Source: Pseudoxanthomonas sp.
Lineage (GTDB): Bacteria > Pseudomonadota > Gammaproteobacteria > Xanthomonadales > Xanthomonadaceae
Assembly (NCBI GenBank): GCA_047601105.1
Contig: JASGJT010000001.1
Span: 492,879 to 556,878 of the forward strand
Reading direction: 5' to 3'
DNA length: 64,000 nucleotides
Within the stretch, counting starts at the first letter, position 1. Every line of letters starts with the position of its first letter. A program made the translations under genes and the position numbers. Below are positions 1 to 64,000 of this stretch, piece by piece. The notes under the pieces were generated by a model. That model was given only the letters and a program-made list of their open reading frames with translations. It was not told the origin of the DNA and did no database searches.

Positions 1-491
1 TTCTTGCCGGCCTTGTGTTGTTCGTAGTCTTCCAGCAGCAGTTCGATCGACCACGGGAAATTGCCCAGCGAGGCCTGCACCTGGGCCAGGCCTTCTTCGA
101 TGCGCTTGGCGATGGCGATTTCGCCTTCGCGGGTGAGCAGCTCGACCGTACCCATTTCGCGCATGTACATGCGCACCGGGTCGGTGGTGCGGCCACCTTC
201 GGTGTCCAGCGAGGTCAGCGCGGCAGCGGCTTCTTCGGCGGCGGTTTCGTCAACCTCGCGGTTGCCGGTGGCACCGTCGGCCAGCAGCAAGGTTTCGGCA
301 TCGGGTGCGACTTCGTGCACGTCGATACCCATGCCGGTGATCAGGCCGATGATGTCTTCGATCTGCTCGGGATCGACCATGTCGTCGGGCAGGTGGTCGT
401 TGACTTCGGCGTAGGTCAGGTAGCCTTGTTCAAGGCCCTTGCTGATCAACAGCTTGATGTCGGATTGCTGGGCAGGACGTTCGTTGGCCAT
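1..491 (-). CDS. rpoD: RNA polymerase sigma-70 factor RpoD, N-terminal part (runs off the window start)
   Basis: Reverse strand from ATG at 491 reads MANERPAQQSDIKLLISKGLEQGYLTYAEVNDHLPDDMVDPEQIEDII... (region 1.1) and later TTDPVRMYMREMG (region 1.2). Not in the ORF track because it is truncated. Confidence 0.96.
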   Translation of the reverse strand, partial: MANERPAQQSDIKLLISKGLEQGYLTYAEVNDHLPDDMVDPEQIEDIIGLITGMGIDVHEVAPDAETLLLADGATGNREVDETAAEEAAAALTSLDTEGGRTTDPVRMYMREMGTVELLTREGEIAIAKRIEEGLAQVQASLGNFPWSIELLLEDYEQHKAGK

Positions 492-644
492 GAGTGCTTG
501 CGCCACCGGCAGGAGGACTGGAGGGAACCTAGCATTATACCGCGCCAGCCGAAGAATAGTTTGCCAGCGGGCTCAAACGCGCCGACGCGCGCCCGGAAAC
601 CGGACGTGGCGATGCTCTTGCCGGGCACCCCAGCCGGTAAAACG

Positions 645-1085
645 TCAGGGCCGCAGCAGGAAGGTCACCGGGCCGTCATTGACCAGGCTGACGACCATAT
701 GGGCGCCGAAACGGCCGGTTTCCACCCCTGGGGCGTGATTTTGCCGACAAATGGCAACAAAACGGTTGAAGCCGCGTTCAGCCTCGTCCGGCGGCGCGGC
801 AGTGGTGAAGCTGGGGCGCATGCCGGATTTGGTATCCGCCGCCAGGGTGAACTGGCTGACCAGCAGCAGGCCGCCGCCGGTATCGGTCAGCGAGCGGTTC
901 ATCTTGCCGGCCTCGTCGGAAAACACGCGGTAACCGAGCAGGCGCTGGGCCATGCGCTGGAACTTGGCTTCGTCATCGCCCGGCTCCACCGCGACCAGGG
1001 CCAGCAGGCCGGGGCCGATGGTACCGATGGCTTCATTATCGACGGTGACACTGGCCTGGGTGACGCGCTGGATGAGGGAAAGCAT
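645..1085 (-). CDS. dtd: D-aminoacyl-tRNA deacylase
   Basis: MLSLIQRV start, SQFTL motif, GRFGAHM and NDGPVT motifs; start trimmed to ATG 1085. Confidence 0.95.
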
Positions 1086-1088
1086 GCG

Positions 1089-1184
1089 GGTTCTTGGTTG
1101 CCGGGTTGTTGGTTCCTGGTGCGGGTAGCAGCTTACCCGGCTTCTTCCAACAACCCCGAACCCAACAACCAGCAACCAGCTACT
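1089..1184. repeat. Heptamer-periodic inverted repeat array, (GGTTNYY)n ... (NNNAACC)n
   Basis: ggttctt-ggttgcc-g-ggttgtt-ggttcct at 1089-1117 and aacaacc-ccgaacc-c-aacaacc-agcaacc at 1149-1177, between divergent dtd and lpxL. Confidence 0.65.
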
Positions 1185-1195
1185 AAACTCCCCGG

Positions 1196-2110
1196 ATGAA
1201 TCCCGAGCTTCCCGCCGCCCTGCTCTACCGCACCGTCGCCGCGATCACCTCGCTACCGTGGTCTTGGCTGCGCCGGTTTGCCGATGCGGTGGCTTGGCTG
1301 TGGATGCGCATCGATGCGCGCGAAAGCCGGGTGGCGCGGCGCAACCTGGAACTGGCCTACCCGGATTTATTGCCCGGCCAGCGTGCGGAACTGCATGGCC
1401 GCATCCTGCGCACCACCGCGCGGCAGGCCTTGGAAACCTTGCGCTTCTGGACGCATGCGCCGGCCGGCAACCTGCGCTGCGTGCGCCAGCACAACGGCAG
1501 CCAGCTGTACGACGAAGCGCTGGCTGCCGGCAAGGGTGTGATCGTGATTGCACCGCATTTCGGCAACTGGGAACTGCTCAACCAGTGGCTGGCTTCGCGC
1601 GGGGATTACGCCTTCGTCTATGCGCCGCCGCAATCGGCCATTGGCGATGCCTTCCTGCTGCGCGCGCGCGGCAATGCCGGCAATGTCGTCCAGGTGCGCG
1701 CCGAGGGTGCGGCAGTGCGGCAATTGTGGAAGATATTGAAGGGCGGCGGTTCGGTCGCGATCCTGCCGGACCAGCAGCCCAAGCTGGGCGATGGCGAATT
1801 CGCGCCGTTCTTCGGCATCGAGGCACTGACCATGACCCTGGTGTCACGGCTGGCCGAACGCACCGGCGCATCGCTGCTGTGCGCGTGGTGCGAGCGCACC
1901 GGGCCGGATCTTGAATTCGCCCTGCACATCGAAGCGGCCGACCCACGCATCGGCGATGCCGATCCACGCATCGCCGCCACCGCGCTCAACGCCACGGTCG
2001 AGCGCGTGGCGCGACGCGACCCGGCGCAATACCAGTGGACCTACAAACGCTATACGCTTCGCCCACCGGGCAGCGGTGAGGAAAATCCCTATCCGCGGCC
2101 GGCGAAATGA
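1196..2110 (+). CDS. Lipid A biosynthesis acyltransferase (LpxL/HtrB family)
   Basis: PHFGNWE (H-X4-E) motif, [20 protein letters not shown]-terminal motif. Confidence 0.9.
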
Positions 2111-3582
2111 ATCCAAGGGGAAAATGCATGCGTGGATGGAAGTTGTGGTTGCTGCTGGTGCTGGCTGCGCCGGCAATGGCGGTGGATGAGGGCCGAGAAC
2201 TCAACGCGGTCAGCCGCGCTTGGGATCGCTATGCGGAACTGAGCAGCCGCGACGACCCTGGCAGCGCCGATCTGCTGGCCGCTTCCAGTCTGGAGCATTT
2301 CGGCTTCCTGCGTAATGCCGCGTTGCATGCCTCGGTGGAACAACTGCGGCGGCTGCCGATCGCCGACCGCGTGGTGATCTATGCCTTGCGCGCCACGCAA
2401 ACGCCCGACGCACTGAAGGCACTGGACGAAAAAGCCACCGCGCGGCTGTGCTTCGAGCGCGGCTGGTACGGCGTGGGCGCGCCCGGCGAAGACGGCAGCC
2501 TGCCGGCACTGAGCCACGTCACCTTGCTGGGCGAAAGCCACGCCATCGGCGAGATGGCACCACCGACCGGGCAGCAGTTCCAGTTCGGCGCCGAATTCTT
2601 CCGCGATGACGCCGGCTGGAAAGTGGCACCGGAAACCCAGATCGCGGATGCCTCCGCGTCGATCCTGCAACAGGCGCGCAATGCCTCGATCAGCGAAAAC
2701 ACGATGCTTGGCTATCTGTTGCAACGCTTTCTGGGCGAAGACGCGCCGGTGCCAAGCCTGGTCGCGCTGGAACAACCCCTCATCGACAACGTCACCGCAC
2801 GCGCGCGCCTCAACGAGCAATGGCCTACCTACGAGGCCACCTACAAGACCCGCGTGCAGGCGCTGGGGGTGAAGGCCGAAGCCGGCGACACCTTCGCGCA
2901 GATGGCGCTGGGCAGCATGCTGGTCAGCGGCAGCCTGCCACAGGCCGCGCCGAAGGACGAGCCGCGCGGATGGAAGTTGCTGGAACAGGCCAGCGACGGC
3001 GGCAACAGCGACGCTGCCTGGTTCGTGTTCCAGTACCTGATGTCCGACCCGAAGCAATACACCGACGCGCAACTGGCGCGCGCGGCCGTGCACCTGCAAC
3101 GCGCGGCGGCGACAGCCAACCCGCAGGCGATGGCATCACTGGGCAATTTCTATTTCGAAGGTGCCGGCGGCCTGCCGCAGGACTGCCGACTGGCCGCCGA
3201 CTGGCAGGCGCGCGCCGAGGAAGCCGGCGTGCAGCATGCGCGCAACGAACAGGTCTGGACCTGGGCTACCTGCCCCATCGCCGCGCAACGCGACCCGGCG
3301 CGCTCGCTGCAACTGGCCGGCTTCATGGTCAAGCAGCAGGACATGCTGGGCTACAGCGAACTGGACACCGTGGCCGCCGCCTACGCCGCCAATCAACAGT
3401 TCGACCGTGCCATCGAATTCCAGCAAAAATCGCTGGCCAAGCTGGCCAATGCCGAGATGGATGACAAGATCCGCAGCCGCACGCAGAAACGCCTGCAGGC
3501 ACGGCTGCGCGGCTACCAAAACGGCCGCGATTACGTGCAGGACTACAACACCTTCAAGGAAATGATGGCGGGTAGCTACTGA
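2107..3582 (+). CDS. Exported SEL1/TPR-repeat protein with an uncharacterised N-terminal domain
   Basis: Signal-peptide-like MRGWKLWLLLVLAAPAMA; SEL1-like units (AQMALGSMLVSG, AMASLGNFYFEGAGGLPQD); TPR-like LDTVAAAYAANQQFDRAIEFQQK. Alternative start a few codons later. Confidence 0.75.
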   Translation: MNPRGKCMRGWKLWLLLVLAAPAMAVDEGRELNAVSRAWDRYAELSSRDDPGSADLLAASSLEHFGFLRNAALHASVEQLRRLPIADRVVIYALRATQTPDALKALDEKATARLCFERGWYGVGAPGEDGSLPALSHVTLLGESHAIGEMAPPTGQQFQFGAEFFRDDAGWKVAPETQIADASASILQQARNASISENTMLGYLLQRFLGEDAPVPSLVALEQPLIDNVTARARLNEQWPTYEATYKTRVQALGVKAEAGDTFAQMALGSMLVSGSLPQAAPKDEPRGWKLLEQASDGGNSDAAWFVFQYLMSDPKQYTDAQLARAAVHLQRAAATANPQAMASLGNFYFEGAGGLPQDCRLAADWQARAEEAGVQHARNEQVWTWATCPIAAQRDPARSLQLAGFMVKQQDMLGYSELDTVAAAYAANQQFDRAIEFQQKSLAKLANAEMDDKIRSRTQKRLQARLRGYQNGRDYVQDYNTFKEMMAGSY

Positions 3583-4088
3583 TGACGGATGAGGCCATGC
3601 AAGCGCCTGTCGCAATGGTGGGCAACGACTGGCACGCGCTGCCGCCACGCGGGGCTTGGTTCGCCGCGATCAATGGCGCGATCGGCGGATTCTTCCCGTT
3701 TGCCGCCACCGGCTTCCTGTCACTGGCCACGCATTTCGGCTCACCGTGGTTGTTGATTCCGGCAGCCGGCGCGATGGGTGCGTTGTTCGGCGCGTGGTTG
3801 GGCTGGAAGCGCCACCGCCGCACCGCGTGGAGGCTGGACGACACCGGCTTTGCCGTGCGCCGTGGTCGCCTGTGGCATACCGAAACGCGGGTGCCGACTT
3901 CGCGCGTGCAGCACCTGGATCTGAAACGCGGCCCGCTGGAACGCATGGCGAAGCTGGCAACGCTGGTGGTGCATACCGCCGGCACGCGGATGGCGGCGGT
4001 ATCGGTGTCCGGGCTGGACGATGCCGATGCCGAATACCTGCGCGACCAGTTGGCGCGGCAGATCGACCACGACGGCGACGCGCTGTGA
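3582..4088 (+). CDS. Bacterial PH-domain membrane protein (YdbS-like)
   Basis: Two TM segments, then VPTSRVQHLDLKRGPLERMAKLATLVVHTAG typical of bPH_2 domains. Confidence 0.85.
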   Translation: MTDEAMQAPVAMVGNDWHALPPRGAWFAAINGAIGGFFPFAATGFLSLATHFGSPWLLIPAAGAMGALFGAWLGWKRHRRTAWRLDDTGFAVRRGRLWHTETRVPTSRVQHLDLKRGPLERMAKLATLVVHTAGTRMAAVSVSGLDDADAEYLRDQLARQIDHDGDAL

Positions 4089-5632
4089 ATCAGGAAACAC
4101 CCGTGCTTGCCAACGATGAAGGCGCCATCAACCAGGAGCGCCGGCTGCATCCGTGGTCGTGGTTGTTCGTGCTGGTGCAGCACCTGAAGCAATTCATCCT
4201 GCCGTTGCTGGTGCTGCTGGTGTTCGGCGGGCGCGGCGACCGCAGTGAATTCTGGACCAGCGTGGCCCCGCTGGCGGCGGTGGGCGTGCTGGCGGTGGTG
4301 TCGCTGCTGGAATACTTCACCTATCGCTATCGCATCGGCACGGACAAGCTGACCGTGCGCAGCGGCTGGCTGCAGCGCAGCGTGCGCGAGATCCCGTTCG
4401 CACGCATCCACAACGTGGCCGTGCACCAGTCGCTGCTGCATCGGTTGTTCGGCGTGGCCGAAGTGCGGCTGGAATCGGCCGGCGGGCACAAGCCCGAAGC
4501 GCAAATGCGCGTGCTGCGGCTGGACCAGGCACTGGCACTGGAAGAACAAGTCCGCCAGCGTGGGCGCGATGGCACAACCACCCACGATGCAACCACGGGT
4601 GAAACCATCGCCGTGCCGCAACGCGACGTGCTGCTGGCGCTGCCACCGGCGGAAATCGTGCGGCTGGGCCTGATCTCCAATCGCGGCATGATCGTGTTCG
4701 CCGCCGCCTTCGGCATGGCGTGGCAGGTGTTTCCCGAACGCCTGATCACCGACTTCTTCAAGAGCTACGCCCGGCAGTTGTTCGGCTATGCCGACCACCT
4801 GCATCTGGGCTGGGCGCAGATGGCGCTTGCCTCACTCGCACTGGTCGCGTTGGGCCTGGTACTGCTGCGGGTGCTGTCGGTGGTGCTGGCCTTCGTGCAA
4901 TACCACGGCTTCACCCTGAGCGAAGCGCAGCGCCGCCTGACCGTGGAGCGCGGCCTGCTGACCCGGCTGCGCACCAGCGTCGCGCGCCGGCGCATCCAGG
5001 CATTCACTCTGCACGAAGGCCTGCTGCACCGCTTGTTCAAACGTCGCAGCCTGCAGGTGGACACCGCCGCCGCGCGACAACAAGGGCAGGAACAGGACCG
5101 CACGCTGAAGGAACTGGCCCCGATCGCAACCGCGGATACCTGCGATGCACTGGTGCGGCACGTGCTGCCACAGGCGCACTGGCCGCCGCCGCAATGGCAG
5201 CCCCTGCAAGGCAGCACCTGGCGCTTGTTCTGGCCCGGCGCGCTGTTTTTCGCGGCGGTGGCGCTGGCAACGACCAGCTTCACGCGCAGCGCCTGGGGCC
5301 TGCTGCCGTTGCTGTGGCTGCCATGGGGCGCGTATTCGGCGTGGCAACAAGCGCGGCGCCTGAGCTACGCAGCCGACGACACCCTGGTGGCAGTGCGCGG
5401 TGGCTGGTGGTCACGCTGGTGGCGCTTCGCCGAAATCGACAAGTTGCAGGCCCTGCGGCTAAGCCGCTCGCCCATCGACCGCCGCTGCGGCACCGCCACG
5501 CTGTGGCTGGACACGGCCGGCGCCGGCGGGCTGGAAACGCCACTGCGGATTCGCTTCCTGCCGGAGAGCGAAGCGCAGGCACTGCTGAACGAGCTGGGCG
5601 CAAAGCTGGCGCGGCGCAGATTGCGCTGGTAG
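4085..5632 (+). CDS. Multi-PH-domain membrane protein (YdbT-like)
   Basis: GTG start overlapping the upstream TGA (GTGA); RRLHP motif and three bPH_2-like repeats (IPFARIHNV, VARRRIQAF, FAEIDKLQAL). Confidence 0.85.
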   Translation: MNQETPVLANDEGAINQERRLHPWSWLFVLVQHLKQFILPLLVLLVFGGRGDRSEFWTSVAPLAAVGVLAVVSLLEYFTYRYRIGTDKLTVRSGWLQRSVREIPFARIHNVAVHQSLLHRLFGVAEVRLESAGGHKPEAQMRVLRLDQALALEEQVRQRGRDGTTTHDATTGETIAVPQRDVLLALPPAEIVRLGLISNRGMIVFAAAFGMAWQVFPERLITDFFKSYARQLFGYADHLHLGWAQMALASLALVALGLVLLRVLSVVLAFVQYHGFTLSEAQRRLTVERGLLTRLRTSVARRRIQAFTLHEGLLHRLFKRRSLQVDTAAARQQGQEQDRTLKELAPIATADTCDALVRHVLPQAHWPPPQWQPLQGSTWRLFWPGALFFAAVALATTSFTRSAWGLLPLLWLPWGAYSAWQQARRLSYAADDTLVAVRGGWWSRWWRFAEIDKLQALRLSRSPIDRRCGTATLWLDTAGAGGLETPLRIRFLPESEAQALLNELGAKLARRRLRW

Positions 5633-5647
5633 GCGGGTACCGGCGGG

Positions 5648-6688
5648 TCAGCGGCCCCAGTAGCCAATGCGCCGGCGGATCTTCAGCTTGCGCCAGAAAT
5701 TCCACGGCTTCGGTTTGCGGTTGCGCGCACCGTTGGCGATGAAGGTGTCGATGGCCTCCAGAATGCGCTCGCTCGAACGCCCATCGCGATACGGATGGAT
5801 CGCATCGGCGTAGTCGCGGATCGCAGCCATCAGTTCCGGCGGGCGCGACAAGGCGCGACGGATCGCCGGCTCGAATTGCGACGCATCATCGATGTCGATC
5901 AACTGCGGGCCGGGACGACGGTTCTTGAACGTCACCACCGGCTTGTGGGTCAATAGGAATTCGTTGAGCGCGGACGAGGTATCCGAACACATCATGTCCG
6001 CCTCACCGAACAACTCCAGGATGTTGTCGTTGTCGGCGAAACGCAGGTTCTCGTCTTCCAGCGCGCGGAACTTGGCCGTGGTTTCCGGGTTCATCTTCGG
6101 GTGAAAGGTGATGACCCAGCGCCATTCGCCAGTGCGCGAGAGCCGCTTCACTTCTTCGTACAAGGTTTCTGCGGCGCTCCACGAGGGCGAGAAGGTGCTG
6201 TGATACAGGATGGTCGGCCGCGCATCGATTGACCGCCCCCCGACCGGCCCCGGTTCGCCACCGAATTCCTGCATGAATGGGTCGATCTTCGGCCAGCCGG
6301 TTTCGATGACGGAAAAATGCCCGAGCTTGTCGGCGATGGCCTGGAACTGCGCCGTGTCGCGCGGCCCGGTGGTGCAGTACAGGTCGAAGAAGCCGCGGAT
6401 GTAGATGTGGCGCGGCTTGCCGGCGTCGAAGCCGTGGAAGGTTTCGACCTTCACCCCGGGGAAGAAATGCGGCACCGCGTTGGAGCCGGTGATCACCGCG
6501 ATCGGGTTCCAGTCGCGCACCTGTTGCGTGGTGGTCAGCAGCTTTTCGCCTTCGACCAGATCCTCCGCACCGGGACCGTCGAAGAACCATGCGGCTTCAC
6601 CACCACGCGCGCGGATCGCCGCCTGCAGGGGGCGCAGGATCGCCAGCGCATAGCGTTCGGAACCGTACAGCAGGTAGTGTTTCGGCAT
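5648..6688 (-). CDS. CDP-glycerol glycerophosphotransferase (TagB/TagF-like) family protein
   Basis: FHG, TGWPKIDP, ILYHSTFSP, FHPKM, DMMCSDTSSALNEFLLTHKPVV motifs. Confidence 0.8.
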   Translation of the reverse strand: MPKHYLLYGSERYALAILRPLQAAIRARGGEAAWFFDGPGAEDLVEGEKLLTTTQQVRDWNPIAVITGSNAVPHFFPGVKVETFHGFDAGKPRHIYIRGFFDLYCTTGPRDTAQFQAIADKLGHFSVIETGWPKIDPFMQEFGGEPGPVGGRSIDARPTILYHSTFSPSWSAAETLYEEVKRLSRTGEWRWVITFHPKMNPETTAKFRALEDENLRFADNDNILELFGEADMMCSDTSSALNEFLLTHKPVVTFKNRRPGPQLIDIDDASQFEPAIRRALSRPPELMAAIRDYADAIHPYRDGRSSERILEAIDTFIANGARNRKPKPWNFWRKLKIRRRIGYWGR

Positions 6689-6781
6689 CGATCTTCCCTT
6701 GCATGACGCCGGCATTGCCCGCAGGGCACCCGGCGCGAGATTATTGCATCAACCCACCCATCCGTACCGCCGGACAACCGC

Positions 6782-7606
6782 TTGAGCGAACCCGCCACCC
6801 GCATCGACGCGATCCACGCAAAGCTGCCGATCTCGGCCTGCGTAATCGCCTTCAACGAAGCCGACCGCATCGGCGATTGTCTGCGTTCGCTGACGTTCTG
6901 CGAGGACATCGTGGTGGTGGATTCGCATTCGACCGACGCCACGCGCGCGATTGCCGAATCATTGGGTGCACGGGTGCTGGTGCGCGATTTTGACGGCTTC
7001 CGCAGCCAGAAGGATTTCGCGGTTCAGCAGGCGCGTCACGACTGGGTGCTGTGCCTGGACGCGGACGAGCGGGTGACGCCGAAATTGCTGGCATCGATCC
7101 GCGCCGCGCAGGCGAGCGGATTCCTCCACGCGGCGGGCTACCGCTTCGCGCGGCTGTCCGAATACTTCGGCAAGTTCCTGCGCCACGGCAATCCCTATCC
7201 CGACCACGTGCTGCGGCTGTTCGACCGCCGCCGTGGCGGCTGGCGCGGCGAGCGCGAGATCCACGAAACGGTCAGCGTCGATGGCTCCATCACTACCCTT
7301 CGCGGCGACCTGCTGCACTTCCCGTTCCGCTCGCTGCTGCAGATGCTTGAAAAGAAGCAGAAATACGCACGGATGATGGCCGAATACGAACATGCGCGCG
7401 GCAAGCGCGCTTCGCTGGCGAAACTGGTGCTGTCCCCGGCATGGCGGTTCTGGCGCGGCTACGTGTTGCGGTTGGGCTTCCTGGACGGCTGGCCCGGCCT
7501 GATCGAGGCCTATGTCAGCGCAAACTACGTCCGCCAGAAGACCATGATGCTGTGGCTGCTGGAACACGGACAGGCGGTGACGGATCCACCGCGCGATTCC
7601 GGCTGA
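6782..7606 (+). CDS. Glycosyltransferase family 2 (LPS core type)
   Basis: ISACVIAFNEADRI, VVVDSHSTD, WVLCLDADER DxD motif, GFLDGWPG C-terminus; TTG start. Confidence 0.9.
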   Translation: MSEPATRIDAIHAKLPISACVIAFNEADRIGDCLRSLTFCEDIVVVDSHSTDATRAIAESLGARVLVRDFDGFRSQKDFAVQQARHDWVLCLDADERVTPKLLASIRAAQASGFLHAAGYRFARLSEYFGKFLRHGNPYPDHVLRLFDRRRGGWRGEREIHETVSVDGSITTLRGDLLHFPFRSLLQMLEKKQKYARMMAEYEHARGKRASLAKLVLSPAWRFWRGYVLRLGFLDGWPGLIEAYVSANYVRQKTMMLWLLEHGQAVTDPPRDSG

Positions 7607-7613
7607 GGCGCTT

Positions 7614-8684
7614 TCAGGATCCGGCAACCAGGCCGTTCGGCACTTCCTCTTCCACTTCCAGCGCGAGCTGCGGCAACGTTGCCGGCTGCTCGATCATCCG
7701 CCACATCGCGGCCACCAGTTGCCGGCGGAACGCGGCGTCATTGCGAACGTAGAAATCGCGGGCAGCAGCCGAACGCGCCTCGATCTGCAAAGGTGTCAGC
7801 GCCAGTGCGGCCTCCACTGCGGCCTCCACCGCCGCCGCATCGACCAGATAGCGCGTCGCCAGTTCCTGCGGCCGCGTCTCCGAAAAAGGAATCAGCACAC
7901 CGCGCTCGGCAGTGACCAGCTCGTTCATCGGCTCGGCGTCGGTGACCAGGGTGATCGCGCCGACGCTGAGCGCTTCCATCAGGTAATGGCCAAAGCCTTC
8001 GGTTTCCGAAGGGCACAGGTGGAACAGGTTTTCATTCTGCAGGCGTTGCAGTTCGGCATCGTCGATGTAGTCGATCCGATGCACGATGTTGTCCGCCTGC
8101 GGACGGAAATCGGCCATCTTCGGGTGCTGTACCACGGTCAGCAGCGGCCATTCCGGGTGCCGTGCCCAGACTTCCAGCAGCAAGCGCGTGCGCTTGGCGC
8201 TGCTGCGCCCGGCCAAGTGGAAGAAGCCATGCCGACGCTCGACTTGCGGCTGCAGGCGATCGACGCTGGTGAAGCCCATCCATTCCACGTTGCAGCCTTC
8301 GCGCCGAAAGATATCGACCGCGTGGTGGGTCTTGGCCAGTATCCGATCGATCTTGGACAAGCTGCGGCGGTCGGATTTCAGGCACCACTCGGGATTGGGG
8401 ATGAACACGTTGCGGCTGGCCCCACCCAGAAGTTCGGGGCGGATGTGTTCCAGCATCAGGTTCACGTCATGGCGTGGCCGGTGCAGCGCCCGCCGCACTG
8501 CGAACTTCACCCTTCGCAGTGGCGGCCCGAACCATTTGCGCAGCTTGCCGCGGCCACGACCGGGCTGGAAATCCACCTGCATGCCGGCATCGGTCAATAT
8601 CTGTTCGATCAGGCGCAGGTCGCGGCTCAGGCCGACGCCATTGTCCCAAGCGATCAAGTTTATTCGGGGTGCAGGGCGGGACAT
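7614..8684 (-). CDS. GT-B fold glycosyltransferase (family 4/1-like)
   Basis: LCPSETEGFGHYLMEALSVGAITLVTDAEPMNE nucleotide-sugar binding motif. Confidence 0.85.
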   Translation of the reverse strand: MSRPAPRINLIAWDNGVGLSRDLRLIEQILTDAGMQVDFQPGRGRGKLRKWFGPPLRRVKFAVRRALHRPRHDVNLMLEHIRPELLGGASRNVFIPNPEWCLKSDRRSLSKIDRILAKTHHAVDIFRREGCNVEWMGFTSVDRLQPQVERRHGFFHLAGRSSAKRTRLLLEVWARHPEWPLLTVVQHPKMADFRPQADNIVHRIDYIDDAELQRLQNENLFHLCPSETEGFGHYLMEALSVGAITLVTDAEPMNELVTAERGVLIPFSETRPQELATRYLVDAAAVEAAVEAALALTPLQIEARSAAARDFYVRNDAAFRRQLVAAMWRMIEQPATLPQLALEVEEEVPNGLVAGS

Positions 8685-8769
8685 CGGATTGCGCCGACTG
8701 GTGGGGGAGAGTCACAGTCTATGAATAGCCGTCTCACGCCTGCGTGAATGGCCACTAACAGGTCAGCCT

Positions 8770-9120
8770 TCATTCATCGGCAGTTTCATTTTGGTTTCGG
8801 AATCGGCGAATCCGTAGTTGCGCCTTCAGAGAATCCGGCGTTTCCAGCTGCGCAAAAGCCTGCAGTGAGCCCACCAGCATCGCGCAGCAACTGGCAGCCA
8901 ACTGGTGCGCGAAGATCGACTGGGTCAGACCACAGCCGAAGAACGCCAACACCATCAAAGCACCGGCCATTGCCGTCGCGATTCGGTCGCCCTATGCGAG
9001 CGCACATGGGATGGAATGCGGGCCAACCATCATTCCTGAAACCACGCAGGAATGGCCCCTCTTCGCAATGGATGCTCATCGTTCACCGACCTGCAAGCGC
9101 GTCGCCACCAGATGGAGACC
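8770..9120 (-). pseudogene. Degenerate remnant resembling the C-terminus of an O-antigen ligase (WaaL/Wzy_C) family protein
   Basis: GDRIATAMAGALMVLAFFGCGLTQSIFAHQLAASCCAMLVG resembles the last TM helices of Xanthomonadales O-antigen ligases; preceded by an in-frame TAG. An upstream different-frame segment SIWWRRACRSVNDEHPLRRG resembles the LW...HPLxG loop. Recognition from memory only. Confidence 0.5.
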
Positions 9121-9274
9121 TTCATCACGGAACCCCTTGCTGCATCCAACCAATTTGCAGGATAAGCAAGGTCAACCTAGAAACAAGGTGAAGACAGTCC
9201 TGGCGGGAAGTAGCTTGCTTGGTGGGAGTAACTTGAAATCACCCCTATATAATCGTTCCTGCGACACCAAACTA

Positions 9275-9378
9275 CCGTCACTCCGTCACTCCGTCACTCC
9301 GTCACTCCGTCACTCCGTCACTCCGTCACTCCGTCACTCCGTCACTCCGTCACTCCGTCACTCCGTCACTCCGTCACT
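9275..9378. repeat. Perfect tandem repeat (CCGTCACT)x13, 104 bp
   Basis: Counted directly, units start at 9275+8k (k=0-12). The TGA stop of rsmB (9374-9376) lies inside the unit at 9371-9378. Confidence 0.98.
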
Positions 9379-10669
9379 CCGGCAGTCGCCGCAGTCGTGC
9401 GTAGAAGAACCCGTCCGCACCGCCCTCGCCCGGAAAGCATTGCCGGCCTGCTCCGCTGGCATGACCGAAGCGGTCATCCAACAGTTCCGCGCATGCGTCC
9501 GGCGTGCATTGCAGGAAACGTTCGATCTGGCGTTCGTTTTCGTCCTTCAATATCGAACAGGTGGCATAGACGAGTACGCCGCCGGGACGCAGGGTTTTCC
9601 ATAGTGCGTCGAGCAGGCGCGCTTGCAAGGCGGTCAGTACGGCGATGTCTTCGGCACGACGGTGCAGCAGCACGTCGGGCTGGCGGCGGACGATGCCGGT
9701 GGCGCTGCATGGGGCATCCAGCAGGATCGCGTCGAAGGGGTCGCCATTCCACCAGGCGGCGGTATCGCTGGCGTCGGCAGCCTGCAATTGCGCCTGCACG
9801 CCGACACGGGCCAGGGTGTCGCCGACTTTCGCCAGGCGGCGTGCATCGACATCCAGTGCCAGCACACGCAGTGATGCGTCGCGTTCGAGCAGGTGCGCGG
9901 TCTTGCCGCCGGGAGCGGCGCAGGCGTCGAGTACGTTTGCACCGGGTGGCGGTGCGAGCGCATCGGCGACTTGCTGCGCGGAGGCGTCCTGTACGGAAAC
10001 CTCGCCATCGGCAAAGCCGGGCAGGTCGACGACGGCGATGGATTCGTCGATGCGGATGGCATCGGCCAATGCGTTGTCGATGGAGAAGGCGATGCCGGCT
10101 TCGCACAGTTTTTCAGCGTATTCGTCGCGGATCGACTTGCCGCGATTGACGCGCAGCCACAGCGGCGCAGGCTGCGCGCTGGCGGCGTAGACCTGCGCGG
10201 TATGTTGCGGCCAGTCGGCCTCGATTTTCCTGCGCAGCCAGACCGGCCATGCAGCGGAATCATCGGCGGTGGGCAGGCCTTCACGCTGGGCGCGGCGCAA
10301 CAGCGCGTTGACCATGCTGGCCTGGTGCGGGCGGCCGAGGGTGCGTACGGCTTCCACCGTGGCCGAGAGTGCGGCGTGCGCGGGCAGTTGCAATGCGTCG
10401 AGTTGAGCGAAGCCGGCCAGCAACAGGGCGCGCAGTTCGCCGTCCTTTGCGCCGAGTGGTTTCTGCATCCACGCGCGCAGGGCCGCGTCATAGCGCGCAC
10501 GCTGGCGCAGGGCGGCGAAGCAGATCGCTTCGAGCAAGGCGCGGTCGCGCGGGTCGGTGATCTTTGGCAGGGTTGATGCCAGTTCGGCCTTCAACGAACG
10601 GCCTTGCAGCACGGCGTCTAGGGTTTTCGCGGCAAAGACGCGGATGGAGACGCCGGCAAGGCTATTCAT
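9374..10669 (-). CDS. rsmB: 16S rRNA m5C967 methyltransferase RsmB
   Basis: NusB-like N-terminus; [35 protein letters not shown] and DGFFYA motifs; follows fmt. Confidence 0.95.
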
Positions 10670-11594
10670 GCCGCGCACGTTCCAGCAAGTCGCGGCGTGC
10701 ATTGAGGTAATCGGCGGCGGAAACCGGCTTGCCGCCTTCGCGCTGCACGCGCAACAGGCGCAGTGCGCCTTCGCCGCAAGCAATGTCGATGCCGTGCTTG
10801 CTGGCGGCGATCACGCGGCCATGTTCGGAAACGAAAACCGCCGGCAAGGCGATGGCATCAAAAATGCGCAGGCGCTCGCCAGCAACTTGTGCTTCGGCAA
10901 CGGGCCACGGATTGAAGGCGCGGACTTTGCGGGCCAGTGCTTGCGCGCTTTGCGACCAGTCGAGTCTGGCTTCGGCCTTGTCCAGCTTGTGCGCGTAGGT
11001 CACGCCCTCGGCCGGTTGCGGTTGCGCAGGCGGCAGGCTGCCGTCATGCAATTTCCGCAGGCCATCGGCCAGGGCTTGCGCGCCCAGTGCGGCGAGCTTG
11101 TCGTGCAGGGTGCCGCCGGTTTCATCATCGGTGATGTCGATGCACGATTCCAGGATAACCGGGCCGGCGTCCAAACCGGCTTCCATCTGCATCAGGCACA
11201 CGCCGGTTTGCGCATCGCCGGCTTCGATGGCGCGCTGGATCGGTGCTGCCCCGCGCCAGCGCGGCAGCAAGGATGCATGCACGTTCCAGCAGCCGTGGCG
11301 CGGGATGGCAAGGATTTTCTTCGGCAGGATCAGGCCGTAGGCGACCACGACCATCAAATCGGCATCGAAGGCGCGCAATTGTTCGCGCGCGGCTTCGCCT
11401 TTCAAGGTTTCCGGCTGGAACACGGGGATGCCCAAGCCCAGCGCGGCCTGCTTGACCGGCGAAGCCTGCAAGCCACGCCCGCGCCCGGCCGGCCGATCGG
11501 GCTGGGTGAAGACGGCCACGACTTCGCCACCCGCCGCAGCGGCATGCAGCGCGGGAACGGCGAAGTCGGGGGTGCCGGCGAAGATGATTTTCAT
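10662..11594 (-). CDS. fmt: Methionyl-tRNA formyltransferase
   Basis: [51 protein letters not shown]. Confidence 0.97.
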
Positions 11595-11597
11595 TTT

Positions 11598-11694
11598 TTT
11601 TGCTCGTCATTCCCGCGCAGGCGGGAATCGCTCTTGTTTTTCGCGAAAGCAACAGCAAGAGCGATTCCCGCCTGCGCGGGAATGACGAGCAAAA
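11598..11694. repeat. REP/MITE-like palindrome, perfect 39-bp inverted arms
   Basis: ttttgctcgtcattcccgcgcaggcgggaatcgctcttg (11598-11636) and its exact reverse complement at 11656-11694. Confidence 0.92.
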
Positions 11695-11715
11695 GCGAAA
11701 CGCGCTTCACCAGAA

Positions 11716-12234
11716 TCACGAATCCCGGCTCTTCCGCAACTTCTCCAGCTTCTTGATCGCGCGGTCGCGCTTGAGCGGAGACAGGTGGTCGATGAACAGC
11801 TTGCCGTCCAGATGGTCGATTTCATGCAGCACGCAGGTGGCCAGCAGGCCGTCGGTGCGCAGTTCGAACGGTTTGCCGTGGCGATCCAGCGCTTCGACCA
11901 CGATGCCGTCGGCGCGGGTCACGTCGGCGAAGATGCCGGGGATCGACAGGCAGCCTTCCTGGTAGGAACGCAGTTCCACCGAGCGCTCGCGGACCACCGG
12001 GTTGATGAACACCAACGGCTGCTCGCGGCCTTCGGTCACGTCGATCACCATGAAGCGCTGGTGGGTGTTGACCTGGGTCGCCGCCAAGCCGATGCCGGGG
12101 GCCTCGTACATGGTCTGGAACATGTCGTCCAGCAGGCGCTGGAAGGCCGGGTCGGCCAGGTGCGCGGCGTCCACCGGCGCGGCCAGGGTGCGCAGGCGGG
12201 GGTCGGGAAATTCAAGGATCGGGAGCAGGGACAT
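11716..12234 (-). CDS. def: Peptide deformylase
   Basis: [19 protein letters not shown] motifs. Confidence 0.97.
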
Positions 12235-12366
12235 GGGCTTTGAACGGGCGGGTGACCGGGAGAATCCGGCAGCAACGCACGAATTCTAACGCCAACGCTT
12301 GCCCAATGCCCCCGGATCTGGACTATAGTTCGCCGTCCACCTGTGGGGAATCAGGTACATACCGCC

Positions 12367-13533
12367 ATGTTCAAGAAAATTTCTACGGTTCTCGCCGCCG
12401 CTGCCCTGACCGTGGCCACCGCCACCGTCGCTGCCCAGATGAGCGAAGGTCACCCTGACTCCTACGTGGTGCGCAAGGGCGACACCCTGTGGGACATCTC
12501 GGCCAAGTTCCTGAAAAGGCCGTGGCTGTGGCCGGAAATCTGGCAGGCCAATCCGCAAATCAAGAATCCGCACCTGATCTATCCAGGCGACGTGGTCAGC
12601 TTGGCCTATCTGGACCGCGTGGCGGTGCAGCCCGGCTCGCGCCAGGATGCCCCGGTGAACGGCGTGCCGCTGTCCGATGTCGAGCCGTTCCTGAAGAACC
12701 TGCGCGTGGTCGATGGCTACGAGCACCTGCCGCGCGTGGTTGGTTTCGAGGACAACCGCCTGCGCGCTGCCGGCGGGCAACTGGTCTACGTGCTCGGCCA
12801 GAACACCGCCCAACCCGGCGAGCGCTATGCGCTGTTGCGTCCGACCCTGCGCTACACCCAGACCCGAGTGAACTCCTCTGGCGAATACCTGGCCTATCGC
12901 GAGGACCTGGACTATCGCGGCAAGCGCCTGAAAGGCGTCACCGCCGATGCCGAACGCGGCTGGTCCACCTCGGCCTTGGCCGAAGGCCCGCTGGAGCTGC
13001 TCGGCTATGAAATGAAGCAGGTCGCCGTGGGCACCGTGACCCGTGGCCGCTTGACCAGCTCGGACACCATCACCCTGCAACTGGAAGGCAACGGCTTCGA
13101 AGCGCGCATCGGCGACCGCATCGTGCCGGTCGAAGCACAACCCTACGACCTGCAATTCTTCCCGCACGCGCCCAGGTCATCGCTGCCAGCAGGCAAGTTG
13201 CAGATCGCCGCCGTGGCCGATGCCTATCTGGCTGCCGGCCCGCGCGACGTGGTGGCCATTTCCGGCGGTATCCGCGACGGCATCGACAACGGCACGGTGT
13301 TCTCGGTGTGGCGCCAGGGCAGCCACGTCAAGGATCGCCTGCGCCATCCGGAATCCTCGGTCATCGACGACGCCAAGTACGACGGTGCCGGCCGCATCAC
13401 CCTGCCGGACGAATACGCCGCCCATGTGATGGTGTTCCGCGCCTTCGACAAGGTCAGCTATGCGCTGGTCATGGAAGGCACCAAGCCTGCCAAGGTCGGT
13501 TACGAACTGAAGCATCCGGACGCGACGTACTGA
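12367..13533 (+). CDS. LysM peptidoglycan-binding protein (TsaP-like)
   Basis: Signal peptide, YVVRKGDTLWDIS and NPHLIYPGD LysM motif; conserved position between def and dprA. Confidence 0.88.
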   Translation: MFKKISTVLAAAALTVATATVAAQMSEGHPDSYVVRKGDTLWDISAKFLKRPWLWPEIWQANPQIKNPHLIYPGDVVSLAYLDRVAVQPGSRQDAPVNGVPLSDVEPFLKNLRVVDGYEHLPRVVGFEDNRLRAAGGQLVYVLGQNTAQPGERYALLRPTLRYTQTRVNSSGEYLAYREDLDYRGKRLKGVTADAERGWSTSALAEGPLELLGYEMKQVAVGTVTRGRLTSSDTITLQLEGNGFEARIGDRIVPVEAQPYDLQFFPHAPRSSLPAGKLQIAAVADAYLAAGPRDVVAISGGIRDGIDNGTVFSVWRQGSHVKDRLRHPESSVIDDAKYDGAGRITLPDEYAAHVMVFRAFDKVSYALVMEGTKPAKVGYELKHPDATY

Positions 13534-13616
13534 CGTACTGACTATCAGAATTTTCCTACGCAACACCCCGACGGCACCTGATGGTGCCGTCGTCGTTTCC
13601 GGCCCAGTCTGGCCGC

Positions 13617-14753
13617 ATGAACGACATCGACGAAGCCACCCTCGCCCTGCTGCAACTGGCCCTGCCCACGAACGCGGCGGCCAAGCGTCGCGCCCTGCTG
13701 GACGCGCACGGCGGCGATGCCGTTGCCGCACTGGCCCGTGCCAGGCACCGCAGTGGCGGGCTGGATGACGCCCTGCGCACGCAACTGGCCACGCCGCCGG
13801 CCGACGTGTGGCAGGCCGCACTGCACTGGCTGCAACAACCGCGCCACCACCTGATCGGCTGGAACAGCCCGGATTACCCGGCGCTGCTGCGGCGCATCGC
13901 CAGCCCGCCATTTGCGCTGTTCGTCGAAGGCGACCCGGCCCTGCTCTGGCACCCGGCCGTGGCCGTGGTCGGCAGCCGTTCGCCCACTGCCGGCGGGCGC
14001 GACAACGCCCGCGATTTCTCCCGTGCACTTGCCGCGGCCGGCCTGTGCGTGGGCAGCGGCATGGCCGCCGGCATCGACACCGCCGCGCACACCGCCGCCT
14101 TGTCGGTCGAAGGCGGCCTCACCGTGGCCGTGCTCGGCACTGGCCCGGACATTGCCTATCCGTCCAGCAACGCCGCTCTGCGTGAACGCATCGTCGAACG
14201 CGGCGCGGTGCTCAGCGAACACCCGCCAGGCACCCGCGCCAAGGCCAGTCATTTCCCCAGCCGCAACCGCATCCTCGCCGGCTTGTCGCTAGGCACGCTG
14301 GTGGTGGAAGCGGCCGAGCGCTCCGGCGCGCTGATCACCGCCCGCCTGGCCGCCGAGGCTGGCCGCGAGGTCTTCGCCATACCCGGCTCGATCCACAACC
14401 CGATGGCGCGTGGCTGCCATCGCCTGATCCGCGACGGCGCGGCCCTGGTCGAAAGCGCCGGCGAACTGGTCGCCTCGCTGGCCCCGCTGGCGGCCGAATT
14501 GGCCGGCGAACTGCGCGGTCGTCTGTCCAGCGAGGCGGTTCCCGAGGCCGTTCCCACGCTTGGCTGCGGCCCCGCCATGCCGGACCCCGACTACCAGAAC
14601 TTGTGGCAAGCCCTCGGCCACGACCCAAGCCCTATGGATATATTGGTCGAACGCAGTGGATTGACGGCACCGCAACTGTCGTCCATGCTGCTGCTCATGG
14701 AACTGGATGGAAGGGTATCGGTCGAACACGGCCGCTACTCGCGGAAGTCGTAG
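13617..14753 (+). CDS. dprA: DNA-processing protein DprA (Smf)
   Basis: [48 protein letters not shown]; C-terminal winged helix. Confidence 0.95.
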
Positions 14754-14797
14754 ATCCCCCACTCCACCGTGCCGGCACGGCACAGGCCGAGGGCCAC

Positions 14798-15271
14798 GTG
14801 AAAGAAAGCATCCTGGACGTCCTGCTGTACCTGTTCGAGCACTACTTCACTGAAGACGCCGACCCCGTCCGCGACCGCGATTCACTGCAAAATGGCCTGC
14901 TCCAGGCCGGTTTCAGCCCCGCCGAGATCAACCGCGCCTTCGACTGGCTCGACACCCTGGCCGAACTACGCCCCAGCGCGACGCCGCCGCGCATCGGCGG
15001 CCCCACCCGCATCTACCACGACACCGAGCTGGAAAAGCTGGACGTGGAGTGCCGCGGCTTCCTGCTGTACCTGGAACAGCACGGCGTGCTCGATGCCGAC
15101 CAGCGCGAGTTGGTGCTGGACCGGGCAATGGCCCTGGACCAGGACGAACTGGATCTGGATGACCTGAAGTGGGTGGTGCTGATGGTGCTGTTCAACCAGC
15201 CCGGCAGCGAAGCGGCCTATGCGTGGATGGAAACGCAGATGTACGACGACGAACCGGAACCGGTGCATTGA
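14798..15271 (+). CDS. smg: Smg / DUF494 family protein
   Basis: GTG start [40 protein letters not shown]; follows dprA. Confidence 0.9.
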
Positions 15272-15774
15272 GCGCGCCGCCGCTGCCTTCGTCCCGCCTC
15301 GCCCAGAACACGACTTCCGCGCAACGCCCGCCCGGCCTGTCCGCCGGCAAGATCACGCTGATCGTGATTGCCGCCTGCGTGATCCCGGCGATCGGGGTGC
15401 TCGGCATCATTGCCGCGATCGCGGTGCCGGCGTACCACGACTACACGCTGCGCGCCAAGGTGATGGAAGCGGTGGCCACCGCAGCCCCGCTTGAAGCCGC
15501 GGTCGCCGTCTTCCACGCGCAGAACGAGCGCTGTCCGGTCAATGGCGAGGAAGGCTTCGATGACGTCGAAAGCTACACCGGCGGCCGCATCGCGGCGATC
15601 ACGGTCGGCGAATTCGACGATGGCACCTGCGGCCTCGAACTGCACGTGCAGGGCACCGGCAACGACCGTATCGACGGCAAGGCGATGTGGTTCGAACTGG
15701 ACACCAAAGCCGGCAGCTGGACCTGCTCCTCGGAAATCGAGGACAAGTACCTGCCGCAGTCCTGTCGCGGGTAA
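15268..15774 (+). CDS. Pilin-domain protein lacking a canonical prepilin cleavage site
   Basis: [23 protein letters not shown] resembles the type IVa pilin alpha-1 helix; C-terminal WTC...KYLPQSCR disulfide loop; probable TTG start overlapping the smg stop. Confidence 0.78.
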
Positions 15775-15788
15775 CCTGCGCGAATGCT

Positions 15789-15830
15789 TTTCGCTCGTCA
15801 TTCGCGCGCAGACGGGAATGATGAGCAAAA
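15789..15830. repeat. Short degenerate copy of the REP-like palindrome
   Basis: gctcgtcattc-gcgcgcagacgg-gaatgatgagc-aaaa. Confidence 0.75.
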
Positions 15831-15902
15831 ACCATATTTTTTCTGGCGCACCAAGCCGCGCATGCGGTAACGTCGCCGGCGATTTTCATCCGGGGAAAAA
15901 CA

Positions 15903-16919
15903 ATGACGCAGTGGTATTACGCCGACCGCAACCGCCAACGGCAGGGGCCGATCGGAGCGACCGAACTGGCCGACCTGTTCCGCAAAGGCCAGGTCGCGCC
16001 GGAGACGCTGGTGTGGCGCGACGGCTTGCCGCAGTGGCAGGCGCTGGGCGATTTTGCCGGCGAACTGGGCCTGCTGGACGATGCACCGGCCGCGCCGGCA
16101 GCCCCGTTGTCGCTGCAAGGCGATGACGGCAGCGAACCGGCCGAGGCACCAGCCGACGCCGCGCCGGCCAGCGGCCGTGCCGTGTTCGAGGCACGCGAAC
16201 CCAGCTACACCCACTACGCCAGCTCCGGCAGCGACAACGATGCGCAGCCGGATTCGCCCTATGCCGCGCCGGCCGCCAGCGTCGAAGCCTGGTCCGCGCC
16301 GGTGCAAGGTGGCGAAGTGGTGCATGCCGGGCTGTGGCGGCGCTTCGCCGCGTCGATCATCGACAGCTTCGTCACCGGCATGCTGTCCTATGCGTTGCTG
16401 ATCCCGTTGATGCTGATGTTCGGCATCGGCCTGGGCAGCCTGGCAGGGGCGGACTTCGCCAGCGGCGGCCTTTCCATCAGCTTCCTCGTGCTCCAGTACA
16501 CGATCAGCATCGGCGTGCCGGCAGCGTACTTCGGCTGGATGCAGTCCTCCGGCAACATGGCCAGCCTCGGCAAGATGGCTGTGGGGGTGAAGGTGGTGCG
16601 CAGCGACGGCGAGCGCCTGAGCTTCTGGCGCAGCTTCCTGCGCTACATCGCGCTGATCCTGTTTGCGGTGGTCACCTGTGGCCTGGGCATGCTCATTTCC
16701 GGCCTGATGGTGGCCTTCACCGAGCGCAAGCAGGGCGTGCACGACATGGTCTGCGACACCCTCGTGGTGGACAAATGGGCCTTCACCGATCACCCGGAAT
16801 GGCAGCAGCAAGGGCTGGGTACGGTGACCATCGTGGTGCTGGCCATCTTCGGCGGCCTGATGGCGCTGGCCGTGGTTGCCGTCGTGGCCGCCATCGCCAT
16901 TGCGGCGGGCGCCCGCTGA
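15903..16919 (+). CDS. GYF_2 (DUF4339) plus RDD domain membrane protein
   Basis: WYY...QGPI...LVWRDGLPQW N-terminus; HAGLWRRFAASIID, ASLGKMAVGVKVV, KQGVHDMVCDTLVV RDD motifs. Confidence 0.85.
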   Translation: MTQWYYADRNRQRQGPIGATELADLFRKGQVAPETLVWRDGLPQWQALGDFAGELGLLDDAPAAPAAPLSLQGDDGSEPAEAPADAAPASGRAVFEAREPSYTHYASSGSDNDAQPDSPYAAPAASVEAWSAPVQGGEVVHAGLWRRFAASIIDSFVTGMLSYALLIPLMLMFGIGLGSLAGADFASGGLSISFLVLQYTISIGVPAAYFGWMQSSGNMASLGKMAVGVKVVRSDGERLSFWRSFLRYIALILFAVVTCGLGMLISGLMVAFTERKQGVHDMVCDTLVVDKWAFTDHPEWQQQGLGTVTIVVLAIFGGLMALAVVAVVAAIAIAAGAR

Positions 16920-17087
16920 CCCACCGGGCGGGTCGGGCTTGACAGCCCGGCCCGGTCCGTGATTCCACTATAAATAGCGTGAAGCTGAACGCCCGGGACT
17001 CCAATCCCGGGCGTTGGCTTCTATCACGGGCCGTTTTGCCCGACCCTTGCCGGCCCGCCGGCACCCCTCAAATCCCGAACCCGCCCC

Positions 17088-19613
17088 ATGTCCAAGCACC
17101 TGCTCATCGTCGAATCGCCCGCCAAGGCCAAGACGATCAACAAATACCTCGGCAAGGACTTCCACGTCCTGGCCAGCTACGGGCACGTGCGCGACCTGGT
17201 GCCGAAGGAAGGCGCGGTCGATCCCGACAACGGCTTCGCGATGCGCTACGAGCTGATCGACAAGAACGAGAAGCACGTCGAAGCCATCGCCAAGGCCGCC
17301 AAGGCCGCCGACGACATCTACCTAGCCACTGACCCGGACCGCGAAGGCGAGGCGATCAGCTGGCACATCGCCGAAATCCTGCGCGAGCGCGGCCTGGACA
17401 CCAAGCCGCTGCACCGCGTGGTATTCACCGAAATCACCCCGCGCGCGATCAAGGAAGCGATGACCCAACCGCGCCGCATCGCCGGGGATCTGGTCGATGC
17501 GCAGCAGGCCCGCCGCGCACTGGACTACCTGGTCGGCTTCAACCTCTCGCCGGTGCTGTGGCGCAAGGTGCAGCGCGGCCTGTCCGCCGGCCGCGTGCAG
17601 TCACCCGCGCTGCGCATGATCGTCGAGCGCGAAGAAGAGATCGAAGCCTTCATCAAGCAGGAATACTGGACGATTGAAGCAGCCTGCGCGCATCCGTCGC
17701 AGTCGTTCAATGCCAAGCTGACCAAGCTGGATGGCAAGAAGTTCGAGCAGTTCACCATCACCGATGGCGATACCGCCGAAAGCGCACGCACGCGCATCGT
17801 GCAAGCCGCGCAAGGCGCGCTGCACGTCACCGACGTGGCCAGCAAGGAGCGCAAGCGCCGCCCCGCGCCACCGTTCACCACCTCGACCCTGCAACAGGAA
17901 GCCAGCCGCAAACTCGGCTTCACCACCCGCAAGACCATGCAGGTGGCGCAGAAACTGTACGAAGGCGTCGCCATCGGCGACGAAGGCACGGTCGGCCTGA
18001 TCAGCTACATGCGTACCGACTCGGTGAACCTGAGCGTCGATGCGCTGGGCGAGATCCGCGACGTGATCGCGCGCGACTACGGCACCGCCTCGCTGCCGGA
18101 CAAGCCCAACTTCTACCAGACCAAGTCCAAGAACGCGCAGGAAGCGCACGAAGCCGTGCGTCCGACTTCCGCGCTGCGCACGCCGGCGCAGGTGTCGCGC
18201 TACCTGTCCGACGACGAGCGCAAGCTGTACGAACTGGTGTGGAAGCGCACCGTCGCCTGCCAGATGATCCCGGCCACCTTGAACACGGTCAGCGTTGACT
18301 TGGCCGCCGGTTCCGAACACAGCTTCCGCGCCAGCGGCACCACCGTGGTCGTGCCCGGCTTCCTGGCCGTGTATGAAGAAGGCAAGGACAGCAAGAACGC
18401 CGAGGACGACGACGAAGGCCGCAAGCTGCCGGCGATGAAGCCCGGCGACCGCGTGCCGCTGGACCGCATCCACGCCGACCAGCACTTCACCCAGCCGCCG
18501 CCACGCTTCACCGAAGCGGCACTGGTCAAGGCGTTGGAGGAATACGGCATCGGCCGGCCTTCGACCTATGCCTCGATCATCCAGACCCTGCAATTCCGCA
18601 AGTACGTCGAGATGGAAGGCCGCGCCTTCAAGCCCACCGACGTGGGCCGCGCGGTCAGCAAGTTCCTGTCCAGCCACTTCACCCAGTACGTGGATTACGA
18701 CTTCACCGCCAAGATGGAAGACGAACTGGATGCGGTATCGCGCGGCGAGGAGGAATGGGTGCCGCTGATGGAAAAATTCTGGGGCCCGTTCAAGCAACTG
18801 GTCACGGACAAGGCCGAAAGCGTGGATCGCAGCGAGGCCACCGGCGCGCGCGAGCTGGGCACCGATCCGAAATCCGGCAAGCCGGTCAGTGTGCGCCTGG
18901 GCCGTTATGGGCCGTATGCGCAGATCGGCGACAAGGACGTGGACGAGAAGCTGGAATTTGCCAGCCTGCGCCCCGGCCAGTCGATGCACACCATCACCAT
19001 GGAAGATGCCTTGGAGCTGTTCAAGCTGCCGCGCAAGCTGGGCGAGAGCAACGGCGAGGAAGTCAGCGTCGGCATCGGCCGCTTCGGCCCGTTCGCCAAG
19101 CGCGACAGCACCTATGCCTCGCTGAAGAAGGAAGACGACCCGTACACGATCGACCTGACGCGCGCGGTGTTCCTGATCGAGGAAAAGGAAGAAATCGCCC
19201 GCAACCGCATCATCAAGGAATGGGAAGGCAGCGACATCCAGGTCCTGAACGGCCGCTTCGGCCCATACATCAGCGATGGCAAGCTCAACGGCAAGATCCC
19301 GAAGGATCGCGAGCCTGCTTCCTTGTCACTGGCTGAAGTGCAGCAATTGCTCGAAGAAACCGGCAAGCCAGCGCGGCGTGGGTTTGGCGCAAAGAAAACC
19401 GCCACGAAAAAGGCGAGCGCGAAGAAGGAAGCTGCACCGAAGAAAGCCACTGCGAAAAAGGCACCGGCCAAGAAGGCCGTGAAGAAAGCCACGGCGAAGA
19501 AGACGGCTGCAAAGAAAGCCACCGCACCTGCTGCCGAGCCGGCCAAGTCGCTGCTGACCTCGCACAAGCCCACCGAACTGGGCAAGAAGCGCGTGATCAA
19601 GAAACCTGGCTGA
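17088..19613 (+). CDS. topA: DNA topoisomerase I
   Basis: LLIVESPAKAKTI, LATDPDREGEAI, SAGRVQS, ISYMRTDS catalytic Tyr; RFGP-type C-terminal repeats; Lys/Ala-rich tail. Confidence 0.98.
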   Translation: MSKHLLIVESPAKAKTINKYLGKDFHVLASYGHVRDLVPKEGAVDPDNGFAMRYELIDKNEKHVEAIAKAAKAADDIYLATDPDREGEAISWHIAEILRERGLDTKPLHRVVFTEITPRAIKEAMTQPRRIAGDLVDAQQARRALDYLVGFNLSPVLWRKVQRGLSAGRVQSPALRMIVEREEEIEAFIKQEYWTIEAACAHPSQSFNAKLTKLDGKKFEQFTITDGDTAESARTRIVQAAQGALHVTDVASKERKRRPAPPFTTSTLQQEASRKLGFTTRKTMQVAQKLYEGVAIGDEGTVGLISYMRTDSVNLSVDALGEIRDVIARDYGTASLPDKPNFYQTKSKNAQEAHEAVRPTSALRTPAQVSRYLSDDERKLYELVWKRTVACQMIPATLNTVSVDLAAGSEHSFRASGTTVVVPGFLAVYEEGKDSKNAEDDDEGRKLPAMKPGDRVPLDRIHADQHFTQPPPRFTEAALVKALEEYGIGRPSTYASIIQTLQFRKYVEMEGRAFKPTDVGRAVSKFLSSHFTQYVDYDFTAKMEDELDAVSRGEEEWVPLMEKFWGPFKQLVTDKAESVDRSEATGARELGTDPKSGKPVSVRLGRYGPYAQIGDKDVDEKLEFASLRPGQSMHTITMEDALELFKLPRKLGESNGEEVSVGIGRFGPFAKRDSTYASLKKEDDPYTIDLTRAVFLIEEKEEIARNRIIKEWEGSDIQVLNGRFGPYISDGKLNGKIPKDREPASLSLAEVQQLLEETGKPARRGFGAKKTATKKASAKKEAAPKKATAKKAPAKKAVKKATAKKTAAKKATAPAAEPAKSLLTSHKPTELGKKRVIKKPG

Positions 19614-19956
19614 ACCGGCACGCTAGACCTAGCCACGCCCGAACCACACAATCCGCCCCGCCAAAGGCTTCCATCGCCTTATCTTGATTGAGCGATGGAA
19701 TTGAAAGGGAGGCCGGTCCAATGCCGGCGCTGTCCCGCAGCGGCAGGTGGAAACGAAACCGTCAAACGCACTGGAACGCACCGCTTTGCCGCGGGCATTC
19801 CGGGAAGCGACGGCCGTAGGCGCAGGCAACACGTCCACGAGCCCGAAGACCTGCCTTTGGCCGGCGCGTCATATCAACGCGCCGCCTGTGACCGGAGCTT
19901 CCGTGGACAGAAGCGGCTGGTCGATGCGTGACGCGTGGCGTCGCGCAATCGCGAAG

Positions 19957-20133
19957 GAATACCTGGACTGGGTGGTAGACGCCTTCCACATCAGCGCCGG
20001 CGACATAGGCGATGCGACCCAGATCCATACCCACATGTGCTATGCCGAGTTCAACGACATCATCGACGCGGTGGCGACGATGGACGCCGACGTGATCTCG
20101 ATCGAGACGTCGCGCTCGCGGATGGATGCCCTG
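19957..20133 (+). pseudogene. metE: Internal fragment of cobalamin-independent methionine synthase MetE
   Basis: [15 protein letters not shown]...[39 protein letters not shown] matches the MetE Zn-binding HxC region; flanks are not MetE-like. Confidence 0.85.
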
Positions 20134-20148
20134 GCAATTGGCGCCAAT

Positions 20149-21663
20149 TCAGGCCTTCATCGTCCCGGTTTCCTCGAAGCGCTGGTGCCAGCCCAGCGCT
20201 TCACCCAGGATATGCGGCGTGTGCTGCGGGCCGCGTTGGCGTGCGCGGTCGAAGTAATCCTGCAACTGCGGGCGGTAATCGGGGTGGGCACATTGGTCGA
20301 TGATGACTTGCGCGCGCTGGCGCGGCGAGAGGCCGCGCAGATCGGCCAAGCCTTGTTCGGTGACGATGATCTGCGTGTCGTGCTCGGTGTGATCCACGTG
20401 CGAGCACATGGGCACGATGCAACTGATGGCCCCACCCTTGGCCACCGAGGGTGTGACGAAGAAGGACAAATAGCCGTTGCGCGCAAAATCGCCCGAGCCG
20501 CCGATGCCGTTCATCATGCCGGTGCCCATGACGTGGGTGGAGTTGATGTTGCCGTAGATGTCGGCCTCGATCATGGAGTTCATCGCAATCACGCCCAAGC
20601 GCCTCACCAACTCGGGATGATTGGAGATTTCCTGCGGCCGCAGGATGATGCGCTCGCGGTAGAAGTCGATGTTGTCGGCGAACTCCTGCGCGGCCTTGGC
20701 CGAGAGCGAGATTGAAGTGGCCGAGGCCTTGCTCATCTTGCCGGCGCGGATCAGGTCCAGCATGCCGTCCTGCAACACTTCGGTGAAGCCCAGCAAGTTC
20801 TCGAACGGACCGGTCAGCAGGCCCGCCAGTACGGCGTTGGCCACGTTGCCCACGCCCGACTGCACGGGGAGCATTTCCTGCGGCAGGCGCCCGGCCTTCA
20901 TTTCATGGACGAGGAAGTCGATGATGTAGCCGGCGATGCGGTTGGAGTTTTCGTCCGGCACGGCAAAGACGTTGTCGCGGTCGCTCTTGTGGGTTTCGAC
21001 AACGGCAACCACCTTGGCCGGGTCCACGCGCAAGTAGGCATCGCCCAAGCGGTCATCGGCGTTGGTCATGCTGATGGGTACGCGGCGCGGCGGGATGGCG
21101 GTGCCGTAGTAGATGTCGTGCATGCCTTCCATGCGTGCCGGTGGCTTGGTGTTGACTTCCAGGATCACCTTGTCGGCAATTTCCAGCCACGTCTTGTTAT
21201 TGCCGACGGCAGTGGAGGGAATCAACAATCCATCCGGCGTGACGCCCAGCACCTCGATCACAGCAACATGCATGGGGCCGAAAAAGCCAAACCAGGCATG
21301 TTGGGCGACGTGCGAGAGGTGCATGTCGATGAAGTCGATCTCGCCGGCATTGATGGCCTTGCGCACCGCCGGGTCAGTGTTGAAGGGCAGGCGCTGGCCC
21401 AGGGCCCGGGCCTCGGCCATGACACCATCGCAATCCGCGGCGGTGGAGGCACCGCTCCAGACGTTGACCTTGTAGGGCTTGCCGCTTGCGTGCTCGGCCT
21501 TGGCACGCGCCGCGATGGCCTGGGGTAGCGCCTTGGGGTAACCAGCGCCGGTAAAACCGCTCATGCCGATGGTGGCACCGTGCGGAATCAGCGAGGCAGC
21601 CTGTTCGGCCGTCATGATGCGTGAAAGAAAATCAGGATGACGGACGCGGTCTGCAAGGGTCAT
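20149..21663 (-). CDS. Acetyl-CoA hydrolase / succinate CoA-transferase
   Basis: [49 protein letters not shown] motifs. Confidence 0.92.
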
Positions 21664-21835
21664 GGCGGGTACTCCATCGGCTGGCATCCATCCGCCACCG
21701 GGATCGGATGCGCATGGGGAATACCGCCCGGATGGCGCACGGCCCATGTGGTGGGCAATGGTAAGGGAAGTCAGGGGAGGTCTGGGAGCTTATTGCCCTG
21801 GCCGGGGCACACATCTTCGCAACCTGGGGATCGCC

Positions 21836-23908
<2,073 letters not shown>

Positions 23909-23943
23909 TGGCGGGCATTAGAGCACATCCGCCAGCCTGCGTT

Positions 23944-24930
23944 TCAGCGCGCCGGCAAGGCCAGCTTTTTGCACTCGGCCGCATTTCCCAGCTTGACCGC
24001 ATCGACCTCGGCGCGGGTCTGCGCCAGTTGGTTGCGCCAGGTACCGGATTCCACGGTCGCTGCATCCAGCGCGCGCAAGGCCTGCGTGCGGCAGCCCAGT
24101 TCGCCCATCGCCGAGGCGTAGTTGTTGGACAGCACCGGGTCGCCCGGCGCGTGGCCCAGGCCATCGCGGAACAGACTGGCGGCCTTGCGCTTGTCGCCGG
24201 TGGCATAGGCCTGGTTGCCCAAGGCCAGGAACACGCGCGGCTCTTCCGGCCAGCGCTGCTGCGCGGCCTCGTAAGCCGGCGTGGCGGCGGCGGCACCGGC
24301 GACGGCTTCGAAATCGGCCACGGCGGTCAGATAGCTGGCAGCTTCGGCCTCGACCGGCAATTCGCCCGGCTTCAGCGCCACCATCGCCCAGCGCCCACCC
24401 CAGTCCCAGGTACGCAAGAATTTGGGCGCGGAAATTTCCATGCCGCGTTTCTTGCCACTGTTCAGGCGAACGCGGTTGCGCTGCGCATCCGCACCGACGA
24501 TCACGGCGTAATGCCACTGCGGCACGCTGCGGGTCAGCAGGTTTTGCAACACCAGCACCGGGTGGCCAGCCTGCAATTCGGCAAACAATGCCTCGGGCGT
24601 TTTCGCCAGCGGATACGGGATGCGCCCGGCACGGCGGGTGGCACCAAGCAATTCGACCTGCAGGCTGCCACGGCGGCCCGGCAGATAAACCTGCGAGGCC
24701 AGGTTTTCCGGCACGGCCTCCACACCACTGGCACCGAGCACCGTGGCCAGTGCGGCGGGGCCACACTGGTAGTCGGTCTGCGGATGGAAGGGGACTTGCC
24801 GCGACAGGTCGATGCCGGCATCGGCAACGCTGCCGCGCAATTGCAGTGGCGGGTTGATGGCGCAACCGGCCAACACGATCAGGGTGGCCCCGGCAAGGAT
24901 CGCCCGGTATAGCCTTCGATGGAGGATCAC
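23944..24930 (-). CDS. Lipoprotein C39-like cysteine peptidase with C-terminal TPRs (PA2778 family)
   Basis: Lipobox LAGC; YQCGPAALATVL (catalytic Cys), WHYAVIVG (His); TPR-like C-terminal third (VFLALGNQAY, LSNNYASAM). Confidence 0.8.
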   Translation of the reverse strand: MILHRRLYRAILAGATLIVLAGCAINPPLQLRGSVADAGIDLSRQVPFHPQTDYQCGPAALATVLGASGVEAVPENLASQVYLPGRRGSLQVELLGATRRAGRIPYPLAKTPEALFAELQAGHPVLVLQNLLTRSVPQWHYAVIVGADAQRNRVRLNSGKKRGMEISAPKFLRTWDWGGRWAMVALKPGELPVEAEAASYLTAVADFEAVAGAAAATPAYEAAQQRWPEEPRVFLALGNQAYATGDKRKAASLFRDGLGHAPGDPVLSNNYASAMGELGCRTQALRALDAATVESGTWRNQLAQTRAEVDAVKLGNAAECKKLALPAR

Positions 24931-25298
24931 ACCTTGTTGAAAACGTTGGTGACGCCCACCAGCTCCAGGATCAGCAACACGATGAACACCACGCCGATCA
25001 CCGCCAGCACGCTGCCGCCGGCAGGCAGGCGATCCATCTGGCCTTGCAATTGCATCAGTTCGGCATCGCTGAGCGAGGCTAGGCGCGCATCGGCATCGGC
25101 CGGGTTCACGCCGTAATGCTGCATGGCCTGGCGCACGTCATCCCGGGCCATTGCCGTGCGCACATCCTGTTCGGCAGCGGCGCGCGCCTCGGCGGACAAC
25201 GCCTGTTGGGTGGTGATGACGCCGGCATGGGCGCTGGCGCAGGTGCCGGAAACCAAGGTGACAGCGATCAGCGAGGCAAGGATGGGCTTCATCAACAT
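24927..25298 (-). CDS. Small exported protein with a C-terminal hydrophobic segment (PA2779 family)
   Basis: Signal peptide ending AHA; LSDAEL...LPAGG then a hydrophobic tail; ATGA overlap with the peptidase gene. Confidence 0.8.
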   Translation of the reverse strand: MLMKPILASLIAVTLVSGTCASAHAGVITTQQALSAEARAAAEQDVRTAMARDDVRQAMQHYGVNPADADARLASLSDAELMQLQGQMDRLPAGGSVLAVIGVVFIVLLILELVGVTNVFNKV

Positions 25299-25433
25299 GA
25301 TTCGTTCCTGAGCATTGGGATGAGTCCCGTCAATATAGCCGGGTCTCGGGGACAGTATCTCCGGGAGCGGCCATCGATCATTGAGCGTTCACCAAGGTCG
25401 AAGATCCATCACGGGCATCACGGAGTGCCGCGC

Positions 25434-27152
25434 TCAGCCACCGCGGTCCCCGTAGGCGGGGTCGGCATCGCCTTGTTCGAGGCGTCGCGCCTCGGCTTCC
25501 AGGTGCTGGCGCAAGCGGGCATAGCCTTCCGCCGACCAGTGGCTGCGGCCGCTGACTGCGGCCCAGGCATCGAGATAGTGTTGCGGCGCATAGGAATGTC
25601 CGTAGCCCAGCGGCGGCTCGGTGGACATGGCCATGTCCAGGGTCAGCTGCAATGCGGTCACCCCCGGGTACCAGCGGAATTCCGGGGATACATCGGCGCC
25701 GCGCGGTCCGGACAGCCAGTCCGGCTGGCGATACAGCGCCTGTGTGTCGAAGAAGGCCACCGGATCACTGGCATATTGCAGATAGACGATCCGCAACGGC
25801 CCCCACGGGGCATCGTCGGCGACCGGGCCGCCGTGCTGGTTGATGAAACGGACCATGCGCCCGTCGCGGAATTGCGGCAGCCATTGCGGTGTTCCTGGAT
25901 TGCGCGCGCCGGTGATCGCACGCCAGTTGGTCGCATTGAACGGCGGGCCGCTCCACAGTGCGCCGTCGATCGGATCCTCCAACAGCTCGAACAGCGCCGC
26001 CGAACGCTCCGAATTGCGCGCGCCGAGGCTGAGCCCGTGCAGGTACAGTTTCGGCCGGTGCTGCTTTGGCAGGTGCGTCCAGTAAGCATAGACCTCACGG
26101 AACAACGCCTGCGCCGCCGCCTCGCCGTAGTCCGGGTACAGCAGCAGTGACAATGGGCTGGACACGTACGAATACTGCATCGCAACGCTGGCGACATCGC
26201 CTTCGTGCAGGTATTCCACCGCTTCCATCGCCGCCGGATCGACCCAGCCGGTGCCAGTGGCAGTGACCACCACCAACACCTTGCGGTCGAAAGCACCGAC
26301 CCGGCGCATTTCCGCCAACGCCAAGCGCGCACGCGCCTGCGGGTCGCCAGCGTTGGCCAGGCCCACGTAGATCCGCAGTGGTTCGCGTGCGGTGCGGCCG
26401 CTGATCCGGCCGATCTGCTCCGCATCCGGACCCGAAGCGATGAATTCGCGCCCGGCACGGCCCAACCCTTCCCAGGAAACCAGTGACGCGGCACTGCCGC
26501 AGCGGTCGGCCACCGTCGGCTGTGGTCGTTCCGGCTCCATCAATGCGTCCAGTTCGCGGAAGGAGTTGTCCATCGACCGCAGCACACTGCGCACCAGCAC
26601 ATCGCTGGCCAGTAGCCAGACCACCGCGACCAGGGCCAAGGCACTGGCGACATTGGCCACGCGTCGCGGCAAGACTTTGCGCAAGCGCACGGCCAGCCAG
26701 CGATAGCCGGCGGCAGCGATGCGAAACAACACTACCGCGACCGCGAACACGCCGATCGCCAGCAGGCCAACCTTGAACGGATGCGCGCTGTCCACCGGCG
26801 GCATCTGCATCACCGCGCGGATCGAGTTCTGCCAGTACGCGGCACGCCACAGGAATGAAAGCACCACGCCCACGCAGGCAACCAGGATCATCACTGTCAC
26901 GCCACGCTGCAGCCGCGCCGGCGCCTGCGGCAATTCCAGGTAACGCCACAAGCGACGCAGCAACAGGCCAACGCCGTAACCGGCCGCGAAGCACAACCCG
27001 GCCAGCACTCCCTGGGTCAGCCAGGTACGCGGCACCAGGCTCGGGGTCAGCGATGCGGCGAAGCAAAGCGCGCCCAGCAGCAAGCCGGTGCCGCAAAGGC
27101 TGGCCGGCCAGCGGCGAATTTCCGCCAGCATCCGATCCCGCAGTACCGCCAT
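25434..27152 (-). CDS. Membrane-anchored alpha/beta-hydrolase (Abhydrolase_9-like)
   Basis: SLTPSLVPR and several TM helices, then SWEGLGRAGREF, TGTGWVD, LYLHGLSLG nucleophile elbow, YASDPV, GYGH. Confidence 0.8.
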   Translation of the reverse strand: MAVLRDRMLAEIRRWPASLCGTGLLLGALCFAASLTPSLVPRTWLTQGVLAGLCFAAGYGVGLLLRRLWRYLELPQAPARLQRGVTVMILVACVGVVLSFLWRAAYWQNSIRAVMQMPPVDSAHPFKVGLLAIGVFAVAVVLFRIAAAGYRWLAVRLRKVLPRRVANVASALALVAVVWLLASDVLVRSVLRSMDNSFRELDALMEPERPQPTVADRCGSAASLVSWEGLGRAGREFIASGPDAEQIGRISGRTAREPLRIYVGLANAGDPQARARLALAEMRRVGAFDRKVLVVVTATGTGWVDPAAMEAVEYLHEGDVASVAMQYSYVSSPLSLLLYPDYGEAAAQALFREVYAYWTHLPKQHRPKLYLHGLSLGARNSERSAALFELLEDPIDGALWSGPPFNATNWRAITGARNPGTPQWLPQFRDGRMVRFINQHGGPVADDAPWGPLRIVYLQYASDPVAFFDTQALYRQPDWLSGPRGADVSPEFRWYPGVTALQLTLDMAMSTEPPLGYGHSYAPQHYLDAWAAVSGRSHWSAEGYARLRQHLEAEARRLEQGDADPAYGDRGG

Positions 27153-27294
27153 GCCCGTCCCCACTCGAAGAATTTCCACGAGGATACTAGGGCTGTTGAC
27201 GTCATTGAGGCAGGCCACTCACCGGAATCCCGGGCTACGCCGGAACGATGACCAGACACATGGCGCATCGCCGGCCCCGCAGCTCTCCTGCGGC

Positions 27295-29136
27295 TCAGCC
27301 GGCGTCCAGCAGCGCCTTGTCCCGCACCGCGCCCTTGTCCGCGCTGGTCGCCAGCAATGCGTAAGCCTTCAGAGCGGTGCTGACCTTGCGTTCACGCGGT
27401 TGCGCGGGTTTCCAGCCTTGAGTGTCCTGCGCGGCGCGGCGCGATGCGAGTTCCTCATCGGAAACCAGCAGGTTGATGCCGCGCTGGGGAATGTCGATGC
27501 GGATCTTGTCGCCATTGCAGACCAGGCCGATCGCACCGCCTCCTGCGGCTTCGGGCGAGGCGTGGCCGATGCTCAGGCCGCTGGTGCCCCCGGAGAAACG
27601 GCCATCGGTCAGCAGCGCGCACTTCTTGCCGAGGCCTTTGGATTTCAAATACGAAGTCGGATACAGCATTTCCTGCATGCCGGGGCCGCCCTTCGGGCCT
27701 TCGTAGCGGATCACCACCACGTCGCCGGCCTGCACTTCGTCGCCGAGGATGCCTTTCACCGCCGCGTCCTGGCTTTCATAGACACGTGCGGTGCCTTCGA
27801 ATACATGCAATTCCTCATCGACGCCGGCGGTTTTCACCACGCAGCCGTCCAGTGCGATATTGCCGTACAGCACGGCCAGGCCGCCTTCGGTGGAATACGC
27901 ATGCGCCAGGTCGCGGATGCAACCTTCGTTGCGGTCGGCATCCAACGTCGGCCAGCGCGTGTCCTGGCTGAAGGCGACCTGCGTGGGGATGCCCGCCGGG
28001 CCGGCCTTGAAGAAGGTGTGCACGGATTCATCGTCGGTGCGGGTGATGTCCCACTTGGCGATGGCCTCGCGCTGGGTTTTGGCGTGCACGGTGGCGGCAT
28101 CGGTGTGCAGCAAACCGCCGCGCGCCAATTCGCCCAGGATCGAGACGATGCCACCGGCACGATGCACGTCTTCGATGTGGTACTTCTGCGTGTTCGGCGC
28201 AACCTTGCACAACTGCGGCACCTTGCGCGACAGGCGATCGATGTCGCGCATCGTGAACGGCACTTCGGCTTCCTGCGCGGCGGCGAGCAGGTGAAGAATC
28301 GTGTTGGTAGAACCGCCCATCGCGATGTCCAGCATCATCGCGTTCTCGAAGGCCTCGAAGGTGGCGATGCCGCGCGGCAAGGCGCGTTCATCGCCATCGC
28401 CATACCAGCGATGGCACAACTCCACCACAGTGCGGCCGGCGCGCAGGAACAATTGCTCGCGGTCGGCATGGGTTGCCAAGATGGTGCCGTTGCCCGGCAG
28501 CGATAGCCCCAGTGCTTCGGTCAGGCAGTTCATCGAATTGGCGGTGAACATGCCACTGCACGATCCGCAGGTCGGGCAGGCGCTGCGTTCGACCGCGGCG
28601 ACGGTTTCGTCACTGTTGTTCGGATCGGCGGCCATCACCATCGCGTCGATCAGGTCGAGCTTGTGTTCCGCCAGCCGGGTCTTGCCCGCTTCCATCGGCC
28701 CGCCGGAAACAAACACCGTCGGGATGTTCAAACGCAACGCCGCCATCAACATGCCCGGCGTGATCTTGTCGCAATTGGAAATGCACACCAGCGCGTCGGC
28801 GCAATGGGCATTGACCATGTATTCCACCGAGTCGGCGATCAACTCGCGGCTGGGCAGCGAATACAGCATGCCGTCGTGGCCCATCGCGATGCCGTCATCC
28901 ACCGCAATGGTGTCGAACTCGCGGGCGACGCCGCCGACGCGCTCGATCTCGCGCGCGACCAGCTGGCCGAGATCCTTCAGGTGCACATGGCCGGGCACGA
29001 ACTGGGTAAAGGAATTGGCAATGGCGATGATCGGCTTGCCGAAGTCGCCGTCTTTCAAACCGGTGGCGCGCCACAGCGCGCGGGCACCGGCCATGTTGCG
29101 GCCATGGGTGGAGGTTTTGGAGCGGTATTCGGGCAT
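27295..29136 (-). CDS. ilvD: Dihydroxy-acid dehydratase
   Basis: [65 protein letters not shown]. Confidence 0.98.
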
Positions 29137-29254
29137 TTCTGGAGGCGCTGGCTTTGGGCTGGCGCGGGCATTCGGGAAAGTATGGAATTTTGCGGGTTTT
29201 CCACGGTTTCAGTGGCAACTATTTCTGCGGCAACCAAGAAGTCCCGCAATTCGC

Positions 29255-29284
29255 TTGACATGCCCCAAGGCGCGGGTTTAGTTT
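29255..29284 (+). promoter_or_regulatory. Putative sigma-70 promoter of the ilvC operon leader
   Basis: TTGACA at 29255-29260 and TAGTTT at 29279-29284 (18-bp spacer). Confidence 0.6.
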
Positions 29285-29290
29285 GCCCGG

Positions 29291-29398
29291 ATGTTGCAAC
29301 GCCACAACCCCTGCCATCACGCTGCCAGCGCCGATTCGGCGCTCGTACTCGTCCTTCTCATTAGCCAGCCCACAGGTGCGGGACGAGCAGGCGCGTAA
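29291..29398 (+). CDS. ilv operon attenuator leader peptide (35 aa)
   Basis: MLQRHNPCHHAASADSALVLVLLISQPTGAGRAGA*; seven consecutive Leu/Val/Ile codons; followed by a terminator and then ilvC. Below the ORF-track size cut-off. Confidence 0.88.
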   Translation: MLQRHNPCHHAASADSALVLVLLISQPTGAGRAGA

Positions 29399-29422
29399 GC
29401 AGACAAACACGCCGGATTCCAG

Positions 29423-29454
29423 ACCCCGCACCGCAAGGCGCGGGGTTTTTTGTT
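29423..29454 (+). terminator. Attenuator rho-independent terminator
   Basis: accccgc-accgcaaggc-gcggggt stem-loop followed by a T-tract, 25 nt after the leader stop. Confidence 0.88.
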
Positions 29455-29536
29455 GGAAAGCCCTTGCAGAAAATTTCAGAAAAAACCCTGAATCACCCAA
29501 CCCATCCCCAACTCAACCAACCCGAGAAATTCCACC

Positions 29537-30517
<981 letters not shown>

Positions 30518-30565
30518 TCCGGCACCACATTCCTTTCCACGTTGCAAACAAGGCAGGCCACTGTC

Positions 30566-32332
30566 ATGAACGCCACCTCCACCAGCAAGCCGCGCAACGG
30601 CGCACGCTGGATCGCGCACGCCCTCGAAACCGAGGGCGTGGACACGCTGTTCGGGTATCCCGGCGGCACCATCATGCCGTTCTACGATGCGCTGGTTGAC
30701 AGCAAGCTCCAGCACATCCTCGTGCGCCACGAACAAGGCGCGGCACTGGCGGCGAACGGTTACGCGCGCGCCAGCGGCAAGGTCGGCGTGTGCGTGGCGA
30801 CCAGCGGCCCCGGTGCGTCGAACCTGGTCACCGGCATCGCCGATGCGTACCTGGATTCGGTGCCGATGATCTGCCTGACCGGCCAGGTCGGCACGCCGCT
30901 GCTGGGCACCGATGCCTTCCAGGAACTGGACGTGTTCGGCCTGACCCTGCCCATCGTCAAGCACAGCTTCCTGGTGCGCAGCGTCGATGAACTGCCGCGC
31001 GTGTTTGCCGAGGCCTTCCGCATTGCCCGCGAAGGCCGGCCCGGCCCGGTGCTGATCGACCTGCCCAAGGACGTGCAGCAGACCGATGCCTCGCACCTGC
31101 CCGACCACGTGCCGGCGCAGGTCGAGGCCATCGCCGCACCGGCGAAGGAAAAGATCGCCGATGCACTGGCCGCGATTGCCGCGGCGGAAAAGCCGGTCAT
31201 CTACGGCGGCGGCGGCATTGCGCTGAGCGATTCGGTCGCCGAATTCCGCGAATTCGTCGAAGCCACGCAGATCCCGACCGTGCTGACCTTGCAGGGCCTG
31301 GGCGCGTTGCCGGCCAACCACCCGCAATTCCTCGGCATGATCGGCATGCACGGTTCGCGTGCGTCGAACATGGCGGTGCAGGAATGCGATCTGCTGGTCG
31401 TGGTCGGCGCACGTTTCGACGATCGTGCCACTGGCAAGCTCAGCGAGTTCGCGCCTTTCGCTCGCGTCGTCCACCTGGATGCCGATGCGTATGAAATCGA
31501 CAAGCTGCGCACTTCCAACGTCAAGCTGCCGGGCAACGTCAAGGACGGCCTGCGCGCGCTCAAGGCCGCGCAGCCCGCGAACGACGAATGGAAGCAACGC
31601 AACGCACAGCGCAAGCAGAAGTTCGCCGCACGCTACGACGCACCCGGTACCGACATCTACGCGCCGGCCTTGCTCAAGCGCCTGTGCGAAGTCGCGCCGG
31701 AAGACACCATCATCACCGCCGACGTCGGCCAGCACCAGATGTGGGTGGCGCAGCATTGCAAGTTCAGCGATCCCCGCAATCACCTGACTTCCGGCGCGCT
31801 GGGCACGATGGGTTTCGGCCTGCCCGCGGCGATGGGTGCGCAGTTCGCCTGCCCGGATCGCACCGTGGTGCTGGTCAATGGCGACGGCGGTTTCATGATG
31901 AACGTGCAGGAGCTGGCGACGATTGCCCGCTGCCGCCTGCCGGTGAAGATGGTGCTGCTGGACAACTCCGCGCTGGGCATGGTGCGGCAGTGGCAGGAAT
32001 TGTTCTTCGCCGAGCGCTATTCGGAAATCGACCTGAGTGACAACCCGGATTTCACCGCCTTGGCGCAGGTGTTCGGCATTCCCGCCAAGCGCATCGAACT
32101 GCGCAGCCAGATCGACGATGCACTGGCCGAATTGCTGGCCACGCCGGGCCCGGCGCTGCTGCACGTCAAGATCGACGTGAAGGCCAATGTCTGGCCGCTG
32201 GTGCCGCCGAACCAGGCCAACAGCGCGATGCTGGATTCCAACCCGGCCAAGCAAGCCGATGCCGTTGCCGCTGCGCCGGCACCGACCGCTGCCCCCGCCA
32301 GCACGGAGAAGAAAAATGCGCTACCGGCTTGA
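30566..32332 (+). CDS. ilvG: Acetolactate synthase catalytic subunit (IlvG-like)
   Basis: FGYPGGTIMP, RHEQGA, TSGPGASN, GARFDDRATG, DVGQHQMW, GDGGFMMN ThDP motif. Confidence 0.93.
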   Translation: MNATSTSKPRNGARWIAHALETEGVDTLFGYPGGTIMPFYDALVDSKLQHILVRHEQGAALAANGYARASGKVGVCVATSGPGASNLVTGIADAYLDSVPMICLTGQVGTPLLGTDAFQELDVFGLTLPIVKHSFLVRSVDELPRVFAEAFRIAREGRPGPVLIDLPKDVQQTDASHLPDHVPAQVEAIAAPAKEKIADALAAIAAAEKPVIYGGGGIALSDSVAEFREFVEATQIPTVLTLQGLGALPANHPQFLGMIGMHGSRASNMAVQECDLLVVVGARFDDRATGKLSEFAPFARVVHLDADAYEIDKLRTSNVKLPGNVKDGLRALKAAQPANDEWKQRNAQRKQKFAARYDAPGTDIYAPALLKRLCEVAPEDTIITADVGQHQMWVAQHCKFSDPRNHLTSGALGTMGFGLPAAMGAQFACPDRTVVLVNGDGGFMMNVQELATIARCRLPVKMVLLDNSALGMVRQWQELFFAERYSEIDLSDNPDFTALAQVFGIPAKRIELRSQIDDALAELLATPGPALLHVKIDVKANVWPLVPPNQANSAMLDSNPAKQADAVAAAPAPTAAPASTEKKNALPA

Positions 32333-32570
32333 ACTGAAACTCAAGCGCGCCGAAGGCGCGCTGATCCGGGTGCTGGGCATGACCGAGCGCCGCGGCTACC
32401 CGCCGCACGCCATCCACGCCAACCTCGACGGCGATGGCCGCTGGCTGCTGGCCTTGGTGATCGACAGCAACCGCTCGCCGGAAACCCTGCGCCAGCAATT
32501 GCTGAAGATCTACGACGTTGACGCGATCAGCATCAGCGCCCTGCAGGAATTGCAGGAGCGGGCGGCGTGA
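32316..32570 (+). CDS. ilvM: Acetolactate synthase small ACT subunit (IlvM-like)
   Basis: MRYRLELKLKRAEGALIRVLGMTERRGY...LRQQLLKIYDV; overlaps the ilvG end. Confidence 0.85.
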   Translation: MRYRLELKLKRAEGALIRVLGMTERRGYPPHAIHANLDGDGRWLLALVIDSNRSPETLRQQLLKIYDVDAISISALQELQERAA

Positions 32571-32584
32571 ACACGATGGCGAAG

Positions 32585-32697
32585 GCAGCCGGCAACCGGA
32601 AGCCGGCAACCGGAAGGCATGTGCGGAGGCATCTTCTTCAACCGTGCCTGTCGCTTTCCGGCTACCGGTTACCGGCTACCTGTTACCGGCTTCCGAG
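32585..32697. repeat. Heptamer-periodic inverted repeat array
   Basis: gcagccg-gcaaccg-gaagccg-gcaaccg-gaag ... cggctac-cggttac-cggctac-ctgttac-cggcttc between ilvM and ilvA. Confidence 0.75.
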
Positions 32698-32699
32698 CC

Positions 32700-33854
32700 A
32701 TGCCTGACTCCCCCGCCGCCGCCAGCGTGGAGCCCGACCTCGGTGACGTAAGCGTCAGCGTGGCCGACGTGCTGGCCGCGCAGGCGCGGTTGCGGCGCTA
32801 CCTGCCGGTGACGCCGCTGCATCTGGCCGAGCGTTTCGGCACGATGCTGAAGCTGGAAAACCTGCAACGCACCGGCTCGTACAAGGTGCGCGGCGCATTG
32901 AACGCGATGCTGGCCGGGCGCGAGCGCGGCGACCACCGGCCGGTGATCTGTGCCAGCGCCGGCAACCACGCGCAAGGCGTGGCCTGGGCCGCGCATCACC
33001 TCGGCGCGCAAGCGATCACGGTGATGCCCAATGGCGCGCCAGAAACCAAGATCGCCGGCGTGCAGCATTGGGGCGCAACCGTGCGCCAGCATGGCGACAG
33101 CTACGACGAAGCCTTTGCCTTCGCCAGGGAACTGGCCGCGCAGAACAACTACCGGTTTCTGCCGGCCTTCGACGACCCGGACGTGATCGCCGGGCAAGGC
33201 ACGATCGGGCTGGAAATCGCGCCGCACGCGCCGGACGTGGTGATCGTGCCGATCGGCGGCGGCGGGCTGGCTTCCGGCGTGGCGCTGGCGCTGAAATCGC
33301 AAGGCGTGCGCGTGATCGGCGCGCAGGTCGAAGGCGTGGATTCGATGGCGCGCGCGATCAAGGGCGACCTGCGCGAGATCATGCCGGTGGCGACGCTGGC
33401 CGATGGCGTCAAGGTCAAGATCCCCGGTTTCCTGACCCGCCGCCTGTGCGCCAGCCTGCTGGATGACGTGGTGATCGTGCGCGAAGCCGAACTGCGCGAA
33501 ACCCTGGTCCGCTTGGCGCTGGAAGAACATTTGATCGCCGAAGGCGCCGGTGCGCTGGCGCTGGCCGCCGGCCGCCGCGTGACCGGCAAGCGCAAATGCG
33601 CGGTGGTGTCCGGCGGCAACATCGACGCTGGCGTGCTGGCGCAATTGCTGTCCGAAGTGCGTCCACGCCCGCCGCGCAAACCGCGCCGGCGCGCGCCCGA
33701 GGCCGATCCTTCACCCGAATCCGCCGCCCGCGCATTGCGCAGCGCAGCAAAAAACCCGCAAGAATCAACGCCTTCCAATTCACAAAAGCCCGCCGCAATG
33801 CGCGAAAATGGCCGACACATGCGCAACATCGCAGTAACCGAGGAATCCTGGTGA
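32700..33854 (+). CDS. ilvA: Threonine dehydratase, short form without regulatory domain
   Basis: [16 protein letters not shown] (PLP Lys), [28 protein letters not shown]. Confidence 0.88.
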
Positions 33855-35416
33855 ACACGACATCCAACAACGTCCGCATCTTCGACACCACCCTGCGCGA
33901 CGGCGAGCAGTCGCCCGGCTGCAGCATGACTCCGCAACAGAAAGTGGTGATGGCACGCGCACTGGCCGAGCTGGGCGTGGACATCATCGAAACCGGCTTC
34001 CCGGCCAGCTCGCAGTCCGACCGCGAAGCCATGGCCCTGATCGGCCGCGAGCTGCGCGAGCCGACGCTCGCCGTGCTGTCGCGCTGCCTGGAAGCCGACA
34101 TCGACACCTCGCTGCGCGCGCTGGAAAGCGCGGCCAAGCCGTACCTGCACGTGTTCCTGTCCACCAGCCCGCTGCACCGCGAGCACAAGCTGCGGATGAA
34201 CAAGGAACAGGTGCTGGAATCGGTACGCAAGCACGTGGCCTACGCCAAGCAGCACATCGACCAGATCGAGTTCTCCGCCGAGGATGCCACCCGCACCGAG
34301 ATCGAGTTCCTGGCGCAGGTCGTGGAAGTGGCTATCGCCGCTGGTGCGACCACGATCAACCTGCCCGATACCGTCGGCTTCACCACGCCGGAGGAAATCC
34401 GCGAGATGTTCCGCAAGCTGATCGCGGACGTGCCCGGCGCGGACAAGGTCATCTTCTCCACGCACTGCCACAACGACCTGGGCTTGGCCGTGGCCAACTC
34501 GCTGGCCGCCCTCGAAGGCGGCGCGCGCCAGATCGAAGGCAGCATCAACGGCATCGGCGAACGCGCCGGCAATTGCGCGATCGAGGAAGTGGCGATGGCA
34601 CTGAAGGTGCGCAACGCCTTCTACCCGTTCCAGACCAACATCAACACCAACCGCATCGTGCCGACTTCGCAACTGCTGTCGCGCCTGGTCGGCATGCCGG
34701 TACAGCGCAACAAGGCGGTGGTCGGCGCGAATGCCTTCGCGCATGAATCCGGCATCCACCAGCACGGCATGCTGCGCCACCGCGGCACCTACGAAATCAT
34801 GCGTCCGCAGGACGTCGGCTGGCCCGACACGCAGATGGTGCTGGGCCGCCACAGCGGCCGCGCCGCCGTCGAATCGCGTCTGCGCGCGCTGGGCTACTGG
34901 CTGGAAGAAGACGAACTGGCCGGCGTGTTCGACCAGTTCAAGGCCCTGTGCGAAAAGCAGCGCGTGGTCACCGATGGCGACCTGCAACGACTGATGCAGG
35001 ACGACACCGCCGGTGGACAGGGCTATCGCCTGGCGGCGATGACCATTGCCGATGGCGGCCAGCAGGGCGGCGGCCAACGCGCCAGCGCCACCGTCGAACT
35101 GTCCGACCCCAACGGCGAACGCTTCAGCGAAACCGCCAGCGGCGACGGCCCGGTCGATGCCCTGTTCTCGGCCCTGGCCTCGGCCACCGGCGTGGACCTG
35201 GTGCTGGAAAGCTACCAGGTGCACAGCGTCGGCCTGGGTGCGGACGCACGCGGCGAAGCCAGCCTGAGCGTGCGCCACGGCGAAACCGAGTACGAAGGCT
35301 CCGGCACCAGCAAGGACGTGATCGAAGCCAGCGCCCTGGCCTGGCTGGACGTGGCCAACCGCCTGCTGCGCGAGCGCAACCTCGCCAACGCCAACAGCGA
35401 AACCGTCGCCGCCTGA
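33851..35416 (+). CDS. leuA: 2-isopropylmalate synthase
   Basis: [49 protein letters not shown]; GTG start overlapping the ilvA stop. Confidence 0.96.
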
Positions 35417-35450
35417 TCACTGCACGCAAGCGATTCCCACACGTGAGATC

Positions 35451-35486
35451 GCCAACCCGGTAACTGCCGGGTTGGCAAGATTTTTT
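35451..35486 (+). terminator. Putative rho-independent terminator after leuA
   Basis: gccaacccgg-taactg-ccgggttggc perfect 10-bp stem, T6 four nt later. Confidence 0.75.
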
Positions 35487-35498
35487 CGGAAAATCCCA

Positions 35499-35681
35499 AT
35501 GCCCCTCCCCGAAACCAACCCCGCCGCCGTGCTGGCCTTCGACGCACTGGTCAACCGCGCGCTGGCCAAGCGCGTGGCGGATACGCCGTATCCGCGGGAC
35601 GCGAAAGCAGATACGGTTGATGAATCGGGCGCCTCGGTGCCGGATCAGCAGAACGCAGCAGACGAAGCACGAGCCGCCTGA
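35499..35681 (+). CDS. Small hypothetical protein (60 aa)
   Basis: ATG-initiated ORF between two terminators; no recognised family; weak RBS. Confidence 0.4.
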   Translation: MPLPETNPAAVLAFDALVNRALAKRVADTPYPRDAKADTVDESGASVPDQQNAADEARAA

Positions 35682-35701
35682 GGCGCAGTCGCGGGATACG
35701 C

Positions 35702-35740
35702 AAACGGCCGGTGGATCACTCCACCGGCCGTTTTGTTTTT
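35702..35740. terminator. Bidirectional terminator between the small ORF and leuB
   Basis: aaacggccggtgga-tcac-tccaccggccgttt perfect 14-bp stem, T-rich 3' side. Confidence 0.8.
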
Positions 35741-35771
35741 GCTCGTCATTCCCGCGAAGGCGATGACGCGC
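35738..35771. repeat. Truncated REP-like copy
   Basis: tttgctcgtcattcccgcgaaggcgatgacgcgc. Confidence 0.7.
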
Positions 35772-35795
35772 GTTTCAGAAAGTCAGCATTGATGG

Positions 35796-36869
35796 TTACA
35801 GCGCTGCGACGACGGCTTCGCCCATTTCGCGCGTGCCGACTTTTTCCGTGCCTTCCTGCCAGATATCGGCAGTACGTAAGCCGGCATCCAGCACCTTGCC
35901 GACCGCTTGTTCGATGGCATCGGCTGATTCGGCGTGGTTGAAGCTGTATCGCAACAGCATCGCCGCAGACAAAATCGTCGCCAGCGGGTTGGCGATGCCT
36001 TGGCCTGCGATATCCGGGGCGGAGCCGTGGCTGGGTTCGTACATGCCCTTGTTGTTCGCATCCAGCGAGGCCGAGGGCAGCATGCCAATCGAGCCGGTAA
36101 GCATCGAGGCCTGGTCGGAAAGGATATCGCCGAACATGTTGTCGGTGACGATCACGTCAAACTGCTTCGGTGCGCGCACCAGTTGCATTGCGGCGTTGTC
36201 CACGTACATGTGGCTGAGTTGCACGTCGGGGTAGTCCTTGGCCACTTCTTCCACCACGGCGCGCCACAACTGGCTGGAGGCCAGCACGTTGGCCTTGTCC
36301 ACGCTGCACAACTTCTTGCCGCGCAGGCGCGCCGCGTCGAAGCCGACCTTGGCGATGCGGCGGATTTCGCTTTCGCTGTACGGCAAGGTGTCGAAGGCCA
36401 TGCGTTCGCCGTTGTCCAGAGTGCGATTGCCGCGCGGTGCGCCGAAGTAGATGCCGCCGGTGAGTTCGCGCACGATCAGGATGTCGAGGCCGGCGACGAT
36501 TTCCGGCTTCAAGGTCGAAGCATTCGCCAGTTGCGGATACAAAATCGCCGGGCGCAGGTTGCCGAACAAACCCAGCTGCGAGCGGATTTTCAGCAGGCCG
36601 CGTTCCGGGCGCAGCGCCGGGTCGATGGTGTCCCACTTCGGGCCGCCGACTGCGCCGAGCAACACCGCATCGGCCTTGCGCGCACGCTCCAAGGTTTCAT
36701 CGGCCAGCGGCGTGCCGTATTTTTCATAGGCCGCGCCGCCAAGCTCGTCGAACGAGAATTCGAGGTCGAGCTTGTACTTGGTGTTGACGGTTTCCAGGAC
36801 TTTCACCGCTTCGGCGATGATTTCCGGGCCGATGCCGTCGCCGGGGAGGACGAGGATTTTCTTGCTCAT
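35796..36869 (-). CDS. leuB: 3-isopropylmalate dehydrogenase
   Basis: [59 protein letters not shown]. Confidence 0.97.
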
Positions 36870-36885
36870 CAGTATTTCCTTGGGT

Positions 36886-37527
36886 TTACTGGCCAAACAA
36901 CCACGGCTGCGCGGCGCGGTGTTTTGTTTCGTAGCTACGAATCGCATCGCTGTCCTGCAGGGTCAGGCCGATATCGTCCAGACCGTTGAACAGGCAATGC
37001 TTGCGGAAGGCGTCGATCTCGAATGAGTACGCCACGCCATCGGGGCGGGTCACGGTTTGCGTGGCCAGGTCAACGGTCAGCGTGTAGCCTTTGGTTGCCT
37101 CGCATTGCGCGAACAGGGCATCCACTTCGTCTTCCTTCAAGATGATCGGCAGCAGGCCGTTCTTGAAGCTGTTGTTGAAGAAGATGTCGGCGAAGCTGGG
37201 CGCGATCACCGCGCGGAAGCCGTATTCGTCCAGCGCCCACGGTGCGTGTTCGCGGCTGGAACCGCAGCCGAAGTTCTCACGCGCCAGCAACACGCTTGCG
37301 CCTGCGTAGCGCGGGAAATTCAGCACGAATTCCTTGTTGACCGGGCGCGTGCTGCAATCCTGATTCGGCTGGCCGACATCGAGATAACGCCACTCGTCGA
37401 ACAGGTTGGGGCCGAAGCCGGTGCGCTTGATCGACTTCAGGAATTGCTTGGGAATGATCTGGTCGGTATCGACATTGGCGCGGTCCAGCGGGCAAACCAG
37501 GCCGGTGTGTTGGGTAAAGGGTTTCAT
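36886..37527 (-). CDS. leuD: 3-isopropylmalate dehydratase small subunit
   Basis: [42 protein letters not shown]. Confidence 0.97.
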
Positions 37528-37537
37528 GGGATAGGGC

Positions 37538-37630
37538 CGGGAATAGGGAATGGAGAATCGGGAATGGGAAGGGCGGACAGGTTGCGGGGATCGCTTTTGC
37601 GATTCCCTATTCCCCATTCCCCATTCCCTG
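37538..37630. repeat. Heptamer-periodic inverted repeat array (GGGAATN)n ... (NATTCCC)n
   Basis: gggaata-gggaatg-gagaatc-gggaatg and gattccc-tattccc-cattccc-cattccc; the leuC 3' end runs into it. Confidence 0.85.
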
Positions 37631-39046
37631 CATTTCCCGCACATCGACGAAGTGACCGGCGACTGCTGCCGCTGCAGCCATCGCCGGGCTGACCAGGTGC
37701 GTGCGTCCGCCTGCGCCCTGGCGGCCTTCGAAGTTGCGATTCGACGTTGATGCGCAATGCTCGCCGCTGCCCAACTTGTCCGGGTTCATCGCAAGGCACA
37801 TCGAGCAACCCGGTTCGCGCCATTCAAAGCCGGCTTCGACGAAGATCTTGTCCAGGCCTTCTTTTTCCGCCTGCGCCTTGACCAATCCGGAGCCGGGCAC
37901 GACCAGCGCCTGCTTCACCGTCGAGGCCACCTTGCGACCCTTCGCAACGATGGCAGCGGCACGCAAATCCTCGATGCGTGAATTGGTGCAGGAGCCGATG
38001 AACACGCGGTCCAGCTTGATCGTGGTGATCGGTTGATTCGCTTCCAGCCCCATGTATTTCAGTGCGCGCTGGATGGAGTCCTTTTTCGTCGGATCAGCCT
38101 CGCGTGCCGGATCGGGCACGTTCTGGTCAACGGCCAGCACCATTTCCGGCGAAGTGCCCCAGCTGACTTGCGGCTTGATCTCTTCCGCACGCAACTCGAC
38201 CACGGTATCGAAGCGTGCATCGTCGTCGGATACCAGATCCTTCCACACGGCGACTGCGGCGTCCCAGTCCGCGCCCTTCGGTGCAAACGGACGGCCGCGC
38301 ACGTAGTCGATGGTTTTTTCGTCCACCGCGACCATGCCGACGCGCGCACCGGCTTCGATGGCCATGTTGCAGATGGTCATGCGGCCTTCAATGGACAGAT
38401 CGCGAATCGCGCTGCCGGCGAATTCCAGCGCGTGGCCGTTGCCACCGGCGGTGCCGATCTTGCCGATCACCGCCAGCACGATGTCCTTGGCGGTCACGCC
38501 GAACGGCAACGTGCCTTCCACGCGCACCTGCATGTTCTTCATCTTCTTGGCGACCAGGCATTGCGTGGCCAGCACGTGTTCCACTTCGGAGGTACCGATG
38601 CCATGCGCCAGCGCGCCGAATGCGCCGTGCGTTGAAGTGTGCGAATCGCCGCAGACCACGGTCATGCCCGGCAGGGTCGCGCCTTGTTCGGGGCCGACGA
38701 CGTGGACGATGCCCTGGCGCACATCGTTCATCTTGAACTCGAGGATGCCGAAGTCGTCGCAGTTTTCGTCCAGCGTTTGCACTTGCAGGCGCGAGACTTC
38801 ATCGGCGATGGCTTGCAGGCCGCCGGCGCGTTCGGTCTTGGTGGTCGGCACGTTGTGGTCGGGCGTGGCGATGTTGGCGTCGATGCGCCACGGCTTGCGC
38901 GCCGCCAGGCGCAGGCCCTCGAAGGCTTGCGGCGAGGTCACTTCATGCAGGATGTGGCGGTCGATGTAGATCAGCGAGGAGCCGTCGTCGCGGCGCTTCA
39001 CTTCATGCATTTCCCACAGTTTGTCGTACAGGGTCTTGGCGGACAT
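37607..39046 (-). CDS. leuC: 3-isopropylmalate dehydratase large subunit
   Basis: [60 protein letters not shown]. Confidence 0.97.
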
Positions 39047-39106
39047 GGACGTGTCTCGGAGGGGTCTGGCGATGTGCTGGAACCGGCATGGTAGGCGCCC
39101 GCCTTG

Positions 39107-39134
39107 CATGAAACAAATTCATGTTTTTCATGAA
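39107..39134. promoter_or_regulatory. Putative LysR binding site (ATG-N9-CAT; T-N11-A)
   Basis: catgaaacaaattcatg followed by tttttcatgaa, between divergent leuC and lysR. Confidence 0.6.
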
Positions 39135-39167
39135 TACCCATTACTACACGCTATATTGTTGGGCATC

Positions 39168-40082
39168 ATGGATATCGCCAACCTCGCCGCCTTTCTCGCC
39201 ATTGCCGACACCGGCAGCTTTTCCGCCGCCGCCGAACGCCTGCACTTGACCCAGCCTGCCATCAGCAAGCGCATCGGCCTGCTGGAGGCGGAACTGGGCG
39301 TGCGCCTGTTCGACCGGCTGAGCCGGCAGGTGGTGCCGACCGAGGCCGGGCTGGCGCTGCGCCCGCGTGCGCAGCGCATCCTCGATGAAGTGCAGGACGC
39401 GCGCCGGCTGCTGGACATGCTGGGCGATGAGGTCACCGGCAGCTTGAGCCTGGCCACCAGCCACCACGTCGGCCTGCACCGCTTGCCGCCGCTGCTGCGC
39501 CAATTCGCCGCGCGGCATCCCGCGGCGGCGCTGGATATCCGCTTCCTCGATTCGGAACAGGCTTACGCGCAGGTGCTGCAAGGCGAAGTGGAACTGGCGG
39601 TGACCACACTCGGCCCGGACACCGCTACGCCGTTGCGCGCGGTGCCGGTCTGGGATGACCCGTTGCACTTCGTCGTCGCACCCGACCATCCGCTGGCGGC
39701 GCTGCGCAAGCCAACGCTGCAAGCCATCGCCGCACATGCGGCGGTATTGCCGGAGCGCGACACCTTCACCCATCGCATCGTCGCCGAATTGTTCGCGATG
39801 CACGGGCAGGCGCTACGGCTGCGCATGACCACCAATTACCTGGAGACGATCAAGATGCTGGTGTCGGTGGGGCTGGCGTGGAGCGTGTTGCCGGAAAGCC
39901 TGATCGACGAGCAGGTGATCGCGCTGCCCTTGACCGGCGTGGACCTGCATCGCCAACTCGGCCATGTGAGCCACGGCGGGCGCACGCCCTCGCGCGCGGC
40001 GCGGGCGTTCCTGGCCTTGCTGGAAGAGCATGCCGATGCGCCATTTCGCAGGCACGACGTGCCTGCGAATCGCGAGCCATGA
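39168..40082 (+). CDS. LysR-family transcriptional regulator divergent from leuC
   Basis: GSFSAAAERLHLTQPAISKRIGLLEAELGVRLFDR HTH plus substrate-binding domain. Confidence 0.95.
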   Translation: MDIANLAAFLAIADTGSFSAAAERLHLTQPAISKRIGLLEAELGVRLFDRLSRQVVPTEAGLALRPRAQRILDEVQDARRLLDMLGDEVTGSLSLATSHHVGLHRLPPLLRQFAARHPAAALDIRFLDSEQAYAQVLQGEVELAVTTLGPDTATPLRAVPVWDDPLHFVVAPDHPLAALRKPTLQAIAAHAAVLPERDTFTHRIVAELFAMHGQALRLRMTTNYLETIKMLVSVGLAWSVLPESLIDEQVIALPLTGVDLHRQLGHVSHGGRTPSRAARAFLALLEEHADAPFRRHDVPANREP

Positions 40083-40085
40083 CGA

Positions 40086-43018
40086 TCAATCCGCCACCAG
40101 CCGGTCGCGGCCGGCGTTCTTGGCCTGGTACAGGCGGCGGTCGGCCAGGGTCATCAGTTCGCGACGGCTGCGCCCGTCGTCGCCCAGACAGGCCATGCCC
40201 ACGCTGGCGGTGCAGCGCACGAGCTTGCCGTTTGCGGGCACTTCAAGCCAGCCGATCTGCCGGCGGATGCGCTCGAACACCGTCCGCGCCTGCACTGGTT
40301 CCAGGCCGTGCGCGACCAGCAGGAATTCCTCGCCGCCGAGGCGCGCCGCGAACACGTCACTCTGGCTGCTGTCCACCAGCAGCTGACCGATTTGGCGCAG
40401 CATTTCGTCGCCGGCCTCGTGGCCATATTCATCGTTGATGCGCTTGAAGTCGTCGATATCCAGCAACGCCAGCGCCAAGGGCGTGGCAGCGGCGCTGGCC
40501 TGTTGCAGGTGCTGTTGCAGGTGGTGTTCTGCCTCGCGCCGGTTCGGCAGATTGGTCAGCTCGTCGCGGCTGGCCTGCCAGGCCAGGCAGCGCAACAGTC
40601 GTTCGCGCTCCTGCGAAGCCTGTTCCAGCGCCTGGTTCTTTTCGTTCAGTTCCTGCGTGCGGTCTTCGACCAGTCGTTCCAGATGTTGCTTCTTGCGCAG
40701 CATTTGGCGCTCGCCCAACCGGTACAGCCAGAAGGCGAGCAAGGTCACACCCACCACCACCAATGCGAAGAACCACGGTTGCAACCACCATGGCACTTTG
40801 CGTTCGAACACCAGTTCCGCCTGGCTGGGCGCAGTGGCGTCGCGCCAGTCCCCCGGCGCTCGCGTGGCCTGGACCTGGAAGCGGAAGCGCCCCGGCGGCA
40901 GGTTGGTATAAATCGCTTCGGCGATGTTGTCGGTTTCGTTCCAGTCGTGCTCGAAGCCTTGCATGCGGTAGCGATAGCGCAACTTGCCGGGCTCACGCAG
41001 GCTCAAGCCGGCATAGCGGATCTGCAGGCGGTGCGACGACGCGGACAGGTCGTAGACGGCTTGTTGCGGCAGGGCCGTACCATCGACACGCACTGATTCG
41101 ATCACCAAGGGCGCGACCAGGGCGCGCTGGCGCTCGGCGATGGCTGGGTCGATCACCGCCACGCCGTTGGCGGTGGGGAACCACAGCCGCCCGTCGCGCA
41201 TGCGCCAACCCGCCGACATGCCACTGCCATTGGCCTGGCTGCCGGGCATGCCGTCGCTGTAATCGAAGGTTTCCACCGACAGGCGCTCACGACGGCCGCC
41301 GTCGATCTGGTCGAATTCGCTGCGCGCCACGCGGAAGATGCCGTGGTTGCTCGACAGCCACAGGTAGCCGTTGCCGTCGTCGAGGATGCGGAACAGGGTG
41401 TCGCGCGGCATGCCGGCGGCACGGTCGTAATGATGGAGGCGGCCTTCGCGCCACCGCAGCAAGCCGTGGTCGCTGGCGATCCACAAGGTGCCATCGGCAT
41501 CGCCGAGAAAATCGAACACGCCGATCGCCGGGAAACCGGGTTCGCCCGTCCGCAGCGCGCCATCGGCCGTCAGCGTGGACAGGCCTTCCGGGGTGCCGAT
41601 CCACAGCACGCCATCCGGCGAACGATGCAGCGCACGGACAAAGGCGCCGGACAAGCCATCCTCGCGCCCGTAAACGCGCTGCAGGCTGCCATTGCGATAA
41701 TGGGCCAGGCCGTTGCTGGTACCAACCCACAGCTCGCCGCCAGCTTCTTCCAGCAGCGCGCGCACCTGCTGCGACGGCAGGCCCTGTTTGCGGTCGATGC
41801 GCTGCATGATCGCACCAGTGCGCGACAACCTCAGCACGCCGCCATCGTAGGTACCCCCACCCACACACCGCCATCATTGGCCGCCGCCAACGACAATACC
41901 GACGGCTCCGATCCGCCGTCGCGCGACATCTGCACCCGCGACAGATGACCGTCGCGCCACACGTCCAGCCCAGCGGCATGACCCACCCAGGCCGAGCCAT
42001 CAACGCCCTGCACGATCACGCGCACATAGTCGTCGCCCAGTCCGTTGGCCTGGGTCAGGCCGAATACTGCGCCATCGGAAATACGGAACAGGCCGTTGGT
42101 GGTACCGGCCCAGAGCAGCCCTTCGCGATCCTCGAACAAGGTCGAGCCACGCCCGACCAATCCGTTGCGCGCGGTCAGCACCTGGGTCTTGCCATCGCGG
42201 TAGCGGATCAAGCCATCGGCCGTGGTCAGCATCCACAGGTTGCCGTCGCGGTCTTCCAGCACCGATTCGACGCGATCCTGTCGCACCTGCGTCGCCCGCC
42301 CGTTGCGCACGCGCCAGATGCCACCATCGCCAGCCACCCAGTAACCGCCATCACGCGCCGCCAACAGGCAGCGCACCGTGCGCGCCGGCATGCCCAAGCG
42401 TGCGCCGTAATCTTCCAGCTTGCCTTGGCGCAGGCGGCGCAGGCCACGACTGCCGCCCATCAGCACATCGCCATTGGCCTGCAACAACAGGCTGAAGACC
42501 GGGCCATCGCGCAACCCCGCCTTCGCGCCCAAGTCATCAATGCGCCCATCCGCACCCTGTCGCAGCAGCGTGGATTCGGTACCGACCCAAAGCGCGCCGG
42601 CTGCATCACGATACAGTGCGGTCACCGCGCGAACCTGGCCCAACTCCCCACTCATGCGCTGCCAGCGGCCCCGATGGAAGCGCACCATCCCACTGGCCGT
42701 GCCCAGCAGCATCGCGCCGTCGGCATCGCGCAGCACCGCGCGCACCCCGGCAATCTCCATGCCCGGCACGCTGATCGCATCGTAAGTCTCGAAACTGCGC
42801 CCATTGAAACGCGCCGCACCTTCCCAGGTACCCAGCCACAGGAAGCCCTCGTCATCCTGGCTGATGCCGTGGATCAGGTCATGCGGCAACCCCGACTTCA
42901 TCGTCCAATGGGTGACGGTGTATTCGTCAACACTGCGCGCAGGATCCAGCGCCCGCGCCGGAAAGACCGGCAGCAGCAGGCAGCAAAGCAGCAAGGCAAG
43001 GCGCGCGATGCGTCGCAA
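40086..43018 (-). pseudogene. Periplasmic beta-propeller/Y_Y_Y sensor diguanylate cyclase split by a frameshift near 41856
   Basis: ORF 41831-43018 (signal peptide, WxGT propeller repeats) and ORF 40086-41864 (more repeats, Y_Y_Y-like YRYRMQGFE, TM, DELTNLPNRR, RLGGEEF). Total 2933 nt = 3n+2; the break is at a G5 tract where WVGTYDGG is expected. Confidence 0.85.
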
Positions 43019-43181
43019 GCGTCGGATTCGGTGGAAACGAAACCATGATTATCAACGCAAAACCGGCTGCGTGGGCATGGCTGACGCTTACTTTGAAGTC
43101 ACATTCCCGCAGATGCACCAGGCAGGAAACCGCCATCAGATGCGCTCGCCCGGCAACGCCAAGGCCGTAGTGAAACCCTTT

Positions 43182-44380
43182 CTACGGCAACACTGCATCC
43201 AACGATTCCTGCTCCAGCCGGATCGGTTGCTGGAGCAAGGCTTGTGCAATGTCGTTCCAACCTGCGCGCTCGGCCCAGCGCACCATTGCCGCCAGGACAG
43301 TGGCATCGGGTGTTTCCGCCGTTTGTGCAATTTCCGATGGAATTTCATGCGGCGACATGCGCCACGGCCGCAGCGTGCGACCGGCCTCCTGCGCAACCTT
43401 CGCCAGCGTGGCGGCGATGCGGAAACCGCCTTCATCGATGTCACCCCAATGCAGAACCAGTGCCTGCGCCGGCAGCTCGCGCAAGATGCGTGCATAAGCC
43501 GTGCGCCAGGCCGGCGAAGGCATGCCACCGGTGTAAAGCAACAAGGCCGAAGAACGCCCTGCCACTTGCGTCGCATCGTGGAAGCTGGCCAGGTTCTCGA
43601 TGGTCAGCAAACACGTGGCCTGTGTCTGCAGGCGGCGCAGGGATTCGACCGGCAAGCCCAGGTATGGCCTCAGCAACGGCAGATCACCATCATCGAGCAT
43701 GGCCGTGCCTTCGCCGCATACCCGCATTGGTTGCGGTTCGCGGCGCAGGCCCAGTGCCGCCCAGACGTGTTCCTTCTCCAGCCCGCTGGCGGCCAGTTCA
43801 CCGGTGACCAGCACTTCCAGCCATGGCGTCAGTTTTTCCAGGCGCTTGCTCTGGCTGCTGCCGAACAGGCGCACGCTTTCGCGGCGCAGGATGCGTTCGT
43901 GTCCGCTGTCGCCTTGGCGTGCGGCAACGGCATGGGCCGCGGCGGCGAGGTCGCCCGCACTGTCGGCATCAGCGCCATGCACCTTGCGGCCTTGCCGCCA
44001 CGCGTCCAGCACCTCGTTGATGATCGGGAACCGTGCAACCCAGGGCGACAACAAGGTGCTTGCCGCATCGGCTTTTTCATCCAGCAAGCGGATACCAAGA
44101 TGCCGTGCCAAGGCTGGCAGGTCGGCCACGGACAGGCGCAGCAGCTTCTGGCCATCGCCATGCAGGCGATCACGCCTGGCCACGATGGCACCGTCGCGTT
44201 CGGCCAGGGCGATCTGTGCGTGGAAGGTTTCCACTTCGGCCAGCGATTCCAGTTTCTGGTATTCGGCAGCATCGCGAGCGCTGGTCATCGACAGCGACAC
44301 GGCGCGGGATTCATCGCGCAGGCGTGCCACTTCGGCACGGCGCAGCAATCTCGCTCCAGCACGCGCCGTGCTGCACTCAT
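43182..44380 (-). CDS. jetD: Wadjet JetD (Toprim nuclease), with an apparent frameshift near the 5' end
   Basis: LLTIENLASF (Glu), LYTGGMPS, HWGDIDEGGFRIA (DxD). The ATG at 44380 overlaps the jetC stop (ATGA) but is out of frame with the body after codon 10. Confidence 0.8.
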
Positions 44381-47300
44381 GCTGCGCCCTGTTCGCGCGC
44401 AATGCGTTCTGTTTCGGCGATGAGTAGCGCCGGATGCAGGTCGAACTGGTCACTGAGCAGCAGTTCGCGTGCCGGCTCCTGCACTTCGATGCGTTCGGCC
44501 TGCAGCAGGTCGCCATCGCGGAACAGCTCGATGTAGCTGTCCAGCACGCCGCTGAGCGTGCCCTGTGCAGTATCCGGCGCGGCCAGCACCAATTGCAGCC
44601 CCAGCGAACGCAGATAGTTGGTGGTGGCGCGTGCGTTCTGCGCATCGATCTTGTCGCCGAATTCGTCCAGCAGGATCAGGCCCAGCCCACCCGGATGCGC
44701 TTCGCTCTTGCCGTAGGCGGCAGCCAGCGCCGCGCCGGCAATCACGTACAACGGCGCACGATGCTCTCCACCGGAACCCGAACGCATGCGCTCGCTCAAG
44801 GTGCCGATCACGCGATCTTCCTGCTTGATCTGCACCTCGAAGCGGAAGAAGCGCCGGTAATCATCCAGCGGTGAAGTCGCGGTGCGCGCGCTGGTGCTGT
44901 CTTCGATCAACTCGCGAAACGCTGCCGGCACCTCGCCGGCGCTGCCGAACAGGTTGTCCTCGCCACCAAGATCGGCGGCACGCTGGATGAAACGATGCAG
45001 GTCGCGGAAATTCGCCAGCACTTCGTAATGGAACTGGTAGCGCTCGTTGTTGGAGAACGCCGGACTGCTGCGCAAGGTGCGGTTGAGCGTGGCGATCTGC
45101 CGCTTGAGGTGATCAAAATTGTCGTACAGCGTGGAGGCGACGTTGGCGCGGAAGGTTTCCACCGCCGTGGCATAGGCCTGGTCGGCATCGGCCTTGTAGC
45201 GCACCAGTTCGGCGTCGCGTAGGTGGGCCAACCTCTTTTGTAGCAACGCGCGTGCCACCCGCCATTGGTCGGCGGAAAATTCCAAACGAAAATCACTATC
45301 GTCCTTGGCGTACTGCGACAAGGCGCTCCAGGCTTCGGGCAGCAGGCCGGCCAACTGTTTGTCGCTGTCGCGGGCGCGTTCTTCGCAACGCTTGCTACGT
45401 TCTTCCAATGCGGGGAACTTCGCATCGAGTTCGTCGCGCTGGCGTTCGACCCGGTTCGGATCCACATCCGCATCGGCGAAGGCTTCCACTGCACGGCGGG
45501 CAACGATGTCTTCCTGTGCGCGCAATGCTTCCAGCAGGCGCTTCGTCGTGGTGACGTTGTTGCCGGCTTCGCGTTCATCACCGACCAGACCTTCAATGCG
45601 TTTTTCGCAAGCGCCGAGTTGCTCGCCCAGTTCGCGTACCTGCTCGCTCAGGCGCAACAAATCCGGGTCCTGCGATGCGGCGTGGCCTTGTTGTTCGTTG
45701 CGATAGCGTTGCTCGACCTGATGATGTTCCAGCGCGCGGTCATGCAGCGATTGCGCCATTTCCGCCGGCTGCGCCAGTCGTGCCAGTCCGCGCTGGCAGG
45801 CATCGGCGCGTTCGACCTCCGGTTTCAATTTGCGCAGGTCGGTTTCCGCCGCGTCGATTTCCTCGCGCAGCACACGCGAACGCGCACGGTTGTCGCTTGC
45901 GCCGATCTTCAGGTCAGTTGCTGCCGGCAGGCGCAGGCGTTCGATGCTGCCGCCTTTCGCCAGCAGGCCGTCGCGGGTCAGGCCCTGGCGGCTGCGGATC
46001 AGTTCGGCCTCGGTATCCACGCAACGCAATTCACCCAGTTGCCGGCGCAGGAAGGCCAGCGCCTCGGCATTGTCGCCTTGCAGCAGCGCGGCCACACTGT
46101 CGCTGGCAGGTGCCGCATTGCGTGCACTGCGTGCGTGGCTGCCCAGCGCCAATTTGATGCCATAGACCGAGCGCCCGGCCTGCAGCGAGCGGTACAGTTT
46201 GACCGCGCGTTCTTCGTCTTTCTCCGCGATCAACAGCGCTTCGACATTGCTGCGCAGATAGGCTTCGATGGCCGGTTGCCACGATGCGTCCTTGATCCGC
46301 ACCAGATCGCAGACCGGTTGTGCGGTGATGCCTTCATCGGCCAGATAGTTCATCAAGCGCACTGCATCGGGATTCAGCTCGGCTTGTCCAGCGGCGAGAC
46401 GCTTCTGGTTGTCGCGTGCAATTCTCAGGCGGTCGTTGGCTTTTTCCAGCGCCGCGTGGCGCTCACGCGAATGGCCGTTGATCGCATCCAGCAGCGGCGT
46501 GGCAGCAGCCAAGGCGGTTTGCGCTTGTGCATGCAGTTGTTCCGGTGCCCACGGCAGCGCAGCATCACCGGGCAGTGCGGCCAGCACCTCATACCAGTCG
46601 TTCCATGCCGATTGTGCCTTCGCCAGCGCGTTGGCATCAACGGTGGGCAGGCCGAGCTTACCCAGTGCCTGCCATTGTGCGTACACGGTGGAGACTTCGC
46701 GCAGCAGTTCGGTTTTTAGTTTTGCCAACTGCTCGCGGTCGCGTCCGGCCAGTTCGTCGAAGCGCGCTTGTTCGCCATAGCCCTGGCTGCCTTGCTGGCG
46801 CGCTTTTGCGCGCTCGTGTTCCTCGCGCAGCAGGTCGCGTTCGCTGCGTGCTTCGGCCAGGGTTCGCTGGGTGGCGGCCAGTTTGTTCTCGGTGTCGTGC
46901 TGTTCGCCTTCGGCACGCTCGACCTGTTCGCCCAGCAGATCACGCGCATATTCGGCAGCCAGCGCGCGGTACGAGGCCGCGCGTACCGCATGTTTGGAAA
47001 TATCGGCATAACGACGCTCGACGCCATCGGCGGCATTGATGCGCTGTTCGACCTGTTCAATCCTTTCCTTGAACTGGCGGAAACTCTCCAGCAACGCACG
47101 GAAGCGGGCGACATCGGTCGGTCGATCTTCGGCCACCAAAGTGCGCACCCATAGGTCAACATCATCTTGCTTCTGCAAGTTCAATGCGTTCTGGAAAGCC
47201 TTGCGATAAGCGTTGATATCCGGGTGGATGTTCGGCGCAGCGCGAAGGCGCAGCAGCAAATCCTTGACGAAGCGCTCGCTGGCGGCGTGCAGTTCCGGCT

Positions 47301-47808
47301 TGGTACCGGCTTCGCGGCAGCGGCGCGCGATCAGCTCCTTGAACGAGGCCCAGACCAACGGCAGCTCCTTGCCCTTGATCCGCTCGATGTGGTCTTCCAA
47401 TTCCAGCGCCACACCCGGCAGCAGGTACAGGCCATGCAGGCGGTGATCCGGCTCGTCCACCGAGGCGCCCAACGCAATGCCGGCGGTCAGCGGCACGCCG
47501 CTTTCTTCGTCGCGGAACACCAGGCTGATGTAGGTGGTTGCGGTGCGGCGCTTGCTGCCTTCATCGCCGCTGCGGAACACGCCCAGACAGTAATCGCGGA
47601 TGCTGCGTGCGCGGGCACTGCCGCCGGCCTGTGCGTTGAAGCGGATACGGCTGCGGTCGCCGCCCAGCAGCACGATCTGCAGGGCATCCAGCAATGCACT
47701 TTTCCCCGCACCATTGGGCGCGATGATCGCGCTGGTGGCATCCAGTTGCAGGGTTTGTGACTCGAACAGGAAGAACTGCACCAGGTGCACGCGCTCAAGC
47801 AGTTGCAT
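44377..47808 (-). CDS. jetC: Wadjet JetC (SMC/MukB-like ATPase)
   Basis: Walker A APNGAGKS, long coiled coils, SGGE signature, Walker B LILLDEF; GGAGG RBS 6 nt before ATG 47808. Confidence 0.92.
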   Translation of the reverse strand: MQLLERVHLVQFFLFESQTLQLDATSAIIAPNGAGKSALLDALQIVLLGGDRSRIRFNAQAGGSARARSIRDYCLGVFRSGDEGSKRRTATTYISLVFRDEESGVPLTAGIALGASVDEPDHRLHGLYLLPGVALELEDHIERIKGKELPLVWASFKELIARRCREAGTKPELHAASERFVKDLLLRLRAAPNIHPDINAYRKAFQNALNLQKQDDVDLWVRTLVAEDRPTDVARFRALLESFRQFKERIEQVEQRINAADGVERRYADISKHAVRAASYRALAAEYARDLLGEQVERAEGEQHDTENKLAATQRTLAEARSERDLLREEHERAKARQQGSQGYGEQARFDELAGRDREQLAKLKTELLREVSTVYAQWQALGKLGLPTVDANALAKAQSAWNDWYEVLAALPGDAALPWAPEQLHAQAQTALAAATPLLDAINGHSRERHAALEKANDRLRIARDNQKRLAAGQAELNPDAVRLMNYLADEGITAQPVCDLVRIKDASWQPAIEAYLRSNVEALLIAEKDEERAVKLYRSLQAGRSVYGIKLALGSHARSARNAAPASDSVAALLQGDNAEALAFLRRQLGELRCVDTEAELIRSRQGLTRDGLLAKGGSIERLRLPAATDLKIGASDNRARSRVLREEIDAAETDLRKLKPEVERADACQRGLARLAQPAEMAQSLHDRALEHHQVEQRYRNEQQGHAASQDPDLLRLSEQVRELGEQLGACEKRIEGLVGDEREAGNNVTTTKRLLEALRAQEDIVARRAVEAFADADVDPNRVERQRDELDAKFPALEERSKRCEERARDSDKQLAGLLPEAWSALSQYAKDDSDFRLEFSADQWRVARALLQKRLAHLRDAELVRYKADADQAYATAVETFRANVASTLYDNFDHLKRQIATLNRTLRSSPAFSNNERYQFHYEVLANFRDLHRFIQRAADLGGEDNLFGSAGEVPAAFRELIEDSTSARTATSPLDDYRRFFRFEVQIKQEDRVIGTLSERMRSGSGGEHRAPLYVIAGAALAAAYGKSEAHPGGLGLILLDEFGDKIDAQNARATTNYLRSLGLQLVLAAPDTAQGTLSGVLDSYIELFRDGDLLQAERIEVQEPARELLLSDQFDLHPALLIAETERIAREQGAA

Positions 47809-48428
47809 CTTCGTCCTCCATGGCATCGTCTTCGCTGTCGTTCGTCCTGCAGGTTGTGCTGGTCAAGACGTTGCAACCATTGTTCGCCGACGATATCGAC
47901 GATGGCCGGACGCACGCGCAGGTGGAACGGCTGCAGCTCGTCGGCTTCGCCTTCTACCAGTCGGCACGTGCCCCAGCGTTTGAGCGTGCGCGCAAGCTCG
48001 CGCAACATGCCGACTTCGGGCATCGGCCGCCCGGCCAGTGCGGGATAGGCTTCCTGCAAGTCCGGCAGCTCCACCACCACCTCGCCGTGGTCCTCGACCT
48101 GGCCCTGGCGCATCGCCTCGTCATAGCGCTGGCGCAGGATCAGCAACAGCAGGGTTTCCTGCAGGCTCACCGGCGTGCCTTCGCCGTGGGCCGGCAGGGC
48201 GATGACGTAGCGATGCTGGGCGTTGCGCTCCAGGCGCATGCCCAGCGGTTCCAGCGCGGCGGCGAAATCGCCGAGAAATTCCTCGACCAGGTTGTAGGCC
48301 GTGCGCGCGTTGCGGTCGGCGTGGTAGAGCACCTGTTCGACGACCAGCCGATACGCAGCGCGCTCGAAATCCTGCACGGTGTAGATGCCATTGGACAGTT
48401 GGCTCAAGGTATTCCAGCTGCGTTTCAT
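47795..48428 (-). CDS. jetB: Wadjet JetB (DUF4194/MksE-like), with an apparent +1 frameshift near the 3' end
   Basis: FERAAYRLVVEQVLY, ETLLLLILRQRYDE, HLRVRPAIVDIV; ATGA overlap with jetA. As written the ORF runs to 47487; the likely native end DSEDDAMEDEDATA* (TGA 47795-47797) lies in the shifted frame. Confidence 0.8.
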
Positions 48429-49873
48429 GCGGTTTTCCGTTGCGATGGCGCAAGGCGATGGATGACGAAGCGCGGTGCGCGCAGGTAGCCGTTGTCGGTG
48501 GCTTCGCTGGCATCGGTCAACTCGACGCGGAACCCGCGCAGCAGGCGACCCAGCGGGTCGTCACGGCGCAGGCCACCGATGCGATGGCTGCGCAGCGCCA
48601 GGGTCAGCAAGGCCTGGTAGGCACGCAGGTCTTCGATGGAGGCGATGCCGAGGCGTTCCGAATCAAGACTGCCGCTGGCCGGCAAATGGCGGCCAACGTA
48701 GCGGGCCATGTCCTCGGCGGTGACCAGACGTGCGCGCTTCATCCGCCGCAACAACGACAGCCGCGCCAGTTGTTCCGGCGTGGGCGGCTGCACGATGTTG
48801 GCGCTGCGCGGGATCGGCTGCGGCTTGCGCCGTGGCGAGCGCAGTTGCGATTCGTCCATCAACGCATCCGGCGCAACCGGCAGGCGCAGTTCGTCTTCCA
48901 GTGCAGTCATTGCGCCGGCAATGGCGCGTCTCAACAACACGTCCAGCTTGTCCGGCGCGCGCAAACGGTAATCGAGAAAGGCCAGAGCGCGGCGATTGGC
49001 CTGGCGGATGTCGTCATCCAGCCGGCCGAGGTATTCGTCGATGCGTTCCAGTTCGCGCAGGCGGCGCAGGCTGCGCTGCAGGCGTACGTCGGCGCGTTCG
49101 CCATCGCCGCCGGTGACGTGCTCGCGATACCAGTCCAGCACGCCATCGCGCAGTGCGGTGGTTTCGACCTGCTGCGCCATCGACAGGATCGAACTGCGCC
49201 GCGCCAACGGATGGTCGGCCTTGTGCAGGTCCGCATAGTCGCCGATGAAGAACTGGCCGACATAACGTTCGAACCACTGCCGGGCGAACTGCGCGGTCGT
49301 CTCGGCCTTGCTCAGCTCCGGCATCAGATCGCGCACTTGCAGGCTCATCGACGACAGCGATACCAGCAAGCGCCGCGCCTCATCGGCCGCCTTGTCCAGC
49401 ATATCTCCTGATGCCTTCCCTTCGATCACCTGCTGCAACTGCAACTCGATAGTGCGCACACTTGAAGCCACGAAACTCGGAGGATGCTCAGCGAATTCAA
49501 TCAAGGTGGACAGCAATGTATGTACCGCCGGCACCATCGACACCATTTCGCGCGCACCGACCTTTTCCTGGCGCAACCAGCCAGCCTGGCGAAAGCGGTC
49601 GTGGATGTTGTTGGCGCGCGTGACCAACGGCGTGTCCGGGGTTTGCCCTTCCTCGTCCTCCCACGGGTCATCGCTCAGCAGGTAGCGCTCAATGGCCGCG
49701 ACGATCTCGCGCCGGGCGAAGCCGTGGCTGGGCGGCAAGGGCGCATCCGGGCCGAAGAATTCATCGAACAGCCGGCACAACAGCAACCAGTAATGCGCAC
49801 GATTGGCCGAGGCCAATGGCCCGAACAAGCCTGACGGCACGACCGAAAACAACGGCGGCGGCGTGGTGGTCAA
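48425..49873 (-). CDS. jetA: Wadjet JetA (kleisin/MksF-like)
   Basis: First gene of a four-gene overlapping operon ending in SMC and Toprim genes; LFSVVPSGLFGPLAS N-terminus, LRQAGWL winged-helix-like segment; TTG start. Confidence 0.8.
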   Translation of the reverse strand: MTTTPPPLFSVVPSGLFGPLASANRAHYWLLLCRLFDEFFGPDAPLPPSHGFARREIVAAIERYLLSDDPWEDEEGQTPDTPLVTRANNIHDRFRQAGWLRQEKVGAREMVSMVPAVHTLLSTLIEFAEHPPSFVASSVRTIELQLQQVIEGKASGDMLDKAADEARRLLVSLSSMSLQVRDLMPELSKAETTAQFARQWFERYVGQFFIGDYADLHKADHPLARRSSILSMAQQVETTALRDGVLDWYREHVTGGDGERADVRLQRSLRRLRELERIDEYLGRLDDDIRQANRRALAFLDYRLRAPDKLDVLLRRAIAGAMTALEDELRLPVAPDALMDESQLRSPRRKPQPIPRSANIVQPPTPEQLARLSLLRRMKRARLVTAEDMARYVGRHLPASGSLDSERLGIASIEDLRAYQALLTLALRSHRIGGLRRDDPLGRLLRGFRVELTDASEATDNGYLRAPRFVIHRLAPSQRKTA

Positions 49874-50104
49874 GCGTTTTTCCGTTGGTAATGGTTGCGG
49901 GAGGAAGTGGCCATTTTCACAAATTGGCCGAAGCCTGTCTCACGGGTTGAGACGGGCATTGGCCGAGGCGTGAAAAGATGGAAGCGCATCCGCATTGTCG
50001 GTGCCCGCCTGACATATGGCGAGGTGTGACAGCAGAGTGGGCGGAACGGAGCTCGTGGTGTGCTAGATTGGCAACGGCTTCCGCTGTGTGCAGCCCCTGC
50101 GACC

Positions 50105-50326
50105 ATGACCACTTCAATCATCACCCTGGATTCCGGCAAGCGCGGTGGGCGTCCGTGCATCCGCAACCTGCGCATCAGCGTATACGACGTGCTGGACATG
50201 TTGGCCGAAGGCATGGGCGAAGCGGAAATCCTCGAAGATTTTCCGGAACTCACTTCGGCAGACATTCGCGCCTGCCTGGCTTTCGCCGCTGATCGCGAAC
50301 ACAGCCTGTACACCTTGGCAATATGA
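50105..50326 (+). CDS. DUF433 family protein (putative antitoxin)
   Basis: GKRGGRPCIRNLRISVYDVLDMLAEG...EILEDFPELTSADIRACLAFAA. Confidence 0.9.
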   Translation: MTTSIITLDSGKRGGRPCIRNLRISVYDVLDMLAEGMGEAEILEDFPELTSADIRACLAFAADREHSLYTLAI

Positions 50327-50667
50327 TGAAACTGCTGCTCGACGAAAACCTGTCGAGGCGCATCGTTCCGTTCCTGCAAGCTGTGTATCCCGGTTCGTCG
50401 CAGGTAGTGCTGGCCGGGCTGGAAAGCGCATCGGATGCGGACGTGTGGCAGTACGCGAAGGACAACGGCTTTGTCATCGTCAGCCGCGATTCGGATTTTC
50501 ACGAGCGTTCGCTGGTACACGGGCATCCGCCGCAGGTCATCTGGCTGAAAATCCCCAATCGTTCCAAGACGGTAGTGCTGAACCTGCTGGTCGAGGAATG
50601 CAATGCCATCGAACAGGCGCTGGCGCAACCAGACATGGCCTGTCTGGAACTGACCTTGGGCAAGTAG
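50323..50667 (+). CDS. DUF5615 PIN-like protein (putative toxin)
   Basis: KLLLDENLS, SDADVWQYA, IVSRDSDF, PPQVIWL; ATGA overlap with DUF433. Confidence 0.88.
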   Translation: MMKLLLDENLSRRIVPFLQAVYPGSSQVVLAGLESASDADVWQYAKDNGFVIVSRDSDFHERSLVHGHPPQVIWLKIPNRSKTVVLNLLVEECNAIEQALAQPDMACLELTLGK

Positions 50668-50695
50668 CGGCGACGCCTGCTACCGGGATCACACC

Positions 50696-53600
50696 CTACC
50701 GCTGCTCATCCGCCTTCACCCGGAACCACGCCGCGTACAGCGCCGGCAGGAACAGCAAGGTCAGCGCGGTGGCGATGAACAGACCGCCCATGATCGCCAC
50801 GGCCATGCTGCCGTAGAAGGCGCTGCGCGACAGCGGGATCATCGCCAGGATCGCCGCCAATGCGGTCAGCACGATCGGGCGGAAGCGGCGCACGGTGGCG
50901 TCGATGATCGCGTGCCAGCGGTCGTGGCCGGCGTCGATGTCCTGCTGGATCTGATCGACCAGAATCACCGAGTTGCGCATCACCATGCCGGCCAATGCAA
51001 TGGTGCCGAGCATCGCGACGAAGCCGAACGGCATCCTGAAAATCAGTAATGCCAAGGTCACTCCGATCAGGCCCAACGGCGCAGTCAGCAACACCAATGC
51101 GGTGCGCGAGAAGCTGCGCAATTGCAGCATCAGCAAGGTAACCACTGCCAGCAGGAACAACGGCATGCCGGCCTTGATCGAATCCTGCCCGCGTGCCGAA
51201 TCCTCGATGGAACCGCCGACTTCCAGCAGGTAACCCTGCGGCAGGTTGGCGCGAATTTCCTCCAGCGTCGGCAATATCTGCGCGGTCACCGTGGCCGGGG
51301 TGAGATCATCGCGAATGTCGGCGCGCGCGATCACCGACGGCAGTCGGTCGCGGTGCCAGATCACGCCATCCTCGAAGGTGTATTGCAGCCGCGCCACCTG
51401 CGACAGCGGCACGCTGCCGTTGACAGTGGGCACGGCCAGGCTGCCGAGCAATTCAAGATGCGTGCGTTCGTCATCCGGACCACGCAGCAGCATTTCGATC
51501 AGTTCGTTGTCTTCGCGATAGGTGCTGACGCGCAGGCCCGACAACGAACTGGTCAGCAAGTTGGCGATGTCGCTGCTGCTGACGCCCAGCGCGCGTGCGC
51601 GTTCCTGGTCGATGTCCAGCCGCACCACCTTGCTCGGCTCGCTCCAGTCCAGGTTGACGTTGGTCACATGCGGGTTGGCGCGGATTTTTTCCGCGGCCTG
51701 GCGGGCGATGGCCTGCACTTGCGCGATGTGTTCGCCGGAGATGCGGAACTGCACCGGATAGCCGACCGGCGGGCCGTTTTCCAGCCGGGTCACGCGCAGT
51801 TGCAGTTCCGGGAATTGTGGCGTCACTTCGTCGATCAGCCATTCGCGCAATGCTTCGCGCGCGTGCAGGTCTTTTGTCAGCACCACGAACTGGCTGAAAT
51901 TGGTCTGCGGCAATTGCTGGTCCAGTGGCAGGTAGAAGCGTGGCGAGCCGGTGCCGATGTAGGCGACGTAATTTTCGATGCCGTCGCGGTCCTTCAGCAT
52001 CGCTTCGAGCTTGCGTGCCTGCGCTTCGGTGGCGCGCAGCGAGGCGCCTTCGGCCAGCTCGATATCGACCATCAATTCCGGCCGGGTCGAATCCGGGAAG
52101 AACTGCTGCGGGACGAAACGGAACAGGAAGATCGAGCCGACGAAAGCTACCGCGGTGATACCGATCACCAGCCAGCGATGACGCAGGCTGGATTCCAGCA
52201 ACGTGCGGAAGCGGCGATAGAACGGCTTCTGGTAAGGGTCGTGTGCATGTGCCTGCTCGTGCGCGGCCGGTGCAATCCAGCCGGCGAAGGCGGGAAAACG
52301 ATCCGCCAGGCGCGCGCGCCACGAACCGGGCTTCGGCGCCTTCGGCGGCAAATGCAGATCCGGCAGCATCTTGTCGCCCAGGTACGGGATGAACAACACC
52401 GCCGCGATCCACGACACGCACAAGGCAATCGTCACCACCTGGAACAGCGAGCGCGTGTATTCGCCGGTACTCGACGCGGCGGTGGCAATCGGCAGGAAAC
52501 CGGCAGCGGTGATCAGCGTGCCGGTCAACATCGGGAAGGCGGTGCTCTGCCAGGCGAAGCTGGCGGCTCGCAGGCGATCGAAACCCTGTTCCATCTTTAT
52601 CGCCATCATCTCCACCGCGATGATCGCGTCATCGACCAGCAGGCCCAGCGCCAGCACCAGTGCACCGAGTGAGATCTTGTGCAGGCCGATGTCGAAGTAG
52701 TGCATCGTGGCGAAAGTCATCGCCAGCACCAGCGGGATGCTCACCGCCACCACCAGCCCGGTGCGCAGGCCCAGCGAGAAGAAGCTGACCAGCAGCACGA
52801 TGACGACGGCTTCGGTCAGGGTCCTGACGAATTCGCCGACCGATTCGCGCACCGCATGCGGCTGGTCGGAGACCTTGCGCAATTCCATGCCCGCCGGCAG
52901 CGTCTGTTGCAGGCGCTGGAATTCGCTTTCCAGCGCATCGCCCAAGCGGATGATGTCGCCGCCGTCCTGCATCGCCACTGCAATGCCGATGGCGTCCTCG
53001 CCCATGAAGCGCATGCGTGGCTGCGCCGGGTCGGCAAAGCCGCGCTTGATCGTGGCGATGTCGCCCAGCTTGAAGCTGTGCCCGTTGGCGCGGATCGGGA
53101 AATCGCGGATGTCCTCCACCGTTTGCAATTGCCCGCTCACGCGCAACTGCACGCGCTCGCCGGGCGTTTCGAAGAAACCGGCCGAGGCCAGCGCATTCTG
53201 CTGCTGCAAGGCCTGCTGTACGCTCACCATCGACACGCCCAGCGTGGCCAGCTTGGTGTTGGACAGTTCGATCCAGATCTTCTCGTCCTGCAGGCCGATC
53301 AGATCGACCTTGCCGACGTCATCAACGCGCTGCAATTGCAACTGGATGCGGTCGGCGTAGTCCTTCATCACCGCGTAATCGAAGCCAGGTGCGGTCAGCG
53401 CGTAGATATTGCCGAAGGTGTCGCCGAATTCATCGTTGAAATACGGCCCATACACGCCGTCGGGCAGGCTGGCGCGGATGTCGCCGACGCGCTTGCGCAG
53501 TTGGTACCAGAGTTCCGGCACGTCCTTCGATTTCATCGAATCGCGTGCCATGAAGATCACCTGCGATTCGCCGGGACGCGAGTACGAGCGGATGAACTCG

Positions 53601-53839
53601 TATTCGCCGGTGCTCATCAGCGCCTTTTCCACGCGCTCGGTGACCTGGCGCGAGACTTCCTGCGCGGTCGCGCCCGGCCACACCGTGCGCACCACCATCG
53701 CGCGGAAGGTGAACGGCGGGTCTTCGGACTGGCCGAGGTGGCGATACGACCACGCGCCGACCAAGCCCAGCACAATCATCGCGTACAGCACCAGGCTGCG
53801 GTGGGTCAGTGCCCATTCGGAGAGGTTGAAGCGGCGCAT
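50696..53839 (-). CDS. RND efflux permease (AcrB/AcrD/AcrF family)
   Basis: 1047 aa; QSEDPPFT, LGLLVDDAIIAVE, RNSVILVD, RFRPIVLT motifs. Confidence 0.95.
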   Translation of the reverse strand: MRRFNLSEWALTHRSLVLYAMIVLGLVGAWSYRHLGQSEDPPFTFRAMVVRTVWPGATAQEVSRQVTERVEKALMSTGEYEFIRSYSRPGESQVIFMARDSMKSKDVPELWYQLRKRVGDIRASLPDGVYGPYFNDEFGDTFGNIYALTAPGFDYAVMKDYADRIQLQLQRVDDVGKVDLIGLQDEKIWIELSNTKLATLGVSMVSVQQALQQQNALASAGFFETPGERVQLRVSGQLQTVEDIRDFPIRANGHSFKLGDIATIKRGFADPAQPRMRFMGEDAIGIAVAMQDGGDIIRLGDALESEFQRLQQTLPAGMELRKVSDQPHAVRESVGEFVRTLTEAVVIVLLVSFFSLGLRTGLVVAVSIPLVLAMTFATMHYFDIGLHKISLGALVLALGLLVDDAIIAVEMMAIKMEQGFDRLRAASFAWQSTAFPMLTGTLITAAGFLPIATAASSTGEYTRSLFQVVTIALCVSWIAAVLFIPYLGDKMLPDLHLPPKAPKPGSWRARLADRFPAFAGWIAPAAHEQAHAHDPYQKPFYRRFRTLLESSLRHRWLVIGITAVAFVGSIFLFRFVPQQFFPDSTRPELMVDIELAEGASLRATEAQARKLEAMLKDRDGIENYVAYIGTGSPRFYLPLDQQLPQTNFSQFVVLTKDLHAREALREWLIDEVTPQFPELQLRVTRLENGPPVGYPVQFRISGEHIAQVQAIARQAAEKIRANPHVTNVNLDWSEPSKVVRLDIDQERARALGVSSSDIANLLTSSLSGLRVSTYREDNELIEMLLRGPDDERTHLELLGSLAVPTVNGSVPLSQVARLQYTFEDGVIWHRDRLPSVIARADIRDDLTPATVTAQILPTLEEIRANLPQGYLLEVGGSIEDSARGQDSIKAGMPLFLLAVVTLLMLQLRSFSRTALVLLTAPLGLIGVTLALLIFRMPFGFVAMLGTIALAGMVMRNSVILVDQIQQDIDAGHDRWHAIIDATVRRFRPIVLTALAAILAMIPLSRSAFYGSMAVAIMGGLFIATALTLLFLPALYAAWFRVKADEQR

Positions 53840-53842
53840 GGC

Positions 53843-54937
53843 TTACTCCGGCTGGGTTGCGGCGGATTTCGCAGCCGGTGCTTTCAACACCGGGTTGTTG
53901 CTGCGATCGACCGCAATCACCGGCTGGCCTTCGCGCAGCAGATGGCCACCGGCGGCAACCACCCAATCGGTCGCGCTTACACCTTCCAGTACCGGCACGT
54001 CGGCTTCGCCGAACGGCCCAAGCCGCACCGGTCGCGCACGCAAGGTCGCGGTTTTCGCATCGACCACCCACACGCTGGTCGCGCCGCCATCGCCACGCTG
54101 CACGGCGGCCAGCGGCACGCTGAGGGCAGTGGCATCACCTTCGGCCTGCATGAACACGCGCGCGCTCTGGCCCAGCTCCACCGCTTGCGCGGCTTCGCCT
54201 TCCAGCGCCACGCGTGCGGCATAAGTGCGGGTCTGCGCGTCGGCAGCCGGGGCGATTTCGCGGATGCTGGCGGGCAGGCGTTCGCCCGGTGCGCTCCACA
54301 GTTCCACCAGCGCCGGCTGGCCCACGCGGAAATCGCGGATGCGCGCTTCCGGCAAGGCAATGGCCACTTCACGGCCACTGTCGGCAGCCAGGGTGAAGAT
54401 GCCCTGCCCGGCGGCGACCACCTGCCCGGCCTCGGCCAGGCGGCTGGCGATCACGCCATCGCGCGGCGCGCGCAGTTGCGTGTAGGCGGACTGGTTGCTG
54501 GCCACCTCGTATTGCGCCTTGGCAGCGGTGTAGGCGGCCTGTTGCGCATCGAAGGCGGACTGGCTGATCAGTTGTTGCTCGCGCAGCTTGCGGTAGCGCG
54601 CAAGGTCGCCTTCGATGCGGACCAAGTCTGCCTTGGCCGCTTGTGCCTGCAGGCGGTAATCGCCCGGATCCAGTTCCGCCAGTATCTGGCCGCGCTGCAC
54701 GCGTGCGCCGGCATCGACATGGCGGCGAACCAGGTTACCGCCGATGCGGAACGACAGCGGGCTTTCCTCGCGGGCGTGGACTTCACCGGCAAAGGCGGCG
54801 ACGGCGGCGACGCTGCCACCGGGATGCACCACCAGCACCGGGCGGGCGATCTCGGCCGCCTCCTGCTTGCCGCCACAGGCCGACAAGCCGACCACCAGCG
54901 ACACCGCCAATACCCATCCCGCGCTCGCATTTCGCAT
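53843..54937 (-). CDS. RND periplasmic adaptor (membrane fusion) lipoprotein
   Basis: Lipobox LSAC, VDAGARV..GQILAELD, LRAPRDGVI, ADAQTRTY. Confidence 0.92.
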   Translation of the reverse strand: MRNASAGWVLAVSLVVGLSACGGKQEAAEIARPVLVVHPGGSVAAVAAFAGEVHAREESPLSFRIGGNLVRRHVDAGARVQRGQILAELDPGDYRLQAQAAKADLVRIEGDLARYRKLREQQLISQSAFDAQQAAYTAAKAQYEVASNQSAYTQLRAPRDGVIASRLAEAGQVVAAGQGIFTLAADSGREVAIALPEARIRDFRVGQPALVELWSAPGERLPASIREIAPAADAQTRTYAARVALEGEAAQAVELGQSARVFMQAEGDATALSVPLAAVQRGDGGATSVWVVDAKTATLRARPVRLGPFGEADVPVLEGVSATDWVVAAGGHLLREGQPVIAVDRSNNPVLKAPAAKSAATQPE

Positions 54938-54982
54938 TGCCGGTTCCGCCGTCAGATAATGAACTTGGCGGTATGGTATATT

Positions 54983-55004
54983 TACCGAACCGATTGGTCT
55001 AGTA
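54983..55004. promoter_or_regulatory. Possible TetR operator (imperfect palindrome)
   Basis: taccgaaccgattggtctagta; 14 of 22 positions symmetric, between the divergent adaptor and tetR starts. Confidence 0.4.
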
Positions 55005-55012
55005 TTGAATTC

Positions 55013-55696
55013 ATGAGCCGTCGCACCACTACGCCCGCAGCCGCCAAGCCCGACTCCAACCCGAAGCCTGCCTCCAAATCCGCCATCGGCCCCGGCCGCC
55101 CCAAGGATCTGGGCAAGCGCGCCGCGATCCTGGAAGCGGCCAAGCAATTGTTCGTAGGCGAAGGCTACGGCGTCAGCATGGACCAGATCGCCGCCGCCGC
55201 AGGTGTCTCCAAGCTGACCGTTTACAGCCATTTCGGCGACAAGGAAGCCCTGTTCACCGAGGCCGTGCGCATCAAGTGCGATGAATTGCTGCCCAAAGAA
55301 CTGCTGTTGCCGGCCCCCAACGTGCCGCTGCGCGAGCAATTGCTGGCAATTGCGCGTGCGTTCTTCGCCCTGGTCAGCAACGACGAGGCGCTGTCGATGC
55401 AACGCATGCTGTTGTCGCCGTCGCAAACCGACGCGCGCGTGCGCGAGATGTTCTGGAGCGCCGGCCCGCAGCCTACGGTTGATGCTTTTTCGGCGCTGCT
55501 GCAAGCACGCCGCGAGGCGGACGAACTGGCCATCGACGACATCGACCGCGCCGCACACCAGTTCCTGTGCCTGGTCAAGGGCGACCCGCACCACCGCCTG
55601 CTGTGCGGACTGGGCAACCCGCCCAGCCAAGCCGAGATCGACGCCCACCTCAACGCCACCGTGGATTTCTTCCTGCGCGCCTGCGCCCCACACTGA
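55013..55696 (+). CDS. TetR/AcrR-family regulator
   Basis: KRAAILEAAKQLF...SMDQIAAAAGVSKLTVYSHFGDKEALF. Confidence 0.95.
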   Translation: MSRRTTTPAAAKPDSNPKPASKSAIGPGRPKDLGKRAAILEAAKQLFVGEGYGVSMDQIAAAAGVSKLTVYSHFGDKEALFTEAVRIKCDELLPKELLLPAPNVPLREQLLAIARAFFALVSNDEALSMQRMLLSPSQTDARVREMFWSAGPQPTVDAFSALLQARREADELAIDDIDRAAHQFLCLVKGDPHHRLLCGLGNPPSQAEIDAHLNATVDFFLRACAPH

Positions 55697-55814
55697 ACCG
55701 AACCAGCCACGCCATTGGTCGCAGTGACCAATGGCACGCGGCCCCAATCCCCACCACCGCCATGCTGGGCGTGGCCCGGTAGAATAGCCAACCCCCTGCA
55801 TCCTCCTCGCCGCC

Positions 55815-56471
55815 ATGACGATCAACTACACCCAAGCCCGCGAATTGATGGTTGAACAGCAAGTCCGTCCCTGGGATGTGCTGGACATGCGCGTGCTCGA
55901 CGTGCTTTCAACACTGCCGCGTGAAGCCTTCGTGCCGGAAATCCACCGCGCCCTGGCCTATACCGACATCGAACTGCCGCTGGGCCACGGCCAGCGCATG
56001 ATGAAGCCGGTGGTCGAAGGTCGCGTGCTGCAGGCGCTGGCGCTGCAGCCAGAAGAAGACGTGCTGGAAATCGGCAGCGGCAGCGGTTTCCTGAGCGCCT
56101 GCCTCGGTGCACTGGCCCGCGACGTGCTGAGCCTGGAAATCTCGCCGGAACTGGCCGCCAGCGCGCGCGCCAACCTCGATGCCGCCGGCCTGGGCCACAA
56201 CGTCCGCATCGAAACCGCCGACGTTTTTGCGTGGGAAACCGAACGCCGCTTCGACGCGATCTGCGTCACCGGTGCCTGCGCGGCCGTGCCGCAAGCCTTC
56301 GCCAAATGGCTGCGCCCCGGCGGCCGCCTGTTCGCCATCCACGGCCAGTCGCCGGTGATGGAAGCGGTGCTGCTGCACAACGAGGTCAACGGATCGCGCA
56401 TCGAATCGTTGTTCGAAACCGACCTGCCGTATCTGACCGGCGCCGCCCCCGCGCCCAAATTCGTTTTCTGA
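55815..56471 (+). CDS. pcm: Protein-L-isoaspartate O-methyltransferase family protein
   Basis: MVEQQVRPWDV, PREAFVP, VLEIGSGSGF SAM motif, LRPGGRL; upstream of tolC. Confidence 0.9.
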   Translation: MTINYTQARELMVEQQVRPWDVLDMRVLDVLSTLPREAFVPEIHRALAYTDIELPLGHGQRMMKPVVEGRVLQALALQPEEDVLEIGSGSGFLSACLGALARDVLSLEISPELAASARANLDAAGLGHNVRIETADVFAWETERRFDAICVTGACAAVPQAFAKWLRPGGRLFAIHGQSPVMEAVLLHNEVNGSRIESLFETDLPYLTGAAPAPKFVF

Positions 56472-56483
56472 GAAGGAACCCGC

Positions 56484-57836
56484 ATGAGCCGCCGCCCCCT
56501 CTTCCTCGCGCTCGCCCTGCCGCTGTCGCTGCTGGCCACCCATGCCGGTGCCACCGACCTGATGCAGACCTACGAGCTGGCCCGCACCGGCGACACCACG
56601 CTGTCGATCAGCGAATCCACCGCCTTGATCGACAAGGAAAGCAAGGTGCAGGCGCGCGCCGCACTGCTGCCGCAACTGAGCGGCAGTGCCAGCCTGGGCC
56701 AAAGCCATTCGATCGAACCCTCCAGTCCGGCCGGTGACGGACGCAGCCGCAAGTTCGGCGTTTCGCTGGGCCAGACCATTTTCGACTGGAGCAGCATCGC
56801 CAACCTGCGCGCCAGCAGCGCCATCGCCAAGGCCGCCGACTACGACCTGGCCTCGGCCAACAGCAACCTGATCGTGCGCACCTCGGCCAGCTATTTCGAC
56901 GTGCTGATCGGCATCGAATCACTGGCCGCCGCCGAAACCAACGAAGCCGCTGCCAAGAAGCAATACGACTACGCGCAGAAACGCCTGGACGTGGGCCTGG
57001 CCCCGATCACCGACGTGCACGAAGCCCGCGCCGAATACGACAGCGCCCGCGCCAACACCATCCTGGCACGCAATGCGCTGGATGACTCCTACCGCGCCCT
57101 GACCGAACTGACCGGCCAGCCGATCGCCAACCTGCAGGCCCTGCCCGACGACTTCCGCCCGGAACTGCCGTCGGCGCAATCGGCGCAGGACTGGGTCGAA
57201 CACGCACTGGCGCAGAACCCGGACCTGAAATCAGCCGAATACAATCTGGAATCGGCCCAGCACAACGTTTCCAGCGCACGCGGCGGCCACTACCCGTCGC
57301 TGGATCTGAGCGCCGGCTGGAGCAAAAGCAGCAACTGGTGGGAAAACGGCCTGTATTCGGGCGATGACAGCCGTGGCACCAGCATCGGCCTGAGCCTGAG
57401 CGTGCCGATCTTCTCCGGCGGCGCGACCCAGTCGCGCGTGCGCTCGGCCCTGGCCCGCCGCGACCAGGCCCAGGACGGCCTGGAAGCCACCCGCCGCACT
57501 TTGGTGCGCAACACCAGCAGCGCTTATCAGGCCTTGGTGGCCGGTGTCAGCGAAGTCGAAGCACGCCGCCTGGCCGTCGTGTCCGCACAAAGCGCCTACG
57601 ACGCCTCGCAAGTGGGCCTGGAAGTCGGCACCCGCACCGTGCTGGACGTGCTGCAGAACCAGCGCGCGCTGTTCCAGGCGCAGGTGAACTATGCCTCGTC
57701 GAAGTACCAGTTCCTGCAGAACCGCCTGCTGCTGGAACAAGCCGCCGGCAGCCTCGACGTGCAGGACGTGCAGGACGTCAACCGCCTGCTGACCGTCAGC
57801 GCCGATGCCAAGCTGTCCAGCGGTTTGACGCAGTAA
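56484..57836 (+). CDS. tolC: TolC-family outer membrane channel
   Basis: Signal peptide, ARAALLPQL, HYPSLDL, VPIFSGG, VGTRTVLDVL repeats. Confidence 0.95.
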   Translation: MSRRPLFLALALPLSLLATHAGATDLMQTYELARTGDTTLSISESTALIDKESKVQARAALLPQLSGSASLGQSHSIEPSSPAGDGRSRKFGVSLGQTIFDWSSIANLRASSAIAKAADYDLASANSNLIVRTSASYFDVLIGIESLAAAETNEAAAKKQYDYAQKRLDVGLAPITDVHEARAEYDSARANTILARNALDDSYRALTELTGQPIANLQALPDDFRPELPSAQSAQDWVEHALAQNPDLKSAEYNLESAQHNVSSARGGHYPSLDLSAGWSKSSNWWENGLYSGDDSRGTSIGLSLSVPIFSGGATQSRVRSALARRDQAQDGLEATRRTLVRNTSSAYQALVAGVSEVEARRLAVVSAQSAYDASQVGLEVGTRTVLDVLQNQRALFQAQVNYASSKYQFLQNRLLLEQAAGSLDVQDVQDVNRLLTVSADAKLSSGLTQ

Positions 57837-57860
57837 GCCATCAGCGAAATCGTTTCACGA

Positions 57861-57890
57861 AAGCGGCGGGCCTTGGCCCGCCGTTTTTTT
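57861..57890 (+). terminator. Rho-independent terminator after tolC
   Basis: gcggcgggcc-tt-ggcccgccgt stem-loop and T7. Confidence 0.8.
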
Positions 57891-57928
57891 GCTCGTCATT
57901 CCCGCGAAAGCAGGAATGACGAGCAAAA
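57887..57928. repeat. REP-like palindrome
   Basis: ttttgctcgtcattcc-cgcgaaagca-ggaatgacgagcaaaa. Confidence 0.88.
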
Positions 57929-57940
57929 ACATGGTTTCCA

Positions 57941-58834
57941 TCAGACTTCGCGCAGCAACTGTTCCACCTCTTCACGCTTCGGGATGCTGGCCTGCGCGCC
58001 CAGCTGTGTGCAGGTGAGCGCAGCAGCGGCGCTGGCTTCGCGCAGCGCGGCTTGCATTGGGGTACGACGGTTCAACGCCGCAACCAGTACGCCGCAGAAG
58101 GTGTCGCCGGCGGCGGTGGTATCCAGTGCTTCCACCGCGAAGGAGGATTGCTCGATGATCGCGCCTGCCTGCCTGGCGATGCAGCCGCGCGAACCCAGCG
58201 TCACCACCACGACCGGCACGCGCAGGCGCGAGAGCTTTTCCGCAACATCGCCCTGCGCACCAACGATGGCATCCAGCTCGCCTTCGTTGACGATCAACAG
58301 GTCCAGCGCGTCGAGCAATTCTGCCGGCAACGATTGCGCAGGCGCGGCATTCAGCGCCACGCGCACGCCAGCCGCGCGTACCTGTTGCGCGCAACCGAGC
58401 ACGGTCGGCAACGGCGTTTCCAGTTGCAGCAACAGCCAACCGACGCCATCCAGCGATGGCAGGTGCTGCGGCAGCAAGGCCATGTTCGCTCCGGGGGCGA
58501 CGGTGATCGCGTTCTCGGCGTTGTCGGCCACGCAGATGAAGGCCGCGCCGCTGGGCTGTTCGCTGCGCACGGTGTGCAATTGCACGCCGGCATCGCGCAA
58601 CGAGGCTTCCATTGCACGGGCCGCATCGTCATCGCCCAGCGCCAGCAGCATGCGCGTTTGCGCACCGCCTGCACGCGCACATGCGACCGCCTGGTTGGCA
58701 CCCTTGCCGCCGGGAAAGGTGGCGAATTCGCGGCCCAGCACGGTTTCGCCCGGCGCCGGCACATGCGCGGCGCGCACCACGAAATCGAGGTTGGCCGAGC
58801 CGGCGACCAGTACGGCAAGGTGCGATGCGTTCAT
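57941..58834 (-). CDS. rbsK: Ribokinase (PfkB family)
   Basis: GSANLD, PGGKGANQAVA, LLQLETP, IVNEGE, DTTAAGDTFCG. Confidence 0.9.
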   Translation of the reverse strand: MNASHLAVLVAGSANLDFVVRAAHVPAPGETVLGREFATFPGGKGANQAVACARAGGAQTRMLLALGDDDAARAMEASLRDAGVQLHTVRSEQPSGAAFICVADNAENAITVAPGANMALLPQHLPSLDGVGWLLLQLETPLPTVLGCAQQVRAAGVRVALNAAPAQSLPAELLDALDLLIVNEGELDAIVGAQGDVAEKLSRLRVPVVVVTLGSRGCIARQAGAIIEQSSFAVEALDTTAAGDTFCGVLVAALNRRTPMQAALREASAAAALTCTQLGAQASIPKREEVEQLLREV

Positions 58835-58838
58835 CGTT

Positions 58839-60896
58839 TCAACCCGCCATGCCGCCGTGGCGCAACAAGGCATCGATCTTCGGCGCGCGGCCGCGGAAGG
58901 CGCGGAAGTTGTCGGCCGCGCTGCGACTGCCGCCGCGCGACAGCACTTCATGGCGGAAGCGCGCGCCGGTTTCGGCGATCTTCTCCGGCGCTTCCTCGAA
59001 CGCCGCATAAGCATCGGCGCTCAGCACTTCGGCCCATTTGTAGCTGTAATAACCGGCCGCGTAGCCGCCGGAAAAAATGTGGCCGAACTGGTGCGGAAAG
59101 CGCGCCCACGCTGGCGGGATGTTCACTGCCACTTCGCTGCGCACATCCTGCAGCAAGGCCATCACCTCGTCCTTCGCCGGGTTGAAGCGCGTGTGCAGCA
59201 ACAGGTCGAACAGCCCGAATTCCAATTGCCGAACGGTCTGCATCCCGCTCTGGAAATTCTTTGCCGCGACCATCTTGTCGAACAGCTCGCGCGGCAACGG
59301 CTCGCCGGTTTCGGCATGCGCGGTCATCGCCTGCACGCGCTGCCATTCCCAGCAAAAGTTCTCCATGAACTGGCTCGGCAATTCCACCGCATCCCATTCG
59401 ACACCGTTGATGCCGGCCACCGGCAGTTCGCCGACTTCGGTCAGCAACTGGTGCAGGCCGTGGCCCATTTCATGGAACAGGGTGATGACCTCGGTGTGGC
59501 GGAACGTGGCTGGCTGGCCGGCATTGCCCTTGCCGAAATTGCAGACCAGATACACGACGGGCGTTTGAACAGCCTGCGCCTGCACGCCGTCGTGCTTGTC
59601 GCGGCGATTTCGGCAATCGTTCATCCACGCACCACCGCGCTTGCCTTCGCGTGCGTACAGGTCCAGATAGAACTGGCCGACCAGCGAACCGTCCTTGTTG
59701 ATGATGCGGAAAAAACGTACATCTTCATGCCAGACCGGCGCGTTGTCGGCTTGCACTTGTACGCCGTACAACGTTTCGATGACACCAAACAAACCGGCCA
59801 GCACTTTCGGTTCGGTGAAATACGGTTTCACTTCCTGCTCGGAAAAGCTGTAACGCGCCTGCTTGAGTTTTTCGCTGGCATAGGAAACATCCCAGGCTTC
59901 CAGCGCATTCAATCCAAGATTCTCGCGCGCGAAACTTTCCAGTTCGGCACGGTCGCGCTGCGCAAACGGCTTGGCGCGTGCGCCGAGGTCGCGCAGGAAG
60001 GCCAGCGCTTCGTCGGCATCCTTCGCCATCTTGGTTTCCAGCGAATACGCGGCGTAATCGGCAAACCCCAACAGCGCGGCCAACTCCGCGCGCAGTGTCA
60101 GCAACTTGCGGATGATGTCGCTGTTGTCCAGCGCCGGGTTGTCGCCCTGGTCGGACGCGCGCACCGCGTAGGCGCGATACACCTGCTCGCGCAGCGCGCG
60201 GTCGTCGGCGTGGGCCAGCAGCGGCAGGTAGCTGGGTGCTTGCAGGGTGAATTTCCAGCCGCATCTGTTGCCAGGTTTGTCGTGCTCTTTTTCGGCGGCG
60301 GCACGGGCGGCAGTGACCACTTCGGCCGGCAGGCCGGCCAAGCGCGTTTCGTCCTCGACGATCAGCGACCACGCATCGGTGGCATCAAGCAGGTTTTCGG
60401 AAAACTTCGACGACAGCGCGGCCAGTTCTTCCTGCACCTGCGCAAAGCGTGCTTTCTTGTCTTCGGGCAATTCCGCGCCGCCGAGGCGGAAATTGCGTAG
60501 TTCATTCTCGACGGCCTTGCGCCGCGCATCGCTTGCATCGGCAAATTCCGGCGCTTCGGACAATTGCCTGTATTGGCCGAACAACGCCAGATTCTGGCTC
60601 AGCGCGGTGCCGAAGCGCGTCACCTTGGGCAGGTTGTCGTTGTAGGCGGCGCGCAGTTCCGGCGTGTTGGCCACGGCTTGCAGGTGGCCGACCACGCCCC
60701 AGGCGCGCCACAGTTTCTCGGTGGCGTCGTCGATGGGCACGACGAAGTTTTCCCAGCTGACCGGGGAGATGGTTTCGGCAGCCTTCACTGCGGCTTCGGC
60801 CTCGGCGATCAATTGGTCGATGGCCGGGGCAATGTGTTCAGGCCGGATTTCGTCGAAACGCGGCAGGCCGGAGAAATCGAGCAGTGGGTTGGTCAT
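58839..60896 (-). CDS. prlC: Oligopeptidase A (M3 family)
   Basis: MTNPLLDF, KRGGAWM, FHEMGHGLH (HExxH), VELPSQFMEN, YAAGYYSYKWAE. Confidence 0.95.
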   Translation of the reverse strand: MTNPLLDFSGLPRFDEIRPEHIAPAIDQLIAEAEAAVKAAETISPVSWENFVVPIDDATEKLWRAWGVVGHLQAVANTPELRAAYNDNLPKVTRFGTALSQNLALFGQYRQLSEAPEFADASDARRKAVENELRNFRLGGAELPEDKKARFAQVQEELAALSSKFSENLLDATDAWSLIVEDETRLAGLPAEVVTAARAAAEKEHDKPGNRCGWKFTLQAPSYLPLLAHADDRALREQVYRAYAVRASDQGDNPALDNSDIIRKLLTLRAELAALLGFADYAAYSLETKMAKDADEALAFLRDLGARAKPFAQRDRAELESFARENLGLNALEAWDVSYASEKLKQARYSFSEQEVKPYFTEPKVLAGLFGVIETLYGVQVQADNAPVWHEDVRFFRIINKDGSLVGQFYLDLYAREGKRGGAWMNDCRNRRDKHDGVQAQAVQTPVVYLVCNFGKGNAGQPATFRHTEVITLFHEMGHGLHQLLTEVGELPVAGINGVEWDAVELPSQFMENFCWEWQRVQAMTAHAETGEPLPRELFDKMVAAKNFQSGMQTVRQLEFGLFDLLLHTRFNPAKDEVMALLQDVRSEVAVNIPPAWARFPHQFGHIFSGGYAAGYYSYKWAEVLSADAYAAFEEAPEKIAETGARFRHEVLSRGGSRSAADNFRAFRGRAPKIDALLRHGGMAG

Positions 60897-60973
60897 GGGG
60901 GCTGGCTGTCGGGTTGTTGGTTATTGGGAGCAGGATGATGGCGGAGTGCGGGTAATCCAAGGCCTACCGCTTC

Positions 60974-61043
60974 TTTCTCGTCATTCCCGCGAAGCATTTC
61001 ACAACAGCCGAATGGCTGATCAAGCGGGAATGACGAGCAAAAA
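60974..61043. repeat. REP-like palindrome with a replaced interior
   Basis: ctcgtcattcccgc (60977-60990) ... gcgggaatgacgag (61024-61037) then caaaaa. Confidence 0.85.
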
Positions 61044-61048
61044 GCCAG

Positions 61049-62173
61049 TCAATCCTCTTGCGCCACACAATCCAGCGCCGGCAGGCCGCCGCCGTTGACC
61101 GCCGTGGCGATCGCTGCATCCGGTTCGACCATGTTGATGCGCCGCTGCAGATACCAGTCGCGGTTGTAGTAGCTGTGCGCGTAGCGCTCGCCGCTGTCGC
61201 AGAGGATGCTGACGATGGAGCCATCGCGGCCGGCCTCGCGCATGCGTTGCGCGGCAGACAGCACGCCGACGAAGTTGGTGCCGGTACTGCCGCCGACACG
61301 GCGGCCCAAGCTGGCACTGACCCAGCGCATCGCCGCCAGGGACAGGTCATCCGGCACCTTGACCATCGCGTCGATGCAGCCGGGCACGAAGCTGGCCTCC
61401 ACGCGCGGGCGGCCGATGCCTTCGACCCGCGAGCCGTTGGGGATCGACAATGCGACATCACCGCAGCCATCCAGCACATCGCGGTAGTAATCGAAGAACA
61501 CCGAGATTTCCGGATCCGCGCACAGGATCTGCGTGTCGTGGCGGCGATAGCGCACGTAGCGGCCCAACGTCGCGGCGGTGCCGCCGGTGCCGGGGCTGCA
61601 CACGATCCAGTCGGGGATCGGGTGCGGTTCGCGCTCCATCTGCCGGAAGATCGATTCGGCGATGTTGTTGTTGGCGCGCCAGTCGGTGGCGCGTTCGGCA
61701 TAGGTGAACTGGTCCATGAAGTGGCCGCCGGTCTCGCGCGCCAGTCGTTGCGATTCGGCATTGAGGCCGCAGGCGCTTTCGATCAGATGACAGCGACCGC
61801 CCTGGAATTCGATCGCGGCGATCTTTTCCGGCGAGGTTGCGCGCGGCATCACCGCGATGAAGGGCAGGCCCAGCAAACGCGCGAAATACGCCTCGGATAC
61901 GGCGGTGGATCCACTGGACGCCTCGATCACCGGCGCGCCTTCGCGCAGCCAGCCGTTGGCCAATGCGTACAGGAACAGCGAGCGCGCCAGCCGGTGCTTG
62001 AGGCTGCCGGTGGGGTGGCTGGATTCGTCCTTCAGATAGATGTCGATGCCGGGAAACCCGGGCAGGGCCAGCGGGATCAGGTGGGTGTCGGCGGAGCGGT
62101 TGAAGTCCGCCTCGATCCGGGCGATGGCCTGCGCGGCCCAAGCGCGCTGGCCGCGTGCACTGTTTGCGGTCAT
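61049..62173 (-). CDS. PLP-dependent cysteine synthase-like / cysteine desulfhydrase family protein
   Basis: [16 protein letters not shown] (PLP Lys), [32 protein letters not shown]. Confidence 0.88.
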
Positions 62174-62261
62174 GGTGGTGTTTGCGGGTTGCCCGGAGGA
62201 CATTCTAGGTTTTTCGTGCCTTGCCGGGGCAGGCGTTGTTTGAGGATGGCTCGAATCGCGC

Positions 62262-62310
62262 GGTTCTTGCTCCTCATTCCGGCACAAGCCGGGATGACGA
62301 GCAAAAAACC
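62262..62310. repeat. Degenerate REP-like palindrome
   Basis: ggttcttgctcctcattccggc-acaa-gccgggatgacgagcaaaaaacc. Confidence 0.78.
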
Positions 62311-62413
62311 GGGCTGCCCAGATCCCCGTTAACGCCGCTTTTCCATTTCGCAAACAACATCATCTCTTTGCAAGGCGCAGGCTTGCGGCATCCGAAGCCA
62401 CCGGAGGTGTGTC

Positions 62414-62611
62414 ATGACCCAGATTTTCAAGGCGCAGGATCAGGCCGGCAACCAATGCCGGGTCATCCAGGTGCTGGAACCGTCCGAAGCGTCCGCCAAT
62501 GCGGCCGTACTCGTTTACAAGCTGGAGGACGGTACGCCGGTGCGGCGCGTCGATAGCGATACCTTCCAGGTGATGGGCACTGGTGCCTACATCACGCTCG
62601 TGGCCGCATGA
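62414..62611 (+). CDS. Small hypothetical protein (65 aa)
   Basis: GGAGG RBS at 62403-62407, GC3-rich codons, beta-strand-like sequence YKLEDGTPVRRVDSDTF. Confidence 0.7.
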   Translation: MTQIFKAQDQAGNQCRVIQVLEPSEASANAAVLVYKLEDGTPVRRVDSDTFQVMGTGAYITLVAA

Positions 62612-62733
62612 CGGCAGCGGGCCGGGAAAACGTGCAGGCACCGCGATGTGCGGATAGCGCCACGACCATGATCAGGCCGGGCCGGGGCCGGTCGCTTATA
62701 GTGGGCAAGTTTCGAGCTTGAGCCTTGCCCTTG

Positions 62734-63447
62734 ATGGCCGAAAACGCAACCACCCCGCTCCCGCCTGCGATCCGCCTTGCCGTTGTCGAGGACGACGAGG
62801 AACTGCGCGAGGAAATCATGCTGCCGGCGCTGCGTGCGGCCGGCTTCGACGTGATCGCGCTGGGCAGCGCCCTGGAGTTGTATCGCCTCTGGGCCAGTTC
62901 GCCGTTCGACCTGGTCTTGCTGGATGCCGGCCTGCCGGACGATGACGGCGTGGAGATTGCGCGGCACCTGCGCAGCTTGTCGCCGTCGCCGGGCCTGGTG
63001 ATGTATACCGGGCGCGGCAGCAATGCCGAGCGCATGCAGGGCTTGCGCGCCGGCGTGGATGCCTACCTGGTGAAGCCGCTGGACATGAACGTCGTCGTCG
63101 AAACCCTGCGCAACGTGTCGCGACGCCTGCCCGACCACGCGGCCGAACCGGTGCAGGGAGGCGGCTGGTCGCTGGAGCGCCAAGGCTGGCGGATGTCGTC
63201 GCCATCCGGCGTTTCCTTCATGCTCAACCAAGCCGAGCGCCAAGTCCTGGGCATGCTGACGGCACAGCCCAACCAACCGATCGACCGCGACACGCTGATC
63301 ACCGCGCTGACCGGCGACGTGGGCGAATTCGACCCGCACCGGCTGGAGATGCTGGTCTATCGCCTGCGCCGCAAATGCCAGGAAGCCACCGGCGAAACCC
63401 TGCCGTTACGTTCGGTGCGCGGCATCGGCTACATGTTCGGGCAATAA
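62734..63447 (+). CDS. OmpR-type response regulator (no kinase in the window)
   Basis: VVEDD, DLVLLDAGLPDDDG, YLVKP receiver motifs; RLEMLVYRLRRK and SVRGIGY winged helix. Confidence 0.9.
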   Translation: MAENATTPLPPAIRLAVVEDDEELREEIMLPALRAAGFDVIALGSALELYRLWASSPFDLVLLDAGLPDDDGVEIARHLRSLSPSPGLVMYTGRGSNAERMQGLRAGVDAYLVKPLDMNVVVETLRNVSRRLPDHAAEPVQGGGWSLERQGWRMSSPSGVSFMLNQAERQVLGMLTAQPNQPIDRDTLITALTGDVGEFDPHRLEMLVYRLRRKCQEATGETLPLRSVRGIGYMFGQ

Positions 63448-63529
63448 CCAACGACGCGGTGCGCAGCAAAGCCCGCGGCGCTGCAGGATCCATGGATAGA
63501 ATGCCCGTTTCCGCACACTTGGAATCCGC

Positions 63530-64000
63530 ATGCCCGCCCATGCCATTGCGCCGTTGACGCCTTATCTGGCCATGGCCGGGATTGCCGTGCTGTATTACCG
63601 CCGCCTTCGCCGTCATTTCGGCCGGCAGCAATGGCAACCCGGCCGCACGATTTTTCGCATTGTGCTGGTTTCGCTGGTCACGGTGCTGTTGGTGCTGGCA
63701 GCGCTGTACCTGCCGCACGTCGCATGGGGCATCGCGGGCGGGGGTGCGGCAGGGGTTGCACTCGGCCTGCTGTCGCTGCGACATACACAGGCCGAATGGA
63801 TCGACGGGCGTGGCTGGTACACGCCAAACCCGTGGATCGGCGGCGTACTCGGCGTGCTGCTGCTGGGGCGGTTGGCATGGCGCTGGGGGCGAGGTGCGTT
63901 TTCGTCCGGCACGCAACAGGCCCTGCAACAGGCCAGCCCGCTGACGCTGGCGATCGCTGCGGCGCTGATCGCGTATTCGCTGGTCAATGGTGTTGGCCTG
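63530..64000 (+). CDS. Integral membrane protein (DUF1453/CcdC-like), 3' end beyond the window
   Basis: Open frame to the window end: LYYRRLRRHFGRQ, several TM helices, WYTPNPWIG, PLTLA. Not in the ORF track. Confidence 0.72.
   Translation, partial: MPAHAIAPLTPYLAMAGIAVLYYRRLRRHFGRQQWQPGRTIFRIVLVSLVTVLLVLAALYLPHVAWGIAGGGAAGVALGLLSLRHTQAEWIDGRGWYTPNPWIGGVLGVLLLGRLAWRWGRGAFSSGTQQALQQASPLTLAIAAALIAYSLVNGVGL

Follow-up and report, generated by a model that had tools for sequence, protein, structure and literature searches.

A widespread two-gene module pairing a C39-like lipoprotein with a tail-anchored small protein, a candidate for double-glycine processing outside the cytoplasm

Described systems and how the pair compares with them

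C39 peptidase domains are found in ABC exporters of bacteriocins and quorum peptides, such as ComA, PCAT1 and LahT. The sites that C39 enzymes cut follow a GG/GA rule (PMC5557850). The pair of genes discussed here, which lies in a 64,000-nucleotide stretch of Pseudoxanthomonas sp. DNA (the window), brings together an enzyme of the PA2778 family and a small protein of the PA2779 family. As in the exporters, the enzyme has a papain-like fold with the Gln, Cys and His kept, and the candidate site in the small protein is a conserved Gly followed by G, A or S and preceded by an amphipathic helix with L-S-D-x-E-L. Unlike in the exporters, the catalytic domain of the PA2778 enzyme is fused to TPRs in an extracytoplasmic lipoprotein, and no ABC transporter accompanies it; no invariant Asp was found at the third catalytic position after the His, and the match to PF03412 (Peptidase_C39), at 16.5 bits, falls under the cut-off of 22. 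The “leader” of PA2779 departs from C39 leaders as well, as it is 70 residues long, comes behind a Sec signal, is recognized by none of the leader families and continues, past the site, into a membrane helix.

Another point of comparison is FapD, which is exported by Sec and acts in the periplasm as the C39-like peptidase of the functional amyloid system of Pseudomonas. Its function depends on the active-site Cys, the six genes of its amyloid operon include one for an outer-membrane channel, and what it cuts is unknown (PMC5557850). C39 activity in the periplasm has thus been described before, and the inference of the earlier note, C39 chemistry moved outside the inner membrane, has a published precedent in it (PMC5557850). 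PA2778 is, like FapD, a C39-type and Sec-exported protein that is predicted to act outside the cytoplasm without an ABC transporter. The two differ in that the PA2778 module consists of two genes, its enzyme is a lipoprotein with TPRs, and an obvious candidate substrate comes with it.

The third comparison is with the sorting systems, LPXTG/sortase, PEP-CTERM/exosortase and GlyGly-CTERM/rhombosortase, in which dedicated enzymes cut C-terminal signals. Common ground is the short conserved motif before a C-terminal hydrophobic helix and a basic end, together with a dedicated Cys enzyme encoded nearby. In contrast, PA2778 has one candidate substrate per genome, and sorting systems have several per genome that share the C-terminal signal; the PA2778 enzyme is a lipid-anchored protein of the papain/C39 fold and not a polytopic one; and the tail of PA2779 is itself highly conserved. 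Set beside these systems, the pair may be regarded as a variant of C39 double-glycine processing that is extracytoplasmic and has a lipid-anchored TPR enzyme, no transporter, and a Sec-exported, tail-anchored candidate substrate.

Gene layout, family membership and pairing

Both genes are on the minus strand. The small-protein gene occupies 24927..25298 with its stop (coding part 24930-25298, TGA stop 24927-24929) and encodes 123 amino acids; the peptidase gene, at 23944..24930, encodes 328 amino acids from a GTG start, and no start 3' of this GTG preserves the signal peptide. The stop of the first gene and the start of the second overlap by four bases, which read GTGA and not the ATGA given in the earlier note. 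AGGA is found 7 nt 5' of the ATG of the small gene, and AAGG stands immediately 5' of the GTG. A scan of the locus for promoters and terminators found none, and the defence-system models of PADLOC gave no match.

Family membership is clear for both products. The small protein matches NF033919 (PA2779_fam) with 113 bits against a cut-off of 40, over model positions 4-121 of 123, and PF20332 (DUF6627) with 84 bits. The peptidase matches the equivalog model NF033920 (C39_PA2778_fam) with 295.5 bits against a cut-off of 150, over positions 3-251 of 255, and PF13529 (Peptidase_C39_2) with 25.7 bits, just above the cut-off of 24; its TPR part matches the Pfam models TPR_19, TPR_14 and TPR_16. The names PA2779 and PA2778 derive from two adjacent genes of P. 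aeruginosa. The pair is therefore already catalogued in NCBIfam (NF033919/NF033920) and in Pfam (DUF6627), although by name only, and the copy in the window is an ordinary member of these families to which the locus adds no feature; its gene order, strand and coupling are those seen in nearly every other genome.

What has been written about these proteins? In line with the expectation of the earlier note, the searchable literature yielded no experimental or functional work on the PA2779/PA2778 pair. PA2779 appears there only as a hypothetical gene beside bswR, and PA2778 only in a SNP list and as a “putative toxin” in a T6SS TraDIS preprint. In that screen of P. aeruginosa, PA2778 is listed as a putative toxin beside a small gene depleted of insertions under an active H1-T6SS, and its candidacy was given no follow-up (10.1101/733030). 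A literature match for “C39” proved to be a C390S mutant and was discarded as irrelevant.

The association of the two genes is nearly obligate. When 400 genomes drawn evenly from the class were searched with both family models, the small gene scored above cut-off in 88 of them, about one in five, and the peptidase in 86, all of which were among the 88 carriers of the small gene (Fisher p = 3e-86). As for the two exceptions, the match lies at a contig edge in one genome and the other genome is 62% complete. The peptidase is directly downstream on the same strand for 90 of the 98 small-gene matches in this sample; in three genomes two tandem small genes precede it, and a few genomes have orphan copies. 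The co-occurrence anticipated in the earlier note is thus firmly borne out.

A second collection of 80 named loci gives the same picture. It covers Pseudoxanthomonas and other Lysobacterales, Nevskiales, Woeseiaceae, Chromatiales, Burkholderiales and Desulfobulbales, and was gathered with an alignment of nine sequences, which biases it to the ILE[LI][VT]GVTN tail. The peptidase comes after the small gene at 79 of these loci, being inverted in one of them, a MAG locus; the sole locus without a peptidase match stops 300 bp past the small gene. In a phylum-level sample the gene was found in 41 of 301 genomes, and three further genomes in the family to which the window belongs do not have it, so that the module is widespread and at the same time patchy.

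Is there a third component? The ORFs of the 80 loci were clustered, and no third gene conserved beside the pair emerged: besides the peptidase there were only its antisense shadow ORFs. The other recurring neighbours (pgi, panC, panD, pcnB, queG, amiC) reflect the lineage synteny of housekeeping genes. The absence of an ABC transporter, already remarked in the earlier note for this locus, extends to the whole set, in which none is conserved with the pair; an apparent ABC cluster was an artefact of single linkage, which had joined unrelated ATPase domains. In the window itself the pair is flanked upstream by a gene for a membrane protein of the Abhydrolase_9 type and downstream by a TPP riboswitch and thiC. 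The former neighbour was found at none of the 80 loci, and only the three nearest relatives have thiC beside the pair.

Conserved features of the two proteins and their predicted association

The small protein is built as the earlier note had described it, with a Sec signal, a helical body and a 28-residue tail, and every string quoted there is present in its place. Conservation was assessed in an alignment of 134 representatives with mutual identity below 50%. The Sec signal peptide covers residues 1-25 (25224..25298, minus strand) and has basic residues at positions 4-5 followed by a hydrophobic core; its cleavage site is A23-H24-A25, before G26, with A23 kept in 72% and A25 in 93% of the representatives. 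The start of the mature chain is also conserved, at I/V28 and T30. The helical body of the ectodomain, residues 26-75 (25074..25223), consists of four helices in the model of a homologous pair (pLDDT 93-96), and in it V55, G63, V64 and R72 are conserved at 96-100%, R72 being present in all representatives.

After the body comes the stretch that suggested double-glycine chemistry in the first place. Residues 73-95 read LASLSDAELMQLQGQMDRLPAGG, within which the leader-like amphipathic segment L76-S-D-A-E-L...L-P-A-G-G95 maps to 25014..25073, and the codons of PAGG, read directly, to 25014-25025. Its residues are well kept: L76 in 87% of the representatives, S or T at 77 in 97%, E80 in 99%, L81 in 84%, L84 in 82%, and L, I or M at 88 in 97%; then follow P92 (96%), A93 (96%) and G94 (97%). 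Residue 95 is Gly in 69%, Ala in 19% and Ser in 8%. The conservation proposed in the earlier note therefore stands for L[ST]DxEL and for P-A-G (at least 96%), and fails for the second Gly as a strict Gly. The predicted scissile bond is after residue 95, or possibly after 94; G94 followed by G, A or S agrees with the rule for C39 sites, at which GS is accepted besides GG and GA.

How close is this segment to a genuine leader? With residue 95 taken as -1, L84 falls at -12 and L81 at -15, as in canonical leaders, while the nearer hydrophobic residues are at -5 and -8 instead of the canonical -4 and -7, and a Pro occupies -4. L-S-D-x-E-L is 8 residues farther from the Gly-Gly than in the consensus LSxxELxxIxGG, in agreement with the longer spacing that had been pointed out before. 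When the region was excised and compared with the Gly-Gly leader families (bacteriocin, Nif11-like, NHLP), none matched, and NF033919 was the only model found even at E up to 10. The resemblance to a canonical leader drawn in the earlier note has to be toned down accordingly: as far as the sequence goes, it is a likeness at the level of the motif only.

The C-terminal tail, SVLAVIGVVFIVLLILELVGVTNVFNKV, follows directly and maps to 24930..25013. It comprises 28 hydrophobic residues that would form a transmembrane helix, with a short K-containing end, and it carries the motif [ED]xxGx[TI][ND]xF, which is found in 122 of the 134 representatives. This is the best-conserved part of the protein, with a mean entropy of 1.0 bit for the tail core against 2.3 for the body; the acidic residue at 112 is invariant, and G115 and F120 are kept in 98% and 99%. 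Such conservation is odd for a mere anchor meant to be discarded. Tandem and orphan paralogues retain the body and PAG[GA], and some of them have plain hydrophobic tails lacking the motif. When the 3.3-Mb genome was scanned from end to end in all six frames, no second ORF with a PAGG-plus-TM tail turned up, so that the enzyme has one candidate substrate.

A hint about abundance comes from another organism. Among the transcripts of P. stutzeri DSM4166, that of the PA2779-family gene ranks in the top 3% under all four conditions, which combine rich or minimal medium with two growth phases (PMC10155442). This transcript level points to an abundant envelope protein, and not to a rare regulator or a bacteriocin.

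The description of the enzyme as a lipoprotein with a C39-type catalytic pair and TPRs has likewise held up in all its parts: QCGPAALA (residues 55-62), HYAV (140-143), the lipobox and the TPR matches are there, the Gln, Cys and His are kept, and the fold resembles that of ComA. The lipoprotein signal peptide with its lipobox L-A-G-C23 maps to 24862..24930 on the minus strand, and its Cys is aligned in all 55 homologues. In 53 of the 55 the Cys is followed by A, S or G, T and V occur there once each, and Asp does not occur; the +2 rule of E. coli therefore predicts that the peptidase is an outer-membrane lipoprotein. About 20 residues of tether separate the lipid Cys from the domain that follows.

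That domain, the C39-like papain-fold part, spans residues ~44-190 (24361..24801) and has Gln51, Cys56 and His140 as its catalytic candidates, with the codons of Cys56 at 24763-24765 and of His140 at 24511-24513. Among 52-55 homologues the invariant residues are Cys23, Q51, C56, G57, P58, A59, H140, Gly146, Trp175, Trp181, Asn269 and Asn270. The homologue alignment has no invariant Asp or Asn about 16 residues past His140, the third catalytic position of C39 enzymes; the residues at 156-158 are L, R/N and S. Asn130, which is 98% conserved, may substitute as the third catalytic residue. The TPR domain, residues ~197-322 (23965..24342), rests on Pfam TPR matches and on eight helices in the model; it has conserved W227, P228, N269 and N270 and is likely the substrate-binding part.

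Structural comparison supports the assignment of the fold. Against the sequences in the PDB, the profile of the whole protein matched TPR proteins only, strongly so for consensus TPR proteins, and the peptidase domain alone matched nothing. The AF2 model of the peptidase (pLDDT 95, pTM 0.88) has a papain-like domain followed by the eight TPR helices, and a Foldseek search with it retrieved 3erv, a C39-like protein of B. anthracis, and 3k8u, the peptidase domain of ComA, with a TM score of 0.75 on the target and an rmsd of 3.5 Å. Other papain-fold relatives in the search include pseudomurein endoisopeptidase and phytochelatin-synthase-like enzymes.

Whether the two proteins recognize each other was approached by means of a single-chain pseudo-fusion. 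In 12 loci both genes are in one frame with a single stop between them, and one such homologous pair (L023) was translated through its TGA and folded, with an alignment made of the query, the 11 other read-through rows and unpaired rows of each protein. The artificially tethered chain reached a pTM of 0.85, with a pLDDT of 93-96 for the body of the small protein, ~72 for the LPAGG block, ~65 for the membrane helix and less than 50 for the artificial linker. A rough estimate based on how pTM is defined gives ~0.65 for the case that the peptidase and TPR domains alone are rigid, and ~0.76-0.82 with the body placed as well. The excess over ~0.65 supports a specific association of the small-protein body with the peptidase in the model, allowing for the artificial tether. 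Residue 95 was also compared by mutual information with the columns of the peptidase alignment (55 pairs, in which relatedness is a confounding factor); the top columns lie away from the catalytic residues along the chain.

A working model, its competitors and its meaning

Taken together, these features suggest a dedicated juxtamembrane peptidase-substrate pair, that is, a self-contained two-gene envelope module in which the enzyme would cut the small protein at P-A-G-[GAS]; the chances of this reading stand at about even. Following topology rules, the small protein would be exported by Sec and lose its signal peptide after A-H-A25. Its C-terminal hydrophobic helix would then tether it, leaving the 70-residue helical domain in the periplasm. 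There, the lipoprotein peptidase would capture this domain; its TPR part and a groove in its C39-like domain are the probable contact surfaces, and the step finds support in the fusion model and in the obligate pairing of the genes. The amphipathic L-S-D-x-E-L...L helix may act as a double-glycine leader would, and Cys56 and His140 would cut the P-A-G-[G/A/S] linker immediately outside the membrane, Gln51 serving as the oxyanion residue. Cleavage is suggested by the type of motif, the conservation of the active site and the fold. The predicted products are a soluble fragment of ~7.7 kDa and a 28-residue membrane peptide, either of which may carry the function.

The main difficulty of this scheme is geometric, since the predicted site is at the surface of the inner membrane and the predicted location of the enzyme is the outer membrane. 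This mismatch did not enter the reasoning of the earlier note.

Other explanations have to be weighed against a dedicated substrate. The small protein could be a partner instead, a membrane-anchored adaptor, inhibitor or activator of an enzyme whose true substrates are other envelope proteins or peptidoglycan peptides. The strong conservation of the tail, which suggests a specific membrane function, would fit such a role, as would the enzymes acting on pseudomurein and those of the phytochelatin-synthase type among the Foldseek relatives; in the fusion model, confidence in the placement is high for the helical body and lower for the PAGG linker, and the covariation of residue 95 with the peptidase, confounded by relatedness, gave nothing convincing. 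However, the best-conserved feature on the soluble side is precisely the P-A-G-[GAS] linker, of the type that C39 enzymes cut, the paralogues hold on to it even with a degenerate tail, and the genome encodes nothing else with such a tail that could be a substrate; a partner role seems unlikely, if still worth keeping in mind. The prominence of the TM core, with its invariant acidic residue, Gly115 and Phe120, could also be read in another way: the 28-residue membrane peptide would be the functional product, for instance a regulator of a membrane protein or a membrane-active peptide, and the exported helical domain a long leader that holds it inactive until the cut is made. Such an arrangement is improbable, given that tandem and orphan copies whose plain tails lack the motif still keep body and linker, that the surroundings of the pair offer neither an immunity gene nor an exporter nor a membrane partner that is conserved, and that constitutive high expression in P. 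stutzeri suits a toxin poorly.

A further alternative shares the cut at P-A-G-[GAS] with the favoured model and differs in what comes next: the thioester would be resolved by an amine of the envelope, in peptidoglycan, a lipid or a protein, so that the helical domain would become covalently attached, much as with sortases. For such a transfer the outer-membrane location of the enzyme would be expected and not puzzling. The layout of the C-terminal signal, in which the motif is followed by a hydrophobic helix and a short basic end, is consistent with it, as is an enzyme of the Cys/His type, whose mechanism passes through an acyl-enzyme, and a transcript in the top 3% in P. stutzeri fits a structural envelope protein (PMC10155442). 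Yet known sorting systems do not make do with a single substrate per genome, C39 enzymes are known as hydrolases, and the adduct is so far a prediction, so that the prospect of this transfer appears slim; if true, it would amount to a one-substrate envelope sorting system of Gram-negative bacteria built on the C39 papain fold. Lastly, the TraDIS listing of PA2778 as a putative toxin (10.1101/733030) would make it a T6SS toxin with the adjacent small gene as its immunity gene. This is scarcely credible for a protein with an invariant lipoprotein signal peptide, which is not the exit route of T6SS cargo; the preprint did not pursue the matter, and near the pair the window has housekeeping genes and no T6SS genes.

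The significance of the pair lies in the family as a whole and not in the locus of the window. The module is carried by about one in five of the sampled genomes of the class, and it reaches other classes of the phylum and the Desulfobulbales. If the cleavage is real, the dedicated peptidase-substrate pair would represent a second route, beside FapD, by which double-glycine-type chemistry takes place outside the cytoplasm, and with an obvious substrate at hand, which FapD lacks, the specificity of the enzyme would be directly testable. What may come out of it is a new abundant protein of the envelope, or else a short peptide in the membrane whose acidic residue is conserved.

Flanks of the two-gene module

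On the upstream side, the small PA2779-family gene is preceded at a distance of 135 nt, and on the same strand, by a gene for an Abhydrolase_9-family membrane protein (window 25434-27218, minus strand; 594 aa; PF15420 and PF10081). This gene was found at none of the 80 related loci, those of the same genus included, and for this reason it is ruled out as a member of the module and placed outside it.

On the downstream side, a TPP riboswitch (window 23809-23912, minus strand; Rfam RF00059), whose score of 54.6 bits is barely above the gathering score of 54.3, heads thiC (window 21836-23785). Just 31 nt separate it from the stop codon of the C39-like lipoprotein peptidase gene, and therefore the promoter of thiC must lie within the peptidase gene or at its very end.

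Unusual arrangements at related loci

The small gene and the peptidase gene share one frame, separated by one stop codon and a short spacer, at 13 of the 80 loci (L021, L023, L031, L033, L040, L042, L046, L057, L061, L062, L070, L071, and L077). This layout was used purely as a folding device, and no sign of biological read-through was seen. At another locus, from one Pseudomonadales MAG (L034:1122-2336), the peptidase gene is on the opposite strand, convergent with the small gene and abutting it; the cause is a local inversion or else a fault in the assembly.

Candidate site and extra copies of the small gene

Residue 95 (window 25014-25016) and residue 96 of the small protein co-vary in the window and the homologues: the site reads either PAGG followed by S, D, or N, or PAG[AS] followed by G, so that two glycines are always found among positions 94-96.

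Two tandem PA2779-family genes precede a single peptidase gene at L082 (G034:C39), L083 (G165:C23), and L084 (G278:C7); the leading copy at both L082 and L084 ends in a hydrophobic tail that is shorter, plain, and devoid of the tail motif [ED]xxGx[TI][ND]xF. Other copies are orphans, namely L085, L086 (G150), L087 (G113), L088 (G176), L089 (G045), and L090 (G167), with no peptidase gene within ~1.5 kb. The genomes bearing these orphans also contain a complete pair, so that more than one or two small proteins may share a single peptidase.

What the first reader, a model, noticed from the sequence alone, without database searches (positions are those of the whole stretch)
43182..49873. Complete Wadjet (JetABCD) anti-plasmid operon in a non-mobile context
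Four overlapping genes encode a kleisin-like protein, a KITE-like protein, an SMC ATPase with intact Walker A/B and signature motifs, and a Toprim nuclease with E and DxD. Established: Wadjet extrudes loops and cleaves small circular DNA. No integrase, tRNA or IS is visible nearby, so the island appears domesticated between lysR and an RND operon. The same window encodes dprA and a pilin-like gene, so DNA uptake and plasmid restriction may interact (inference). Subtype is probably type I-like but was not verified.
Basis: partly seen in the sequence, partly recalled or inferred. Interest (0 to 1): 0.65.

Follow-up and report, generated by a model that had tools for sequence, protein, structure and literature searches.

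The report
Type I Wadjet island, two frames broken
This is an ordinary type I Wadjet (JetABCD) anti-plasmid system on a recently gained 7.6-kb island in a Pseudoxanthomonas genome. As assembled, two of its four genes carry small frame-breaking insertions, which are more likely sequencing errors than real damage.

Summary
The four minus-strand genes at 43182-49873 are jetA, jetB, jetC and jetD of a type I Wadjet system. PADLOC E-values are 2e-228, 2e-93, 0 and 6e-145, and the ATPase and Toprim motifs are intact.

- **The operon is not cleanly complete.** The acidic tail of jetB is out of frame. jetD has a 2-base insertion at codon 11, so the start codon coupled to jetC ends after 31 codons.
- **The frameshifts are probably errors.** The assembly has single-base insertions in about 3% of conserved genes, five of them in hrcA, and the sister genome has none. 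I put assembly error at about 65% and real inactivation at about 35%.
- **The locus is not domesticated.** It sits on a 7,631-bp insertion (43065-50695) that also carries a DUF433/DUF5615 toxin-antitoxin pair. The closest relative has 49 bp at that site, between a GGDEF sensor gene and an RND pump. Wadjet is patchy in the genus and lies at other sites elsewhere.
- **The link to DNA uptake is weak.** dprA and a pilin gene exist but lie 28-30 kb away in a housekeeping cluster.
- **Side observation.** In this Lysobacteraceae Wadjet clade, jetD has been lost at least 10 separate times while jetABC stays intact.

This is a new member of a known kind, of low interest.

The parts
43065..50695 (.). 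Inserted island (7,631 bp) carrying jetABCD and a toxin-antitoxin pair. The closest relative has 49 bp here.
   Evidence: Colinear blastn with G008 contig C32: window 40083-43064 matches G008 1641-4620, and window 50696-56000 matches G008 4670-9991. The ends have no terminal repeats. Island GC is 63.4% against 64.2% for the genome. GC3 of jetC and jetD (0.73) is below the genome's 5th percentile of 0.748.
48425..49873 (-). jetA (kleisin-like, 482 aa, TTG start), intact.
   Evidence: PADLOC JetA1 E=1.8e-228, residues 2-475 on profile positions 5-479 of 482. Pfam PF18982 JetA. Its stop overlaps the jetB start as ATGA.
47795..48428 (-). jetB (KITE, DUF4194) canonical span. The frame is lost near 47837-47852, in the acidic C-terminal tail. 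As assembled, the ORF runs on to 47487 (313 aa).
   Evidence: PADLOC JetB1 E=1.9e-93 matches residues 1-197 only, of 211 profile positions. Homologues end ...LQRLDQHN + acidic tail + TGA, 14 nt inside jetC. The same tail, NDSEDDAMEDEDATA*, is in another frame here. The nearest homologue's JetB is 208 aa.
44377..47808 (-). jetC (SMC-like ATPase, 1143 aa from the ATG at 47808), intact.
   Evidence: PADLOC JetC1 E=0, full length. Walker A K36, signature GSGGE 1011-1015 and Walker B D1048/E1049 are conserved in 9 homologues.
43182..44380 (-). jetD (aCAP + Toprim nuclease). The coupled ATG is at 44380. A 2-base GA insertion lies at 44349-44352, and the ATG frame stops at 44287-44285. The body is readable from the TTG at 44348 (388 aa), which has GGAG 5 nt upstream.
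   Evidence: PADLOC JetD1 E=5.9e-145, profile positions 10-393 of 394. Homologues read CGG/CGC-TTG/CTG where the window reads CGA-GA-TTG. E251, D303 and D305 (numbered from the TTG) are invariant. The AF2 model has pLDDT 85; Foldseek hits are topoisomerase VI-A 1d3y, JetD 7til and Spo11.
43164..43192 (-). Hairpin (GCCGTAG...CTACGGC) spanning the jetD stop. It may be a terminator stem.
   Evidence: Sequence. It was not picked up by the terminator scan because it has no T tract.
50105..50326 (+). DUF433 antitoxin-like gene (73 aa), divergent from jetA.
   Evidence: Pfam PF04255, E=1.7e-23; coordinates.
50323..50667 (+). DUF5615 PIN-like toxin gene (114 aa). Its start overlaps the DUF433 stop as ATGA.
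   Evidence: Pfam PF18480 E=6.1e-34; PIN_10 is a weak match.
40086..43018 (-). Core flanking gene, a Reg_prop/Y_Y_Y/GGDEF sensor diguanylate cyclase. It is split into two ORFs by a 2-base insertion at 41853-41854.
   Evidence: Pfam. The gene is a single frame of 979-1026 aa in relatives. The window reads GGT[AC]CCCC where G008 reads AGT--GCCC.
50696..53839 (-). Core flanking gene, an RND efflux pump (1047 aa). The island's right boundary is at its stop codon.
   Evidence: 95% identical to G008, where it lies next to the GGDEF gene.

Best explanation
The locus is a type I Wadjet (JetABCD, also called MksBEFG or EptABCD) anti-plasmid system. It lies on a 7.6-kb island together with a DUF433/DUF5615 toxin-antitoxin pair. 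The island entered the 49-bp spacer between a GGDEF sensor gene and an RND pump in this Pseudoxanthomonas lineage after it split from its closest sequenced relative.

The mechanism below comes from studied homologues and was not tested here. JetA (kleisin), JetB (KITE) and JetC (SMC ATPase) form a dimeric loop-extruding motor. When the motor has extruded a small circular DNA completely, it stalls. The JetD dimer then docks through its aCAP domain onto the JetC heads, and its Toprim site cuts the DNA. Plasmids below about 100 kb are destroyed and the chromosome is spared.

All catalytic motifs are present. The two frame breaks are small insertions, one in the jetB tail and one at jetD codon 11. 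I judge them more likely assembly errors (about 65%) than real mutations (about 35%). If they are errors, the system is intact and active.
For: Identity:
- All four genes match PADLOC type I models over their full length and the corresponding Pfam families.
- Gene order and the ATGA or 14-nt overlaps match the nearest homologue, L042, whose products are JetA 483, JetB 208, JetC 1142 and JetD 399 aa.
- The JetC ATPase motifs and the JetD Toprim residues are conserved.
- The JetD model resembles topoisomerase VI-A, P. aeruginosa JetD and Spo11.

Island:
- The closest relative G008 has an empty site.
- Three more genomes of the genus have the two flanking genes adjacent.
- Wadjet lies at other sites in relatives.
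- jetC and jetD have low GC3 for this genome.

Assembly error:
- Of 161 G008 ORFs with an orthologue in this genome, 5 are frameshifted here. These are hrcA (five single-base insertions in about 300 bp), cstA, a PBP5-type carboxypeptidase, a DUF2271 gene and the GGDEF gene.
- Every one of these changes is an insertion.
- The reverse test found 0 of 164 in G008.
- The genome is in 5 contigs yet scores only 94.7% complete. The other assemblies of the genus listed with 10 or fewer contigs score 99-100%.
- The jetD change is a +2 insertion relative to homologues; the jetB change fits +1 (or -2).

Mechanism: 10.1101/2022.10.04.510915, 10.1101/2023.11.03.565488, PMC10889018 and PMC10586767.
Against:
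- Three frameshifts within 10 kb is more than the genome-wide rate predicts. That rate is about one per 20 kb of coding sequence, which gives about 0.5 expected in 10 kb.
- jetD is the gene most often inactivated in this Wadjet clade, so a real lesion is plausible.
- No plasmid restriction was measured. The function is inferred from homology only.
- No promoter-like site was found, although that scan is weak in GC-rich DNA.
Confidence: 0.85

Rival explanations
1. The Wadjet system is disarmed or decaying, and the frameshifts are real. JetD is then either not made from its coupled start or made only as a version 11 residues shorter from the TTG at 44348. JetB carries a 116-residue out-of-frame tail that also runs over the jetC start. 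Plasmid cleavage would be lost or weakened, and the island is on its way to the nuclease-free state seen in relatives.
For: - In the clade with JetC at least 60% identical, 18 of 38 loci have no jetD and 2 others have a broken one. The JetC tree needs at least 10 independent losses.
- Three frameshifts cluster within 10 kb.
- The GA insertion is a tandem duplication (CGA-GA), which is a plausible slippage product.
- A GGAG lies 5 nt before the in-frame TTG, so a shortened product is possible.
Against: - The same assembly has insertion-type frameshifts in conserved core genes, including five in hrcA, while the sister genome has none.
- Relatives mostly lose jetD by deleting the gene: 18 lack it altogether and G234 has a large internal deletion. 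Only G323 shows a small frame change.
- jetB stayed full length and unbroken in the four jetD-less loci examined, so a real jetB lesion does not fit that pattern.
- All invariant JetD residues are kept and no further stop occurs in the 388-codon body.
Confidence: 0.32
2. The genes encode a housekeeping condensin of the MukBEF or MksBEF type that organises the chromosome, not a defence system.
For: - JetABC is structurally MukBEF-like.
- Many relatives keep jetABC without jetD.
Against: - A full-length jetD with intact Toprim residues is present.
- The locus is a recent insertion that is missing from the closest relative and from most of the genus.
- No MukB, MukE or MukF Pfam family matched.
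Confidence: 0.03
3. The two frame changes are programmed ribosomal frameshifts that regulate the dosage of JetB and JetD.
For: Both lie at gene junctions where translational coupling operates.
Against: - None of the homologues aligned at these junctions (L042 and the genus relatives) needs a frameshift there.
- The sites have no slippery heptamer.
- One site needs -1 and the other +1.
- The genome has similar insertions in unrelated genes.
Confidence: 0.01

Closest known systems
Type I Wadjet / JET nuclease JetABCD (E. coli GF4-3, P. aeruginosa PA14, Bacillus cereus Q1)
   Same: - Four genes in the order jetA-jetB-jetC-jetD with overlapping junctions.
- Best PADLOC models are all type I.
- JetC ATPase motifs are present.
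- JetD has aCAP + Toprim with E and DxD.
- The JetD fold matches 7til.
   Different: - Sequence is distant from the solved proteins. phmmer and an 8-sequence profile found no significant PDB hit; MksG 8b7f scored E=0.7.
- The jetB tail and jetD codon 11 are out of frame in this assembly.
- A DUF433/DUF5615 pair travels with it.
MksBEFG of Corynebacterium glutamicum / EptABCD of Mycobacterium smegmatis
   Same: Same family and the same proposed role, plasmid restriction with a Toprim nuclease as the executing subunit (PMC10123090, PMC10586767).
   Different: Different phylum and very low sequence identity. No localisation or copy-number data exist here.
MksBEF of Pseudomonas aeruginosa (JetD-less condensin)
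   Same: It resembles the state reached by about half of the related Lysobacteraceae loci, where jetABC is intact and jetD is gone.
   Different: The window still has a full-length jetD body. The locus is an accessory island and not a conserved core operon.
MukBEF
   Same: An SMC-kleisin-KITE architecture.
   Different: No MukB, MukE or MukF family hit, a nuclease gene is present, and the distribution is patchy.

Membership tests
Type I Wadjet (JetABCD) | Four co-directional genes in the order jetA-jetB-jetC-jetD, forming one operon | tested here: met
   Minus-strand ORFs span 49873 to 43182. jetA/jetB and jetC/jetD overlap as ATGA, and jetB/jetC overlap by 14 nt in the canonical frame.
Type I Wadjet (JetABCD) | JetA kleisin-like protein (DUF5716 / PF18982) | tested here: met
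   PADLOC JetA1 1.8e-228; Pfam JetA 1.1e-51.
Type I Wadjet (JetABCD) | JetB KITE protein (DUF4194), full length | tested here: inconclusive
   The domain is present (JetB1 1.9e-93, residues 1-197). The last ~14 profile positions (198-211; about 15 residues in the canonical frame here) are in another frame, and the ORF runs 116 codons into jetC. Reads were unavailable.
Type I Wadjet (JetABCD) | JetC SMC-like ATPase with Walker A, signature and Walker B motifs | tested here: met
   JetC1 E=0, full length; APNGAGKS, GSGGE and LILLDE are conserved.
Type I Wadjet (JetABCD) | JetD with an aCAP arm and a Toprim domain carrying the catalytic E and DxD | tested here: met
   JetD1 5.9e-145. IENL and HWGDIDEGG are invariant. 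The fold matches topoisomerase VI-A, JetD 7til and Spo11.
Type I Wadjet (JetABCD) | jetD open from its own start codon | tested here: not met
   As assembled, the coupled ATG frame ends after 31 codons because of a 2-base insertion at 44349-44352. An in-frame TTG at 44348 could give a product 11 residues shorter. This may be an assembly error.
Type I Wadjet (JetABCD) | Type I and not type II or III | tested here: met
   The top-scoring and nearly all PADLOC hits are JetA1/B1/C1/D1. The best type II JetC hit is 5.4e-16 and the best type III JetD hit is 1.6e-4.
Type I Wadjet (JetABCD) | Restricts small circular plasmids by ATP-dependent cleavage | not testable with these tools
   This needs a transformation or stability assay, or a biochemical one.
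MukBEF | MukB, MukE and MukF family domains, with no nuclease subunit | tested here: not met
   Pfam returned none of these families, and jetD is present.
SbcCD | SbcC paired with an SbcD (Mre11-type) phosphoesterase | tested here: not met
   Only the shared Walker B head family PF13558 matched. The partners are JetA, JetB and JetD, and no metallophosphoesterase is present.
DUF433/DUF5615 type II toxin-antitoxin pair | A small DUF433 gene directly upstream of, and overlapping, a PIN-like DUF5615 gene | tested here: met
   PF04255 1.7e-23 and PF18480 6.1e-34, with an ATGA overlap at 50323-50326. Activity was not tested.

The most novel reading that the evidence does not exclude
The jetD frameshift is real, and this locus is an early stage of a process that recurs in its clade. 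In Lysobacteraceae loci with JetC at least 60% identical, jetD was lost at least 10 independent times. Sister genomes differ in this respect; G277, for example, has lost jetD relative to G299 at 92% DNA identity. jetABC stays full length throughout, including in subclades that diverged after the loss. This would be a natural series of transitions from Wadjet to an MksBEF-like, nuclease-free motor. It suggests either strong selection against the nuclease or a JetD-independent role for JetABC.
Probability: 0.3. Interest if true: 0.45.

Novelty: new member of a known kind. Interest (0 to 1): 0.2.

Why it matters
The locus itself matters little. Type I Wadjet is well characterised, and homologues in Luteimonas, Pseudoxanthomonas and Thermomonas are already named JetA in public annotation.

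Three practical points follow:
- This assembly carries many small insertions in conserved genes. Apparent pseudogenes anywhere in it should not be read as biology without reads.
- The island's ends are defined to the base, which gives a clean example of a defence island with no mobility gene.
- The repeated loss of jetD with jetABC retained offers many closely related pairs, with and without the nuclease, in culturable Lysobacteraceae. These pairs could be used to test how a defence SMC complex turns into a nuclease-free one. A review raises that step only as a suggestion (PMC10586767).

Tried and rejected
- **PDB by sequence.** phmmer with JetD and JetC found nothing, and a JetD profile gave only MksG 8b7f at E=0.7. 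I used fold comparison instead.
- **Scan of genome contigs with JetC.** It gave only 3 loci, so I used the genome search for the survey.
- **Counting alignment gaps in blastn, G008 against this genome.** The counts were symmetric and dominated by divergent intergenic DNA, so they were uninformative. I replaced this with a tblastn frame-change test that included a GC3 check.
- **Counting in-frame stops.** This was confounded by stop-to-stop query ORFs.
- **Repeats at the island ends.** I found no direct or inverted repeats and no target duplication.
- **Promoter scan.** No site was found.
- **A shared sequence motif at the insertion sites,** which would point to methylation-linked basecalling error. 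None was seen by eye across 10 sites.
- **MukBEF, SbcCD and programmed frameshifting** were considered and rejected, as set out under the rival explanations.
Full report
**What is there**

The window is C1:492879-556878 of a 3.32-Mb genome in 5 contigs. Two relatives of the same genus carry public Pseudoxanthomonas names: the 4,315,374-bp contig of G018 and the GM95 contig of G020.

Four minus-strand ORFs fill 43182-49873. PADLOC assigns all four to type I Wadjet models over their full length:

| Gene | Best PADLOC model | E-value |
|---|---|---|
| jetA | JetA1 | 1.8e-228 |
| jetB | JetB1 | 1.9e-93 |
| jetC | JetC1 | 0 |
| jetD | JetD1 | 5.9e-145 |

Type II and III models score far lower. Pfam agrees: JetA; DUF4194; AAA_29 with SbcC_Walker_B; and JetD_C. 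No MukB, MukE, MukF or SbcD family matched.

JetC has Walker A APNGAGKS (30-37), signature GSGGE (1011-1015) and Walker B LILLDE (1044-1049), all conserved in nine homologues. JetD has the Toprim glutamate (IENLASFH), the DxD (HWGDIDEGGFRI) and a C-terminal EQE, all invariant in eight homologues. An AlphaFold model of JetD (pLDDT 85) matches topoisomerase VI-A (1d3y), P. aeruginosa JetD (7til) and Spo11.

**The operon is not cleanly intact**

jetB matches its profile only to residue 197 of 211. In relatives JetB ends ...LQRLDQHN, followed by a short acidic tail and a TGA 14 nt inside jetC. In the window the same kind of tail (NDSEDDAMEDEDATA*) and the same TGA (47797-47795) exist, but in another frame. 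The assembled frame instead reads 116 junk codons across the start of jetC. This needs one extra base or two missing bases near 47837-47852.

jetD has an ATG at 44380 that overlaps the jetC stop (ATGA), as in relatives, and encodes MSAARRVLER. Relatives continue LLR..., but the window reads CGA-GA-TTG where they read CGG-TTG or CGC-CTG. This 2-base insertion makes the coupled frame stop after 31 codons. The 388-codon body is open from a TTG at 44348, which has GGAG 5 nt upstream.

The nearest homologue is a metagenomic contig with JetA 81% identical. It has the canonical products of 483, 208, 1142 and 399 aa.

**Real lesions or errors?**

- I fetched 312 kb of the closest relative, G008. Its RND pump is 95% identical and its GGDEF sensor 83% identical.
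- Of 161 G008 ORFs with an orthologue here, five change frame in this genome while both halves keep a coding-type GC3.
- These are the GGDEF sensor next to the island, cstA, a PBP5-type carboxypeptidase, a DUF2271 gene and hrcA.
- At the DNA level every one is a small insertion in this genome, and hrcA has five single-base insertions within about 300 bp.
- The reverse test found no credible frameshift among 164 orthologues in G008.
- The genome scores 94.7% complete in 5 contigs. The other assemblies of the genus listed with 10 or fewer contigs score 99-100%.

This pattern fits an error-prone assembly, and the jet changes fit the same kind (jetD +2; jetB +1 or -2).

Two points count against error. 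Three frameshifts within 10 kb exceed the genome-wide rate, which predicts about 0.5. And jetD is the gene most often lost in this clade, as described below. I put error at about 65% and real lesions at about 35%.

**Context**

The window aligns colinearly with G008 on both sides. Window 40083-43064 matches G008 1641-4620, and window 50696-56000 matches G008 4670-9991. G008 has 49 bp where this genome has 7,631 bp (43065-50695).

The insertion holds jetABCD plus a divergent DUF433 (50105-50326) and DUF5615 PIN-like (50323-50667) pair. The same adjacency of the GGDEF gene and the RND pump is seen in G005, G007 and G001.

The ends have no repeats. The window has no tRNA. None of the ORFs I scanned against Pfam, chosen by coding-type GC3, is an integrase or transposase.

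Only 10 of 24 other genomes of the genus gave any JetC match, and the six full-length close homologues examined lie in unrelated contexts. One MAG, G017, has a 90-94% identical jetC fragment beside the orthologue of window gene 61049-62353, a different site. GC3 of jetC and jetD (0.73) is below the genome's 5th percentile.

The island is therefore a recent accessory acquisition and is not domesticated.

dprA and a pilin gene exist but lie 28-30 kb away; dprA lies among housekeeping genes (rsmB, fmt, def and topA). This gives no specific link to Wadjet.

**Mechanism**

The mechanism is inferred from homologues. JetABC is a dimeric loop-extruding SMC motor. Complete extrusion of a small circle stalls it and licenses JetD, which docks on the JetC heads and cleaves. 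Circles up to about 100 kb are restricted (10.1101/2022.10.04.510915; 10.1101/2023.11.03.565488; PMC10889018; PMC10586767).

**Side observation: jetD is lost repeatedly in this clade**

- G001, G018 and G017 have jetC but no jetD anywhere in the genome.
- Forty of 300 sampled genomes of the family have a type I jetC, and many of those lack jetD.
- After fetching the loci, I counted 38 with JetC at least 60% identical to the nearest homologue. Seventeen keep jetD, 18 lack it and 3 have it broken (this genome, G234 and G323).
- All ten loci of a distant clade keep jetD.
- JetA, JetB and JetC stayed full length in the four jetD-less loci examined, and JetC aligned full length without stops in all.
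- A JetC tree needs at least 10 independent changes between absent and present.
- G277 lacks jetD relative to its sister G299 at 92% DNA identity; 66 bp stand where G299 has the roughly 1.2-kb jetD stretch.

A review says only that P. aeruginosa MksBEF probably arose by loss of JetD (PMC10586767). I found no survey of this in the library. Earlier notes of this scan report nuclease-free Wadjet in other phyla; I treat them as leads only.

**Verdict**

This is an ordinary type I Wadjet on a small, recently gained island. It is a new member of a known kind and of low interest. The reads must be checked before its two frame breaks are given any biological meaning.

Noticed in passing
window 41853-41854 (gene 40086-43018, minus strand): The core Reg_prop/Y_Y_Y/GGDEF sensor gene next to the island is split into ORFs of 395 and 592 aa by a 2-base insertion (GGT[AC]CCCC). 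It is a single frame of 979-1026 aa in relatives.
   Followed up: yes
whole genome G000, e.g. C5:589400-589660 (hrcA), C4:333307 (cstA), C2:92700 (PBP5-type carboxypeptidase), C2:267934 (DUF2271): About 3% of conserved genes carry small insertions relative to the sister genome G008, and G008 has none in the reverse test. hrcA alone has five single-base insertions. The assembly looks error-prone, so apparent pseudogenes in it need read support.
   Followed up: yes
relatives: L049 (G277) vs L054 (G299); L004/L016 (G001); L007/L022 (G018); L010/L023 (G017); L050-L053, L059-L070: jetD has been lost at least 10 separate times in the Lysobacteraceae clade that holds this Wadjet (18 of 38 loci lack it and 3 have it broken). 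JetC stays full length without stops in all of them, and jetA and jetB in the four loci checked. A distant type I clade keeps jetD in 10 of 10 loci.
   Followed up: yes
L023 (G017:C41) 15956-19999: A jetC 3' fragment 90-94% identical to the window's lies at a contig end, directly upstream of the orthologues of window genes 61049-62353 and 58839-60896. Those orthologues are only 70-74% identical. It has no jetD. This is a different insertion site about 12 kb away in window terms and suggests recent exchange of the system between species.
   Followed up: partly
L045 10001-13448 (Logan contig ERR15947969_13707): A JetA homologue 81% identical to the window's is followed by two genes with no Pfam hit instead of jetB and jetC. 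This may be an orphan jetA or a disrupted locus.
   Followed up: no
window 50105-50667: A DUF433/DUF5615 (PIN-like) toxin-antitoxin pair is part of the same insertion as Wadjet and is divergent from jetA. Its GC is 58%, lower than the rest of the island.
   Followed up: partly
G001:C27:56096-59234: The orthologue of the flanking RND pump is split into two frames in relative G001 (residues 1-205 and 205-1043). This is a frameshift in a different assembly.
   Followed up: no
L016 and L022, about 80-90 nt after the jetC stop: In G001 and G018 the remnant of jetD ends at nearly the same point (about codon 27-30), but the downstream genes differ: a dienoyl-CoA-reductase-like oxidoreductase in one and a UDP-glucose dehydrogenase cluster in the other. 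I have no explanation for the shared breakpoint.
   Followed up: partly
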